This document shows, piece after piece, positions 1-64,000 of a stretch of 64,000 bases of DNA. The translations under genes and the position numbers were made by a program. The notes beneath the pieces were generated by a model. The model made no database searches and was not told the origin of the DNA. It saw only the letters and a list, made by a program, of their open reading frames with translations. This stretch comes from Stylophora pistillata (lineage: Eukaryota): contig NW_019217939.1 in the NCBI RefSeq assembly GCF_002571385.2, positions 1-64,000 on the forward strand, given 5' to 3'. Numbering within the stretch: the stretch's first letter is position 1; every line of letters begins with the position of its first letter.

Positions 1-248
1 GTTTTCTAAGGTTTATTATACTTGAGTTGAATTGGTTCGTACTTTCCCTTGCTGACTCCCCAATTGTAAATTTCTGCTTTAAAGACGTAACTGTTTCAGT
101 GGCCAGATAATGTCTATATTATCTCTTTTTTCTATATCGGTAAGAGCATCGAGGTATAAACGGTGATCGAGAGACTATCTTTCCTTACTATGTTTCTAGA
201 CTTCTCCACCGCAGCCGTCTTTTTTAAACTACTTCACTTGTCTTTCAG

Positions 249-515
249 TATTTCGTCAGTATCAACATCATCAAGTGCTTCAACATCGTCGTCAGCGTCA
301 ACATCATCAAGCGCTTCCACATCTTCGTCAGCATCGACATCATCAAGTGCTTCAACATCATCTTCAGTGTCGACTTCATCAAGTGTCTCAACATCGTCGT
401 CAATTTCGACTTCATCAAGCATTTCAACATCGTCGTCGGCATCAACTTCATCAAGCGCTTCAACATCATCATCAGTGTCGACATCGTCCTCTGTTTCCAC
501 ACCAACTACAACGAG
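249..515 (+). CDS. Mucin S/T-repeat exon (267 nt, phase 2-2)
   Basis: ctttcag|T ... ACGAG|gtatg; ends SVSTPTTT. Confidence 0.85.
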
Positions 516-3500
516 GTATGAATTGCATAGACTCAGCTCAATATCTATATTCAGCTCAATATCAGTATCATGTGACAATATGATATTCAAGTCTCACTTT
601 GTACCATTTCGACACAAAAGAATTACAATTAAAGTCTTGATAGTTATGCTTTTTCCCATTAGAATTTGGTTGATATCATACAACCTTTTGTTAGGTTGCA
701 AGCTTTTACTCTTGCAATAAAAAAAATTCTCCTTCGTCTTAATTGCTAAGAGATTTCTTAGACTCCTCAAACATGTACATAGTTTATTTTCGGACTTACC
801 GTATGTTAAAACTTTAGTGCTATGTTAAAGCTTTGTTGTGTACATACAGTTTGATGTGAAATTTTAATCACGTCTTTATTTCAGTGTGTCTACTTCAAGT
901 TCATCAAGTGTGTCAACCTCCTCGAGGTATATATAATGTGTTTTAAAGTTATAAATCTATAATCATATCAAAGATATAAATAATATCAAAGATATAAATC
1001 TATAATCATATTTAAAAGAGTAAATAGATAAACTAATGTGTTAGTCTTTCCGACGCATGAAATTTTTAAATTCTTTTGTAGTGTGTCGACATCGAGCTCT
1101 GCGTCAACTTCGTCAAGTGTGTCAACATCGTCAAGGTAGAAACAAACATAATGGTTTTACATTAGATCTTTAAGTTAAATGAAATTTATGGATCATGTCA
1201 ATTATTGGTCGTAAGGTTTTACATTAGATTTTTAAGTTAACTGAAATTTATATTATTCTGGATCATGTCAATTATTGGTTGTAAGAGGACTAGTTAGTTC
1301 ATTGGTTTTATTTTCATTTAATCTTTTTTCTGCAAATGATTTTTTCTTTTCGCTGTTGTTAATGGACTGTTGTAAACATTGCATTTTTTGCATTTTATAT
1401 GAAACCTTGACAACTACTTTGGTGTTTTATTTTCCAATCAGCGCATCAACCTCAAGTTCTGTGTCGACATCATCATCGGCGTCGACGTCATCTAGTGTTT
1501 CAACACCAACAACAACGACGTATGAATTAGCTCTTTTAGACCTTGTTTATGGACCTCTGTGAATTTTTTGCTGGACATAACTTAGACACTACATCTTATC
1601 ATCTAGTTTATTTACCTCTTCAAAGTTATTAATGGTGTCGTTAATACATGTGATACTATTTTGGGGTATTTAACGCGACGCGACAACGTTTTTTTCACAA
1701 CTGTTTTTAAGAATAAACATGTTTTGATTCAGACTATCTTTACCTCAATATCTGTTGATAAAGGTCGTCAATTTTTATTTTATACTTGAGCTGACTTGGT
1801 CAGTAGTTACCCTTATTGACTCCTTAATTGTAAATTTCTGCCTTGAAGACAGAAACGTTTAAGTAGCCAGATAATTTTTATGCTATCTTAAAATGTTTTG
1901 CTCCTTTTTCGTACACAGTTAAGAGGATCGAGGTGAATAATGGAGATTTAGAGACCTTGTTTGTAGACTTCGTGACGAAAAACCTTTATCCACCGGAACC
2001 GTCTTTCTTAAACTACTTTACTTGTCTTTCAGTATTTCTACATCAAGTTCTGTATCCACATCATCGTCAATCTCGACGTCGTCTAGTGTGTCAACCTCAT
2101 CAAGGTAGTTGGTTATCTCATTTTTGAAGATCAATCCGTGTGATTTCAAATACGCGCCTTTCTCATTTTACTTGGGTAGTTTCCATAAAAAAAACTTCGT
2201 TGACGCAATTGTGATCAACTGGTTTATTTGAAAGTGAAAGTAGAAATAAAGGAAATATTTCTTGTTAAGATTGTCTGAACTCTTTCATAGTATATCTGCA
2301 TCAAGTTCGGCATCAACGTCATCAAGTGCTTCAACCTCGTCTTCACGTTCAACATCATCGAGTGCTTCAACGTATTCGTCAGCATCGACGTCATCAAGTG
2401 TTTCAACGTCGTCGTCAGTGTCGACATCGTCGAGTGCTTCAACGACGTCGTCAGCATCGACGTCGTCAAGTGCTTCAACGTCGTCGTCAGTGTCCACGTC
2501 ATCAAGTATTTCAACATCTTCGTCAATTTCCACCTCATCGAGCATTTCTACATCTTCGTCGGCATCAACATCATCAAGCACTTCAACATCATCATCAGCG
2601 TCTACATCGTCATCTGTTTCGACACCAACTACCACGAGGTAAGGACTTAATCTCGTTAAGATCACAAAAGATGTGACCACTTTCTCTGAGTTCTGAAACG
2701 CATTCTGAACAGTTATTACCCCCAAACAGCTTACCTCAAATAATCCACAGCTGCTTTTTCTCATGCAGACTAAACAATTTTGATCTAAGTCTCACAGACT
2801 TTTAGTTGTGACTAGTCAAATTTGAGCCAAAGATATCATCACCCTTCATTTTCATTATAAATAAATTTTAGTAGATAGGTTAGTACAATCCGAAAGCGTT
2901 TAAATCGTGTAATTATTTTTAGCATTTTGCAAGACCACATATAAGGCATTGAAATTGAATCATTGGTTAAAAAAAAAACAATAGCAGAAAACTTAAAAAT
3001 TTGAAATGGATTGGGCCTTAAGTATCTATAAGCAGTGACAAAGAGTTGGCATTACCGATCGCACAGCAACGAGCAAAATTTAGAAAATTTCGATTAAATT
3101 TTAGTTATATATGTTGCACTTGTTTTCAAATATTCCTTTCTATTTCTCCCTACAGTGTGTCTACTTCAAGTTCGTCAAGTGTGTCTACTTCATCAAGGTA
3201 TCATAAAAATATTTCATACCCATATGCGATTTTAAAGTAAGTTATTGCTTGAGCGAAACTACAAAGCCAATCATAGAAAGTATATGAGCTCTATCTCAAA
3301 TGCCATTACACTTTTCAATTTTATTTTAGTGTTTCGACATCAAGTTCAGCATCGACATCATCAAGCGTTTCAACTTCATCAAGGTAAGGAAAGACAATGG
3401 TGTTACATTACTTCCTACGCCTTTTTAAAACGTTTTATCGTTTGTTAATAACATCGTGTTAACCTCTGCTTTCTTTTTCCTTTTATTGCTAATACCATCA

Positions 3501-6350
3501 ATATAAAACCATTGAAACACAGGTATTTTTATTGATATCATCATTTTTAGCGCGTCAACTTCAAGTTCAGTGTCAACATCTTCCTCGGCGTCGACGTCAT
3601 CGAGTGTTTCAACACCAACAACGACGAGGTAGGAATAATGCTTAAAAGACCTTGTTTCTAGACTTTGTGAGAAAGCCTAACTTTATTCCTAGATTATGTT
3701 GGGCTACTCGTAGTTCTTTGGTATTTCTTAATCATATAATTGCATCCACTTTATCGTCAATCTCAACATCTTCTGGTGAGTTAACCCCGTCAAGGTAAAT
3801 AGCCATCTAAATTTTTAAAGATCATTACGTGTGATCTCAGAATTACATCTTTACCTCTTGGTATAAGTACTTTCTTTCGGGGAACTTTTGCAAGGTTATT
3901 CGGATTAACAGATGAATTTAGATTTAAAAAGAAGAAAGGAAAGAAATCGTTTTGTTTAAGATGTATTATAATATCTCTCCTAGTGCCTCTACATCAAGTT
4001 CGGTATCAACATCATCCAGTGCTTCAACCTCGTCGTCACGGTCAACATCATCAAGTGCTTCAACTTCATCATCGGTATCGACATTCTCCAGCGTTTCTAC
4101 GTCGTCATCAGTGGCGACATCGTCAACTGCTTCAACCTCGTCGTCAGCGTCGACGTCATCAAGTGCTTCAACTTCGTCCTCAGGGTCAACATCATCAAGT
4201 GCTTCAACTTCGTCCACAGCGTCAACATCATCGAGTGCCCCAACATCGTCATCAGCGTCGACATCATCAAGTGCTTCAACTTCTTCGTCAGTGTCCACAT
4301 CATCAAGTATTTCAACATCTTCGTCAATTTCGACCTCATCGAGCATTTCAACATCGTCGTCGGCATCAACATCATCTAGCGCTTCAACATCATCATCAGC
4401 GTCTACATCGTCCTCTGTTTCGACACCAACTACCACAAGGTAAGGACTTAATGTCGTTGAGATTACTATAGATGTGACCATTAAGTCTGCGCTCTGGAAT
4501 GCATTCATAAATAGATATTATACATGAACAGCTTGTCTCACAAAATCTACACCTACCTTTCATAAATAACTTTGAACGATTTTGATCTAAGCGTGGGTTT
4601 ATGTGGTTTTGAATAGTCAGAGCTGTGCCAAAATATTATGAGCCTTTTATTCAGAGTAAATTTTAGTATATTGTATTTATTCTCCTTGAGCGTTCAAATC
4701 GACTCGTTGTCCCAAGTGTTTTACATGATCAAATGAATGACATAAATAATAAACAAAGATTAAAAACTCTGTACTCCACATGTACAAAATAGATATTTAA
4801 ATTAAAAGCAACATAAAATAGGTAAGGCTTCAAGAAGCTTGAAACAAAGACAAAGTATTGGAATTTCTGATAGCACAGCACCAAAGAAATGATTTGTAAA
4901 CTTTATCAAATATTAGTGGTGCTATTCTACATATGTTACAGTCGGTTTCTCATCTTGCTTTTTATTTCTCTCTAAAGTTTGTCTACTTCAAGTTCGTCAA
5001 GTGTGTCAACTTCATCCAGGTATCAAAAAATTTATTTGATTCACAGACGTAATTTTAAAATTAGGGTTACGGCTTGAACGAAGCTACAAAGCCAACCTGA
5101 GAAACCCTTTAAGCTGCCTTTCTAACGCCGTTACATTTTTTTGTATCATTTAGTGTTTCGACATCAAGTTCCGCGTCGACATCATCAAGTGTCTCAACTT
5201 CTTCAAGGTAATGAAAGACGATTGTGTTACAATACTTTTCATGCTTACTTGAAATGTTTTTTCCTTTTATTTGAAGTTTATTAGGAGCATCGTGCTAAGC
5301 TCTCTATTTCGTTTTCTTTTTATTGCACATACCATCAACATAAAGCAATTAAAACGCGATTTTTTTATTATCATCATTTTCAGCGCTTCAACTTCAAGTT
5401 CCGTGTCGACATCATCATCAGCGTCGACATCTTCGAGTGTTTCAACACCAACAACGACAAGGTATAAATGACATTTTAGTGACCTTTTCCTGGATCTCTA
5501 AAGGTGACAACTTTAATTTAATTCTTTTAAGGCTTAACATAATAATTACGAAAGAGATGTATTGACTTTTGTATAAAGGCCCGTGCAAACGCTCGCAACA
5601 ACACGCAACATCGTTGGGCCAACATTGCTGTCTCCTGTTGCGCGAAGTTAGCCCATGTGTGCAAAGGCTCGCAACAAGTGACAACATGTTGGGTCTTTAG
5701 ATGAGAAACTGTAGCCTGTCCAAATAAATCCAACTGGATTTGTAGTTTTCACCTAGTCCTTGGCCAGATATTTTTGCCTCTCGGCCAACTTGAGCACGCA
5801 AACTAGTAATCTTCGCCTTGATTTCTGCAACGTCAATGTCCAGAATGTCTCTCATCTCTTCGGAAGCTCTTTCGCGTTTGCTTCGCATGTGGTAATCCTT
5901 TTTGTTGACATCCTACAAGCAATCTTTTTCCCCAAGAAGATCGATCAGTTGATCGATTTCCGATTCCGTCCACCTTCTAGCTCTTCCTCCGTCTTTTCCG
6001 TCACTAGCCGCTTTCTTTTTGCTCTTGGTTGCTGTTAATTCCCCGATTAATTCCTCGTTCACGTTTTCCATATCCGACACCATGTTGATTTCTTGTTCGC
6101 ATGTATTTGTGTTTTGAAATCTCAGTGGATACGTGGCATGTAGTGCGCATGCACCGGCGCAACATTGTTGGATGTACTGTGAAAACGAACGCAACATTGT
6201 TGGACCACGCTTCGATGACCACGAAACAAGAGAAACGTTGGCACTTGTTGGCTCTGAAGTTTGACCAGTTTCAAACCTCATCCAACAACTTCCAACAAGT
6301 CGTAACAACACGCAACAACACACAACATGGTGTGCAAACGGTCGCAACAT

Positions 6351-6383
<33 letters not shown>

Positions 6384-9300
6384 ACAATGTTGCGAGCGTT
6401 TGCACGGGCCTTAAGCTTGGTATAAAAGTAGCCCCTTTGTTGTACGTGTTTTTATATTCGCCTCGTCGTAAATTTCAAAATCTGTCATTTTCAGTCTCAA
6501 CAGACACACTTTGTTACTTTCTATAACGATATGGTCAATTTGGGTTTGTCCGTAGTCACAGTCATGTGCTCCTAAAGAAAATTATTTAAGCCTCTCAGAT
6601 GTAAAGTTCCATGTAGTGATGATTTAATTATTATTCAAATGATTTTAAAAATGACCATTTATAAAATTTTTGATAAATTGTACAATACATTTCAGTATCT
6701 CTACATCAAGTTCTGCTTCGACGTCTTCGAGTGTATCAACTTCGTCGTCAGTTTCGACCTCCAGCTCTGCCTCAACATCAAGCTCTGCCTCGACATCGAG
6801 CTCCGCCTCGACATCGAGCTCTGCCTCAACATCAAGCTCAGCATCAACATCAAGCTCTGCCTCGACATCGAGCTCTGTCTCGACATCAAGCTCAGCATCG
6901 ACATCTAGCTCTGCCTCGACATCAAGTTCAGCATCGACATCTAGTTCTGCCTCGACATCAAGTTCTGTGTCGACTTCATCATCAATCTCCACCTCATCGA
7001 GTTTGTCGACCTCGTCAAGGTATCGTTATTTCTTGAGCCTGTTTTGAGTGTCCTAAAGTATTTCAATGTTTTTTTAAAAGTTTACTTTACCGTGTAAATG
7101 ATCGGGACAACATCGGGAATAAACCTTGCGGTTTAAAATGAAGCAGACCGCGATCTGGCATTTAAGAAGTTGGATGACGGGCCTTCAATTTGTCTTCAGT
7201 GAGTAATTGCAATGATCTTTTAAAGTTCTGTAACTGAATTGCAGCTGTTCAGGTGATATGCACTATGAGCACTCGTTGTAAAGATGCAAGGAGACAAGTA
7301 TAGTTATCGTTCTGTAAATAAAAACGTTCAAGAAATACTCAGCTTTTTGTTATTTGAAGTCCTTATTTTTTTTTATTTCATAAAGTAAAACGCCAACCTC
7401 AAGTTCTCGCAGTACATCATCAAGGTACGTTGTATATTTTCCACCGTTCTTACCTGAAACTTAATCAACGGTCAAAAACTCACAAACCTAAAATATCCTG
7501 ATTTACGTTTTGAAAGAAATAACATTTAACAGTTTGATGTACTTTTCTTCTTACAGCTCAAGTCTTACCTCCTCAATTTCTTCTTCAATCTCACCGACTA
7601 CATCCTCATCAGTTTCGACATCTGTCTCAAGTAGTAAGTGATTCAACGATTTTAGCAATTGTTAATCTCTATCATCATAGAGGAAATTTATTTAAAATTG
7701 TGTTTCCTATCAAATTTCTTCCCAACGCCTAAAGCCCTAATTTCGAAAAACGGTTCACTTCGATCAAGAATTAAATTTAATAGCTTTAGACTGTAAAAAC
7801 TAACTTTTGGGGGCGTTATTCTTTTTTAGCAATAACCCTTGGCGCAATGGTACTAAGCTAAATCGAATTTAATGGGTTTTTTTTACGCCTTAAAAACCCC
7901 TTTAACTACATTTGCACTTATGATTAAAAAACTGGAAAGTACCACAAACATGATGAATTTGACAAAATTAGGAAGTAATTTTCTCAAGGTGTCTAGTAAT
8001 TACATGTTTTTTGTGTATGCACGTCACAATTTGTGACGTGCCCACGTTTTTTGCAAAGTAATTCTATTTTACTTTTTCTTTCAATTCCAGGTTCAATCTG
8101 TCCAATTTGTGTATACAAAAACAGATTAAATGAAACTGAAAAGCATTACGTAAGTCGAGATTGAGGTCCATTTCTTTCTGTAACTGTTACCAAATATTTC
8201 TTGCCCTCTATAAACAGTATACTGCAGTATGCTGCATAAACCTTTTGGTAAATCAGGCGGCCATTCGATTTGAAACCGTTACAAGGCTCTGATAGACCAT
8301 CAGGCTCTCTAATACTTATCTGCTAACTTTCTGGGCCGATCACGACTGGAGTCACCCTTTCACTCTCAAGATCTGGTTGTCAATTCTCCTTCTGGCTGCC
8401 ACACTTTTCCTTTTAAACTAGTGACACGAATTTTTTGAAAGATTAAGCTAACCTCTACCTAATACGTTTCGGTATTCTTATAACCTTGTTCGCTGGATAA
8501 GTATGGAAATCAATGGGAGAAGTTACTAGTTAATTACTTCTAGGTGTTCATTTTCCTTCACGTCTCAAATTAAGCGATTTAGGAGTAGTATGTTGGGCCT
8601 GTAGAATAATAACCGAGAGGCCTCGGTCCGAGTGTCTCGGCCGAGTAAGATCTAATTAGTTATTCAGGTCACGTAGGTGTACGAGTTAACATAATCTCGA
8701 GCATGCATGTTATACATTGGTTTCTTGACAGACTGTTTTCAAGAAAAGCAGTTTACAACTGTACCGTGACTTATTCTGAAGCATTTTCTTCGTTTCATTT
8801 TAGGAGGGAGAATCCTGGAAGGATGGACCTTGTAAGACTGTTAAATGTAAAGTAGTTGCTAATGACTGCTTTGAAAACAACCAAGTTGCCCTAATAGAAG
8901 TCTACATACAGGAATGTTCTGAATGTCCTAAGGTGAGTGGAGTGCAATCCTTGCAGTGATTGAAATCGAGCGCATTTCTTTTATTTTGTCAAAACAGTTT
9001 GTAGATCAAATATTACCTGTTATAAGACTAAATACCTCGGTAGGGCTTTAATAATTGGCCGCCACGAGTCCATCACGTTGCACATAGGTGTGATCCTGGT
9101 AGCAAACAAAAGAAGTAATTATTTCTCTTTTTTAAAGGGATACCAACGACCATCATCAGAAGATCAGTGCTGTCCAAAATGCGGTTTGTATTTATTCTAT
9201 TCTTCATTCAATATATTTTCTAAAGATGGGGGGGGGGAAGGGGGGGGAAGGGGTGAAAACGACATGTTATGTTGTTATGTGCATATATTTCTCTCTTGAA

Positions 9301-9952
9301 CAGGCAACTCCCAAAAAAATCTCGAATTCAATGTTTGCCATCTTCTTTCAAACCGTCTAGTACAATACTGTTTTCAACCTAGTGAAACAATCTTGAAATA
9401 GTCTTGGCTGATTTTAATGTTGGATGGGACAATTTTTTATTGCGGTTTTGTAGGCTTGACGTTTCAAACGATAATCACACTTAGTTTACTATAATGGCTC
9501 ATATGCATGCGATATTTTTGGTTTATTTTACAGTAAAAACGGAAGAAGATGAGGAGACCTGCAAACTATACCATAACCCGATCCCGAGACACGTTACAAC
9601 CATCGACGGCTGCGTCTCGAAGGAAAAAATAAATGTCACTGAATGCCGTGGTAATTGTTACTCAAAGACTGAAGCATCAACCGTACCACCAGGTTACAAA
9701 AAATGCCACTGCTGCAAGCCAAAATCTGAATACCTAACAAAAATCAATGTCACCTGCACGAGAGGAGGTGAGGTTGAGGAGAAAGAAGCCGAGTTACTTG
9801 TCATCACGGAATGCGAATGCGGGCCACATAGATGCGAGGCAACAGCTTCACACCGCGGTGAAGAAATTCGGAACGAAGACAATGAGCTCGTGGATATGAA
9901 GAAAAAGCGCCGTCGCCGCGCCTTGTCGCGTCTCTTTGCCCTTCCTCCGTAG
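249..9952 (+). CDS. Mucin-like secreted glycoprotein, 3' part (Ser/Thr hexapeptide repeats, VWC-like domain, C-terminal cystine knot); 20 exons in window, 5' end outside window
   Basis: GT-AG exons splice in frame into ~920 codons: (S[AVI]STSS)n, then CPIC..ESWKDGPC..C..CCPKC, then a CTCK with CxGxC and CxC motifs. Stop TAG 9950-9952; AATAAA at 10022 and 10117. Confidence 0.85.
885..926 (+). CDS. Mucin 42-nt repeat exon (unit 1)
   Basis: tttcag|TGTG...TCGAG|gtat; VSTSSSSSVSTSS. Confidence 0.8.
1082..1135 (+). CDS. Mucin 54-nt repeat exon (unit 1)
   Basis: tttgtag|TGTG...TCAAG|gtag. Confidence 0.8.
1442..1519 (+). CDS. Mucin 78-nt repeat exon (unit 1)
   Basis: aatcag|CGCA...ACGAC|gtatga; ends PTTT. 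Confidence 0.75.
2033..2104 (+). CDS. Mucin 72-nt repeat exon (unit 2)
   Basis: ctttcag|TATT...TCAAG|gtagtt. Confidence 0.8.
2291..2638 (+). CDS. Mucin large repeat exon (348 nt, unit 2)
   Basis: ttcatag|TATA...ACGAG|gtaagg. Confidence 0.85.
3156..3197 (+). CDS. Mucin 42-nt repeat exon (unit 2)
   Basis: cctacag|TGTG...TCAAG|gtatc. Confidence 0.8.
3330..3383 (+). CDS. Mucin 54-nt repeat exon (unit 2)
   Basis: ttttag|TGTT...TCAAG|gtaagg. Confidence 0.8.
3551..3628 (+). CDS. Mucin 78-nt repeat exon (unit 2)
   Basis: tttttag|CGCG...ACGAG|gtagg. Confidence 0.8.
3722..3794 (+). pseudogene. Decayed copy (pseudo-exon) of the 72-nt mucin repeat exon
   Basis: Aligns by eye to 2033-2104 and its downstream intron. 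The acceptor AG reads GG, there is an in-frame TAA, and the length is 73 nt. Confidence 0.75.
3984..4439 (+). CDS. Mucin large repeat exon (456 nt, unit 3)
   Basis: ctcctag|TGCC...ACAAG|gtaagg. Confidence 0.85.
4978..5019 (+). CDS. Mucin 42-nt repeat exon (unit 3)
   Basis: ctctaaag|TTTG...CCAG|gtatc. Confidence 0.75.
5154..5207 (+). CDS. Mucin 54-nt repeat exon (unit 3)
   Basis: catttag|TGTT...TCAAG|gtaatg. Confidence 0.8.
5384..5461 (+). CDS. Mucin 78-nt repeat exon (unit 3)
   Basis: ttttcag|CGCT...ACAAG|gtata. Confidence 0.8.
5577..6411 (-). mobile_element. Non-autonomous PIF/Harbinger DNA transposon (835 bp) in a mucin intron
   Basis: Perfect 24-bp TIR AGGCCCGTGCAAACGCTCGCAACA, TAA TSD at 5574-5576 and 6412-6414, many subterminal GCAACA/CCAACA motifs, internal MADF ORF remnant. 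Confidence 0.9.
5697..6083 (-). pseudogene. MADF (Myb/SANT-like) DNA-binding ORF of the Harbinger element, with a premature stop
   Basis: WTESEIDQLIDLLGEKDCL*DVNKKDYH..KRERA..IKAKITSLRAQ..SGQG..YKSSWIY..LQFL read in one frame; TAG at 5913-5915 replaces the conserved Trp. Confidence 0.8.
6696..7019 (+). CDS. Mucin repeat exon (324 nt = 18 x 18-nt units)
   Basis: atttcag|TATC...TCAAG|gtatc. Confidence 0.85.
7386..7424 (+). CDS. Mucin 39-nt exon (KTPTSSSRSTSS)
   Basis: cataaag|TAAA...TCAAG|gtacgt, phase 2-2. Confidence 0.7.
7557..7633 (+). CDS. Mucin last S/T-rich exon (phase 2-1)
   Basis: cttacag|CTCA...AGTA|gtaagt. Confidence 0.8.
8091..8149 (+). CDS. Mucin exon, start of Cys-rich region (SICPICVYKNRLNETEKHY)
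   Basis: attccag|GT...TAC|gtaagt, phase 1-0. Confidence 0.85.
8352..8552. mobile_element. Degenerate ~200-bp MITE-like interspersed repeat
   Basis: Resembles (recalled, not searched) an abundant coral MITE that begins ttaaccctttaactcccaagatctg; termini are decayed. Confidence 0.4.
8804..8932 (+). CDS. Mucin VWC-like exon (EGESWKDGPCKTVKC...ECSECPK)
   Basis: ttttag|GAG...AAG|gtgagt, phase 0-0. Confidence 0.85.
9138..9183 (+). CDS. Mucin exon (GYQRPSSEDQCCPKC), end of VWC-like domain
   Basis: tttaaag|GGA...TGCG|gtttgt; CCPxC motif. Confidence 0.85.
9534..9952 (+). CDS. Mucin terminal exon: CTCK domain plus polybasic tail
   Basis: tttacag|TA; 11 Cys including CRGNC, CHCC and CEC; stop TAG. 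Confidence 0.9.
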
Positions 9953-10116
9953 AGAAGAATAACAAGGGATATATATTTACCGATATTGTAGAAACAAGAG
10001 ATGAATTTTGGGTTGAAAAGGAATAAAAAGAGAACAAAAATGTCAGTGGAGTTCAAGGGAACGATGGGATATTTATATGAGTGAGATTAATTCTATACAG
10101 AGACTGCCTTTCTCGA

Positions 10117-10122
10117 AATAAA
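10117..10122 (+). terminator. Candidate polyadenylation signal of the mucin gene
   Basis: AATAAA followed by T/GT-rich sequence; a second AATAAA lies at 10022. Confidence 0.55.
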
Positions 10123-11244
10123 CTTGATTAAATGGGATTTAGGTTGTCTCATTTATTTCATATCTCTGCTTAAGTTATATTGTTAAAACTCGCCCCGTAT
10201 ATGCAAATGAAAGCCTGTCGGACAGGTAACTGTCGGCCTCACCCCATTGTAAGTTCTCCCCTTACGGATTCTGCAATTGCCAAAATTTTTTGTAAATGCA
10301 CTCAATCCGTTTGAATATCGAGCAATTGTGAAATCGCTTTGTTTTCAAATGATTGCTTTGCGTAGTCGTGATAATATACAATTGACAAATGAAGATTAAA
10401 CACCGCCCATAGACAGAATTTACAGCTTTGCAGTCCTTAATCTTAAGAATTTTAGCTCCTATTAGACTTAAACTCCCTGATTGGTGACTTCTAGTCAGCG
10501 AGCTTTGTATGACAGACAAAACTCATCATCCATCAAATATGCATTTCTCTAATCAATCCAACCCTGTTCACTGATTTTACAGTTGAAGATGTGTTTGCCC
10601 AAAATTAATCGATTTTGGCTCATCAAACGCGTTTTCGAGAGTCACACGGAGGAGATAAAAAAAAATGGAAAGGTTAGATATGTCTTGTTCGCCAGCTTTT
10701 TTTGCCGCAAAAAAAAAGAACGAGGGTTTTATCCAGCTATCTTGACCAAGAGGATTTTCTTTCTAGAGCAAAAGGATTTCGCTTTAATAACAATCTAGGA
10801 TGACTTGTTAAGTTCGAGAGCCAAGAAAGAAAGCCAACTGTATTCAAAGCACACTAAACTCTTAAGGGTCGTTTATATCTCCTTTGTTTGGAGTCTTGTG
10901 CCTCTTTTCGCGGCTTCATCGCCGACATTGGGCAAACGTCACGAGTTTTGTGGGTCCGCTCCACGAATTATGATTTTCTTGCGCGGTATAAAAGCGCGCA
11001 ATCTCGAGCGGAAAAGATGGGTACATCTTCCCTGCTAATCCAAAGCAGCGCCGAAAACTCGTAACCCGAGTTTCAAATAACACTCACGCAACTCGCGTGA
11101 GCGTAATTACACTCGCAAACTTATTACACTCACAACTCGATCTGTCCGGAAACAGCATAAATAACGGCCTTCCTGAATAATTTCTTACGGTTTTATCTAT
11201 TGACAAAATATAACTTTTTCTTTCTATTTAGTACTTAGGTGGTA

Positions 11245-11662
11245 GATTAGTGCATATCAGCGACATGTCGACCAGAACCTCACGCTATGATGATAACTGT
11301 ACGCTGTCCTTGGTATAACCATGACACAGAAGGTGGAAAAACTTTTATTTTTACAACCGCAAAACTTTGGAACTCTCTACCTATTAATATAAGATCTAGC
11401 ACCAGTATTCACGCATTCAAACAGAACTATTGTAATTTTATAAAGAAAGGTTATGCTGGCTTAGAAAGCTTTCCCATTTTATAACTTTTTCTATCCTCTG
11501 ACCCCTTTTTAAAATTACATTTAGTACTACTATTTTTACCATTTTTAACCACTTTTACCTTTTTAATTCTAGTAATTAGTTTTATATTTTAGGGGCGATC
11601 AGCAGACGAGCTATGATTCCTTGGTTGTAAAGATACTTAACGTATCAATAAAACTAACAAAA
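11245..11662 (+). mobile_element. 5'-truncated LINE (L2/Crack/CR1 group): ORF2 C-terminus and 3' UTR
   Basis: GGKTFIFTTAKLWNSLPINIRSSTSIHAFK motif typical of L2/CR1-group ORF2 ends, followed by a T-rich UTR and an AATAAA/A-rich tail. Confidence 0.75.
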
Positions 11663-12236
11663 TATAATTGACCAATCCTAATGAAGAGTTGTATCACACC
11701 TACTATATTGATCTTAGCCATACGCATTGATGTGTTCGTCCCTTCGGAGGTGCAATTTAAGGTATCTTAAAGTCCCTTCTTCGGACTGCTCCACGTTTGA
11801 GAACATCCAGATTTATCCTTCAAAAGTTTGTATAAAAATGACTAACTTTGTAACGAAACGACTTTTTACATCTATAGAAACGACTTTATCGATGCATCGA
11901 ATCGACTGTGTCGATGTTATCGAATCTACTGGTCCCCAGAGAAAACAATATTATTTAGTTTGGTAAAAGGTTTAGTACTTAATCTTTAAAGAATTAAAGT
12001 GTTCGACGAATGAACGCAAGTTATAGTAATAACTGTATGTATGCCGATACTTATTTTTCATCTGGACAATAAGAATATTAAACAAGCGAGAGTTCATAAT
12101 TATAAAAAAATACATTAAGAACTGTGATCGTTACTGAAGTTACTTAAATTCAAGAGTGTCGGAGTTCATCTCAACCCTCAGCTCATCTAGAAAACAAATC
12201 AAGTGCCGTGCCTCTGAGATTGATATATTTTGGTAG

Positions 12237-12361
12237 GAATTAAATACCACTACAGATAACAGACCCTACGATGGAACCGAGTTCGATTTACGTATTAAAT
12301 ACAGATAACAGAATTAAATACAGATAACAGACCCTACGATGGAACCGAGTTCAATTTACGT
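12237..12361. repeat. Local tandem duplication (tacagataacagaccctacgatggaaccgagttc x2)
   Basis: Direct repeat of ~42 nt with a partial third copy in between. Confidence 0.85.
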
Positions 12362-15023
12362 TTCCAATAGGTAATCGCTAGATGTCGGGAGAATTCCTTA
12401 GATAAAAAACTGTATTCATCATTAACATGGTGAGCCAGCAAGATATTTGGGAGTGTGGGAGGGAGGAAAAATAGTCCTGACAAGAGAGCAGAGTTGCTTG
12501 TCTCGTTCGTGTAAGAATAAAGATAGAGATCACGTTCAACGACCACCTATTCTAATGGGAAAGTTCCCTCTGATTGAAAGGTTATAGAATTCTCAGGTGA
12601 GGTCATCTGAAAAGTCAGTGATCGAATGTGTTGGCAAGGCTGACTCAAAGCCTAAACAGAAACTTACTTGTTGATTAACAAATGTATTTTCTATTTTCAA
12701 TACATTATGATACAATACTCAAGGTCATTTTATTCATGACGATGATTAGCTTCGACAATGTTGAATCAGTGAAGGCGTTTGAAGCAATCTTTCCATAGTA
12801 CACTCCACGTTTGGTAACTAGCCATTCTTTACTTGAAAATCAACATAAAGGGCGGGTCTTGGAAAATCTTACGGGGCTAAAAGAAGTTATGGAGTCAAAG
12901 CGAATGTATACATGAAGGACACTGTTTGCTTTTTCATGTTATTAATGACAGGTCTGTCTCATGGACGTTTTATTGCATAAATTGTGGCGGCAATTTTCTG
13001 TAAACGTGCGCCTTCGTATTTGAATTCTAATGACTTAATACAAAAGCAATACAGCTGTCACGAAGGAAAAGAAAATGGACAAAAGAACAATTCACCATCT
13101 TTGACCTCCATGGTATCTTCTTCGATCGCGATTTCGACTTTTCAGCGCTCCTAATTCATACACAATTTATCAACTTTACCAAAGTTCATTTAGTGAAGCT
13201 GTGACTTTGCCTTTTAATTGTGAGGGTTTCAATGGGTTGACGGCTATCGTATTCAAATTCAAGGCGAATATCTATTGTTTGAGTTCGTCAATGTATTTAC
13301 GAAATCTTTGATGGAATGAATCTTACCAAGGATGTGGACTGAGGTTGATTTTCCTCAAATAACTACCCAACACTATTTGCGTCTCTCGTGTTTTTAATGA
13401 ACAAACATCGTTTCAACATCATTTAAAGCCAACAATACTTTAAACAAGAGTATAAAAATAACTTTGCATTTCTGTAACTACTAACTAATATACATGTATC
13501 TGAGGACACTATGTTACATTGCTTAGAGTCCTGTAAAAATATTTCATCTTTACTCATTTAGGGAAGGAAGAAAATCGATTACTTCTGATTAAAGAGTCTG
13601 AATGAACCATTTCGTTTTAAATGTCACGTCAAACTTCTTAAAAAGGATTTCTAGCATGTAATTCAGATATGAGAAAGGCAGATTTGCCACAAAAGGTTGC
13701 TTGTTGTAAGGCCTCTTCGTTACAATGTGACTTATTTTTGTATTGACAACTGTACTTGTTGACAAATTTATGAATAGCGACCGGAATACAGAGAGCCTTA
13801 CAAGTTCATCATGATAAAATCAGTAAACTTATGTTAAGATAAATCATCTAACTTGAAATGTTCTCCACTGAAGGCACGGCCCTACCTTATGAACCGTGAC
13901 CAATGTTTACCAGGAATCTGGTTACTTTCGGCGAACGAGCTTATGGATATTCATATAAATAATGGTATGAATGTTCTTCAATATAATTTAACAAGTACAT
14001 TGCTGTATAGAAATTGCAGGTCGTGTAAAATAAACCGCTGCGAAGCGCTAAAAAGTGCTTTGAACGTATTGCGTTGAGAAGGGAGGGGGGAGATGATATA
14101 CAAAATTAGAAACCAAGTATTCATCTCTATATACAAGACCATCTGTGGAAAAAATATATTACTTATAAAAGGTTCTTTCCAAACGGAGGTAATCACAGCC
14201 ATTGCCCTTTAACTGTGATTGTGACCTAAAAATAAGAGAATAAAAACTTTGTGAAGCCAAATTTTCCTTTCAGCAGCAGCAAATCACCGTGGATGCAGCT
14301 TGTGAGAAGGAATTCAGCAACAGGATTTTTTCTGAGTTCAGATAGCTGCAACTAATCAGTTAAATGGTTGCGAGAATTCTCGAAAGTTATGCAAACCCGA
14401 CCCGCACTCGAGAGTTCGCATATCTCCCTCGGGTTTTCCCACCCCCCTCGGGTTTTTCCATCCCCAGGTACTTTTTTTAGTTACCATTCTCTGGTCCAAA
14501 CACAGCTGTCGACCTTACAGAACGCATGTCAAATTTCATTCCCCTCATAAAGATATATACCCCAAAACGGGTAACATGATTATGGTCTCACAAGACAAAC
14601 TTACTCCAAAACAAAATACGTCGCACTAGCCAAGTGGCCAAAAACGACAAGAGAGATTGTTTAAGTTTCCGCGACATCACATTGCGAAGAACTCCCCTAG
14701 ATGGCTATTCGTCGTATTAGGGGTTTACCCGCCCCCACCCCCTTCTGCCTCTCTCTTCTCCGCCATCCAGCAGTTTTGTCAAGTTTCTCTGAAAGATCAC
14801 CAGTACCCATTTAGAATCGTAAGAGGAGAGGGGTAACGTAAGGGGTACTGTAAGAGCTCTTTATATCGCCCAAGAAAACCAAAATGCAAACAAGCCCTGG
14901 AAATCTGGGGGAAATCTTTCTCTCTCCTCATTTGAAGATTTCAAGAAGGATAAGTAAAGTACTTGCTTGAAATCCAAACGCGATAAAAACTTACCAACGA
15001 TTTAAATGTTATGCCGGGATGAA

Positions 15024-15110
15024 TTAATTCGTTTCAGCTGCTGTCGCGGCACTGGAGCGAGGACTGGGAATCGCTAGATCCAAGATCCACGTCATACAGC
15101 AGTGGAGTGC
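15024..15110 (-). CDS. Nesprin-like putative last coding exon (ALHCCMTWILDLAIPSPRSSAATAAETN*)
   Basis: tttgtctag|GCA phase-0 acceptor; TAA at 15026-15024; donor TG|gtaagt at 14995/14994. Confidence 0.55.
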   Translation of the reverse strand, partial: ALHCCMTWILDLAIPSPRSSAATAAETN

Positions 15111-18100
15111 CTAGACAAACACAGAGCGAACGCACAAAACATTATAGATTTATAGGCGTATTTGTGACATGCGCAGACGTTATTCAGTGCTGCCCTCTAT
15201 TTTCAAACCCATTGTCAGCCCTGATCAAGATTTAAATATTACCTGTTGCCATCTGGAGTTAAGTTCGTCCATCGCCTGTTGTACTGGTTGGAATTCCGAC
15301 GAGGAACAATACTCTCGCATGGCTTTTCCTTGGTGTAGCAAAGTTCTAAGCTTCGCATAGTTCATATTGATGAGTCTTTGTAAGCCCTAAAAGGATTCAA
15401 AACTAAGTTGAGATAAAAGTGTGGATCATGTTGTCTACTACATTTTTATCGTTATCAACCAAACCATTGTTGAAAAGCCCGCAGTACGTGTCTGAAGCTA
15501 TGCAAGATCTGCTATATAACATCGGCTCCTTTAGCAAATGACTTCAAAAGTCAGAACAAACTTATCTGCGGCTCTGTATAACATTCTGACCTAAGCGTCA
15601 GCTCTAGAGAATAATTAAAAGCACCACATAAAAACAAAACAAACAAACGAAAATAAAAAGCAAAAAAAAAAAAAAACCTTCGAGTACCGTTCATTTAAAA
15701 GAATCAAAAACTTAAAAATGTAAACATGGCTTGGTAAATATCCATCATTACTTACTTCCACTCCGGTGTATAATTATTAATCAACTAATATTGTACAACA
15801 CTAGGGGAGAGACCATTAAAAGTAAGTTAATACTTCAAATAAATGAAGCCCTAATACCTTAAGTTTTTCAAGCTGAACTCTCGGCTCCGCCTCCGAAGTA
15901 TAAGGATCGAGGGTAATCAGCTTGAGTTCCGCTTCCGTTAAAAAGCTGTACACCTCCTGCCGAAGGGTTTCAAATTTTTCCACCTTGTCCGACAACTTGC
16001 TATAGAGATGGAGACGATTTTCTACGCGACTAAAAATCGCTCCCCACCGGCTCTGTATTGACTCCACCCCAACTCTGACATCGGAAGCAGAAGTAGTATT
16101 GGCTTCCAGCAGCAGGTATTTACTCCGCTTGATGATACGCTCCATCTGCGGACGATGCGAATTGACGTCTTTCAGAAATACCTGGAGGAGAATCAAAGAG
16201 AATTATTTTGCGTATCCTAACTTGCTCTAGAAACGACGGGTTTCAAAACAATGGACACGATAGGGCCGGTTATTTGTACGAGATCTAACAGAAACCACGG
16301 TTTTACGCAGTCAGAGGGCCTGAGGCTTTCTCTATAAGAGGGTTGAATTGATTAAATAAATGTCCTTCCACTGTTAGCTTTCGGCCCTCTTGACGATGTC
16401 CACAAAAATAAAATATTCAGATAATCAGATAAAAGGTCGTGCTAAATTGAGGATTGTTTAGGACGCAATTTTGTTGAATAACGGCTAAACTTTGTTTATA
16501 TAATCAGACCTATAAGTCGAGTACAACTCTGAAAAAAAAAATAAATAAATATAGGCTGATTATAATCTTACACAATAATCTGGATTCCAACCTTTAGGCT
16601 AGCCTTACCTCAAACCTTTTGAATTTACTCTTTGAGACCTCCAATCCTGATGACATTGCTTCCTCAGATTTTGTAACAGATGCTTCTGTCAGGTCAATCC
16701 ACTCCACAAACTTCTCATATTCGTTCCAAAACTCTCTGCATAGCACCATTCTCTCTTCCGCTTGCCTTCTTTTCGCTGACACAGTGTGGCGAGCATTTAT
16801 CCAGCGGTTTTCAAAACTCTCTTTAGTCCTCTGGAGACTTTGACGATCCTCTTCTGAAGGGCAAGCCATGCGATCCCGGCGAAGTTTCTAGAAATTAATG
16901 AGACATACATTTTGTTATAATCACTGACCACAATACTGTGCGGGGGACTTTACCAGACTGCCAGTGGCAGTTTACAATGAACAAAGGCGAATTATTTACA
17001 GATGCCCCCTACCCCCAATTGCTGTAGCCAGGCCAGACCACATCTCGGGATCTCGTGATGTGCGTTCTTTAACGTCCCCTGCCTAATCAAATTATCTAAT
17101 TAAAGATGCAGGGAGACGGGACCTACGGTTTATTCGTCCTTATCCGAGAAGACTACAATGTCCGTCCATTTCTTGATATTATAGAAGGTTAGCACATTCT
17201 TCTCAGTTATTTTAAGACTATGAGTGTTGGTCCGGCCGGAGCTCGAACCCTCGACCTCCCGCACAACAGTCCAGCGCTCTAACCAGTTGAGCTAACCGGG
17301 AGGCGGTTAGCTCAATCTCTATAGAGGTTCTGCATGGCAGCCATGTTGAATGGCAGGAACAATCAAAATACTTTGCATAAGAAAGAAAATGTTTTCCCAT
17401 GGGAAAAATAATATATTGTTCCTGCCATGCAACATGGCTGTTGTGCAAAAGCTCTATACGGTGGATCGCGCGCTATGTTTGTTGACACATCCGCTGGGCC
17501 CAGAAGGTTGGTAAGAGGTCAATCACAAGTTATTATTGAATAATAGAACCTATTTTCATTCAAAGAATACCTCACACAATCGGAGAACCGTTTGTACGTC
17601 AGTGGCGCGTCGTTCTACATCTGTTTCAGTATCCTACAAATTAAAATGAACTGTTCATTCGCACATCCTTAAGTGAAATTAATTCAGTCGCTCAGATTCA
17701 TGTTACGGCTTGCGGTAGTTGACAAGTTTTCTTTAAAACACATGTTTAGCCTTACATACCACTCACTGGAATGGAATTACATTCAAACCTATAAAGGGTT
17801 CTGTGATAAGTCTGTTGGTTAAGTCACCTAACCTCCATTTTCAAACCTGACTTACCAAGTTTTGGGCAGATTTAACCCCTGAAAACTTTTTCCGTGGCAA
17901 GTATTGACAAGCGCCGACAAAACATTTCTCCGTGTTTATTTCTCTTTCATACTGCCAAAAACATGTCAAAATAAATTTTTCTTGCAAATTTGCAATGGCA
18001 AACTTAAAATATATTTTCAATTGCACAGAGATAGAAAGGTTGCCAAGCGAACGCTTCTTGAAAAGTTTGGGAAGGAAAAACTTCTTGCATTTTCTAAAAT

Positions 18101-21100
18101 GCACTGTCTGCCGAAATTGTGCTACTCCAAATGCGACTTCATTTCAGTCTGTTTTCAGATTAAAAAGGAATGCTTATTACTGTACGACACAAGGTCGTGA
18201 CAATCGACAGAAACAGAGAAAAAGGTGGTTCCGGACATTTTGATAATTACCTTCATTTCCTTCACTTTCCTTTGAAGCTCGGAAACAACACAGGAGCTTA
18301 CGACAGAAAATTCCCTCAATTTCGTCTCTACTTCAGCCATCCATGTGTTGAGTTGCTTGAGTTGAATCTCCAATAGTTTCAACCCGTACCTGGTTTCCTC
18401 TGCCTTCTTGTATGTGATTCCCAACTGCTGACACAAAGCGCGCCAGCGGTCATTCAGGTTTTTCTGTTTCTCAGCAACTGCACCTGCGTAAGGCGTACCA
18501 CCCGCCTTGCTTATGACGTAGTACGCACTTTCGTTCAGAGTCGACCTGGTGTTCTCGTGACCTTCTATGTCAGCTACATAAACCTGTGTAGATAAAAAAT
18601 GCAATGGTTAACTTCCATGCTAAGGGAACCATGCCACAGTTTCACAAAGTTTCTCATAAGGAGCTTTCCTCGAGGTGAAGATGGTAAAATAAGGCAAGTT
18701 TTTCCACGGCAGGTGATCTCTGAGGTGGCAAGAAAGAGAATGCAGCTTCAAAGTGGTACAGCTTTGGAAATAGTCTCTGTGAAATGTAAAGTATTATCAA
18801 ATACCATTTTGAAGAAAAATAACTTTTGTTTACAAAATGATTGTTATCATCGCCACACAGCATTCTCTAGTGCTTGACTTGCATCATATCCACTACAAGC
18901 ATGCAAATAAATCTGTTCCCGACTGGAATCTGCGACATTATCACCTTGCCGACTGAGGCAAATAGACAAACGAGCCAAACGTCTAAGACATCAAACCTGA
19001 AAGACGGTATCTCCTTGATCATCCGGGATACTGAGAAACGACTCTTCAAGTTCACGTGTTACCGACGACTCAATATTAACCAACCAATCAGAGAGGGCTT
19101 CATGCAGTTGACTAAACTGTTGGAAATGTCTTAAGATCTCAGCCAAGGACTGCATGGAACTTGACAGTAGGTGACAAACGCTTCCCCAAAGAGTGGTCAT
19201 GGAGGCAACTTGTTTCTTGATCCGTTCTGAGTCGTACTGATCCGTTGATTTCGAAAGCTCTTCCGCACGCCAGCTGATTTTATCCAGCTGAGGTTTCCGT
19301 TCATCGATCTCTCCGGCGATAGCCTATGGATGGTAAATAGAACTTGTTGCCTAAAACTTACGAACTCTTTAATTCCCAAAAATGTAACTGTTCCTCAAAA
19401 CATCAATAAATCATTCTACATGGCTAGTAAGTTGAAAAGTTAGTGTCGAGCCCTGATGTATGCTGTTGCTAATAAATAAATAAATAAATGAAAAGTTTCT
19501 TTGCATCTAAACGACTGATATGATAAATAAGTCGGTCTGCGAAAACGCTGCATCATAGGTGGAGTATGAAGGGAACTTTCTCGTTTCGGTACTATTTCCC
19601 TCAGTTTGAGGTTTCCCTCACACTTGCACGTGCTAGAATGATGGCCTACCGTAAATTGTGTGTCAAAAGGCTTCTGGACCTCAAAGCTAGAAACGCATGT
19701 CGAAATACGCATCAACGTTCCATTAAGAATGCTCAATATTACACTTGATGTAGTTACCTTCATGGCGCCTAGCTCCCTCTCAACGTCACGAACTGTTAGG
19801 GCCTTGGACTGAGCTCTGAGTACTTTCTCCTTCTCTCTCAACCACACCATCAGGTTCTCAGTGAGTGACGTGTACTCCTGCCAATCTTTTAGTGAAAGCT
19901 CTAATTGTTGCTGGTTGCTTGTCACACGATTTGTTATCATTGTCCATTGCCTCGTTACCTTGTCGAGTTCTCTGGCGGCTTTGTTACCTAAACTTCCTGG
20001 AGTTTCTTCGATTATCAGCTGACCAGTAGAGCAGAAGTTGTTGTACTCTGGTCTGTGAGCATTGATCTCCTTTTGGCACATCTAGAAGTATAAAAACAAC
20101 TTTTTGGCAAAACCATTACTTCCATTTTCAGGTTGCCACGTTAAGTGTTTAGAATGATAACGCGCTATGCTAAGTCAGGCAAACAAGAGTAGAGAGATGG
20201 TTTCCAGATAAGAGTTGACCACTACTATCTGACTGCGTGTTATGCTGTTGATAATTACTTCGGGATATTCCCTTTCGCTGGAAGGAAAACTTTAGGGTTG
20301 CTGGAACAGAAATGCGCCAAAGAGGTAACGGAATGATCCTCGAAGGTGAAATGCAATTAATGAAAATTCAGATATTTTCCTTATTTCAGTTGATCTAAGT
20401 GGATAATTTTGTTACCTGTTATCACCCACAGGTTAGACAGGGCTCGACACTAACGGTAGCCAACTAGCCACAGACTAGTAGAAATTCAGTTTTGGCTAGT
20501 GGTTTTTTATTTCCACTAGCCAGTTTGGCTAGTAAACAAACTGAAATTGTTGTAACATCTAAGTTGTCACTAACCATTTGGCTAGTAAGTTGAAAAGTTA
20601 GTGTCGAGCCCTGAACTTTTTAGACTTAATTCATTTCATTGGATACGCAATCTTCTTTGTTTTAGTGGATTGCCCTTTGGGGGATCATTTCGTTCCTTCT
20701 TATCATCCGCAAGTTAAACTACGATTATGTCTTTATACTAGCAGCAAACGCCTGAGGGCTATAGAAAAGAGTAACAAAAGTGACAAGAATAGTAAAATGT
20801 GGAAAAGTTCGGTATGGATTTGAAAATTTTGTTTCAACATCGTTACCTTGACATGTTCAAAGTGGACCTTCATTTGTTGAATGCTCGCGGACGATGGAAC
20901 TGTAAATCCGCTGTGCGTTTCAATTCCATCCATCCACTTTATCAAAGCTGAACTCACACATTGGAATTCTTTCAATCTTTCATTCTGCCGACCAACTTGC
21001 TCTTTGTGTTCATCTGCTCTCTTCAGCACAGAGCTCCATAATTGACGTACGTGCGACATATTATCATCAAGTCGTGTCTTGTAATTGCTCCCTGTGAGCA

Positions 21101-24100
21101 CATCTTGATCAAGATCTTCTGACTGACGAAGCAAAGAGTCGAAATCCAGACGGTATTTTTCGAAGTTGGTTTGGAAATCCTACAAAAAAAGACAACACAA
21201 AGGAATTAAATAAAAAGCGTCGTTTAACAGAAAAAAATGCAAATGTAAGAAGTTGGATGACGCCTGAGATTCTTGCTAACTAGCAAATAATAATGATAAC
21301 GACAATGACGGCCCTGTCAACCATTAAACTACCAAAACAAAGCCATCTAAACAACAAACAAAAAAAGAAAAGGGGTGAAAAAGCAACTTTGAGATTATCA
21401 AGGAACTTGCTCCCGATACTGGGACGAGCAAACAAGAATGACTGAATCAACGAAAATAATAACAAAAATAACAATAAAACAATGACAGCCGCAGCAGAAC
21501 ATAGACAGATAAAATACTCACCTCTACACGATCATGATTAAGAGCCATATCTGTCTGATCAAGGCTCGTGTTCTCCGTTCCTCGCAGAACAGTTTGTAAG
21601 ACAGCACAGATTTTCTGGTGTTCTTGATCAAATTCCACTTGTCTTTTGATCGCCCGTTTGTTACCTTCAATTGAAGACGAAAGTTTTCTTCTGAACTGAT
21701 CCCAGCGTTCCTCGAGCTGGGCTACTTGATTTTTCATCTCTTGAAATTCTTTCTGGTGAGTTCCATTTATCATATCATCGATGCCACTGTTCAATAACTC
21801 CAGCCTGTGATTCGATTCGTCGAGATCTTTTAAAAGTTCCTAATCACACCAAAAAAATGTCAAAAGTTCAGACGTGTGAGAATTTCTATGTGTTTTGTCT
21901 TCCGTTGCACAAAAGACTTTTTTTTCATCATGACATAGGCTCCTTTCGTTAGTAAAGGATCAGTATCATTTCTCTAGATCTAAAACCTTGATATGATGTA
22001 AATACTATATTTTAAATAGTGAAATATAGAGGTTTTGCACAGCAGCCATGTTGGATGGCAGGAACAATAGATTAATTTACCCCATGGGAAAAAAAATTCT
22101 ATCTTATGCGAAATAATTTCATTGTTCCTGCCATCCAACATGGCTGCTGTGCAAAACCTCTATTGGGTGGCCATAAAAAACACACGGGAAATCATTAAAG
22201 CTTCACTTTTTATCTTTTCCTTGTCTTATTAATGTCTCCTAATTTATTTCTATCATTCAAGAAGTGGAATCAGCAAAATAGAAAAAAAAAGAAATTATGA
22301 GATTACAGACTTGTTAAGCAGGAGTAGGGCGAGCTCACCTCTTGTAACTCCAGTCTCTCAGAATTCTCGAAATCTCTCTCGTTAATGACTTTTGTTTCAG
22401 CTTCATCAAGCCACGTGACTAGGCTGTTAACCGACTCTTGTAGTTGCGTGAAGCTGCGCGTGGCTGACGCAATCCTGTAAATGGGACCGAAATAAGAATG
22501 ACAAAAATTTACTTGCTAGAATCTGATAATTTCGAGAGAAAAAGAACATTCTCCATACGAGGGGAGGGGGATGTGGAGTAGGATTTTAAGAGTGGAGGAG
22601 CAGTGGCCCGCTGCCAGTGTTACCCGATGCCAAATGTGGTTTGGGTTCAACTGGCCCTTGCTGAAAGGGTTCTTTCGATCCCGCAAAAAAGCATATGCTG
22701 ATTTCTTTTATCTTTCCAACGATAGAGAGGCAATAGTAGTAATGATAAAAGAGAAAAGCTACGCACTGCTCGTGTTTGGTTTGGAGCTGTTCCTCAAACG
22801 AGGAAAATGACTGGTTGACTTCATTCCTGAGCGGCGTGATGTGATTGGCTCCTGAATTGATCTTTTCTTTCAGTGAGTTTGCCATCGTGTTAATCGACGC
22901 CAGCCAATCACGGTGAAGTTCTAAATCCTGCTGCATTTGCTAAAATTAATAAAACGTAGGAAATATTAGTCCTACATAAAATTTTCAAACTCAGAATTAA
23001 ATGTAGTCAAGCATTGTTTGAAAGACAGATGGTTTCTTTGTTTGCTTTGATTGGCTATACCTTACAATATGAAGAACAGGCAGTCAAAAGTGAAAGAGGC
23101 GTCTCCATAACATTTCATTTATGATTTTTTTTATTTATTTAGCTTCGCCAACCGGCAGGGACACCGCAACAGCTTGCGCCAATTACTGCGAGCCCAATAA
23201 ACCCACCCATCTCACCCCAGGGGAGGACATCCATCACACAGTAATCTCGTGTGTGGGAAATTAACGTCTCCTACCCCAAAGCAAAACAAACAAACTAATG
23301 AAGTCTTTAGGAAGTCCTTTTCTCCTAGGTCTTGACTTCATGAAAGTCAATTCTCTTGGCACCCTTTTTCTGTTTCACGGAGGGGGGAGTTTACCTTAGC
23401 GCAAGAACTAACGAGAGTTTTGTTTTGTTTGTTTGTTTGTTTTTGGCCAGTATCCGTTTTACTAGGGTTTGGTTATTTTGAACTGTTTGTATCATTTCAC
23501 ACAAGAGCTTAAAAGGGCATTCATACAATGAGCTGAATTTTCGTTACTTGACAAATAGCTAGCTGTTGTAACTGTTCCGTGAGCGACACATCCCCTGTAA
23601 CAGACTCATTGAGCACAACTGTCTGACTCTCGATCCAGGCAAGGATGTCTGCGCACGATGTCTCAAACCTCTGCCACTTCAACAAAATGTCTTCCAGTTC
23701 CTTTTCTTTCTTGATAAGACGAGAGGACACTGAACCATAGCGATCTGTCAGTAACGTAATTTCATTGGTCAGGCGTTGCGACGCCGAAGGCTCACTGTTT
23801 TGTGCCCAGTCTGTCGCTAATTCGGTTACTTCGCTCACTCGTCCACTCATCTCCCCAATGTCGACTCGCAACGCCTTCAAAGGAAAGTCAAAGTCATTAA
23901 AAATCTTCATCTTTACAACAAAACGTCTCAAGAGGCTGAGTCGATTGGAATCAAAGGAGGCCACCAGTCGAGAACTGGAGAGCACTCTCATGTGACTGCA
24001 ACGTGACCCTAAGACAAAGACTTTGCTTCAATAATATTTACAAGTATTAACGCAATTTCTGTCATTTGATATGGTCGCTGAAAGAAACAAATTTTTCGGT

Positions 24101-24354
24101 AGCATTGTTGATACCAAACCCAGATTAAAAGTACCAAGTTCCGAAGTTACTTTTTAAGACACTGAAAACGTATTAATTGTATTCAAATATATTTTCATGG
24201 TGGACAACCTCTTCTGTTCTTTCGAGTACACTACGCCAGCGGGTGCTTACATGCCTCTATGGCATCTTTTAGTTCCCATGGTCTGGTAGTCCTTACCGTT
24301 CAGTTTCATTACATATTTGTCTGTGTAGATTGCTGAGTGCAAGTGCTAAGGTGT

Positions 24355-24420
<66 letters not shown>

Positions 24421-27400
24421 AATAAAGACAATAATAAAAAGACATCTATTTACAAAAGTGGAGTACGAACTCTAAGTAATATATAATCATAGCCCCTGCT
24501 GCGTAATTGCCTAGTACGTCTCGGCGGTAAAAGATCGTCAAGTGCAGTGATATTTGAAGTGATCTTGATCCATAGTTTGCTATCTCTGGTGGCTAAAATA
24601 TCACAAATACTATATTTCTTCAAACAATATCCATATATCATAATAAAAGCAACCCCACACCTCGATAGCGTATGTGAAGACTGAAATAATTAGGCTTTTA
24701 CAATCATTTTTTCAAAATGATTGTAATCGTATTTAGCTAACAAAGCATAGGCAAGAAGCTGTAAATATATCACAAATTTTCTTACTTGTAGCTGTTCGAT
24801 TTGTGCCCTAAGTTCTTGAAAACTTCCATCATTTGTTCTTTCCAATATCCCTTCTGTATTACCCAGGATGTTCTTGATATACTCAATAGAAGCTTCATAC
24901 TCTTTACATGCCTGTACAGAACTTTCCAGCCAAACTTCATACTCGTCAACTTTGGTGGTCAGTTCGGACCATCTCTCTTGAACTGTTTCAATAGTTTCTT
25001 GTAATTCATCCTGGTCGAAAGCGGTATCTCCACGCATGCGTTCTACCGCTGTTACAACGTTCTGCACGGCCTCTTGTTGTGTTACTAGGAACCCTTTCAT
25101 TGCCTTGGTAACAAGGAAAATGAAAACGTAATTAATCCCAGCACCTGTTCAGAACTTGCACATAACTCATTTCGGATGCCTCAGTTTTGTATCTTATTGG
25201 CTTTAAGTATGGAATGAGTATGCTGGATCAATCACAGAGCAAAGTGAAGCAAAATCAATACAATACCGGATTTTTTTCAACTACCAATTTCAAATTGCTT
25301 TGAAATGACTTATGCACTTGCCCAGGAAAACTTGACCACCATTCAATTAATTTTTCTTATCTTGTCAAGTTATCTGCGGAAGAAAATGCCGACGAGGTCT
25401 CCTATCCTTAAAATCTGGAATTTCTTATAAAGAAACCAAGCGACTGTGATTTTAATTCAAGGGGAATGGTTGCGTACGAGCAGACGGTTTCCTTTCAACT
25501 TCACGCTCAAGCCAACACTAAGGAGTTCCTGCTTACTGCGTTTCCTTAATCAATCAGCAAGAACACAGGACTATTGATCTAGATAACTTACCATCCGAAG
25601 CATGGAAAAACGTCTGCAAGAAACATTGGCAGTATTAACACACGACTGTAGTTACCCACCTTCACATCTTCCAAAGCGATCTCGAATTCCCTCTGAGTCA
25701 CAATCCTCTGGTACTTTCCCAGCGTCTCTTCTCTTTGTTCAAACCATTCATTGATATTTTTTAGCTCCGTGTAAAGTTTCTGGAAGTCCACCCAGCTGTT
25801 GAGCGCGTGCTGAAGCTGTTCCTCTCTTTCCGACAAAACCGCCATGAGTTGTGTTTTCTGTGTGTTGAGCCGCCGCACTCCCCCTGAGACATTCCTCACA
25901 GACGCGTTTCTCCTCTCGTTTAGTGACTGGTCCACCCTCTTGTTAAGTGATTCGAGAATTTCCCGTTTGGTGTCGAACTCTTTTTTGATTGTCTGCATTT
26001 TACAGAAATCAAAATCAGTGTCATTTCTACTTCTTAATCCACAAAACGTTACTGATAATGATACATAGCTGCCGTAGCAAACGATTTTCAAAACAAAATT
26101 CACGAAATACAACGGAAATGAAAGTACTTCTCAGGCCATATTTTTTGTAAAACAAATAATTTTGTCTCTGATGTCTCAAGATCTCCTTCTGTATTGCTTT
26201 GTAAACGTTTAAGAACAAGACTGCTTAATGTATTCGAATGAAATAACCCATACACGCAACCCATAAGAGGTCTAATGATACTCACCCTATATTTCCCAAA
26301 CTGTTCTTTAGCATCTTCAAATGTAGCACTGCTGAGAACCAAAATTGGCTTGTCGACTGTGTCCAGGGCGCTTTTAAACCATGCTTCCAATTGCTCCACA
26401 TCGTCTTGGCACTCTACGAGCATCAGATTGGTTTGTGCTCCTTGAAGCTCACTTTCACGGTCCTCAAGTAAGGCACACAATTCCGACCAGTTCTCGTCCA
26501 GTCGGGACTGACTTTCTATCAAATCTTCCGCATGTCCACGAGTCGATTCTTCCAACTGCGACGCAATTTCATCCAAGTTGTCTTTGATGGACTGCTGACG
26601 CTACACTTCACTTTGATAATGCTGAATAAAAAGAAATAAAACAATTAAATGACTACTTACGTAAGCCACATTTAAGCTAGAAAGGTCCCTCGTTGAGAAA
26701 CTAGTTTTGAACAAAGGGACAATTTTTAAAACAATTTTCTAAACAATTTCTAAACAATTTTCAAGTATATATCTATATAACCTGACGCTAAATTCTCCTC
26801 TATTTCATGTCAAGGAATACACTCTCGCTTAAGTGCAGAATAAATAGCCTGTGTCAGTGATTATAACTCACTTTGGTTGTGCCCGTCATCATAAGATAGG
26901 ATAAGAAAATTTGGTTTTGTTTATACGACATTTGCTCAATATATTTTTACAACAAATGTAAAAAAACTGAGCTTCTTTGGGAGGTTACTACAAAGAAATA
27001 ACTTACCCTCACTTGTTCCAGTTGCCCCTCGATCATATCCAAACTGTCGTCGCAGATCTCATCGTTCCTCATCAGACTAAGTATGGACATAAGCCAGTCG
27101 ACCAGTTCATCAACACCAGTCTGATATTCCCGCCAAAGCTGCAGGAGCCGTTCCATGCGTTGACGCTCGCCACGGGTTTCTTGACGTAGGGCGCGCCATC
27201 TCTCTCGGAATTGAGTAAGAGAAGTCTGGACATCTGCATTGCCTACAAAAGAAATTAAATCAAAGTAGGTTAAATCCTCCTGCAAGACCATACACTATAA
27301 GGATATCAAAGAGAAGAATTCTAAAAGAGCAGTGACAGCGCAAACATGAGAAATCTCGCCTCCAACTTTTATGGCCGGTGTCACATCTGTGTTCAGTTTC

Positions 27401-30400
27401 TTGTTAGTTTTTTGCTTTCTCAGAGTTTTTTCATTTCTTTCTATAACCCAAACTAGGATTCCAATTCGACATGAAATCAGTGGTCAAAGAGTTGCGTTGG
27501 GGATGTGCTACTTCTGAAATCCATTTTTTACCATAATTTCTTATTTCTTACTGCTATTTTACTAATAATTGGCTGATATCACACGGTTTACCTGACTGTC
27601 AAATATTTCTCCCAACCACTGCCATTTCAGTATAAATGATGCGTTTAAAAAGAGATCAAATTTACCCTCTATTAGCGATAGTTTATTGACTATTCCCCTT
27701 ACCTGTTGCAGTGAGAACCTGTTCCGCCTCATACACCAAACCATCTTTGCTCGGCTGTCGCTCCGTAAGTTTTCGGTCTAGTTCACGATACTTCATCATT
27801 TTGATCAAAACAGCATCAATATGATCTTCACGCATTTCCCTTGCAAGAGCGAATGATTTTCGAGTTAAGTTGTCCAACCACGAATTGAACTTTCTCAAAG
27901 ATTCATCAAAAGAATGCCACTGGATTAATACCGACTTTAGCCACTCGGCGTTCTCCTCGCAAACTTCGCACATGCTATCGGCAATTTTCGCCACATCTTC
28001 GTACTTAGGACCGACGACATCAGCATCCACGCGTTCTCCGCCTTGCGTCGCATAGTGTCGCATCATATCCACTCTCGACTTTTGGCTCTGAATGCTTCGG
28101 GAAAAGCCCTGGAAAATACACAAATCGCAAGTAAAGTTATTCAGATTTAATTTAGTTTGAGTACCCTAACAAGTCAGTCATAAGCAGATAAACTAAAAAA
28201 GGAACGATTACCATTTTCAGCCACCATATAATGCTCATTTCTCTGTAGTACTCTTTTACGGTGCTCTTTAATTTCAATTAAAACTCCCTCTAAAATAGAC
28301 TGTAGGGAAATGACGCCCCCATGATACGCTTTCGTCACACTGGCAAACAAGAGACACTGAGGCTCATATCTTTTGAGAAAGAAGAAGCATGAATGTTTTA
28401 CAGTCGTTTTGGTCTCGTAGTCTCATATACTAACAATTGCAAAGCGAGAGCGATGAAATTTTTAACTATTGTTCTTGTTGTCCCAGTGTGTGTTGTGTCT
28501 TCAAACCAGGATGCCTATCATGGTTTATTTGGTATTAAATATTTGCACTAAGATTAAACAACTACTTCTTTCTCTACGTTTGAGTACCTGGAACTGCTTC
28601 AGTCTTTCCCTCAGAGCTTCCATTGTAGGCGGCAAACTCTCATTATCAACCAGATCATGAAATGCTTTCTCTTGACCAGTTAACCACACGGAGAATTCCT
28701 GTAATTCTTCTTCGTACTGTTTCTTTTTTGTCCTTGGAGACTTCTTTTCCACGCTCGGGGGCGTCTTTATTTCCCGGGCGGGAGAGGTAGACTTGCTCCG
28801 CGGGGTATCTTTAGCCTCCGGCGTTTGTATCTCCCTAGGTGGTGAAGCCAAAACTACTTCCTCCTTCTCAGGAACGATGGTTTCCTGTAGAGGTTGTCTT
28901 GCAGGAGTCTTCACCTCAGAAACTAACAAACCTAAAGCCTTTAATTTCCTTTCTCGATTTTGCAGAATGGTGCGTATTCTACCCCAGCGTTTATTCAGGT
29001 CAGCAAGACGTGCCTTCTTGTGAGGACTGGCGCCTCTAGAGGATTCTTTGTATAAGAAATCATGAAGGGACTCATGGATTACCGCATGACTCTGCAAGAA
29101 CTGTGAAAATAAGAATAAAAGAAATAATTTAATCTGACTATGGCAGCAGCTACAACTGTAAGGGTCAAAAACGTCTACTTTACTCTAATAGTAAACGAAG
29201 TAAACCTTCTAAATATAATAGTTTCAGGAACATAAAAATCACTTTATAATTACTTTCAAAATGCAAAGAAAGAAGAGTATCCCTTGATTAAAAGTTTTTT
29301 CCAAGCCCTGAAAATTCGTCATTACATAGACAACATCGAGGATTTTCGTGGGTTTATAGTCATTTTTTTGTTTGAAAAATATAATTTTTTCTTTCCTTTA
29401 AAAAGTAATATTTTTCTCCAAAGTCAAAATGTAACCGTAATATGCACCGCAAACAAACAGTGACCACGACCAAATGCAAACGTAAAATAACACTTCCATG
29501 GGTCAGGCTTTAGCGAGTTTTTGAAATTCTAGAATGTGTTTTGACGAAGATGGAATTTTACATGACATTTGATTTGCTCTCCATCATTTACTCTCGGAAA
29601 AATTTTCTGTGTAGAAAAATAAAAATTTATCTTGCTAGGACATTCAGCAAAGAAGAAACGAATACACTCATGTAGTTCATAGCGACAAAACAATTGCCGC
29701 ATTTCAACTTTGCACTTTGTTACCTCGAAATAAAGCAACTCTAAATCTTTCTCATCCTCGTTAAAAGGCCCCAAATGTTTTACAAAGTCTTCAATTTCAC
29801 CCAAAAGCTGTGACCATTCCTGGAGCTTCGCTTCAAAATCTCTTCTATTCAGCAACGCTGATTCAACTTTGACCATCGTTTCCACTGCTGACCGCAGGTG
29901 TTGTTGTTTGGACAGGACTAGCTTGACAACGCCTCTCATTAAACTATTAAGGTCCGAGACTTGCTGCTGGAGATTTTCGTCTTCTGGTGTAGATGAAGAT
30001 AATCGACGTGAGACACCATCCAACTTGTTCTTTAATCTCGTAAGGTTCTGTATGAGTTCCTTTATGATGAACAAGAAAAATACATACACATCAGTATTCG
30101 CAAAACTGTTTGAGGAAACAGGAGGTAAGGAATGAACACACGTGGATTTCTCCATTAATAACCACTCATTTCTNNNNNNNNNNNNNNNNNNNNNNNNNNN
30201 NNNNNNNNNNNNNNNNNNNNNNNNNNNNNNNNNNNNNNNNNNNNNNNNNNNNNNNNNNNNNNNNNNNNNNNNNNNNNNNNNNNNNNNNNNNNNNNNNNNN
30301 NNNNNNNNNNNNNNNNNNNNNNNNNNNNNNNNNNNNNNNNNNNNNNNNNNNNNNNNNNNNNNNNNNNNNNNNNNNNNNNNNNNNNNNNNNNNNNNNNNNN

Positions 30401-33400
30401 NNNNNNNNNNNNNNNNNNNNNNNNNNNNNNNNNNNNNNNNNNNNNNNNNNNNNNNNNNNNNNNNNNNNNNNNNNNNNNNNNNNNNNNNNNNNNNNNNNNN
30501 NNNNNNNNNNNNNNNNNNNNNNNNNNNNNNNNNNNNNNNNNNNNNNNNNNNNNNNNNNNNNNNNNNNNNNNNNNNNNNNNNNNNNNNNNNNNNNNNNNNN
30601 NNNNNNNNNNNNNNNNNNNNNNNNNNNNNNNNNNNNNNNNNNNNNNNNNNNNNNNNNNNNNNNNNNNNNNNNNNNNNNNNNNNNNNNNNNNNNNNNNNNN
30701 NNNNNNNNNNNNNNNNNNNNNNNNNNNNNNNNNNNNNNNNNNNNNNNNNNNNNNNNNNNNNNNNNNNNNNNNNNNNNNNNNNNNNNNNNNNNNNNNNNNN
30801 NNNNNNNNNNNNNNNNNNNNNNNNNNNNNNNNNNNNNNNNNNNNNNNNNNNNNNNNNNNNNNNNNNNNNNNNNNNNNNNNNNNNNNNNNNNNNNNNNNNN
30901 NNNNNNNNNNNNNNNNNNNNNNNNNNNNNNNNNNNNNNNNNNNNNNNNNNNNNNNNNNNNNNNNNNNNNNNNNNNNNNNNNNNNNNNNNNNNNNNNNNNN
31001 NNNNNNNNNNNNNNNNNNNNNNNNNNNNNNNNNNNNNNNNNNNNNNNNNNNNNNNNNNNNNNNNNNNNNNNNNNNNNNNNNNNNNNNNNNNNNNNNNNNN
31101 NNNNNNNNNNNNNNNNNNNNNNNNNNNNNNTATGAGACCAATACGTCTCTCCAAACAATGTTACTACATTGCTACGCAAACAAACTAGGACGATACAAAG
31201 TTGATTTACACCGACCTGTAATCTTGTCAGCTGATCCTGGTGCCTCGTCAAGTCACCTTCCAATACCAATTCGGATACAGCACTTTCCTCCACGGAAGCC
31301 AATTCCTCAAACAATTCATGAAGTTCAATTTGATTACTTAGTTCCTGATCGTAAAACTCTTCAACCGTCTTTGCTTCGAGAGCATCAGCCCGTCTACTTA
31401 CGCAATCTTCATCACAGCAGTCGACCGTCAGATAAAGCGACCTCAAAAATGAGAAGTTTTCCGTGAACGCGGTGACTTCTTGCTGTCGAGTGCTCTCCAA
31501 GTTCTGCGTTTGTTCTTGGACGCAGCGCTCTAGAACTTCTTGCTTCGACGACGCTCGCATTTGAACCTCTTTCCAAAGAGCGTTGACCTCTCGAAGCCGC
31601 TCTTCAAGAATGATATTCATACTGGCACTGTCATGAAGGAAACCGTGAGACAATACGTTCATTTGATCAACACGATCTTGTTGCTTCGACATCAGAACAC
31701 ACAGAGCCTATAAAAAAAGAAAAAAACAAAACAAACAAAAAAGCAAAGCATCAAGATATTTGTTATTTCGTTTATATACCTGTTCTTTGAAAAACGGCAG
31801 GGCTGAAATAAATAAAAGCACAGATGGTCTCTGTTCCATCGCAGTAACCGCAGAATGTTTCTACACCGTTCACCCTAACAATTAATAGGAGTTCCACCAA
31901 TTGGCAGCAAAATTGCCTCAGAGGAAAAAATCATGGCAGTTATTTGCAGCGATGGACAAAAAATGGAATTCAGGCCGTTAAACACATAAGTGAAGAAAAG
32001 ACTTCAACAAACAGGACTGCAAATTCGTCAATGTGTGAAGTTCACATCCTTTGAAGAAATCTGTTGTATCAATCACAAGCCCTGAGAGGTACTAATATTC
32101 CAAACGCACTAATAAACTTAGGATTAATCTTCAATGAGACTTGAGCTTACCACGTGTTTAGCCAACTCATCTTTTACACTGTCCTCATCCTCCAAGTCAG
32201 TGGTAAGCAATTCCTCAATGGAGTGCAACTTTTCCAACAACTTTTCAACCTCCACAAGAAATGCGTCCAAAGACATGTTTTCATGCAAAAGATTTTCCGA
32301 CTCATCAAGATCCTTTAACGGGGAGCTTCTATCAATAAGGTCTAAGGGTCGAGAGGAGAACAGCTCATAATCAGCGTCTCTAACCGAGTTCTCAGCAAAT
32401 CGGAGCCTTTCAGCCTCCTCCGCCTTGCGCCTCTCTGATAAAATGGAGGCGATTTTGTCGTGTGGTTTTTCCTCCTCAGTGTTTGTAGCGTTGTCCTCTG
32501 CGGTATTCCCTTTGATATTCAGTAGTTTGTCGAGTTCACCCATTTCTTCGTTTGGCCCTAAACTCACAAAGCTTGGTTCCATATCGGATTTAGCGCCCGG
32601 GTCACGTGGCTTCGGTGGAGTTATGTCCTCAGTCGAATTAAGATTTTGGGAGTCCACAAGTTGATCTCTATCTAAAGAGCTATCTCCGTTCATTTTCTCC
32701 TCAATCAGCGGGGGCACCCAGGTTTCAGTAACATTAGCAAACACCTCAGTAGAATCAGCTGTTCTTTCTAACAGACCTGGCGTCGTATGTACTTCATCTG
32801 CGGTTGTCACAACAAACTCACTTGGTGTACTATGTCGCAGAACGTCCTCGCCAAGTTCAGCGACGTCGGAAATGTCCAGATCATCTTTCAGTTGACTACC
32901 TCTCGGTGTGAGTGCTATTTCTGAAATGTCATTCGCATGTCTGCCAGAATTTTCACCACTTTGTGAAAGATCAACAGTTCCATCCGTGAGTGAAGTGTCC
33001 GAATTACTTTCCTTGTTTGTAACATTATCACTTTTTGGAAGGTCTCCTTCAAACTCTTCATCGTCCATGCGGTTACGCTCAGGTGATTTGTCCGTATCAT
33101 CAACATCTTCCTCAGGGCGATTTCCACAATAGACATCAAAATCGTCAAAGAAGAATTCACCCGCCTGATCACCAAACCCTTCATTACCCAAATTTTCCTC
33201 CGTTGCGTTCTCGGCAAATTGTACCTCCGCGGGAGTCCCATCCTCGTCTGTTACAGTCACGATGGGCACGCTAACTTCGGATCTCCGTGAATCAGCACGT
33301 GAACTTTCGTCATCACTCTGTGTGTTAAAGCCGTTTTCCAAACCGACAGGGTCAGAAGAAGCTGTGATCTCCTCGTTTGATTCCCCGCTCTTACTCAATC

Positions 33401-36400
33401 GTATTCGCTGATACTCGTCCGGTGAAACAGAGATCCCGCCTTCAAGAAGTTCATTGTCGCCCAAATCGTCGTTTCCAAGGCAATACCGTGAAACGCCATT
33501 TTCTTGCACTCCATCTTCGTTCGAAGCGCGTCCATTTTCTTTGCGTAGAGGGCCTTCAAAGGATTCCATCGATGAGACGCCGCTTTCTGAGTCTCCCAAA
33601 TCAGAATCTCCATTTTCTGCCATATCATGCGCATCCATCGGACCATCGAGAGATGACGCTCCCTCACTCCCTCTGGGCGCCGCGTTACAAGGCTGGAACA
33701 CCGGCACAACAGGGATCTCTCCAAGAGCATCAATGGCTTGTTGTAATCTTTCCAGCTTTTCTTTCACGGCGTCTTTTTCCATATCGGTAATTTCCGAGAG
33801 TAATGCTTGGCCATGCTCATGTATATTTCTTGCCATACTTTGAAGGAATTCAACTTCTGAATGAAGATCCTTAAAATAAAATGAAACAGGAATATAGCGT
33901 TAGAATCTTCAAATTACTCCGTAAGTAAAATATTTTACAATAAAAAGAATAAAATAGGTTTGTTTATTACTCACTGCTAGTAGTGAAACGAACCTCACAT
34001 TAAACTCGATAAATCAGAGAACGATTTTAAAAAAGCGCGCGAACTTGGAACTTGAGGACAAATTGAATTTTCCTAGCCTTTAATTAAATTTCAATCCTCC
34101 ATAAGCAAATTGAAAATTTGAAGAAATGTAAACCGAGTGGTGCTAATTCATGACACAGGGACGTGAAAAAATACCTTACCGTAATTTTCAAACATATTCG
34201 CCTAACATCTACAACTGTAAATTAACTTAGGACTCCTTAGACGTTCTACCTTTAATTATTTTGTGATATTTACCTTTGCGTAATGCCCCTTATTTGCCTT
34301 TGGTTTTATAGACGACGCTCAATTTCCTTTCCTTTTCGGGACATAATATAAAATCCCAAACAGGACACAAAAAATAAAGGTATAAAAAGCGGTCAAAACT
34401 CAACGCATCTAAGGCTGCAAGCAACTGCGGTATTAAAAAAGATGTGCTCAAAGCTCTTATTTACTGAAGATCGGGAAAAAGAATTATCGAGACAACAATT
34501 ACACTTGATAAGGAGGACACTACACGAGCATATTGAGCGCAATTTTTTTTTCAACGAAGAGGAAAAAAAAATTGAAAACAAAAAAGAGATTAATTCCATT
34601 TGAGCTCCTAGCGATTTACATGGAAACAAATGCAGTATTTGCCTATAATAATAGACAAATCTTCGCCTTTATTGCAGAAAAAAGTATTGTGTTGCTACTC
34701 GGAGTTCTCAAAGGCTGAAAGCGTGACAAAGCATTTAAATTCGCTTCAATGAAGCGTGTCAGGCAAGTTGTTATTCGTGGTCATTACTATGAAAATAACA
34801 AAAAGATAATAAAGGAAATAACGCTTTGGTCGGGAGAACAACTGTTGTTCATGACGCAAACGCGAGAAGTGAGTACGTAAATGTTTTGAGTTCTCTGATT
34901 TCAACTCTTATGACAGCAATCTCACAGCACGGTCTCATGATTAATCAATTCGTCTTCAGTAACTTACAACTTTACCGTATTGAGCCTGTAGCGCCCTTTC
35001 TATCGCTATAAATAGTTTGAATTGCGAAACAAGTATACATCTTAACATAAGTAATGGCTGTTTCCAAAATAATCTATTTCTGTTGATGTCTACAGCTGTC
35101 AAGCATATCATAAAAATCGACCTTTCATATAATTTCACAAAATTATTCGCAGCTGCCTCTATCTGCATATTTCGGATCAATTTACAGCAAACACGGTTTG
35201 TCGTGTGATAAATAATGACTTGAAAAATATCGAAACAAAAACTTAAACCTGTGGTTTACTCTTAGTGTACCTACCTGTAACTTATTATTCCCTTCGTTGT
35301 GTGATTCCAAATTCTCGATTTCCTGCAACTTGCTTTTAAACTGGTCGATTCTTTCGTAACACAATCTCAGTGACTCTTCAAAATCTACAACTCCGTAGTG
35401 AGTTCTCTCGCCTATTCTCTGTCCTCTGTCGTTTACCAGATTCTGGATACGATCCAATCGATCCGATATATCATCCATCTGCTTTTGAAGCACCTCTCGT
35501 TCGGACTGATCGCTAAGCTGGCAAACCAAACGGTCGCCTTGGCTGCGAATACTCTCGAAGTCACCCTGTCGCACATCCAATTCATGGCTAAACGCCTGAA
35601 AATAAAAATAGTGCAAGTACAAATCTGAACTATTGCTCTCCATGAGATTTCTCAGTCAGCTACTCTCGCCTTCATCGTCCGCGTTTTCTTGTCCTAAGCA
35701 ATCTGCACTATCTCATTACATGGTATTCCATCGTGTTTAAAGCTCGGCTGCCACTGTGGTTAGTAATCGACCAAAAATTGATATCGCCGTTTCAAAAGCA
35801 ATAAACTACGATGAGCCATAACAGATTTTGTCTTGCAGCAGTCTTAAGTCGATTCTCCTGCTAAGTAACCATATTTTCGGCGGCAAAAAAGTTAAAATGC
35901 CTGTTGTACAACCAGAAAAACATGGCTAACGCTCATGCGCATACATTAACCAACGTGTTAATTAATTCAAGCTTTGCGATTCTCGTTGGCAACGTGGCGT
36001 GCCAAAAGTACATTAAAATATAACATAGAAGAGATATTATCACAAGTCAAAACCCATTAATGAATTTAGGAAAATCGACAACTTACTACACTTTTAACAT
36101 CAAACTTACCTAAAGAGGCGTTTAGATGCCGACTGTGTCTCAATTTGCGCTTTCAATGAATTTAATATTAAATTGTCTGATCTTCCACTGGGTGCGATTC
36201 ACAAACTGCGTGACTTCAATTTTAATCAATTCAATCGTTGTCCAGATATCACCCAATACTGGCGTGTTCAAGCTATATTTCCAGTGTTCGCATTTCAAAA
36301 AAAAAATATCACCAAAACGACCTTGAAACGTGAAATGAACTATCCAAATTCATAAAAAAGTATATTTTAAAGCTGCGGCAAACGGTGACAAAAGATTTAT

Positions 36401-39400
36401 TTGCCCCATAAAGAGAGTTTATTCACACGAACAAAAGGGCATTACATCTGGGATTTCACCATTGCATTCTTATGAAAAAAGAGGCAGCTCATTTCATTTG
36501 GACTTTTCTTCGGGCTGAGAGGAGGACAATTTTAATGAAATCACTTTCTGTGACTGACAGTTCACGCTTTATTGTACCTGATACGGCGAGGGAAAAATAG
36601 AAAGTTTATCCCTTGAAATCCAGAATTGGAGTAAAATGCGCGAATTGAAAGACTTGTTGAGAAAAATAAATGCATCACTACCGGTACAGGCATATGAATT
36701 GAGACACCTGCTGGTGTTTGCTTGAACTCGGTAATTTATGCAAAACTTGTCAAAATACTCTCCTACGTCATTAGTATGGCCATTAATCACATTTTAAATT
36801 ACAAGTGCGGATTTCTGCACGCTCAACTCTATACAGAGTAGTCCTAACTACGGCTTTCTCGAATACTCTCTGCAGGTGTTTACGTGTGTTAAAGTAAAAA
36901 CACCTGCGCGTTGTAAGATAGGGTCTGGGGAGAGTATAAATACTCAAATGAGATTGGGGAGAGGCGTGAAAAAATAACTCGTCTCCTAAATTTAGGTTAA
37001 TTTTAGTTACAAGAGTAGCCAGGCTAAGAAAGGTACGTGAGTGAGGGTGATTTGCGAAGTTTCTTACTTTTTTAATATTAATTCAATTGTTTTGGCTCTC
37101 ATGGAAAATTATGTGTAAAATGCCGCCAATTTTACTGAGGTAGAACGCAAATTGCTTGCTTCATTCACATCGACCATTCGAGAATAATAAAATTGAAAGC
37201 ATTCTGGCCTCTCTTCTTTCATTTAGGTTACGCAGAGTGCGAAACGAAAGACCTTACTTCTCTAACCTTGAGTCTTACAGCATCAACCTCGTTTTCAGGC
37301 ACACCTAATTCGCGCGACAAGCGCTCCTCTGCCCTTAGCGCCCATTCCAAACAGCTCTTGAGCCCGCACTCAAATTCGTGCCAGTCAATGGAAGACTTAA
37401 GCATCTCCTCTTGTCTCCTCTGAAGGCGTTCTTTCACATGGAGAAACCGCTGATCAAGGGAAATCAATTTGACTTTAGCCTTATCGACGTCTGGGGGAGG
37501 GAAAAGCCCAAGGACTTCACTTGCTCTGTCCTTGACTTCAAGGATAATAGACTCCTGGAAGTCCAAATTGTCTGATAGCATCTGTAACGATGAAGCACAA
37601 AAACGTACGAATGTCAAGTTTTAAAATGAGAGGAAGCACGAAAACCAGGTATGAATATTGACAAAAGCCATTTGTGGGTCTCTATGCTGAGTCTTCTTCT
37701 TTGGGGGGTGGGGAGATCCTAACATCATAAAGTATAAACAACCTATGCTAGAAGCTGTTTGACTAACCTCAAAGATGGGACGAAGTTCAAAACGTATGAC
37801 TAAGCTCTACGAAGGATAACGAAGGACCCCTTTTTCAAGCTAAATCGACAAACCTATCCCACACCTTCCCGACGGCGCGCCGACGTAACGGCAACTAAAG
37901 GTTACGAGACAATCCATAGCAAAATTGCAAAACAATGTATTGTATGATCCGCTAAGTCCTGCCCCCTTCGTCGTTTTCAAGGTGCGTTTCGGCAATCAAA
38001 CACTGCAAGTCGAGCCGCAACAAACTACTGAATGATGTTTTACATGATTGAGCACAATGAGCCTTGAAGAGGTCCCGCGCTTGGAACCTTGTTACTGGGG
38101 TTCGGCACGGTTCTAAAAAGATTATAGCTTGTACTAACCTGATGTGTCTCTCTTCGATCCTCCAATTCTCCATCATCAATGGACTGGAAATCCAAAGACT
38201 TCTCTATCATGGCCAAGTTGCGAAAGCACGTGTCCATATCGTTCTGGAATTCCTGCCACTTCCAAAGTGTCTCTTCAAACTCCTCCTCTTTCTCGGCCAC
38301 ATGATCTTCAAGATTTTCACATTTGGCTTTAAGCGTGGCAAGCTGTTCCCCAAGCTCCTCGCTTTCTTTCAAAGGGACGGAGTTCATCAGATGTTGACAT
38401 CTGCTATCGAGGTCTTCAAAGGAACCATGAAGATCAGAAACCTCTTTGCTGATGGTCTAAGAGAGGAAAACACATTATCTACGAATCTGTGGTATGTTTC
38501 AGAAAAACAAGAGTTCAAACGGAAAGTAACGTTGACACAGGTGTCACTTCCGTAGTTGAAAAAGCACCGTGTTATGAGTTTTGCTACGCTCTCCGGATGT
38601 TATGTGCGGCCATCCTAAGTACATCACGTATTTCTCAAATAATTCACTTTTAGCCACCTCCAAGTAAAGCATTTTCAGAGGAAGGTAAGATCCTTACAAT
38701 TTGCTCCTCAGAGAGGGATAAATAGAACATTCCAGCTCTCACCTCATAGTTCTCCCTTTGCTCTAAAACTCTCGTGGAATCATAACTGGACGCTGTAAGG
38801 TCTTCTGTTGACGCCGCCAATTCGTCCAACCTTCTGGAAACTGTCTCCATCTCGTCATTCAGAGCATTTACTGCATGACATTGCTCTGTTTCTGCTATTT
38901 TGTCATGGAGTTTTGTCTGCAATGCCTCCCATTTCTCACCTAACTCATCGACTTTATCTTGTACCTCATCTCGTCCCTGCGATCCATTAGGTTTCATCGT
39001 AGTGAGAAGTTTGGCCTTTTCTCTCACGATCTGGAGTAGGGGAGTGACATCATATAACTGTTGCCGGCATTCCTGGAGGCAACAAAGGAGTAAACAAAGG
39101 AGTAAACAAAGGAGTAAACAAAGGAGTAAACAAAGGAGTAAACAAAGGAGTAAACAAAGGAGTAAACAAAGGAGACTTGACGTCATTTTAAATCTCCCTG
39201 GAATAATCTTACACGTGTTTAGTATGCACACATTTTAAACATAGGATGTTTCGTCTCAGCAAGAGCTCGCCGCAGTTTCATTCAGACACCTTAACAGCCT
39301 CGTAAAATTGAGCTTTTAAGCCTGACAATGACAGCGATATGTCTGCAAACAGAATTGAGCCGGACCAAAAAAAAAACCGCAAGTACACTATTCTTTTCGT

Positions 39401-40440
39401 GAAAAACGGTTCTCGCAGGCGCGTAGCGTCCTCTACGCATATACGCACGTGCGTACTTGAAGTGACCAGACAGATTTAAAAACAATGTTGTGTTTGCGCC
39501 AAGTTTGCTCAAAATAAGGGCAAGACGCTTTGTTCTTTGCTTGTATTCACACAACTATTTCAAACAAGAAATAAAGAACGCAGTATTTTCCGCTCAGTTT
39601 ACTTAGTTTTCTAGATCATATGTACTTGTGCGTACTTGAAAAAATGACCACGCTACGCGCTTGTCTCGCCGAAGTATATTTTCACCCACGCAAAAGGGCT
39701 CATAAACTAGTGAAGCTAGAATATCAAGAAGCATAAACGGCGTGGGTCTTAACATTATGAGATATTCCCAGAAGAAAAATACCCAACAATCAAGATTTTA
39801 CCTCAAAGTCGGATCTGTTTAGCGTTTCATCCTCGAGCCTCTCCTCTATTTCACGCAGGCAAACATTTGCTTTAACTAATGCTTCGCGATATTGTTTGTG
39901 AGACGAAATAGTCTCGTGCAGTTCTTGTTGTTTCTTTCTGGCGTCGTTGCGAAGTGCTTTGAAACTAACTGCAGCGGACTCTTGATCCATGGACTCCTTC
40001 CAAGGTATTGTTGACGCAACATCTGTCATGCTTCCCATAAGAGATTCGAAAATCTCTAGTTTCCCTCTTAAATCCTACGGGACAAAATTTCATATTTAGA
40101 ATAAGGGATCCAATGAAATAGCGAATAGAGTTCAATCTCAAACGGGTTGTCACAATCTTACGGAAAGAAATAAATAACGTGGACACCTTAATAAGACCGA
40201 TAAAAGCAGCAGGGAATCAATTGAAACCCATAAAACCCCAAGCCTCCAAACATTTGCCGTAAATATGCTGAGGAAATATCATTATAATTTCATCGAAATG
40301 GTTGACAGATCAATCAAAAGGTTTGTAATGTTATGACTGAAGGTACTTTAGAACCTGGCGACCATTCCTAATCTACTAGTCCTCTAAATAATGTGCTTGT
40401 TGAGTATTTACATTGTTTGGTGAATAATCAATTCTGATGA

Positions 40441-40481
<41 letters not shown>

Positions 40482-43400
40482 AACAGGATGATGTGGCATC
40501 GTGTCTCACTTAGATCAAGAAGAGCCTGCAGGAGCGACTTGTCATCCTTACAGAGTACCAAACAAGACTCTAGCAAGTCACTTCACGGCATGTCTTCTAA
40601 AATTAGCCGCTAGTAATCTAATGAGGCAGTTGGGAGCCAGATAAAACTTTGGCGTAGGTTAGATCGAATTTGCTGATCCTAGCAGGGTGTGGGACGCATG
40701 CCGCTTGCACTTATGAATCAATAACGAGGATTGGCCCGCTAAGAAATGCCCTATGGTTCAATGGAGGAAAATGGACGACTATGGGATCGAGCCTTCATCG
40801 GAGACTCATATTTTGGTATAGTTCCTCACTCGTGAAAAAATCTTTTCCGCTTCTAGACACATTTAGCACGCTTCACACAAAACTGATCCTAGGACACAGA
40901 ACACACGTGTCACACCTCCAGCTGACATAAGACCCAACTCGGTACGAGTCCCCCTCTAGTTCTACGTCGGTGATGGAAAAGATAATCGGTAAGCGGAATG
41001 TTATACGGGTTCGCTACTGTAAATATTTTTGTCGCTCAGTACAAGTATTAAGAACATTTTCTTTGAGGGAAGCTGCGCCTTGCTTTTGTTCGTGACAAGA
41101 CTTTACCTCTCTTTGCATTGTTTATGTGTACTTCAGAATACTGATGTTACATAGTTCGTCATCAATACTCGAAATGCAGCGATTAGAGAGAGAAGAGTTA
41201 ACACTGTCCAACTTACTTAATTTCTCGTGCGTCTTGTAGTTAATTGAAGAACCACTCTTACAAGGGCAATTTACAGACAAGATATCCAGGAGGATTAACA
41301 AGACACGCACAGATTACAAAATGTGTTATTCTTGTGATATTGCCCCAATCTCGTTTAATTTATAAAAAAACAAATCTACGCAGTCACGCCAAGTGGGAGG
41401 GCAGGCTAATGAGGTCATTAAAAAAAGGGAAATAATGCGGCAATTTACCACCAGTTCATTTTGAGGCAATCAACTGTGTCAGAAGATTGACAGTTGGTTG
41501 TAAAAAAAAGGCAAAGTCTTATTTTAGAACATTTTATAAATATCAATATCCAAACGCTAAAATCATAATATTTCGCGGATGTTTTTAGCTGCCGTTTGTT
41601 TTCATATTCAGACAATGTGATCGTCGCTTGGTCTGTTATTTTAAACAAAGCTTTTGTCCAATAACATTATTTATATCAGCAGGAAATGAGTATGGGATTT
41701 TTTTCGCTTCCTATGCAAATTTTCGTATTTTAGGAGCGAATAAACAAAAGTTAATTTCACCTGGCGAAAAAGGTTACCTCGCTGGCGTTCAGCATATTTT
41801 GGAAGGACTATCGTCGAAGTAAATATCAATTCTCGAGTAGCTACATGTGGGTTATAAAAATTGAAACATTCGCCATGTTCACGGTAAAAAACGGGAAATA
41901 TTCTCAGGGAGGTTGACAGAACATTGTTGATTTGAATATGCAAACTAGTGAACACTCGCTCAATTTGGCAAAAACTACTCATACGTTGAGACGTTAATGA
42001 TAAAAAAAAATCAAATATCGATTCAAAATAAACTAAAAATTATAATGAAGATAACTGAGATCAATAGATCGACTCAAATAAAACAACAATTTTGGATGAA
42101 TTTTTCCTCTTTGTAAAACAATTGCGACGTTTGCTTCAAGGACGCAGTTTCTTTGTGGAAGATTTAAGTAATTACTGTTTAACTTTCACCAAAAGCATGT
42201 CGACAGTTCTTGAATCATACGTAAAATTCTAAATCAAAGCTATAAGCATTTAACTAAAATTAGGTATAAATAAATAAATTACCTGAGTTTTCGGTTCTAA
42301 CGCTGACATGTCTGCCTCCGTAGTAGAGTTTATATCATAGAGCAGTGCGTCAATTTCTTTAGCTTCTAACTTTGCTTGCTCCACCATATCAAGATGTTTC
42401 ATACAGCTGGATATTCCATCTTCGAGAAGCAAACGTTGTTCATTCAACTGATCTTTCGCTTTCTGCCAATCTTCGTTCAGCATTCGAAGTCTGTCCATGA
42501 ACTCTTTCCGCTCAACCTCATTCAGTTTTCCGCTGACCTGTTCACCTCGTGTGTTCGAGGATTTTTGTCTAATTTCGACGTCTTTTTGTAACTCCTTGGA
42601 ACAAAGTGAAAAAACAAATTGGTCAGAGGACTTGTTGTGACCTGACATGGCGAATACTGAGTGACATGGCGAATACTGCGTGACATAACAATACGCAACA
42701 ACAAGAACAAACAACAAAGAACAAAGCAAACCAGGCAAAGTAAAGCAAAACAAAACAGACAACGGCTGATGGAAAAACTATCATATGCGTGTATTTTTTT
42801 TCTCCATCAAATTCCATCAACTACGCAACGAGAAAACCAGACACGTGGGGACAGCGTCGATAAAAAATTTTCGATTTTTGTTTTTTTCAAAGAAATGAAA
42901 ACAAGCGTAACCACGTTCCTTACAAAACGGTCAAAAGAAGTAAAAGTAAAGAAAGTTTTTTTGAAAAATCATCGAATAAATATGATTTTAGAATTGAGAC
43001 CACTCCAATCTATCCGTAATGGTTTTTTTCCACTGAGGCTGAGTCTTTAATCTGGCGCGGTCCTTGCAGCTTTCGAAAACTCGTCGTACGCTAGTTATTG
43101 AAACAAAATTGGAGATCAGACGAGCGCAGTGAACTGTGTGTACCTGTCTGCACCGTAAAAAGCCTCTATTTGACAAGCGTAAACATTGCGGGTAAATATT
43201 GCAAAACCTGTCATTCGACAGAGGAGCTCCAAATCTATAACACAAAGGTTAAATTCAGTCCCATTCGTTCAAGAGCAACACAGAATCGTTAGGAGCTCTC
43301 GCTGACATGGTAAAATCTCATACGAGAAACCAAAAATAACACGAACACATTTGAAAAGATCTCTAGATTAGGAAGACATGATGGTCATTGCCTGAAAAAA

Positions 43401-46400
43401 AACGCAATAAGGAATCGATGTCATCAGCAACTCTTTTCTTTGCAACCGACTTTCAGTCAGCAACAATAAAGCTATTTTTGAATGAAACAATTTAACCGAT
43501 ATTATATAACTAAGTCAAAAAATGGGCATTGGGAAAAAGAAAAAAAAAAAAGGGAAAAAAAGGAAACGTAGGAGAGCGCCGAAAGATATGGAACAGGATC
43601 CATTTAAAACTCAGCCAACCTGCTCGTAGGGATCACTGCAATTACCAGCAGCAATTACTTGGAAAGCAAAGAGGAATTAACGAAATGAAATACTCTATCT
43701 TAGGGTATAAAAATTCCTACGTTTTCTCAAAATCTTCTGAAACACCTGAAGAACACCAAACTTAATCGCCGAATTCGCCGTCGCTTCCTGGTTAGATTCA
43801 CAGTTGTCGCTGACTACTTCAACCCATGATCAGGCATAACATTAAAAAAATACTTCGAGCACTTCCAATATTCAAATATTTCTGTCCTGCTCAAAACGAC
43901 TTACAAAGATGTTAATTTAAGATTAGAGATGCAAATATTTCGTGACAATCTTTCAAGCTATAGCAACGACCGCCGCCGGTTTGCTCTCCATGAACAATCG
44001 TCCTCATCAAAAGCTAAATGTCAACAGGAATTTAAAAACGCGTTTACTCACCGCATTTCCCTCCACGTAAATATAATAAAAAATCTCTGGGATCATAGTC
44101 ATGGTGAAAAGACAATAAAAAATCTTTGCCTGTGGTCCATAGGGGAATACAGTCGTTTCGCCGTTTACTGGCAGTAATAAAAACATCAATCGCATGTGCT
44201 ATTGTTTGAAAACAAAGACGATGAAGCGGCGAACTTCATTTGAAATTCAAACAATGAGGTTCATTATTTTTCATGTTGAAAACTTACGCGCCCTGTCATT
44301 TCATCAGCAACAGCAATAGAAATTGCGTTAGCTTATATCGCTCGCTCATATGGTGGTTTGAGGCGCTGCGAGGCCGTGTTACAACGAGAGGAATGGGAAA
44401 AACATCTCCTCTCGCTGAGATTCTCAGCTGAATGTTTCCTTAAAAAAAAAAAAAAAAAAAGCAGCGCCTTCTCTTTTAAGTAATTTTTTTCAAAAACCTT
44501 TGAATAGACTATAATGGAAAGTGATTCTCATAAAAAAAAATTAACATGAAATCAAGACTAAACTTTGCTTTTGAAAATCACTATCAGCAGGAGTTTCAAA
44601 AACCTTGTCCATAAGCGGCTGTTCTGCAAGGTATCGCGCACAATGCCTATTGTTCTCGAGACATTTACTTGCAGTAGCGAAAAAATTATAGATCTGTAAT
44701 ATTAGCGGCGAAACGAATTCTGGAGAGTGCGCATTCCTCTTCAGAGAATATTGCTTTAGCTCATTAGCTTCTAAAGGCGAAGCTTAGAAACAGTAGCTTA
44801 GCTTAGAAAGTTATTGTTTACACTATTGTCAGAAAAAATCAAACATAACACGCGTGTGTTTCAGGCTGGAATAGCGCTCGATTTTAAAACCGTCAGTTAC
44901 ACATTCATCTCTTTTTACATCTTACTCAACAAGCACCTTACCCGTTTAGGATTCGATTTTCATCAGAAAAAATCCACCCGCACAATTACTCTATAATAAA
45001 AAATAATGGGAAATCGAAACCCCTCTATGAATTTCTCATTGTTCCTTCAGCCCTTATTCAAGAGATTTATTCATTCTGCTGAAATAAATTCTTTATAGCA
45101 AGCACCAAGACTTGATCTCATTTGATATCTACTTACCTTTAAATTTTCCAGTTTTTCTTGAGCATCCTGCAAAGATACAGGAACTTGGTGTTCAGCGGCA
45201 GATCGTTCAAATATCACCGCGGCTTCCCTGCTTTCACTTTCAAACAGTTCACAGTCTTCCGTAAAGTGCTTGCAATCATTATCAGCATTCAGCAACAGTT
45301 GCTTCAGTTCAGACATCCGCGCTTTCACCTTTGCAACTTCGTGTGCCTTAACGCTTTCTTGGAAGCTTCCGGCATATGTGAGATACTCATCAATCTTGGT
45401 AATGTGGGCAGCAAGAGCTTTCAACCGCTCTGACATCCGGTTGCTATCAAGAGTTACGCTGGTCTCGTTTTCCTCCAGCAACATTACAGCATCAGCAACT
45501 AAATTTTCCGAAGACTTAAGCCAGCCTCCCAAGGTCTGCTGCTCGGCAACCAGATTTCGTAATTCTTCGATTCGTTTAGGAATCAACTCTTTCAACCTAG
45601 TTCTCGTCTCATTCAGCAGACGAAATCGTCTTTTTATTTCTTCTTTCCTTTCTTGAGGAGTAAAACTCACCATCATATCCTCATTCCCAGTCAATGATTC
45701 ATAATCTCTTTCCCTCTCCAAAAACTCTTGATCAACTGCCTGGCATACGACGAGTTCTTCCTCAGTCTGCTCTACCTCACCATTTTTGGCGATGACGTCC
45801 AAGTCAACGGTACCGAGTTTTTCTAAAAGGTTTTTGTACAGTGTTAATAACGCTATGCACTCGTTATCAAAGTCCTTCAGTTTTTCCAGCTGGATTATTT
45901 CTTCACCAAGCTGCTGTTGTGTTGCATGTACTTCTTCCGCTAACTCTCGTAAATCTTTTTCTATCGCATTCTCACCGACGTCTTTCCGCTTAGCGCTTGC
46001 TTTAGCAATTTGGTCCGTGATGAAAGGCAACTCACAGGAATCGAGTTTCGCCAAAGCAACTCTCTTTGATGTAATTCTTTCACTTATCCAGCTTTCGCTT
46101 TCAAGATCACTTGACTCAGGGTTCTGTTGGCCTCTTACTTCCATCAACAAGTTCCTTGTGCGATCAAGATCAGTTACCAGTTTGGTATGTTGCTTGGTGC
46201 GGCTTTTAATCTCAGCATCCCTGTCTCCCAATTTTTCTTTTACATTTTTTAAATTACTAGATATCTCTTGAAGCTTCGACAGCAGCTGCTCTTTACGCTG
46301 TCCTTCCCCTTTGATCTTGTTACACCGCGCCAACAGTTCTTGAAAAAGTTTGTATTTAGTTTCCAGAATAGAACGGAATTCTGTGTTAGCAATAAGAGCG

Positions 46401-49400
46401 TTTTCTAATTCGTCCATCTGAACTACTGGTGGAATGTCTGTGTGGGTAAAAGGAGTACAAACATCCTGCACCCAGCATTGCAACTTCGCGATGTCTTGCG
46501 CAACATTTTTTACCTCGGCCTTCTCTTTCTCTAGTTCGTTTAGTTTTCCCAAGGCCTCGTCTTTAACCTCTTCCCATCTCCTAACAACAACCGTCAGCTT
46601 TCGTTTGGGATCAAGATCTTTCTGTTCATAAGCAACATTTGGAAGCTCATCGCATCGATCGGTAAGAAGATCAAGTTTGTTACGGTAGGATTTGATTCTG
46701 GAGCACAGCTCCTGCATTTTCTCCACTCGTTCCTCCACGGATCCTCTATCTTTATCGCGTGCTAAAATTGCAGCTTCGAGTTCCTGAATACCTTCTTGGC
46801 AAGTATTATAGTCTTCTTCGAAATCTTTTTTTGTCTGAGCTAAACGCTCAAGCTCGCGCAGCTTTTCTCCTACTGAAGCTTTGAGCTTTCCCCAATCTCC
46901 TTGCAGATGTCCAGCTTTTCCACTAGGGGTATTACGTCCGCTGTGATTGATGTCGTCAGATAACAGCTTCGCTTCCCTCTCCCACAAGGCTGCCATGTGA
47001 TTGTCACGTGATTCCATGTCTCCATAAAGTCTTTTGAGCTTTCCCATTTGATCTTCCAAGGTTTCCACTGTATAAGAAACATCGACAGGCACAGCCGCTT
47101 GGTAAATGGTTAGTAAACTTTCACAGCGAGCTGACTCTTTATCTAACTCAATAATATTAGTTATTCGTTCTTCTGCGCGATGGACGCTTTCTTTTGAATA
47201 TTTATCCGCCTCATTCAACGCTGTTTGAAGCTCCCAAGTCGACTTTTCTAATTGTGGCTTTTCGCTGGAATCGACCCTTGTCAAAAGCATATCACATTTC
47301 TCAACAAGGCTCTCAACATTTGTCTTCTCTGATTCAAGCTCTGAAGCCGTTTGCTTAAGCTGACCAAGGACTTCGTTTGCAGTTTGAATATCAGATCTCT
47401 CTGAATCACAGTTCTGAAGAGATTCATGCAGCGCTTTAACGCGAGCTAAACAAACTTCAACATCACCATGAATGTCTCCAACTTCGCTAATCCATGACTC
47501 AAGTTGTTCATGCATAATACGAGCATGTGTACTAATGTTCTGCCATTCACCCTTAACTTCCTTCAACTTGTCTTGCAACGACCCCCTCAGTTCATCACAC
47601 TTGCCTGTCACATGATTACCTTCCTCTTCTAATAAACGAATCTGCTCTTCAAGTTCCTGGCATTTCTCAACTTGCTGTCTCTGTTTTTCAAGCTGGACGT
47701 TTGAGTTGTCTTTATCCGCTGAATATTGACCACCATCTACAGAATAGTTCTTTAATTCGTCTAAAGCTGCCTTGCAACGTTCTAAGCAAACGTTGTAATT
47801 GTCTTTCGCTTGAAGAAATGCCAGTAAGGTGTCTTCCTTATCAACTGCATCTCCTCTAAGTATTTCCCATTTCTTTTTAAGGGAATCAAGTTTTCCCTGA
47901 AGATTGCCGTCATCTTTCTCTTCAACAACATCCAAACCTCTGTTTTTCTCTTCCATCGAGATCAATACATCATAATATGATTCAATTTTGGGCAGCAACT
48001 CTTTTAGCTCAGCATACTGCTTTTCCGCCCTTGAATCATCCAAAGAGTACATAATAGCAGAATCAACAATTTCAGCGGCATTGTTTAACCATTCTAGCGA
48101 TTCCTCTAACTGTCTTTTGCTTTCCGTGTATTCGTTGATCTTCACCTCTGTTTCCTTCAGAAGCTGGGGGAGTTCTTTATCAAGATCTTCAAAATTCTCA
48201 CTTGCTTTTACCAGCCTGTCTTGAACTCCGCTATGTGCAACAAGGTCTTTATTCCTCTCAAGAAAACTGCGAAACTCCTCTTGTTTATCATCCATACCAG
48301 TTTGCAAATAACGCAACTCATTAAGATGTTCAGCCAAAATGTTCCAGCTCACTGGACACTGTAAAGGCTTCTGGAAGACGTCATTTGCTTGGTGCAACCA
48401 GTTTTCATAATGTGTTACTTCGTCTTGAAATTCCTCTGCTTCTCTGAGATGCTGCTCCAATTCCACGCACTTGGCGGCCGACTCATCCTGTAATCCCATC
48501 AAAGTGTCGCACAAACTGTTAAGTTCTTGTGAGAGCGAATCTTCTATCGCAGTTGAAACTTTCCCAATGCCTTGACCAACCTTTTCTTTGGCTTGCATAA
48601 TACCATCTAGCACTGTGGTCGACTCATTATTTAGATTTTGGCATTCGAAAAGCTCTTCTTCAAGCTGCGGTATGTTTCCAAGCTCGAAAACTTCTTCGTT
48701 ATTAGCTATCAATTCCTTTTTCTGCGACAACCACTCTTTACACGAAGATATTTGCTCTGTAACGTCACTAACATCATTTACGCAGTGTTCCACATCTCCG
48801 AGCTTTGCCGACAAACGCTTGTGCATTTCTTCGAATTTGGCTTCCAACGAACTAAGTCGACCTTCTTGTTCTGACTTAAACCCCTCGTTTGTTTCAAGTG
48901 GTGAATTTTCTACTTTACTTCGTAACCTTTCCATTATTTGTTCATAAGAGGCGCATTCATTGCTCAAACTTTTGAGTCTCTCAACCTGTCCAACGACCTC
49001 TTCCATTCCTTGAGAATGGTCGGACACAGAAGATATTTCCTTTTCGACATTATCTACCCAACTAATGACTTCTTCGCAGCTGTCATTTAGTTCTTTCTCT
49101 AAAGCAATTCGACGTTCTGTATCCGCTATCTTATCCGAGAAGCGAGCGAGCAACATTTTCCATTTATCTACAACTTCTGAGTAACCATCCGTGGCATCTT
49201 TTGATGTCGAAGTTTGATCTTTCTTCTCGCTAAGGCGAAAAACCAAGGATCTTTGAGACAAAGCATCTTCGAACTTCTTCTTCAAGTCTTCGACGTAAGC
49301 TTCCATTTCCTCTATGTCAGTAAAACATGGCGTCTCAGACAACACGGTGTTTTCAATTTCCTGCAAGATATCCCTGCACTGTCTCAACTCAGCTTCAAAT

Positions 49401-52400
49401 TCTTTCGCGTTTTCATTTTCACCTTGCAATGATGACAGACAGACATCCACATTGCTTTTCAGCTCTGCATAAGAGCTCTGTAAGTTTGACAATTGATACT
49501 GTAGCGTTTCTTTTTCAGCGTCGTTAGCTTTGTTCAGTAGTTTCTCTGCATTTTCAAGTAAATGTTTGAGTTCACTCTCCTTAGACAAGACCAACTGTCG
49601 TCGTAATTCAAGCTCTTTTAGTCTTTCCTCTACGGAGGAACTTTGGACCTGTTCAGAGCAAGTTTCGATCAACTCGTTCTCGACCCACGACTTCAATTCC
49701 TGATACGCCTCTTGAAAAGTTTTGCTCTCGTTAATTCTCTCCTGTAGCTTAGCAATTTCCATTGCCGATCGCTCTTGTACTTCTTTGACAGAACTTTTCA
49801 ACTCGGCCACTTGCGATTCGTACATTTCCTTATCCATATCGTCGATATCTTTTAAAACCACCTCACCCTTCCCCAGCAGTACACTCACTACATTCTCGGA
49901 GGATTTACTCACACCAATGATGGTCTTCAAACTTGCAACATGCTCTTCTAGGGAGGGAATATCGACGGAAACAAACTCTGACCTCGAAATTTCGTCTTTT
50001 GCTTTAATGATCCACTCCTTGCAATTATCCATCGTTCGGCCAAAATCTCTACAAGATGCAATATGCTTTTCAAGAATCTCGACCCTCTTAGAGGTATTTC
50101 CTCCAACGGATTCCCACTGTGACCATAAATCATTTATTTCTGCTTGTAACGCAGACTGCTCGGCTGGTTTCAATTTACTAAGAATTTCTCCGGTTTTGGT
50201 GTGAACAGACGCCACCGCGTTCTCTAGAGAAGACAAAGCTTCTTTTGTGAATACAATTCCTTCTTCCAACAGCGGTATCTTTTCCATTGTTAAATCTTCG
50301 CTTGTAGAGTTTTCCACCTTTTTAATCAACTGTTGACATTCCATCAACTCTGTCACTAACTGCTCTCGCTGGTCTAGCGTCTCTTGGTCTTCCTGAATCT
50401 TGCTAGAGATATTCCCCTTTACTTTCAACAGTTTATGTGTCAGTTCGCAAACGCGGCTGTTGAACTCATCCTGTATTGCTTGACAGCTTGAAGGGACCAT
50501 CTGACTCTCGGTCTCAATAGAGGCTATTTCGGCTTCGCACATTTCAACATCACATAAAAGTCCTTGCAAACTCTGCAGCTCCAATTCCACGGCATTGAGC
50601 TCGTCGTCACTGGATATATTATTCAGCTTGGACTGGGCACCCACCAAACTTAGTTCCACTTTTTCGAAATCCGATTCTAACTTTTGAACCTGTTTCAGAG
50701 CATATCGGAGTACGTTATCTTGCTTTTCTATGCTTTCCCGGACGTTTTCCCATTCGGTTTTTAGTGCGTCTACCTGGCCTGTAACGACCTCCCCTGTTCC
50801 CGGATTATCGCTCTCCAACTCGGCTGCTATTTCTTTTCCTGTTAGCATCAGCTCATCAAAAGTGGCTTTCTTTTCAAGGAATTCATTCTTCACTCCACAA
50901 CAGACTTTCAAAGCTTCTTCCAACCCCTCAATACTTTGAACTGACGCTAAGTCAATTTGATCAGCTCTCTCACGCGCATCCGTTAGCCAGCCCTTTAATC
51001 CACTCACGGTCCATAACTTTTTCTCCACTATCTTTGCATAATCATCCTTCCCATCTTCGACTATTTCCCCGAGACACCTCCTCAATTCTTTCTCCTTTTC
51101 TTTAGATTCATGATGTAACTTGGTCCATTCATCTTTAACACGAGTCAGTTGTTCCATCACAGATGCCCTTTCCTCGGGAGGGAGTTTATCGCAAAGTTTC
51201 TTCCCTTTCTCCATTACGACCTGCACCATCTCCTCTCTGCGAGTTAATTCCTGACAAAGCTCCTTATGCTTCTCCAACTCGGCCTTGATACCCTCTACAT
51301 CACTAGGCTGTGCCCCGTCGGCTGCGATGGTGGCACTGGCTTCTTGCATCCAAAGAACACACGTTTCTAACTGTTCGTAATAATCTGTCTGTTCTCCGAT
51401 GCACCGTTCAATCTCGTCACCTTGTAACTCAGATAGAGTTCGAACTTTCTCCCATCGCGAAGACAGACCTTCAAGCTGCTTTTTAATACTAGCTCTCTCC
51501 TCCTCGTTCATTCGAGCAGACACCTCTCTACCTTTGGTCATGATGTCGTTTACAACCAAACTCTGTTGTTGGATTTCGTTATACAGCCTCTCCTGATTCC
51601 GAATGACGTCCATCTGCTCTTCTTCTGGAACAGAAAACATGTTTATCTGTAAAATGTTCTCTGCCTCATTTAACCAAGAGCTGAAATCCTCGACTTCAAG
51701 CACAAAGTCTTGATTCGCTTGATTAAAACTTTTAGCTTCTTTTTTCTTTATGACGTCGCGCTCATGCACACGTACAGATTCCTCACGAACGCCACACATC
51801 TCTTTCCAAGTTATACGCAGCTTCTCAAGGCGCGCCTCCAAGACTTCCCGCTCATTTTCCGGGAGAAGAGACGAAATTCGAAGTCCAACGCGAAGCACTT
51901 CATCTACCGAAGATTCCACGTGCGACAAGTCTTTATGAGTATCTGTCATTTCCACTGCATTATTTGAGAATTTCTCGAGAACTTCCATACATTCATTGTA
52001 CTTCACCTCGAATGTTTCCACCTCTGCAATGCATTTTATCAGGTAATCTTTTTTCTCAGTGGCCAGCCTATGGACCCTTTTCCACTTATCACCGACAGCT
52101 CTCAGTTTTTCTAACGTTTCTCGTTTCTTTTGAGGATTATCTTGAACGATTTTCTTTCCCTTGTCGCTGAGGTTGTTAACAAATTCTTTTTGCGTCTGCA
52201 ACTCCGCAAGCAAGGGCTGAAAAAAATAATAAACAGAGAAAATAATTTTAAGTAATCTGAGGGTAACTCGTTTTCAAGACTCGAAACTCAGTCATTCGTA
52301 GCAGAAACGGATACATAGATAAACGGTCACTTTGACCACTGCACCACAATTATCCTTAATTCATGACAAGACGGCAAAACCATGATTTCCAAGGGAAGAA

Positions 52401-55400
52401 ATTTTTATTTTTGCTTTTACTTTTTCAAAAAAACTTTTTTAAAAACTTTAGCATATTCTATACGTCCTCTAAGAGGGCTTGTTCACTACCCTACCTCACA
52501 AAGAGACAGCTTCTCCTTCATTTCATCCAGTCCAGAAGCTATTCCAAGCTCCCACTCTCCCAAAGATGTTTCCACCTCCTCCAGCACATGCATACAACTC
52601 TGAACTTGCGTCTGAAAATCTTCTTGTTGAACGATACACTTTATAAGTTCTTCTTGCTTTGTTAACGACTTGCGAATTACGCTGGCTTGCAACTCTTCAA
52701 GTGTATTTAATTGGCTCTCTAGGAAGGCGCGGTCTTCATTCGGGACCTTGTCCAACAGAAGGCGGCCATTGGTCAATAGTTGTGCTATCTGAGGCTGAGT
52801 TTGTTCAAGTTGGTCACAAAGGGTCTGTGCGAAAAAAAAGAGTAACACATACGTCACCAGAAATCTAACGCTAACCTAACATTGTCATCAAAAAAAAAGA
52901 GACAGAGGCAAAGCAAATCATTTTTATTTTCAGCGCCAAACCTTAACCGAAGCGAGTTGGTCCTCTAACACTTTGAGTTCCGCTGTGCTAATAATTGCGA
53001 CCCCCAGACTGATGTCTGAGTTGCGCAGTTCAGTTAACCGTTGATCCACTTCCTTTGTAAAATTTGACCATTCGCCAATTTCGCCTTCAACGTCCTGAAC
53101 TTTACTGGAGATCTTTTCCTTTACATCTGACCAGCGGAGTTGAAGTGTCTGAAGTTTACCATCGATTGTCACCCTTCCCTCACTGTTGCAGCGTTCCCTA
53201 AGGCGGGAACCTCGCTCGTGTACATTGGAGGACTGTACCATATGGCCCTCAAAACTGTTTGCGACGGCCTGCAAAACAAGAGAAAAGAAAAATCATAAAG
53301 TAAACAATAACAGAAAATGGCTCTCTACGGAGAGTTTTACCTCTACATCGTTCCACACAAACCTGAGCCTTTACTCTGTACGCAAAGCTATCTTCGAGTA
53401 AATGTTGAAAATTCAATTTTCCCATACCTTTCCATATACTATTTCTAATCTTTACTTCGAATCTTACTTTAAGCAGCAGATCAATCGAAGATGCAACTGC
53501 ACAAGAAACTTCCATTGCTTGATAATGAAAGAATATTAGTTATCAGAGAAAACAAAGCAGCGCTAATTTTATTGCTTAATAATTCTATTTTTTATTTTTT
53601 TCTTCTCAATTTGAAAAATAGAGACTCTTTTGTAGTTGGTCTAGAATCAACACTGTAACTTTACCTTCAGTTTAGCAAGTTGATTTTGAAGCCCATTGTA
53701 CCCTGGAGCTTTAGAGCTCTCGATCTCATGAAGGCACACTTCCGTGTAGTTCAGGATATCTCCGAGACGACCAAGGTCCTCTTCAAAGTTACTCAGCTCG
53801 GCTACCATGCCTCTGAGATCTTTAGTTCGTTCTGAGACCAGCTCTTGTACGTTGTTCCACATGTCGTTAATTTGCTGAAGATCAGCTTCTATTGATTGAT
53901 TCTCTTCAACTTTGCTACTCAGTTCTTGGCCTTTCACGTTCACAAAGTCTAGTACAAGTTCTTGGATACTCATTTCCTTGCGTAAATTCTGAAAGAAAAT
54001 ATTTGGTAAAACACAGCATTTATCAAATAATACGCTGCTCACAAATACTCGTGCAAGGGATCCATCGATCAATCTATACAACAACATCACAAGATAAGGG
54101 AAAGAATTCTACGACGTATCGTTCGATTTCACAAGCTATCTGATAGATGTTAAAATGATACTGCTGAAAATTGAAAGAGTGCTCGACATTCAAAAACATG
54201 CTATTGGTATTGGCATGCCATTTTTATTTATTTAGAAGATGATGAACTACAAATATCTTAACTCTCCAAAATATTAATTGTGCTTTAAACGGTTCAAACC
54301 ACTCGAAATACATAGTAGCCTTCCTTGTATATCAAATAAATGTATATGCACATGTAATATCTTGGATATATCAACAAAGTTGAAGTGGTAAATTGGCCAC
54401 CGTAACGATTACAAAAGCTGACGTTTCGAGCGTTAACCCTTCGTCGGAACGAAGGGCTAACGCTCGAAACGTCAGCTTTTGTAATCGTTACGGTGGCCAA
54501 TTTACCACTTCAACTTTGTTGATATATCCAAATTATTTCGTTACTCCCACCGATGCAGCCCCAAACAGTTTCTTTCGAAACTATCAGCCTTTATTCATAT
54601 GCACATGTAAATTACTTTTTTCTCCTCCAACTTTTCCTTGAGCGCTTCAAGATTTGCTGGTCCCGTAAACAACTCCGTATGTGTCCGCTCCAGTTCTCCC
54701 AGCCACTCGGCCAGTTTGTCTCTGTTCTCTTCAAAGTCGTTCCACATTTGAATAGTCTCCTCGATCACGGCTTTGATTGACGATGCGTCCTGACAGAACA
54801 CTGCCCAGTCTTTCTCTAACTGGTTCAACTCGCTTTCCACGGTGGCCTTACTATGACCCGAGATGACCTGGAGCAGAATGTCGCCCTTGTTGTAAACTTC
54901 ACCGATTAGTTGGTCGTTTTTGTCCATTTCGTCAAGAAGTACCTTGAAACGAAAATTTAAAAACAAAAAAAATAAGACATTTCACTGCTTTCCATTCGGT
55001 GACAATCTTAGAGGCAAATGTTAATGTCGAGGCTAAATTTTAATTTGGCTCTATCTCTAGAGAGTTTAATTTCATAGAAATTCATCATGATATGCAATAA
55101 CAAGGAACAAGAAAAGCTAAAGTTTTGAGCCATGAATAAAATTGAAACACAAAAGAGGCAACAATAAACTTAGACGGACAAAAGATGGCTAAGACACAAG
55201 AGCAGTGAAAAGGAAATGCAAATGGCCAACTTAAATTCATCATCAGAAATCGGGGACATTTCGAGCCCGTTACGAAATGTCAGCGGTACATCGTATTACA
55301 GACAATTCAATATGGCGGCGGTGGAAGTGACCAGAACACGCAACTTTCTATTTTCGTAAAACCCCGCCAGAGGAAGGCCTAGTACCTCACTATCCCAGAA

Positions 55401-58400
55401 AGCCAAAGGAGACGTCAAAACAACTAAAATGGCGGCCAAATTGTCCAGTTATAGGGACTTGTGTCTTTCGTGTTCTTCCTTCCTAAAACTGGGTTATTTA
55501 AAGATGGCATATTGGGCTTTTGAGCTCTGTGAAAATACGAAGAGTCTCCCGGCTCAAGAAAAATTTTTGGGCTAACATATTCGACCGTTTACGAGCGATT
55601 TAGTTGAGCAAACTTCTGCAGAATGCATATCGACTACGCAGTTGCGAATCTTCTTAAGGTTGTTCCCACGACAAAAGAATTGCAACAACTAGTCGAAGCA
55701 GATTTTAAGAGTTTGTACGGGAAAATGGAGTCAGAATTATGAGTTTACTCTCATACCTTGGGAAAAGGTAGGCTTGAATTTGAGTATTTCTTTTTCGTAG
55801 CGATAGACGCTTTAACCGATGCAGGCTGCATTTCCAACTACGCAGCGAAAGAATATCCCATTCTTAGACAGCTATTTTGAAAAAACAATCTTTTCCCATA
55901 CAATTTCTTATACTGTTACGGCGCCAATTTGCTTGTGACACGAGAACCGCCTCCGCCATATTGTCCCAAATTTCTGTCAATGGCTCAACTATTTTGATCG
56001 CACCAACCTGTAATTGATCGTTTAAATCCTCCAAACTTTTCCTGTTCTCGTAAGGCTCTGTACAATTTCCCAGCGTGGCCTTAGCAGGACCAAACCACGC
56101 ACCCCACTCCTGCACGGCAACAATATACCCGGTGAACTGCTCAACTACAATGTCTATTTCCTCATCCATTTCTGGAGCGGGTGGAATAGCCTCCTCAAGT
56201 TTGACTCCAGCTTCTGCTAACGTTTCGTCGACAGACGTTACGTCCAAGTTCTTCTTCAGCATATCCTCCTTTAAGTCGTCTAGTTCCGCTTTTTGACTTT
56301 GCAAGTCGTCCTCTAACATCTAGGTAAAGGGAAAACAAAAGGACATCGAGTTGATAATAGAAACATAAGAAAATACACGGAAGGTTTTTTTTTTTGACAC
56401 TCAATCAAAGATTGTTCGATTAAAAAAAAAATTAAGCAAACCTTGCCCTCCCGAAGTTTTCGCTGAACCTCATCCACTGAATCATCGGCGGTGTAAGCAC
56501 ACACGGAGAGTCTCTTACAAGTATCTACAATCCTTTCTAGAAGGTCATCCAGCAGGGATTTAATCTCGTCTTCAGTTCTGTCAGGCCTTGAGGTCTCTTC
56601 ACCAGTAACTGTCTCCATACTCTCCTTAGAGCATTCCTCTACCTCCAAAGCATTATCCATTGATTTAAAAGCTCCCACCTTGATACAGTCTTGATCCGAT
56701 AGAGTGCCTTCTCTCGAGCGACTGTCTAGCAGATTTGGTTCGCTGCCTCCAACAAATACCTGGTTGCCCCGAAGAGCGTTATCGATGAATACTCCAACGT
56801 TTTCATCGTCCTCCTCGTCTTTGTTTTCTACGTTGATCGAGAAAGTGCTGCTTGAGCTCCAGAGTGTGTCCATCGAGCATTCGTAAGAACTTTTACGATC
56901 GCGAACATCTAGAGAGTTTTCGCTTCCGAATGAAAAACTCCGAACTCCCAATCTGTGCAACGGAGAGCTGTTGGGTTTTTCCGGAATGAGTTCTTCTTCG
57001 CTATCGTCTTGGATACTGAGTTGAGGTGGGACGGAAGCAGGACGTCTAAGTTTTTCTAATGTTTCCTTCTGTTGGTCGTCTAGCGGGATGCCGGCAAGTT
57101 CTTGTACACTGCCCCATTCTTGAAAGAAGGGTTGGAAGGACTCGCTTACGTCGACATCGACATTGTCAGAGAACTCTTCAACTAGCTTTAAGGCTTGAAG
57201 ACTTAGCCTTTTCAACCGTGTCTCGCGTGAAGCTACTTCATCCTAAAAAATAAGAAAGCAAAGGTATTATCAATTGTTCCCAACAAGTTCTGTCAAATTT
57301 GCCTTCTCCCCAAAAATATTTTTATGTAATAATCTCGTCAGTGATTTGAGCAAGAGAGATTTCTAAGGTAGTGTCAAAAGTGGATCCATCCAACTTCAAA
57401 AAACAACACCCCTCTCTCGAAAAGTCACTAACGGTCAGTCCCTTATAGCAAGACAACTACTGTTAACTTTTATAAATCCTATGATGAACAAAGAACGAAA
57501 ATATCGATTAATTCTACTAGAGGGGTAAATCAAGCGACGGTCGTAGCCATATCATTAATTATTATGGTAAATGTTCTTTTTGCTACATTTATTTATTTTT
57601 TTTTTATTTTTTTATTTTTTTATCTAGAGATTTACCGTAAGGTAGGTGTAGACACAATAGGGCTCAAAGTCCCCTACTGGGTTTCTACACACCTGTCATA
57701 CCCACCCATCCCACCCCAGGGAAGGACATCCACCACACAGTAATCTCGTGCGTGGAAAATTAACGTCTCCTACCCCTAGCCCTGCAGGAGACGGGGCCTA
57801 CGGTTTATTCGTCGTTATCCGAGAAGACTAGAATATCTATCCATTTCTTGATATTATAGAAAGGTAGCAAATTCTCCTCAGTTATTTTAAGACCATGAGT
57901 ATTGGTCCGGCTGGGGCTCGAACCCTCGACCTACCGCACAACACAATCCGGCGCTCTAACCAATTGAGCTAACCGGGGGGCATTAACTGTGAACAAACCT
58001 TTAGTTTTCGCCTTCGTATGACAACATCAGGATTCTGGTCCTCTTGGTCAGTGGTTGCGTCCAGTTCCTTCTTGACGTCAATTATCCACTGTTGAAGTTC
58101 CTGTGTGTCTTTCTCCAGAACTTCAAATTCATTGGCCACTTGTTCCAACGCCTGCTTCCTGGTTCCCACCTATTACAACAACATATTCGCATTCTTTGCT
58201 TTTTTTTGTTCGCCATTCAGGGCATGGCTACTCATACCCTTGAAATTAGTTAAAAAGTGTTATCTTATAACACTGTGTTTACCAAGCCTAAAACCGAAGC
58301 TCCAGAGGGGCGCCTAGACCGCCCATTGTTACATTTGATTTCTCAAAAGGTAACCTTTCCGCGCAAACTTAAATATGTGATAACCTTTTATTTTTACTTA

Positions 58401-61400
58401 ACGGGTTACTCTATTTTCTTAATTATGGGACTCCGCCTAGAGGAAAACGAAGTGAAAAAGTAAGAGATATCGAGCAATATTCCATATCGAGATATCGAGA
58501 TGTCGAGAAGGATAACATGAACGAAGGCGCGAGAAATCGATAAAAGTGAATGTACCTATCTTTTACCTTAACTTTGGCCTCATTCCACTTGGCGTTCACC
58601 AATCGCAGCTGTTCCTCGAATCCCTGCATATCTACCAGTCCCTCTCCTTGTTTCAGTTCTTCCAGTAATTCAAATGCTTCCTGATTCACCGCCTCCAGAA
58701 CCAACTCGTTGTCCACCAAATCTTGTCCTACAACCTGTGAAAACGACAAAAATGATACACCAGAAACGGCAGCATTGCACACTATTACTCTACAAGGATG
58801 AATCGTCTTCACCAGACTATTCTCATGCAATGCAGCAAGGTTAGTACTCTTGGCAACGCATTGAATGGTAGGGTTCCACTGCACGTGTTAACGCAATCAT
58901 AAAGAGACGTTTTCTTTCATGTTCTGTACTGTTTAAGGGAAACTGCAAACACATATAAAAAACCCAGTTGTAAGGTAGCTCTCGTAACAAGGGTTGTTAT
59001 TGATTCCTGAAAAGATGCCGAAGTCCCAGTTATTGACCGGAAGAGAGTTCCAGCATTGTAACATCACGAGGTATGGTGTATTTCTGTGTCATTCTCTTAG
59101 GGACCTTTAATATTCATCAAATGAAACACCCATTTTTTTGTTGTTGTTGTTTCTTTACACGTTTGCTCTCATTTTACAATGCTCTACACTGAAGTTAGCA
59201 TAAAACAACTGATATCATAAAAAGAAAATTGCCTGATATATGCCTAACAGTACCTTGCACTCTTCAATCTGCTTTTTGCAATCGTCAGCGTTCCTGACTT
59301 GCCTCCTTGCAACAATCCCTTGCGTGTTCTTAAAGAACGCATTCATTTTGTGCTTCTGTTCAGCAAACCTGTGCCATTTCCCTGTTACCCTTTGAAAGAA
59401 CTCTCTCCTCTCCGTGATGTTCTTCTGCAAAGCTTCAAATCGCTCGATCAGCTCCTGGATCTCCTTCATTGCACTTCCGTCTGCATCGACCTCCATCATA
59501 TCCTGTGCTGCTTTGTTCAATGCCTCTAGGTCACGCTTATGGGCATTCAATCGGTCAAGAATGGCCTGAAAAAAATATGCCGATGTAATGACACAAGAAC
59601 ACAATAAGCATTAAAGTGACCAACGATAAAAGAAAGGCTTACCATACACCCTCACTATGCTTAGGAGACATCATTGAATAAATCAACCGGCTCGCGTTAT
59701 AGCAGAAATACACGAACGGTAAAAATGTAGTTGAAGTTACGTCAAAATAGGATTTGACGATGAGCCTTCGCGCAATTTTTGTTTCCAGCATCGCCATTTT
59801 AATGTAACGAACAAAGAGTGTTTAGTTATACCTGATATGCAGTCAGCTGATCCTGAGCACTATCGATGCGATAGCTGGCAGCTTTTTGCATCTCCGCGTC
59901 TCCCTCTTTCTTTTTCAGCCACCGAATCATCTTGAGTTTATTTCTGGTAAAGTCCCACCACTTCTTGGCTGTTTTCTCGATGCTTTTCTTCTTCTCCTCC
60001 ACATCCTGTATGACCGTCTGCCACTCACTGTTGAGATTACCGAGCTTTTCGTCGAAAGCAACGGCTTCACCTGACTCCTGCTGTAGCATCAGATGTCCTT
60101 CCTTCAACACCACGTCTAGATCAAGACACTGCCGCTTCCACATATCAACCTTGGCCTGGATGACCATTCAAACAACAGATAATTTGGTTTGCCGACAATT
60201 TAACAGTACTCACTGGATTAACGTCCGTAACTGCTTCATGCAACCATGAACCGCAACATTTACCGCTGATTTCGATTATTTTCTTAAAAATCTGAGGTAG
60301 CTCTCAACAAAACTTATTTCCCAGTCACAACAAATTAAAATAATTTTCTTTCCTTTACACATAAAAGTGCTGAGAGGCAAATAGAAAAGGTTGAGTTCTT
60401 GCCACATGCTCTTTTCGTAATCGTGATCACTCGAATTGTCTCTAATATCAATAAGTCTAGGGACACATGTTAACAAATTGAAAAAAAAAAAAGTTTTATC
60501 ATCGGCTCCAAATGCTACCCTGGTATTAAAAATTCCACTAAGCCAGATTTCACAGATCCAACGACCTTTAAGCAAGTCAGGAAAAGGTCGGCAGATGTCG
60601 ATTGAGGGAAGGGGGGGAGAGCAAACAAATAGATATCTTAAGCGAGTTCTAAAGCCAAGCTAAGGTCAAGTCATGCAGACAAAGGGTTCTGTAAAGCAGA
60701 ATTTACCTAAGCCCACCTTAACGTACCAAAAACACTTCAGTCTCACCTTGGCTTTTCTGGACTCTTCCTTGATTTTTTCCAGCACTGCAGGAGGTACGTC
60801 TTTAGCGGTACTTAGCTTCTCCTCGATCTTTTCCAGGTATTGTACCACGTGTTTAGACGTATCAAGGTAGTGACGTGAAAGAACAAGCAGTTGGTATCTT
60901 CCAGCAGCCCATCTCAACATTTCGTCCCAACGATCGGTTAACTTCGTGAGTTTCTCGCCGAGTATTTCGGCTTCTTCACCTTTACTAGCTTGAAGTCGTA
61001 CTTCGTGTCCTTCTTTCACGAGGGATTCAAAGGAGTCCTGACGACTTCTGAAGTTCGACTGAAATTCCTGGCAAGATGAGGCGAAACTGTACTCACAGAC
61101 TTACTGCGCGAACAATAGCAGACACTTTTACAGGAATATTTTTGAAACGATTCTTAATTGACGACTATATTTGTAACTAAAACTGTACGAGACAAGATTT
61201 TGGCTTATAGTCAATTTTCAATTGAGCGTTCAAGAATTTCGGGATTAAGTTACCTTTTTTCACTTCCATCTGTGATCAGTCTTTAAAACTCGTGGCACCT
61301 CCACCCAATAGATGCAAAACTTAAACCAAACGAGGCATAATCACCAGCGCTTACTTAGAGCTTTTCATGGTCATTAGCTATCCTTGTGTTTGTTTTGATT

Positions 61401-63793
61401 GACAAAGGTCAAATTTTTACCAGAATTTGAATTTGCGACATTGAATCAAAAAGAACTCTATCCGAGGTTCCCTATAGCACGTTCGTTCTCGTGGAAGAAT
61501 ATAAATCTGCACTTACCTCCAGTCCCTTCAGCTGTTGCACGGCCTCCGTCTCATCGCGTGGTTTCTCAATCTTGGTGAACCCCTCCATTTCCTCGACCCA
61601 GGCTATAAACGCGTCCAACTTCTCGTGGAAACTTCTCCAATCGCTCAGTTCCTCCTTGAGAGATTCTACTCTCTCTGGAACGCCGTTTGTGAGGGTGTCC
61701 CATTTCTTTCGCAATGAATCACACTTCTCGTCCACTAACCTGTCTTGGATGTAAAACATGTACTTGCTGGTGTTTGACAACTCTTGATAATTTTCAACAG
61801 CTGACTTGAAGTCCCCTTCACAGTTTTCCATCTCTTGTTTTATACCCTGAGGAAAAAAAACGTCTTTCAGGGACATTCAAACTGAAAAAAATTTTAACGC
61901 CTTGTTTCCCTGTAATTTTCTGAGGATCGCTTGCAATCTTCAGCGAACATGGGACACCGAGTACCTTTCCGTGATCGAACATACCTAACAATTTGACATG
62001 CTTAGCTCGAGCATACATCCCAGACCTAAACAGAACCAAACGATACAAATTTATAAACACTTTTCTACTAGCAGCACTACCCAAGTTGTCTGTCTCACGA
62101 GAACCTTCTTAATAGCCTTGTTCATCAAGAAAGTTTCGAGCACAACGCGAAATCGCAAACGACAGGAAGAGTTTGGAATCTGGAGATTAATTTTTCTTTG
62201 CCTCACACTCGTAAGAACAGTTCATGATCCTACCTCATAATATGCAAGTGCCTCTCTCAAGCTTTGCTCGTCCCTGCTTGACAATCCTCTTTCGCTCTCC
62301 AGCTTGTCTTCCGCTTGGGTTACCCAAGACTCCATGTTGCATAACATCTCTTCCTTCTCGACCCACTCCATTCTGAGGTCGTCTAACTCTACCAGCTTCT
62401 TCTCGGCGTTTTGCACGGCTTGGCTCCATTTCTCTTCTAGTTGCTTCAGAGTATCTTTGATATCGAGGTCCTTGAGTTTCGTGCTCGCCGAAAGCTCGGA
62501 GCCCTTCCAGATTAAGTTGTCGAGTACACCTCTTAATTCACGCAGATCTGCGAGAAGTATCTGAAACAAAGGGCCACCAAAATTGGTTCGAAGATCAGAA
62601 TAACATAATATCCAGGCTTAAAGTACCGTGATACATTAATGCCTGGCCACGTAACCATCAGCGCACATTCGACCCTTGAATCGGATGCAGCGAAGATTCA
62701 AGTCATATCAACACATCGTTGATTGATTTATCTATTATGAAGTGCATTAATACTTTTTTGGTTTATAGTTTTACATTAATTTTAACATATTTCAACAGCG
62801 AAACAACAATAAAAGTGGGAATTTTACGTAATAATTTCGAATTACCGATGGTGTCGGAAATTGTCTGAGAATTGGTACGACGCCAAAAAGAAGGTAAGTG
62901 ACCGAGACGCAATTGGTTTTGATACGAATCGTAGTGGCGTCTTTTGTTTTTGGACAACTTTCGACAATCAATACAAAATTTCCACTCCCGACGCATTTCA
63001 AATGGCTGTAAGTTGACAAAGTATTCCCCTCTATTTTATACCTTATCTTCTTCTATGAAAGTAGCGACTTCTTCCGAACTTCCAAAATAAGGAACCTGGG
63101 AAGCCAGTTTCTCTTCCAGTTCTTCAAAACGAGAAGTGAATTCTTCAAACACTTTTTGATACTCATTAAGTGGCTTAAGACCCTGTTCTGCGTTGCTTTC
63201 AGACATCCTCGCCTTCTCAAACAGTTCATTCCATCGCTCTCTCAAACTGCACAGCTTTGCTTTGAAGTGCATGGTGCCCGCATCTGTCACGCCTTCGGAA
63301 AGCTTGCGGGCTTCTTCCTGGAAGACGGTGAAACTTTGCCGACGTTGAAATAATTCCTTTGATACTCCCTATCAAGAGAAAAAACACTTGTGTCTTATTC
63401 ATGGTTCCGTCAGACACAAACTTTGATGAACTCGTTCCCTTGACATTCATCATAAGTAAAAACGTATCCTCCTACCTTGACTTGGGCCAGCCATTCCTGT
63501 GACACTCTACTATCTTTGCGACTCCTTTCCAGTCGGGAATCCACCTTGTCCATGTACTCCACAAATTTGTCCATCTGTTCCTGAAACCCTTCCCACTGTT
63601 TGGCTTTGTTGTCCAGGCTTTCAAGAAGAGCTGCGATTTCGTCGAAGAGTGACTTTTTGAGTGATGAAATGCTGTTCAGTTGGTCCTCGATTCGCGCTTT
63701 ACAGTCCTCGCTGGCTTTCATTTTGATCGTAGTTCCAAAAGAAAAGATGAAGTTGAATTCGGCTAATTGAGTTTGAAGATCTCGTTGAAATTC
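15024..63793 (-). CDS. SYNE1: Giant spectrin-repeat protein, nesprin-1/SYNE1-like; 44 exons, ~7,280 codons in window; N-terminus outside window; no KASH domain found
   Basis: Dozens of ~320-nt phase-0 exons with spectrin-repeat Trp/heptad patterns. The last repeats (VLRLCEKL..ACPSEEDRQSLQ..RW; FETLRQEVYSFLTEAELKLIT) resemble the conserved C-terminal repeats of nesprin-1 (recalled, needs BLAST). Confidence 0.75.
15243..15386 (-). CDS. Nesprin-like exon (GLQRLINMNYAK...ELNSRWQQ)
   Basis: ttttag|GGC...CAG|gtaat; not in the ORF track. Confidence 0.85.
15858..16181 (-). CDS. Nesprin-like spectrin-repeat exon
   Basis: ctccag|GTA...AAG|gtatt, 324 nt. Confidence 0.9.
16609..16887 (-). CDS. Nesprin-like spectrin-repeat exon
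   Basis: ttctag|AAA...GAG|gtaagg, 279 nt. Confidence 0.9.
16915..17307 (-). mobile_element. tRNA-derived SINE
   Basis: A box TAGCTCAACTGG, B box GGTTCGAGCTCC, core tcttctcggataaggacgaataaaccgtagg; second copy at 57588-57981. Confidence 0.85.
17321..17457. mobile_element. Palindromic MITE (ATAGAGG...CTCTAT)
   Basis: ~44-bp imperfect TIRs; second copy at 22026-22163. Confidence 0.85.
17571..17633 (-). CDS. Nesprin-like 63-nt exon (DTETDVERRATDVQTVLRLCE)
   Basis: tttgtag|GAT...GAG|gtatt; completes the repeat with the next exon. Confidence 0.85.
18251..18583 (-). CDS. Nesprin-like spectrin-repeat exon
   Basis: acacag|GTT...AAG|gtaat, 333 nt. Confidence 0.9.
18997..19323 (-). CDS. Nesprin-like spectrin-repeat exon
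   Basis: ccatag|GCT...CAG|gtttg, 327 nt. Confidence 0.88.
19421..19455 (+). mobile_element. Solo right end of the hAT-like MITE at 20438-20613
   Basis: 35 nt identical to 20579-20613. Confidence 0.8.
19758..20081 (-). CDS. Nesprin-like spectrin-repeat exon
   Basis: ttctag|ATG...AAG|gtaac, 324 nt. Confidence 0.9.
20438..20613. mobile_element. hAT-like MITE (176 bp)
   Basis: 17-bp TIR CAGGGCTCGACACTAAC, subterminal ACTAGCCA/TGGCTAGT repeats; no clear TSD. Confidence 0.8.
20847..21179 (-). CDS. Nesprin-like spectrin-repeat exon
   Basis: tttgtag|GAT...AAG|gtaac, 333 nt. Confidence 0.9.
21522..21839 (-). CDS. Nesprin-like spectrin-repeat exon
   Basis: gattag|GAA...GAG|gtgagt, 318 nt. Confidence 0.88.
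22026..22163. mobile_element. Palindromic MITE, same family as 17321-17457
   Basis: Perfect 44-bp TIR ATAGAGGTTTTGCACAGCAGCCATGTTGGATGGCAGGAACAAT-type arms. Confidence 0.88.
22339..22474 (-). CDS. Nesprin-like half-repeat exon (phase 2-0)
   Basis: tttacag|G ATT GCG...GAG|gtgagc; IASATRSFTQLQESVNSLVTWLDEAE. Confidence 0.85.
22767..22939 (-). CDS. Nesprin-like half-repeat exon (phase 0-2)
   Basis: ttttag|CAA...GAG CA|gtgcgt. Confidence 0.8.
23122..23277 (-). mobile_element. 3' fragment of a SINE family member
   Basis: 23202-23277 matches 57701-57776; ends in an A-rich tail on the minus strand. Confidence 0.65.
23548..23874 (-). CDS. Nesprin-like spectrin-repeat exon
   Basis: ttgaag|GCG...CAA|gtaac, 327 nt. 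Confidence 0.88.
24356..24640 (-). mobile_element. 5'-truncated CR1/L2-type LINE 3' end with (ATT)n tail
   Basis: LDDLLPPRRTRQLRSRGYDYILLRVRT..FVNRCLF-like terminus followed by ~21 copies of AAT (plus strand 24357-24418). Confidence 0.75.
24786..25103 (-). CDS. Nesprin-like spectrin-repeat exon
   Basis: accaag|GCA...CAA|gtaaga, 318 nt. Confidence 0.88.
25660..25992 (-). CDS. Nesprin-like spectrin-repeat exon
   Basis: atgcag|ACA...AAG|gtgggt, 333 nt. Confidence 0.85.
26286..26621 (-). CDS. Nesprin-like spectrin-repeat exon with an in-frame TAG at 26603-26601
   Basis: ttttattcag|CAT TAT CAA AGT GAA GTG TAG CGT CAG CAG...AGG|gtgagt, 336 nt. Confidence 0.8.
27007..27242 (-). CDS. Nesprin-like exon (phase 1-0)
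   Basis: tttgtag|GC AAT...GTG AGG|gtaagt. Confidence 0.88.
27703..28108 (-). CDS. Nesprin-like exon (phase 0-1)
   Basis: ttccag|GGC...ACA G|gtaagg. Confidence 0.88.
28588..29100 (-). CDS. Nesprin-like exon with Pro/Ser/Thr-rich hinge
   Basis: tcacag|TTC...CAG|gtact, 513 nt. Confidence 0.88.
29724..30059 (-). CDS. Nesprin-like spectrin-repeat exon
   Basis: cataaag|GAA...GAG|gtaac, 336 nt. Confidence 0.8.
30174..31130. other. Assembly gap (957 N)
   Basis: Run of N. Confidence 1.
31216..31707 (-). CDS. Nesprin-like exon (492 nt)
   Basis: tttatag|GCT...CAG|gtcggt. Confidence 0.8.
32151..33869 (-). CDS. Nesprin-like 1,719-nt exon with a long acidic disordered insert
   Basis: ttttaag|GAT...GTG|gtaagc; repeat halves flank ~480 aa of D/E/S-rich sequence. 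Confidence 0.88.
35275..35595 (-). CDS. Nesprin-like spectrin-repeat exon
   Basis: tttcag|GCG...CAG|gtaggt, 321 nt. Confidence 0.9.
37258..37581 (-). CDS. Nesprin-like spectrin-repeat exon
   Basis: ttacag|ATG...GAA|gtaagg, 324 nt. Confidence 0.88.
38139..38456 (-). CDS. Nesprin-like spectrin-repeat exon
   Basis: ctcttag|ACC...CAG|gttagt, 318 nt. Confidence 0.9.
38743..39072 (-). CDS. Nesprin-like spectrin-repeat exon
   Basis: ctccag|GAA...GAG|gtgaga, 330 nt. Confidence 0.9.
39081..39174. repeat. 12-bp minisatellite (AAACAAAGGAGT) x8 next to a splice acceptor
   Basis: Eight tandem copies visible. Confidence 0.95.
39802..40074 (-). CDS. Nesprin-like exon (273 nt)
   Basis: ccgtag|GAT...GAG|gtaaa. 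Confidence 0.85.
40443..40480. repeat. (CA)n microsatellite
   Basis: ~19 CA units. Confidence 0.95.
42283..42594 (-). CDS. Nesprin-like spectrin-repeat exon
   Basis: ttccaag|GAG...CAG|gtaat, 312 nt. Confidence 0.85.
42645..42686. repeat. 19-bp tandem repeat (tgacatggcgaatactgag) x2.3
   Basis: Direct repeat visible. Confidence 0.8.
45137..52216 (-). CDS. Giant 7,080-nt nesprin-like exon (2,360 codons, ~22 spectrin repeats)
   Basis: tttcag|CCC...AAG|gtaagt; uninterrupted ORF, phase 0-0. Confidence 0.92.
52495..52824 (-). CDS. Nesprin-like spectrin-repeat exon
   Basis: gcacag|ACC...GAG|gtagg, 330 nt. Confidence 0.9.
52942..53268 (-). CDS. Nesprin-like spectrin-repeat exon
   Basis: ttgcag|GCC...AAG|gtttg, 327 nt. 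Confidence 0.9.
53665..53988 (-). CDS. Nesprin-like spectrin-repeat exon
   Basis: tttcag|AAT...AAG|gtaaa, 324 nt. Confidence 0.9.
54358..54596. mobile_element. Penelope-like-element-derived inverted repeat with hammerhead-ribozyme remnants
   Basis: 83-bp arms (54362-54444 and 54449-54531, one mismatch); 14-bp TSD ATATGCACATGTAA (54344-54357 and 54597-54610); ACGAAGGGCTAACGCTCGAAACGTC motif. Confidence 0.75.
54616..54942 (-). CDS. Nesprin-like spectrin-repeat exon
   Basis: tttcaag|GTA...AAA|gtaat, 327 nt. Confidence 0.88.
56008..56319 (-). CDS. Nesprin-like exon (312 nt)
   Basis: acctag|ATG...CAG|gttgg. Confidence 0.85.
56442..57242 (-). CDS. Nesprin-like 801-nt exon with Ser/acidic disordered insert
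   Basis: ttttag|GAT...AAG|gtttg. Confidence 0.85.
57588..57981 (-). mobile_element. tRNA-derived SINE (second copy) with A-rich tail
   Basis: A/B boxes; head and core match 17107-17300; T-rich run at 57588-57621 on the plus strand. Confidence 0.85.
57999..58169 (-). CDS. Nesprin-like half-repeat exon
   Basis: taatag|GTG...AAG|gtttg, 171 nt. Confidence 0.85.
58567..58734 (-). CDS. Nesprin-like half-repeat exon
   Basis: tcacag|GTT...AAG|gtaaa, 168 nt. Confidence 0.85.
59254..59565 (-). CDS. Nesprin-like spectrin-repeat exon
   Basis: tttcag|GCC...AAG|gtact, 312 nt. Confidence 0.9.
59832..60155 (-). CDS. Nesprin-like spectrin-repeat exon
   Basis: atccag|GCC...CAG|gtata, 324 nt. Confidence 0.88.
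60747..61067 (-). CDS. Nesprin-like spectrin-repeat exon
   Basis: tgccag|GAA...AAG|gtgaga, 321 nt. Confidence 0.9.
61210..61460 (+). repeat. Degenerate interspersed repeat; related inverted fragment near 25223-25300
   Basis: ttttcaattgag..gggatt..ctgtgatcagtc..aaactcg..gatgcaaaac motif recalled as a common coral repeat; not searched. Confidence 0.4.
61517..61846 (-). CDS. Nesprin-like spectrin-repeat exon
   Basis: cctcag|GGT...GAG|gtaagt, 330 nt. Confidence 0.92.
62234..62560 (-). CDS. Nesprin-like spectrin-repeat exon
   Basis: tttcag|ATA...GAG|gtagg, 327 nt. Confidence 0.9.
63042..63368 (-). CDS. Nesprin-like spectrin-repeat exon
   Basis: tgatag|GGA...AAG|gtata, 327 nt. Confidence 0.9.
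63476..63793 (-). CDS. Nesprin-like spectrin-repeat exon (first in window)
   Basis: ttttag|GAA...AAG|gtagg, 318 nt. Confidence 0.9.
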
Positions 63794-64000
63794 CTAAAAG
63801 ACAAATGGGAGGACACTTTGAAATGAATTAGTGCCAGCCGCAGTTTGATGGCACAAGAAGCCTCTAGATTATATTTGTGGTCCATCTCTTTGGTTATGTG
63901 CCTATACTTTGCTTTGTTTGCCTAGTTTACGGTGCACGAGCCAGAGAAAATATTTTGAGGAATAATGCAGTAGCCATGCTATTTTATTATGTCTGCATTT

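What the first reader, a model, noticed from the sequence alone, without database searches (positions are those of the whole stretch)
249..7424. Mucin glycodomain built from a tandemly repeated cassette of frame-neutral exons: a possible splice-tunable mucin
Seen: the S/T domain is split over 15 phase 2-2 exons (267,42,54,78 | 72,348,42,54,78 | dead,456,42,54,78 | 324,39 nt). Every length is a multiple of 3, and the introns fall almost always inside an AG|Y serine codon. The 42/54/78-nt trio recurs three times at ~1.8-2.3 kb spacing with recognisably homologous introns. Established: in vertebrate gel-forming mucins (MUC2, MUC5AC, MUC5B) the PTS region sits mainly in one large central exon and varies as a VNTR. 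Inference: any subset of these exons could be skipped in frame, so glycan-brush length could be set by combinatorial splicing and by whole-cassette copy number.
Basis: partly seen in the sequence, partly recalled or inferred. Interest (0 to 1): 0.75.

Follow-up and report, generated by a model that had tools for sequence, protein, structure and literature searches.

The report
Coral mucin-like gene with many-exon serine domain
This is the expressed 3' half of a coral mucin-like gene whose serine-rich sugar-carrying region is cut into many small in-frame exons made by duplicating a block of exons, but the RNA reads show the exons being joined one after the other rather than mixed and matched.

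Summary
All 15 exons have AG/GT borders, lengths divisible by 3 and the same intron phase. The 42/54/78-nt trio occurs three times in the window and once more on contig C113. The + strand gene ends in a VWC-like module and a cystine knot (PF00007). The window is the start of its contig. C113 holds three VWD domains, with C8 and TIL matches (two VWD-C8 pairs, one TIL), followed by the same serine exons, and is probably the missing 5' half.

Stranded RNA reads show + strand transcription and empty introns. Of the 12 expected neighbour-to-neighbour splice joints in 1-6000, 10 are among the 15 joints shown, and the "dead" exon is bypassed. No clear exon-skipping joint was shown; 8 weaker joints were not shown.

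The reads do indicate further cassette copies that are not assembled, and a 72-nt shorter large exon in another individual. Length therefore seems to be set in the DNA (repeat slippage, cassette duplication, exon death), not by splicing.

Multi-exon mucin domains, and the idea of setting their length by splicing, are already published for chicken Muc13 and MUC2. This is a new member of a known kind, of moderate interest.

The parts
249..515 (+). Ser/Thr exon, 267 nt, phase 2-2 (cassette 1 large exon; its head resembles the 72-nt exon type, its tail the large exon type)
   Evidence: joint 515>885 in RNA
885..1519 (+). cassette 1 trio: exons 885-926 (42), 1082-1135 (54), 1442-1519 (78)
   Evidence: joints 926>1082, 1135>1442, 1519>2033
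2033..2638 (+). cassette 2 exons 2033-2104 (72) and 2291-2638 (348; 36-nt tandem repeat, 8.1 copies)
   Evidence: depth in RNA; joints 2104>2291 and 2638>3156 are not among the 15 shown
3156..3628 (+). cassette 2 trio: 3156-3197 (42), 3330-3383 (54), 3551-3628 (78)
   Evidence: joints 3197>3330, 3383>3551
3740..3795 (+). dead copy of the 72-nt exon type (donor kept, acceptor lost); coordinates approximate
   Evidence: sequence; RNA joint 3628>3984 passes over it
3984..4439 (+). cassette 3 large exon, 456 nt (36-nt repeat, 11.2 copies)
4978..5461 (+). cassette 3 trio: 4978-5019 (42), 5154-5207 (54), 5384-5461 (78)
   Evidence: joints 4439>4978, 5019>5154, 5207>5384
6696..7019 (+). Ser/Thr exon, 324 nt (18-nt repeat, 12.5 copies)
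   Evidence: no reads were laid here (outside the 6000 letters)
7386..7424 (+). Ser/Thr exon, 39 nt, phase 2-2
   Evidence: no reads laid here
7557..7633 (+). last Ser/Thr exon, 77 nt, phase 2 to 1 (not frame-neutral); model only
8091..9183 (+). VWC-like Cys-rich module in three exons: 8091-8149, 8804-8932, 9138-9183
   Evidence: collinear with residues 1-18, 19-59 and 61-75 of the uninterrupted homologue P0007; no Pfam VWC hit
9534..9952 (+). last exon: C-terminal cystine knot, polybasic site, conserved tail and stop
   Evidence: PF00007 29.2 bits, cut-off 24; homologues P0001-P0010
5576..6412 (.). MITE-like insert with 25-nt perfect terminal inverted repeats, inside the 1234-nt intron

Best explanation
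Window 1-9952 (+) is the 3' half of an expressed coral gene of the gel-forming-mucin type. It has a long Ser/Thr hexapeptide domain (STSSS[A/V/I]), then a VWC-like module, a C-terminal cystine knot and a short conserved tail. The Ser/Thr domain is encoded by many small exons. All of them are interrupted after the AG of an AGY serine codon (phase 2). Duplication, deletion or death of any exon, or of the whole 1.8-2.3 kb block ([72]-[large]-42-54-78), therefore keeps the frame and leaves Ser or Thr at the joint. The domain grew in two ways: slippage of the 18/36-nt repeat inside the large exons, and tandem duplication of the exon block. The exons are spliced constitutively, neighbour to neighbour. 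Domain length is set in the genome (repeat number, cassette number), not by regulated exon choice. Shown: the exon structure, duplication, transcription and strand, neighbour joints, the cystine knot. Inferred: identity with the C113 5' half, O-glycosylation, mucus function.
For: Exon structure and frame. Tandem repeats inside the large exons. Cassette homology including introns. RNA: reads lie with the first mate on the minus strand and the joints read GT..AG on +. Intron bins have depth 0 in both raw-read runs. 10 of 12 expected neighbour joints are listed, with 4-21 reads (X21) and 9-34 reads (X24). The dead exon is bypassed. A contig of another individual has the large exon 72 nt shorter (2104>2382 with 19 other letters between). 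The 'goes back' joints 1517>247 (X24 9 reads, X2 contig depth 70 in a polyA library) and 5016>3328 (X21 11 reads, X24 7 reads) indicate further near-identical cassettes that are not assembled. Cystine knot. On C113 + strand: three VWD domains, C8 and TIL, then 10 of 10 Ser/Thr exons with the same AG|Y...AG|gt form, the last four measuring 144/42/54/78 nt. Only C113 and C156 hold the cassette in the assembly. C113 has no close cystine knot downstream.
Against: Read depth per joint was modest, and 8 weaker joints were not shown, so low-level skipping cannot be ruled out. One RNA contig (X2, 3197>3988 with 4 other letters, depth 19.6 against 160 for 3197>3330) could be a skip of the 54- and 78-nt exons, though it also fits an unassembled cassette. 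No reads were laid on 6001-9952. The link C113-C156 is inferred: C113 runs on for 385 kb after the homology stops at 322,336 next to transposon-like ORFs. Proline is only 8 of 661 residues, which is unlike classic PTS. No Pfam VWC hit. Glycosylation is untested.
Confidence: 0.72

Rival explanations
1. Splice-tunable mucin. The frame-neutral exons are included or skipped in regulated combinations, so one gene makes glycan brushes of many lengths.
For: All 120 donor-acceptor pairings are in frame and give Ser or Thr. One RNA contig joins 3197 to 3988, which would skip two exons (table 5c). Chicken MUC2 has one characterised in-frame splice variant inside its PTS (PMC3549977, passages).
Against: The 15 best-supported joints in four RNA data sets contain no clear skip. 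Each small exon's neighbour joints carry 4-34 reads per run. The odd joints are better explained by extra cassette copies, because the same variant letters also occur behind a normal 78-nt exon (3628>3988, X24 11 reads). Introns are short (132-538 nt; one of 1234 nt holds a MITE), which by general knowledge goes with constitutive intron-defined splicing.
Confidence: 0.12
2. The Ser-rich domain is not a mucus glycodomain. It is a phosphoserine-rich or otherwise modified matrix domain (for example in skeleton organic matrix or an adhesive), carried on a mucin-type VWD/CTCK scaffold.
For: 62% Ser with only 1.2% Pro is unlike typical PTS domains. Mucin-like and VWD proteins are reported in coral skeleton proteomes; I saw only the search listings of PMC4890752 and PMC7853314 and did not read them.
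Against: There are no acidic residues in the repeat (D and E are 0 of 661). The architecture is that of gel-forming mucins. No data on tissue or modification were available.
Confidence: 0.1
3. C156 and C113 carry two different paralogous genes, and the window gene has its own unassembled 5' half.
For: C113 does not end at the break but continues for 385 kb. The C113 cassette exons are only 78-93% identical to those of the window. The mucin locus on C113 is already a tandem pair of paralogues.
Against: The C113 gene has no 3' end and the C156 gene has no 5' end. The cassette occurs nowhere else in the assembly. Cassette introns are 65-78% alike between the two contigs.
Confidence: 0.25

Closest known systems
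Chicken Muc13 (Lang, Hansson, Samuelsson 2006, BMC Genomics 7:197; PMC1552070, abstract and passages read)
   Same: [quoted passage not shown] The authors already raise length control by alternative splicing.
   Different: It is a transmembrane SEA mucin with 20-aa repeats, one repeat per exon. The coral gene is of the gel-forming type, and a five-exon block is the duplicated unit.
Chicken MUC2 (PMC3549977, passages read)
   Same: It is a gel-forming mucin (VWD...PTS...cystine knot). Its PTS repeats span many exons (32-45) as segmental duplications, and one in-frame splice variant inside the PTS is known.
   Different: It has 69-aa Pro-rich repeats with CysD domains between them. A uniform AG|Y phase-2 rule and a fixed 42/54/78 trio are not described in the passages I read.
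Mammalian MUC2/MUC5AC/MUC5B/MUC6 central-exon VNTRs (PMC6269512, search listing and start of abstract only)
   Same: The large exons here (267-456 nt) also vary by tandem-repeat number.
   Different: In those genes the whole PTS sits in one very large exon.
Titin PEVK exons, the MUC16 five-exon SEA repeat unit, the spider Flag silk gene (recalled, from no call)
   Same: Tandemly duplicated blocks of symmetric-phase exons that encode a repetitive, extensible or brush-like region.
   Different: These are unrelated proteins. For titin, differential splicing is documented; here it was looked for and not seen.

Membership tests
gel-forming mucin (VWD-C8-TIL x3, PTS, C-terminal cystine knot) | C-terminal cystine knot | tested here: met
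   PF00007 29.2 bits (cut-off 24) and DAN 24.8 bits (cut-off 22) on the last exon
gel-forming mucin (VWD-C8-TIL x3, PTS, C-terminal cystine knot) | three N-terminal VWD-C8-TIL assemblies in the same protein | tested here: inconclusive
   They are not in the window, which starts the contig. Three VWD domains, C8 and TIL lie on C113 in front of the same Ser/Thr exons. The link to the window is inferred.
gel-forming mucin (VWD-C8-TIL x3, PTS, C-terminal cystine knot) | long central Pro/Thr/Ser tandem-repeat domain | tested here: met
   S+T are 540 of 661 inner residues, with 18/36-nt tandem repeats. Pro is only 8 of 661, so the domain is Ser-rich rather than classic PTS.
gel-forming mucin (VWD-C8-TIL x3, PTS, C-terminal cystine knot) | VWC domain(s) before the knot | tested here: inconclusive
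   No Pfam VWC hit for the 43-aa exon or for the uninterrupted homologue P0007. The Cys spacing looks VWC-like only by recall. The three exons are collinear with P0007.
gel-forming mucin (VWD-C8-TIL x3, PTS, C-terminal cystine knot) | dense O-glycosylation and secretion into mucus | not testable with these tools
   No glycan, protein or tissue data were available.
mucins with a multi-exon PTS domain (chicken Muc13 / MUC2 type) | repeat domain split over several exons that are copies of one another | tested here: met
   15 exons in the window and 10 more on C113. The 42/54/78 trio occurs 4 times with exact lengths.
splice-tuned modular repeat proteins (titin PEVK type) | symmetric-phase exons that can be skipped in frame | tested here: met
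   15 of 15 exons are phase 2-2. 120 of 120 pairings give Ser or Thr.
splice-tuned modular repeat proteins (titin PEVK type) | exons actually used in different combinations in RNA | tested here: not met
   the listed joints are neighbour-to-neighbour (10 of 12 expected), plus joints explained by extra copies. No clear skip was seen. 8 weaker joints were not shown, depth was 4-34 reads per joint, and the tissues are unknown.

The most novel reading that the evidence does not exclude
The uniform AG|Y phase-2 design is not only a by-product of duplication. Coral colonies may differ in cassette number, or under stress or in particular cell types they may skip subsets of the 42/54/78/72-nt exons. 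Mucus polymer brush length would then be adjustable within one gene. That would be a first worked example of the idea raised for chicken Muc13, in an early-branching animal whose mucus matters for reef ecology.
Probability: 0.12. Interest if true: 0.6.

Novelty: new member of a known kind. Interest (0 to 1): 0.3.

Why it matters
Coral mucus is a main interface with microbes and a carbon export route. Its mucin genes are poorly assembled precisely because of repeats like these. This locus shows how a mucin-type domain can grow and shrink safely: every exon border sits in the same codon position of a serine codon, so duplication, loss or death of exons never breaks the frame. It also flags an assembly break inside the gene (contig start at C156:1, homology stop at C113:322,336) and gives the exon model needed to test cassette number and isoforms with long reads. 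The concept itself (multi-exon mucin domain, possible splice control) has been in print since 2006.

Tried and rejected
Minus-strand reading. The antisense ORFs encode Asp/Glu-rich repeats, which recalls coral acid-rich proteins. I rejected this because the RNA joints read GT..AG on the + strand and read direction is uniform.

Circular RNA as the source of the 'goes back' joint 1517>247. This is unlikely: a polyA-library contig carries it at depth 70, similar to the linear joints at 73-87.

Assembly artefact for the three cassettes. Rejected: they differ by 7-22% in exons and more in introns, and each has its own RNA joints.

Orthologous loci in other corals could not be obtained.
- The metagenome scan gave one locus, L018, which is a 66% G+C bacterial-looking contig and a chance match. 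I dropped it.
- The word search gave 3 hits and the full HMMER search gave 21 hits, mostly short unspliced ORF calls. No full-length model or isoform list was obtained.

Intron 2105-2290 as a former coding repeat: no similarity to the repeats, not pursued.

Earlier notes of the scan by words (mucin, VWD and so on) found nothing.

Literature searches found no paper on the exon structure of coral mucins. Supplements were closed and may hold gene models I could not see. PMC2042186 (Lang 2007) is not held and is known to me only from reference lists.

The joined spliced protein was not sent to any search, family scan or fold. Exons were searched one by one.
Full report
WHERE AND WHAT.
The window is G000:C156:1-64000, which is the very start of a contig in a 398-Mb, 5513-contig assembly. 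Public RNA runs that hold the stretch are labelled 'coral metagenome' or a coded organism A, so the source is a coral.

THE OBSERVATION.
I re-derived the exon borders by script. There are fifteen + strand exons:
- 249-515 (267 nt)
- 885-926 (42)
- 1082-1135 (54)
- 1442-1519 (78)
- 2033-2104 (72)
- 2291-2638 (348)
- 3156-3197 (42)
- 3330-3383 (54)
- 3551-3628 (78)
- 3984-4439 (456)
- 4978-5019 (42)
- 5154-5207 (54)
- 5384-5461 (78)
- 6696-7019 (324)
- 7386-7424 (39)

All 15 of 15 are flanked by AG and GT, all 15 are multiples of three, and all 15 are open when the first base completes a split codon (phase 2-2). 14 of 15 donors end in AG; the one at 1519 ends in AC.

The inner codons (661) are S 409, T 131, A 52, V 38, I 14, P 8 and six others. 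This is a hexapeptide STSSS[A/V/I], with STPTTT closing each large and each 78-nt exon. All 120 possible donor-acceptor pairings give AGT/AGC Ser (108) or ACT/ACC Thr (12). The 'frame-neutral' property is therefore literally true.

Tandem Repeats Finder sees 36-nt (and 18-, 72- and 108-nt) periodicity inside the large exons: 6.5, 8.1 and 11.2 copies of 36 nt, and 12.5 copies of 18 nt in the 324-nt exon.

THE CASSETTE.
Self-comparison aligns 2316-3631 with 4117-5464 at 74% over 1369 nt, exons and introns together. It aligns 1929-2624 with 3625-4317 at 72%.

Measured intron by intron, cassettes 2 and 3 are 0.71-0.78 alike against 0.52-0.56 for shuffles. Cassette 1 introns are at shuffle level. 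The exception is the leading intron: 16-248 vs 1780-2032 is 71%.

The 267-nt exon has the head of the 72-nt exon type and the tail of the large exon type. Cassette 1 therefore lacks the 186-nt intron that cassette 2 has. Cassette 3 keeps a dead copy of the 72-nt exon near 3740-3795, with a donor but no acceptor.

The exons are copies of each other, so the uniform phase is inherited, not 15 independent coincidences.

THE REST OF THE GENE.
Downstream of the finding lies a 77-nt Ser/Thr exon (7557-7633, phase 2 to 1, so not skippable in frame). Three Cys-rich exons follow (8091-8149, 8804-8932, 9138-9183), then a last exon 9534-9952.

The last exon scores as a cystine knot: PF00007 29.2 bits against a cut-off of 24, and DAN 24.8 against 22. 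The three Cys-rich exons align in order with residues 1-18, 19-59 and 61-75 of P0007. P0007 is a 219-aa homologue with an uninterrupted reading frame whose cystine knot follows. This supports the exon model.

Pfam VWC was not reached, either by the 43-aa exon or by P0007. 'VWC-like' therefore rests on Cys spacing, which I recall rather than tested.

THE MISSING 5' HALF.
The cassette occurs in only one other place in the assembly, contig C113 near 321-322 kb. On the + strand of C113 I found:
- Three VWD domains: 303,080-304,996; 308,472-308,930; 312,606-313,667.
- C8 and TIL matches.
- A Cys-rich exon that runs into serines and ends in a phase-2 AG|gt donor.
- Ten Ser/Thr exons, 10 of 10 with the same AG|Y...AG|gt form by my reading of the printed flanks.

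The last four of these exons measure 144/42/54/78 nt. Their introns are 65-77% like those of window cassettes 2 and 3.

Homology stops at C113:322,336, next to transposon-like ORFs on the other strand. C113 has no close cystine knot downstream. Its only match, at 268.8 kb, ends an upstream paralogue. That paralogue has long Ser/Thr open stretches, up to 345 aa and nearly continuous from 257.6 to 261.5 kb. Fragmentation into small exons is therefore particular to this gene.

The simplest reading is one gene broken by the assembly. I give this about 0.7.

RNA.
The single read-laying run covered window 1-6000, with two raw-read runs (X21, X24) and two sets of RNA contigs (X1, X2) from four studies.

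- Direction and depth. Reads lie almost only with the first mate on the minus strand, and the joints read GT..AG on +, so the + strand is transcribed. Intron bins (601-800, 1601-2000, 2801-3000, 4601-4800) have depth 0 in both raw runs.
- Neighbour joints. Of the 12 expected neighbour joints, 10 are among the 15 shown, with 4-21 reads in X21 and 9-34 in X24: 515>885, 926>1082, 1135>1442, 1519>2033, 3197>3330, 3383>3551, 3628>3984, 4439>4978, 5019>5154, 5207>5384. The joint 3628>3984 passes over the dead exon.
- Missing joints. The two not shown (2104>2291, 2638>3156) flank the 348-nt exon. Most reads there carry other letters, so the sampled individuals differ from the assembly at that point. 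Eight weaker joints were not displayed.
- Skipping. No clear exon-skipping joint is listed. The one candidate is an X2 contig joining 3197 to 3988 with four other letters (depth 19.6 against 160). It carries the same variant start that in X24 follows a normal 78-nt exon (3628>3988, 11 reads). It therefore fits an unassembled cassette at least as well as a skip.

WHAT THE RNA DOES SHOW ABOUT LENGTH.
- Extra cassettes. 'Goes back' joints 1517>247 (X24 9 reads, X21 1 read, X2 polyA contig depth 70) and 5016>3328 (X21 11 reads, X24 7 reads) occur. Variant letters are also present in about two thirds of reads over the 54- and 78-nt exons (table 3). Together these say that transcripts contain further cassettes nearly identical to those assembled. 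This fits a contig that breaks inside the array. The C113 copy is too different (78-93%) to be their source.
- Shorter large exon. An X2 contig joins the 72-nt exon to a large exon that is 72 nt shorter (2104>2382, with 19 letters between). This is repeat-number variation between individuals.
- Exon death. Cassette 3 shows that losing an exon is tolerated.

Length thus varies, but at the DNA level.

COMPARISON WITH WHAT IS KNOWN.
Gel-forming-mucin-type proteins are known in Cnidaria (PMC4948705, passages; PMC9080433, passages). The passages I read in those papers say nothing on exon structure.

[quoted passage not shown] Chicken MUC2 is a gel-forming mucin with PTS repeats spanning exons 32-45 as segmental duplications. 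It has one in-frame splice variant that removes 165 aa (PMC3549977, passages).

Four literature searches found nothing on coral mucin exon cassettes. Supplements were closed. Titin PEVK, MUC16 and Flag silk as analogues are recalled, not checked.

VERDICT.
The mucin-like identity is supported, and the cassette duplication is confirmed. Splice tuning was looked for and not seen, though rare or conditional skipping is not excluded (about 0.12). This is a new member of a known kind, with interest 0.3. It is a tidy example of how uniform intron phase lets a repeat domain evolve by exon-block duplication, and a pointer to an assembly break. It is not a new mechanism.

Noticed in passing
window 9836-9952; proteins P0002-P0010: The tail after the cystine knot (polybasic run followed by ALSRLFALPP and stop) is nearly identical in about nine homologues that are otherwise only 40-54% identical. 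This suggests a conserved processing or sorting signal.
   Followed up: partly
window 5576-6412: An 837-nt MITE-like element with 25-nt perfect terminal inverted repeats sits inside the 1234-nt intron. A few RNA reads of the opposite direction lie on it.
   Followed up: partly
window about 14,000-64,000, minus strand: A giant spectrin-repeat (nesprin-like) gene lies tail to tail with the mucin-like gene. It includes one 2380-aa open frame at 45071-52213.
   Followed up: no
G000:C113:235,000-269,200 (loci L019, L020): An upstream tandem paralogue has VWD domains at 235-240 kb, long Ser/Thr open stretches (up to 345 aa, and near-continuous 257.6-261.5 kb with N runs), and a weak cystine-knot match at 268,811-269,146. 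The locus is a tandem mucin pair with contrasting exon sizes.
   Followed up: partly
G000:C113:318,932-319,879 and 322,470-323,500 (loci L012, L013): A reverse-transcriptase-like 316-aa open frame sits inside an intron of the C113 Ser/Thr region. Integrase/transposase-like ORFs lie on the other strand exactly where cassette homology ends.
   Followed up: no
window 39081-39174: A perfect 12-nt tandem repeat (7.8 copies, 100% matches) in the nesprin-like gene region reads as a Leu/Cys-rich run on the minus strand.
   Followed up: no
window 234-7036, minus strand: The antisense of the Ser/Thr exons is open and would encode Asp/Glu/Val-rich repeats. RNA direction and splice sites show that it is not the transcribed strand.
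   Followed up: yes

What the first reader, a model, noticed from the sequence alone, without database searches (positions are those of the whole stretch)
14143..16887. Giant nesprin-1-like gene appears to end just before the adaptive domain, LEWD motif and KASH anchor
Seen: the last repeat exons (17633 to 15243) are followed by a short non-repeat exon and a stop at 15024. I found no LEWD motif, no convincing transmembrane exon and no PPPx* terminus between 10.1 and 15 kb, and a convergent mucin gene lies beyond. Established (recalled): in nesprin-1/2 the homologous repeats are followed by the adaptive domain with the kinesin-1-binding LEWD motif, further repeats and the KASH domain. Inference: either a KASH-less >800-kDa cytoskeletal scaffold not tied to the LINC complex, or the KASH exons lie beyond the window and the whole mucin gene is nested antisense in a nesprin intron.
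Basis: partly seen in the sequence, partly recalled or inferred. Interest (0 to 1): 0.75.

Follow-up and report, generated by a model that had tools for sequence, protein, structure and literature searches.

The report
Coral nesprin-like giant gene lacking KASH
A giant actin-binding, spectrin-repeat gene of a coral, related to the nesprins that tie the nucleus to the cytoskeleton, really does stop short of the nuclear-membrane anchor in its main messenger RNA, so in this animal it probably works as a free cytoskeletal scaffold.

Summary
RNA from three runs splices the minus-strand exons exactly as read: 17633-17571, 16887-16609, 16181-15858, 15386-15243, then 15110-14995 with TAA at 15026-15024. 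New here is a 3'UTR intron (14994-14226) and a last exon that ends near 13381, after an ATTAAA signal.

The 28-residue tail is real coding sequence. In three other coral sequences its first 18 codons show 5-7 silent changes and 0-1 replacements.

The last three large exons match a fish nesprin-2-like protein in order and end to end (residues 1493-1794). That stretch lies just before its LEWD adaptive domain and KASH. The spectraplakin orthologue is a separate gene on contig C35.

Searches of the whole 398-Mb assembly found no KASH, no adaptive domain and nothing like the nesprin C-terminus. GAS2 and SUN control searches did find their targets.

The KASH-less reading is therefore supported for the main mRNA. 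The reading that the mucin gene is nested in a nesprin intron is not. A rare KASH isoform cannot be excluded, because the window starts at a contig end, the assembly is fragmented and cross-phylum sensitivity is low.

KASH-less nesprin isoforms are already known in mammals and flies. The scan has no note of this on other DNA.

The parts
18158..18607 (-). Open stretch holding the third-from-last large repeat exon. Its exact splice sites were not determined.
   Evidence: Pfam Spectrin, 29.9 bits. Best match to nesprin-2-like P0063 at residues 1493-1593, 22.3 bits. The genome-wide search with P0063 hits C156:18191-18484.
17571..17633 (-). Exon A (21 codons, phase 0).
   Evidence: Translation. RNA joint 16887|17571 in X2, X10 and X24. 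Conserved at 82-84% nt in coral metagenome contigs.
17120..17320 (.). tRNA-derived SINE-like repeat in the intron between exons A and B. It is not part of the mRNA.
   Evidence: Very high multi-copy RNA depth and many loose ends. ARAGORN calls no tRNA here. The same motif recurs on other contigs.
16609..16887 (-). Exon B (93 codons), spectrin repeat.
   Evidence: RNA joints. Pfam Spectrin_SYNE1, weak. P0063 residues 1593-1683, 18.8 bits, the highest score for this exon among 20 target proteins.
15858..16181 (-). Exon C (108 codons), spectrin repeat.
   Evidence: RNA joints. Pfam Spectrin. P0063 residues 1682-1794, 21.0 bits. Exon-sized orthologues at 63%, 52% and 38% identity.
15243..15386 (-). 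Exon D (48 codons), helices of the last repeat, ending ...LNSRWQQ.
   Evidence: RNA joints 15386|15858 and 15110|15243. Conserved with 10-12 replacement codons of 48 in other corals. Aligns in the expected slot of P0063 (1796-1838); 16 of 500 shuffles score as well.
14995..15110 (-). Exon E: the last 28 codons (15110-15027), TAA at 15026-15024, and 29 nt of 3'UTR.
   Evidence: RNA joints D|E (25 reads) and E|terminal exon (20 reads). The first 18 codons show 5-7 silent and 0-1 replacement differences in L025/L026, L028 and L029. In those contigs a stop at the equivalent place is followed by 18 nt and a GT donor.
14226..14994 (-). 3'UTR intron (GT..AG), retained at a low level.
   Evidence: Joint 14223|14993 (cut +2), skipping 769 nt, in X2, X10 and X24. 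Intron contigs have depth 15-22 against 258-276 for the exons. Splice sites were read.
13381..14225 (-). Terminal 3'UTR exon.
   Evidence: X24 depth is 42-56 and drops to 0 below the 13342 bin. Six molecules end at 13381. The X2 contig ends at 13411 in adapter sequence. Pieces are conserved in L025, L026 and L028.
13393..13398 (-). ATTAAA polyadenylation signal.
   Evidence: Read directly. It lies 12 nt upstream of the molecule ends at 13381.
9494..9952 (+). Last coding exon (C-terminal cystine knot) of the convergent mucin-like gene. It is a neighbour, not part of the nesprin-like gene.
   Evidence: Pfam Cys_knot, 29 bits (cut-off 24), and DAN, 28.1 bits. ORF listed.
163..7047 (+). Ser/Thr-rich repeat exons of the same mucin-like gene, which runs off the contig end at position 1.
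   Evidence: ORFs. The window is C156:1-64000.

Best explanation
This is the true 3' end of the main mRNA of a coral homologue of nesprin-1/2.

The gene spans at least 86 kb on the minus strand. It starts with two calponin-homology (actin-binding) domains at 99.6-90.2 kb of the contig. A Ser/Pro-rich linker follows, then a spectrin-repeat rod with crudely 7,000 or more residues of open repeat-like frame, including one 2,380-codon exon.

The rod stops at the end of the repeat that, in vertebrate nesprin-2, comes just before the adaptive domain. A conserved 28-residue tail (ALHCCMTWILDLAIPSP... plus a Ser/Ala-rich end) closes the protein. A short 3'UTR intron is then spliced out and the RNA is cleaved about 12 nt after an ATTAAA signal.

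Shown: the splicing, the stop, the polyA-proximal end, the conservation of the tail, the in-order match to nesprin-2, and the failure to find KASH or the adaptive domain in the assembly.

Inferred: the product is a very long actin-binding scaffold that is not inserted in the outer nuclear membrane and not held by SUN proteins. It would act like the KASH-less nesprin isoforms of mammals and flies. Its conserved Cys-Cys/Trp tail would serve as a docking or lipid-attachment site.
For: - Splicing and the 3' end: one search shows all five joints with GT..AG ends in X2, X10 and X24. D|E has 25 reads against 29+4 for C|D, so most transcripts that reach exon D go on to exon E. Six molecules end at 13381, and first mates lie almost only on the + strand, as expected for a minus-strand RNA in a stranded library. 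The signal ATTAAA was read.
- Conserved tail. In the contigs with three distinct sequences (L025 = L026, L028, L029) the first 18 codons carry 5-7 silent and 0-1 replacement changes. Exon D carries 10-12 replacements in 48 codons. The stop and the UTR donor are kept.
- Nesprin homology: searches place exon 18607-18158 at P0063 residues 1493-1593 (22.3 bits), exon B at 1593-1683 (18.8) and exon C at 1682-1794 (21.0). The best hits in the 19 other targets compared (11 carry spectraplakin-type names) are scattered. In one search the whole P0063 searched against the genome returns 6 matches, 3 of them exactly these exons. One search shows P0063 has SYNE1/LEWD at 1886-1918 and KASH at 2311-2369.
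- Not the spectraplakin: a MACF1-like query gives 17 of 21 matches on C35 (up to 146.7 bits, GAS2 at 73% identity) and only 3 weak ones on C156.
- CH domains.
- Absence of the missing parts: KASH HMM best 21.5 bits, below the cut-off of 23, and the top hits are low complexity. PF25035 gave 0 matches. The last 400 residues of P0063 gave one E = 4.4 hit, on the C35 spectraplakin. Of 139 GPPPx-stop sites, 100 were listed and 40 inspected, and none is KASH-like.
- Controls that worked: GAS2 up to 68.8 bits and SUN up to 82.5 bits, found exon by exon.
Against: - Only about 2% of the raw-read run was read, and 122 loose-end rows were not shown. A rare isoform that leaves exon D or E could have been missed.
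- The window starts at base 1 of its contig and the assembly has 5,513 contigs with N runs. Downstream exons could be unassembled.
- Cross-phylum sensitivity is low. Even the matching nesprin region reached only E = 0.018-0.117 genome-wide, so equally diverged terminal repeats would be near the detection limit.
- Of 20 cluster representatives of exon C hits that I looked up, 11 have spectraplakin-type names or domains and only one is a nesprin. The distant hits of the giant exon are dystonin-like, though that search could not see proteins over 4,165 aa.
- Exon E has no significant match to nesprin; 474 of 500 shuffles score as well.
- The function of the tail is pure inference.
Confidence: 0.72

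Rival explanations
1. The stop at 15024 belongs to an alternative KASH-less 3' end, as in mammalian SYNE1/2 and fly Msp300. A rarer isoform would skip it and splice to adaptive-domain and KASH exons that lie beyond the contig end or in unassembled DNA. The mucin-like gene would then sit inside a very long nesprin intron.
For: The window starts at contig base 1, so nothing downstream of the mucin gene can be seen. The assembly is fragmented. KASH-less and KASH-bearing isoforms coexist in known nesprin genes (search listing and abstract openings of PMC3388047 and PMC11230431). The genome has two SUN-domain loci that presumably need partners. Only 2% of X24 was read and the loose-end table was truncated.
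Against: No joint from exon D or E to anywhere else is listed. D|E read support (25) is close to C|D (29+4). No spectrin-like frame lies on the minus strand in the 13 kb below the polyA site, nor in the 3.6-4.8 kb downstream in two other corals. No KASH, no PF25035 and no match to a nesprin C-terminus was found on any of the 5,513 contigs. The terminal exon is under strong purifying selection, which is not expected of a throw-away exon.
Confidence: 0.15
2. The gene is not a nesprin homologue. It is a separate, perhaps cnidarian-specific, giant CH plus spectrin-repeat protein, or an offshoot of the spectraplakin rod. In that case the lack of KASH is not a loss or truncation of anything.
For: Named distant hits of exon C and of the 2,380-codon exon are nearly all dystonin, MACF1 or shot. 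Identities to nesprin-2 are only 23-24%. Pfam Spectrin_SYNE1 (PF25034) is also precomputed on dystonins, so it is not diagnostic. No defining nesprin feature (KASH, adaptive domain) is present.
Against: Three consecutive exons each independently pick three consecutive, abutting repeats of nesprin-2-like P0063. None of the 19 other targets compared shows such an ordered, abutting series. In the reverse direction, the best genome-wide matches for that nesprin region include exactly these exons. The spectraplakin orthologue is clearly elsewhere. The architecture (tandem CH, more than 60 repeats, no plakin, EF-hand or GAR domain seen) fits nesprin-1/2 giants best.
Confidence: 0.12
3. The apparent end is an assembly artefact: a chimeric join between a nesprin-like gene and unrelated DNA at 10-15 kb.
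For: The locus lies within 15 kb of a contig end. I have no read-level DNA evidence for 10.1-13.4 kb.
Against: Spliced RNA contigs run without a break from 17635 to 13428. Independent coral contigs are colinear through exon E and into the UTR, down to window 13421. No N run lies below 30174. The transcript has its own polyA signal.
Confidence: 0.02

Closest known systems
Nesprin-1/2 giant (SYNE1/SYNE2; fly Msp300 and worm ANC-1 named from memory)
   Same: N-terminal tandem CH domains. A very long spectrin-repeat rod. The last three large exons are colinear with the repeats that precede the adaptive domain of a fish nesprin-2-like protein.
   Different: No adaptive domain or LEWD, no further repeats and no KASH, either in the transcript or detectably in the assembly. 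It has its own conserved 28-34 residue tail. One exon holds 2,380 codons.
KASH-less nesprin isoforms of mammals and Drosophila (PMC3388047, PMC4948682, PMC11230431; search listing and abstract openings only)
   Same: A nesprin-type spectrin-repeat protein that ends at an alternative stop before KASH and is expected to act away from the LINC complex.
   Different: In those species KASH-bearing isoforms come from the same gene. Here none was found. The KASH-less end is the dominant one, its terminal exon is conserved between corals, and it keeps the CH domains and the whole rod.
Spectraplakins (MACF1, dystonin, shot)
   Same: CH domains plus a long spectrin-repeat rod. They are the commonest named distant hits of single exons.
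   Different: No EF-hand or GAS2 end. The coral's spectraplakin orthologue, with GAS2, is a separate gene on contig C35. Exon best hits to spectraplakins are not colinear.

Membership tests
Nesprin-1/2 (KASH-domain spectrin-repeat proteins) | C-terminal KASH domain (transmembrane helix plus lumenal peptide ending PPPx; Pfam PF10541). | tested here: not met
   The transcript ends at 15024 with no TM and no PPPx. Genome-wide the PF10541 search gave a best score of 21.5 bits, below the cut-off of 23, and the hits are low complexity or repeats. The last 400 residues of nesprin-2-like P0063 gave nothing but one E = 4.4 hit on C35. Of 100 listed GPPPx-stop sites, 40 were inspected and none is KASH-like. 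P0063 itself scores 74.4 bits on PF10541.
Nesprin-1/2 (KASH-domain spectrin-repeat proteins) | Adaptive domain with the W-acidic LEWD motif (Pfam PF25035). | tested here: not met
   No LEWD or [LIVM]EW[DE] in any of the six frames of the window. PF25035 gave 0 matches at E <= 10 in the assembly (nothing rang in the control genomes either, so the search has no positive control).
Nesprin-1/2 (KASH-domain spectrin-repeat proteins) | N-terminal pair of calponin-homology domains (giant isoforms). | tested here: met
   Exon-sized pieces at C156 98.5, 96.7, 95.2 and 91.0 kb match PF00307 positions 18-48, 79-108, 20-44 and 41-86, at 13-23 bits each. The sequences were read. Each piece is below the whole-domain cut-off because the domains are split by introns.
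Nesprin-1/2 (KASH-domain spectrin-repeat proteins) | Long rod of spectrin repeats. | tested here: met
   PF00435 with E = 3.2e-49 and 11 stretches in the 2,380-codon exon. There are further Spectrin and Spectrin_SYNE1 hits, one above its cut-off at 40.3 bits against 35.
Nesprin-1/2 (KASH-domain spectrin-repeat proteins) | Sequence orthology of the rod to nesprin rather than to other spectrin-repeat families. | tested here: inconclusive
   For: the last three exons match P0063 residues 1493-1794 in order and end to end, and are recovered in the reverse search. Against: identities are 23-24%, the genome-wide E-values are 0.018-0.117, and most named hits of exon C are spectraplakins. No tree was built.
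Spectraplakin (MACF1, dystonin, shot) | C-terminal EF-hands and a GAS2/GAR domain. | tested here: not met
   The terminal exons have no such Pfam hit and the mRNA ends at about 13.38 kb. GAS2 exons lie on C35, C169, C34 and C43. A MACF1-like query maps to C35 with 17 of 21 matches.
Spectraplakin (MACF1, dystonin, shot) | Plakin domain (with SH3) after the CH domains. | tested here: inconclusive
   None of the 10 N-terminal open stretches scanned gave a plakin or SH3_10 hit, and a Ser/Pro-rich exon follows CH2. Not all exons were scanned, and an N run lies at 79323-82225 of the contig.
KASH-less nesprin isoform (alternative 3' end of a KASH-bearing gene) | A KASH-bearing isoform is made from the same gene. 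| tested here: inconclusive
   No alternative joint was seen and no KASH was found in the assembly. However, the contig ends 13 kb downstream and the RNA sampling was shallow.

The most novel reading that the evidence does not exclude
In reef corals, and perhaps in anthozoans generally, the nesprin-1/2 homologue never carries KASH. The genome keeps SUN-domain genes but has no canonical KASH and no LEWD adaptive domain. The giant actin-binding rod instead ends in its own strongly conserved Cys-Cys/Trp peptide. If so, the giant rod and the nuclear-envelope anchor are separable modules in evolution: either the anchor was lost in this lineage or it was joined to the rod elsewhere. Coral SUN proteins would then use a different, still unknown outer-membrane partner.
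Probability: 0.3. Interest if true: 0.75.

Novelty: new variant of a known kind. Interest (0 to 1): 0.55.

Why it matters
Nesprins are defined by their KASH anchor, and the giant isoforms are usually explained as ropes between actin and the nucleus. Here the main product is a full-length giant that keeps the actin-binding head and the whole rod but ends, in a conserved way, just before the adaptive domain and KASH.

That would show the rod has a conserved job away from the nuclear envelope. It also makes testable when rod and anchor were joined or parted, and what SUN proteins bind in cnidarians.

A 2011 survey lists SUN, LUMA and LEM proteins but nothing under KASH for Nematostella (PMC3198171, Table I, passages seen). 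That fits, but it rests on an old gene set.

If instead a rare KASH isoform exists, the case is an ordinary alternative 3' end, of the kind known in mammals and flies.

Tried and rejected
- Weak KASH hits rejected: the three best (C4, C98, C418) are poly-Leu/Ile runs. C132 and C43 share one repeated sequence. C536:3220-3300 looks a little like the lumenal part but runs 7 residues past the expected end, has no acceptor site, and has no TM or repeat exons within 30 kb.
- C259:94333 (…TNGPPPV-stop) rejected: no TM or spectrin-like frame within 40 kb upstream, and it is flanked by C-rich and G-rich simple sequence.
- PPLPPPHL-stop at window 9237 rejected: it is a poly-C run in the last intron of the mucin gene.
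- The exhaustive profile search with exon C found no long spliced protein from a close relative, so it could not show what follows this exon in other corals. The word search with the giant exon cannot see proteins above 4,165 aa, so giant nesprins were out of its reach.
I used a metagenome scan instead.
- Exon E does not align significantly to nesprin, so I make no homology claim for the tail.
- The size estimate (37 open pieces, 7,034 aa) is crude.
- Literature: searches for KASH/nesprin/cnidaria, nesprin/Nematostella and KASH/LINC complex/cnidarian found no paper on cnidarian nesprins or KASH. PMC7227075 (passages) has nothing on it. Supplements were closed and were not asked for; supplementary tables of these papers might list cnidarian KASH proteins.
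All searches were exon by exon.

Full report
**What the window is.** The window is bases 1-64000 of contig C156 (599,814 bases) in a 397.6-Mb assembly of 5,513 contigs. Window position 1 is therefore a contig end. The public runs that hold this DNA are labelled as a coral or a coral metagenome. The finding concerns the 3' end of a minus-strand gene.

**Checking the observation.** Translating the minus strand gives clean phase-0 exons:
- A: 17633-17571
- B: 16887-16609
- C: 16181-15858 (108 codons)
- D: 15386-15243
- E: starts at 15110 and reads ALHCCMTWILDLAIPSPRSSAATAAETN, then TAA at 15026-15024

Pfam sees spectrin repeats in B and C and nothing in D or E. I laid two polyA contig runs, one random-primed run and one raw-read run on 11750-17700. 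Every predicted junction appears in X2, X10 and X24 with GT..AG ends. Raw-read support in X24 is 14+1, 23+1, 29+4 and 25+0 for A|B, B|C, C|D and D|E.

Exon E ends at 14995, 29 nt after the stop. A 769-nt intron is removed (20 reads), and a final untranslated exon runs from 14225 to about 13381. There the depth falls to zero and six molecules end. An ATTAAA signal sits at 13398-13393. By the rule known from vertebrates (recalled, not tested here), a stop this close to the last junction should not trigger nonsense-mediated decay.

No other joint leaves exon D or E. First mates lie almost only on the + strand, as expected for a minus-strand RNA in a stranded library. The motif claims also hold. 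No LEWD-type motif occurs in any frame of the window, no TM-like stretch lies on the minus strand at 9.9-15.2 kb, and the single PPx-stop is a poly-C run.

The neighbour is indeed a convergent mucin-like gene. It has Ser/Thr repeat exons at 163-7047 and a cystine-knot exon at 9494-9949, above the Pfam cut-off.

**Is exon E a real C-terminus?** A metagenome scan with an alignment of exon C orthologues returned ten coral-like loci at 74-77% identity. Four of them reach past exon D. blastn shows that exons A-E are conserved at 72-87% while the introns are not.

In L025 (identical to L026), L028 and L029 the first 18 codons of exon E encode the same peptide as here, with one Arg-to-His change in L029. 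They carry 5-7 silent codon differences and 0-1 replacements. Exon D carries 10-12 replacements in 48 codons. The tail then turns Ser/Ala-rich and ends at a stop that is followed by 18 nt and a GT donor, the same layout as in the window. The terminal exon is therefore under purifying selection in its reading frame and is not a chance open frame. Nothing that looks coding lies in the 3.6-4.8 kb beyond it in L025 and L028.

**What the gene is.** Upstream, the contig carries two CH domains in pieces at 99.6-90.2 kb. A Ser/Pro-rich exon follows, then repeat exons all the way down. These include a 2,380-codon exon with 11 Pfam spectrin stretches. A crude sum of open repeat-like pieces is about 7,000 residues.

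Searches by single exon first pointed away from nesprin:
- The giant exon finds coral ORFs at 34-73% identity and then dystonin-like proteins at about 20%. That search cannot see proteins longer than 4,165 aa.
- Exon C, searched without any length limit against 1.84 billion representatives, gave 32 hits. The close ones are exon-sized ORFs.
- Of the 20 representatives I looked up, 11 have spectraplakin-type names or domains and one is 'nesprin-2-like' from a pipefish (P0063).

That one hit proved informative. P0063 has a Pfam SYNE1 domain around its LEWD motif (residues 1886-1918) and a KASH domain at 2311-2369. The last three large coral exons each pick as their best match three consecutive, abutting stretches of it: 1493-1593, 1593-1683 and 1682-1794 (22.3, 18.8 and 21.0 bits). 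Their best matches in the 19 other targets compared, 11 of which carry spectraplakin-type names, are scattered.

In the reverse direction, the whole of P0063 searched against the assembly returns six matches. Three are exactly these exons and three lie in a large exon on contig C35. Exon D fits the next slot, 1796-1838, where 16 of 500 shuffles score as well. Exon E has no significant match.

A MACF1-like query puts 17 of its 21 matches on C35, including a GAS2 exon at 73% identity, and only three weak ones on C156. The spectraplakin orthologue is therefore a different gene. I conclude that the C156 gene is most likely the nesprin-1/2 homologue, and that it ends about where the nesprin adaptive domain would begin. 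I do not file it as a nesprin, because the defining KASH domain was tested and not met.

**Where are the missing parts?**
- The KASH HMM found nothing above 21.5 bits (cut-off 23) in the assembly. The hits are low complexity, a repeat, or lack context.
- The adaptive-domain HMM found nothing at E <= 10. That search has no positive control.
- The last 400 residues of P0063 found only an E = 4.4 match on the C35 gene.
- A pattern for Gly-Pro-Pro-Pro-x-stop gave 139 sites, fewer than the 367 of the reversed control. 100 were listed. I dropped 60 by eye (TGG endings, the SINE family, poly-C runs, duplicate copies, or a stop at x) and inspected 40. None has a KASH-like frame.

The same exon-by-exon method did find GAS2 (up to 68.8 bits) and SUN domains (up to 82.5 bits, two loci). 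These negatives are suggestive, not proof. The assembly is fragmented, 39 pattern sites were not listed, and the nesprin region that does match reached only E = 0.018-0.117.

**Mechanism.** Shown: an mRNA for a giant CH plus spectrin-repeat protein that ends in a conserved short tail, without a membrane anchor.

Inferred: the protein binds actin through its head and acts as a long cytoplasmic scaffold or spacer not tied to SUN proteins, like the KASH-less nesprin isoforms. Its conserved Cys-Cys-Met-Thr-Trp tail may be a docking or lipid-attachment site. That last point is a guess from the sequence alone.

**Known and new.** KASH-less nesprin variants are well documented in mammals and flies (search listing and abstract openings of PMC3388047, PMC4948682 and PMC11230431). 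What differs here:
- The KASH-less end is the dominant and perhaps the only one.
- It retains the full giant rod and the CH head.
- Its terminal exon is conserved among corals.
- No KASH or adaptive domain is detectable in the genome.

A 2011 survey lists no PF10541 protein for Nematostella (PMC3198171, Table I, passages seen). Three literature searches found nothing on cnidarian nesprins. I rate this a new variant of a known kind, with interest 0.55.

**Limits.** Supplements were closed and not consulted. The earlier notes of this scan that I found are all on this same window; nothing was noted on other DNA.

Noticed in passing
window 17120-17320 (also C156 about 89.2-89.4 kb and C536 about 16.9 kb): A tRNA-derived SINE-like element sits in the intron between exons A and B. 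It has enormous multi-copy RNA depth and many loose ends. Its 'CCGCCTCCCGGTTAG' core recurs on many contigs. ARAGORN calls no tRNA here.
   Followed up: partly
G000 contig C35, about 251.9-296.7 kb, minus strand: The coral's spectraplakin (MACF1/dystonin-type) orthologue. It has a GAS2 exon at 251964-252095, 73% identical to a horseshoe-crab MACF1-like protein, and a 1,214-codon repeat exon near 281-285 kb.
   Followed up: partly
G000 contigs C210 (344.9-346.9 kb) and C44 (771.1-772.2 kb): Two SUN-domain loci (up to 82.5 bits), although no canonical KASH partner was found in the assembly.
   Followed up: no
window 14229-15022: Low-level retention of the 3'UTR intron. RNA contigs cover it at depth 15-22, against 258-276 for the flanking exons.
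   Followed up: no
window 13833 and 15013: Sites where RNA runs show two different alternative bases (G to C and G to T). These are probably population variants among coral samples, and one lies in the 3'UTR part of exon E.
   Followed up: no
window 5913-6350, minus strand: A 145-codon ORF inside the mucin-like gene, with a '...RRWTESEIDQLIDLLGE...' stretch that looks like a Myb/MADF-type transposon remnant. The resemblance is recalled, not tested.
   Followed up: no
window 38653-39234, minus strand: The open frame holds a run of LLLC repeats (a CTG/TGC-type simple repeat) just before a spectrin-like exon. Whether any of it is coding was not checked.
   Followed up: no
C156 89391-90356, minus strand: A 322-codon open stretch begins with the end of CH2. 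It continues as a long Ser/Pro/Thr/Lys-rich, probably disordered, linker before the rod.
   Followed up: no
window 30174-31130; C156 79323-82225 and 92823-93915: N runs inside the gene, one of them between the CH2 exons. Some exons may be hidden, so the protein length cannot be fixed from this assembly.
   Followed up: no
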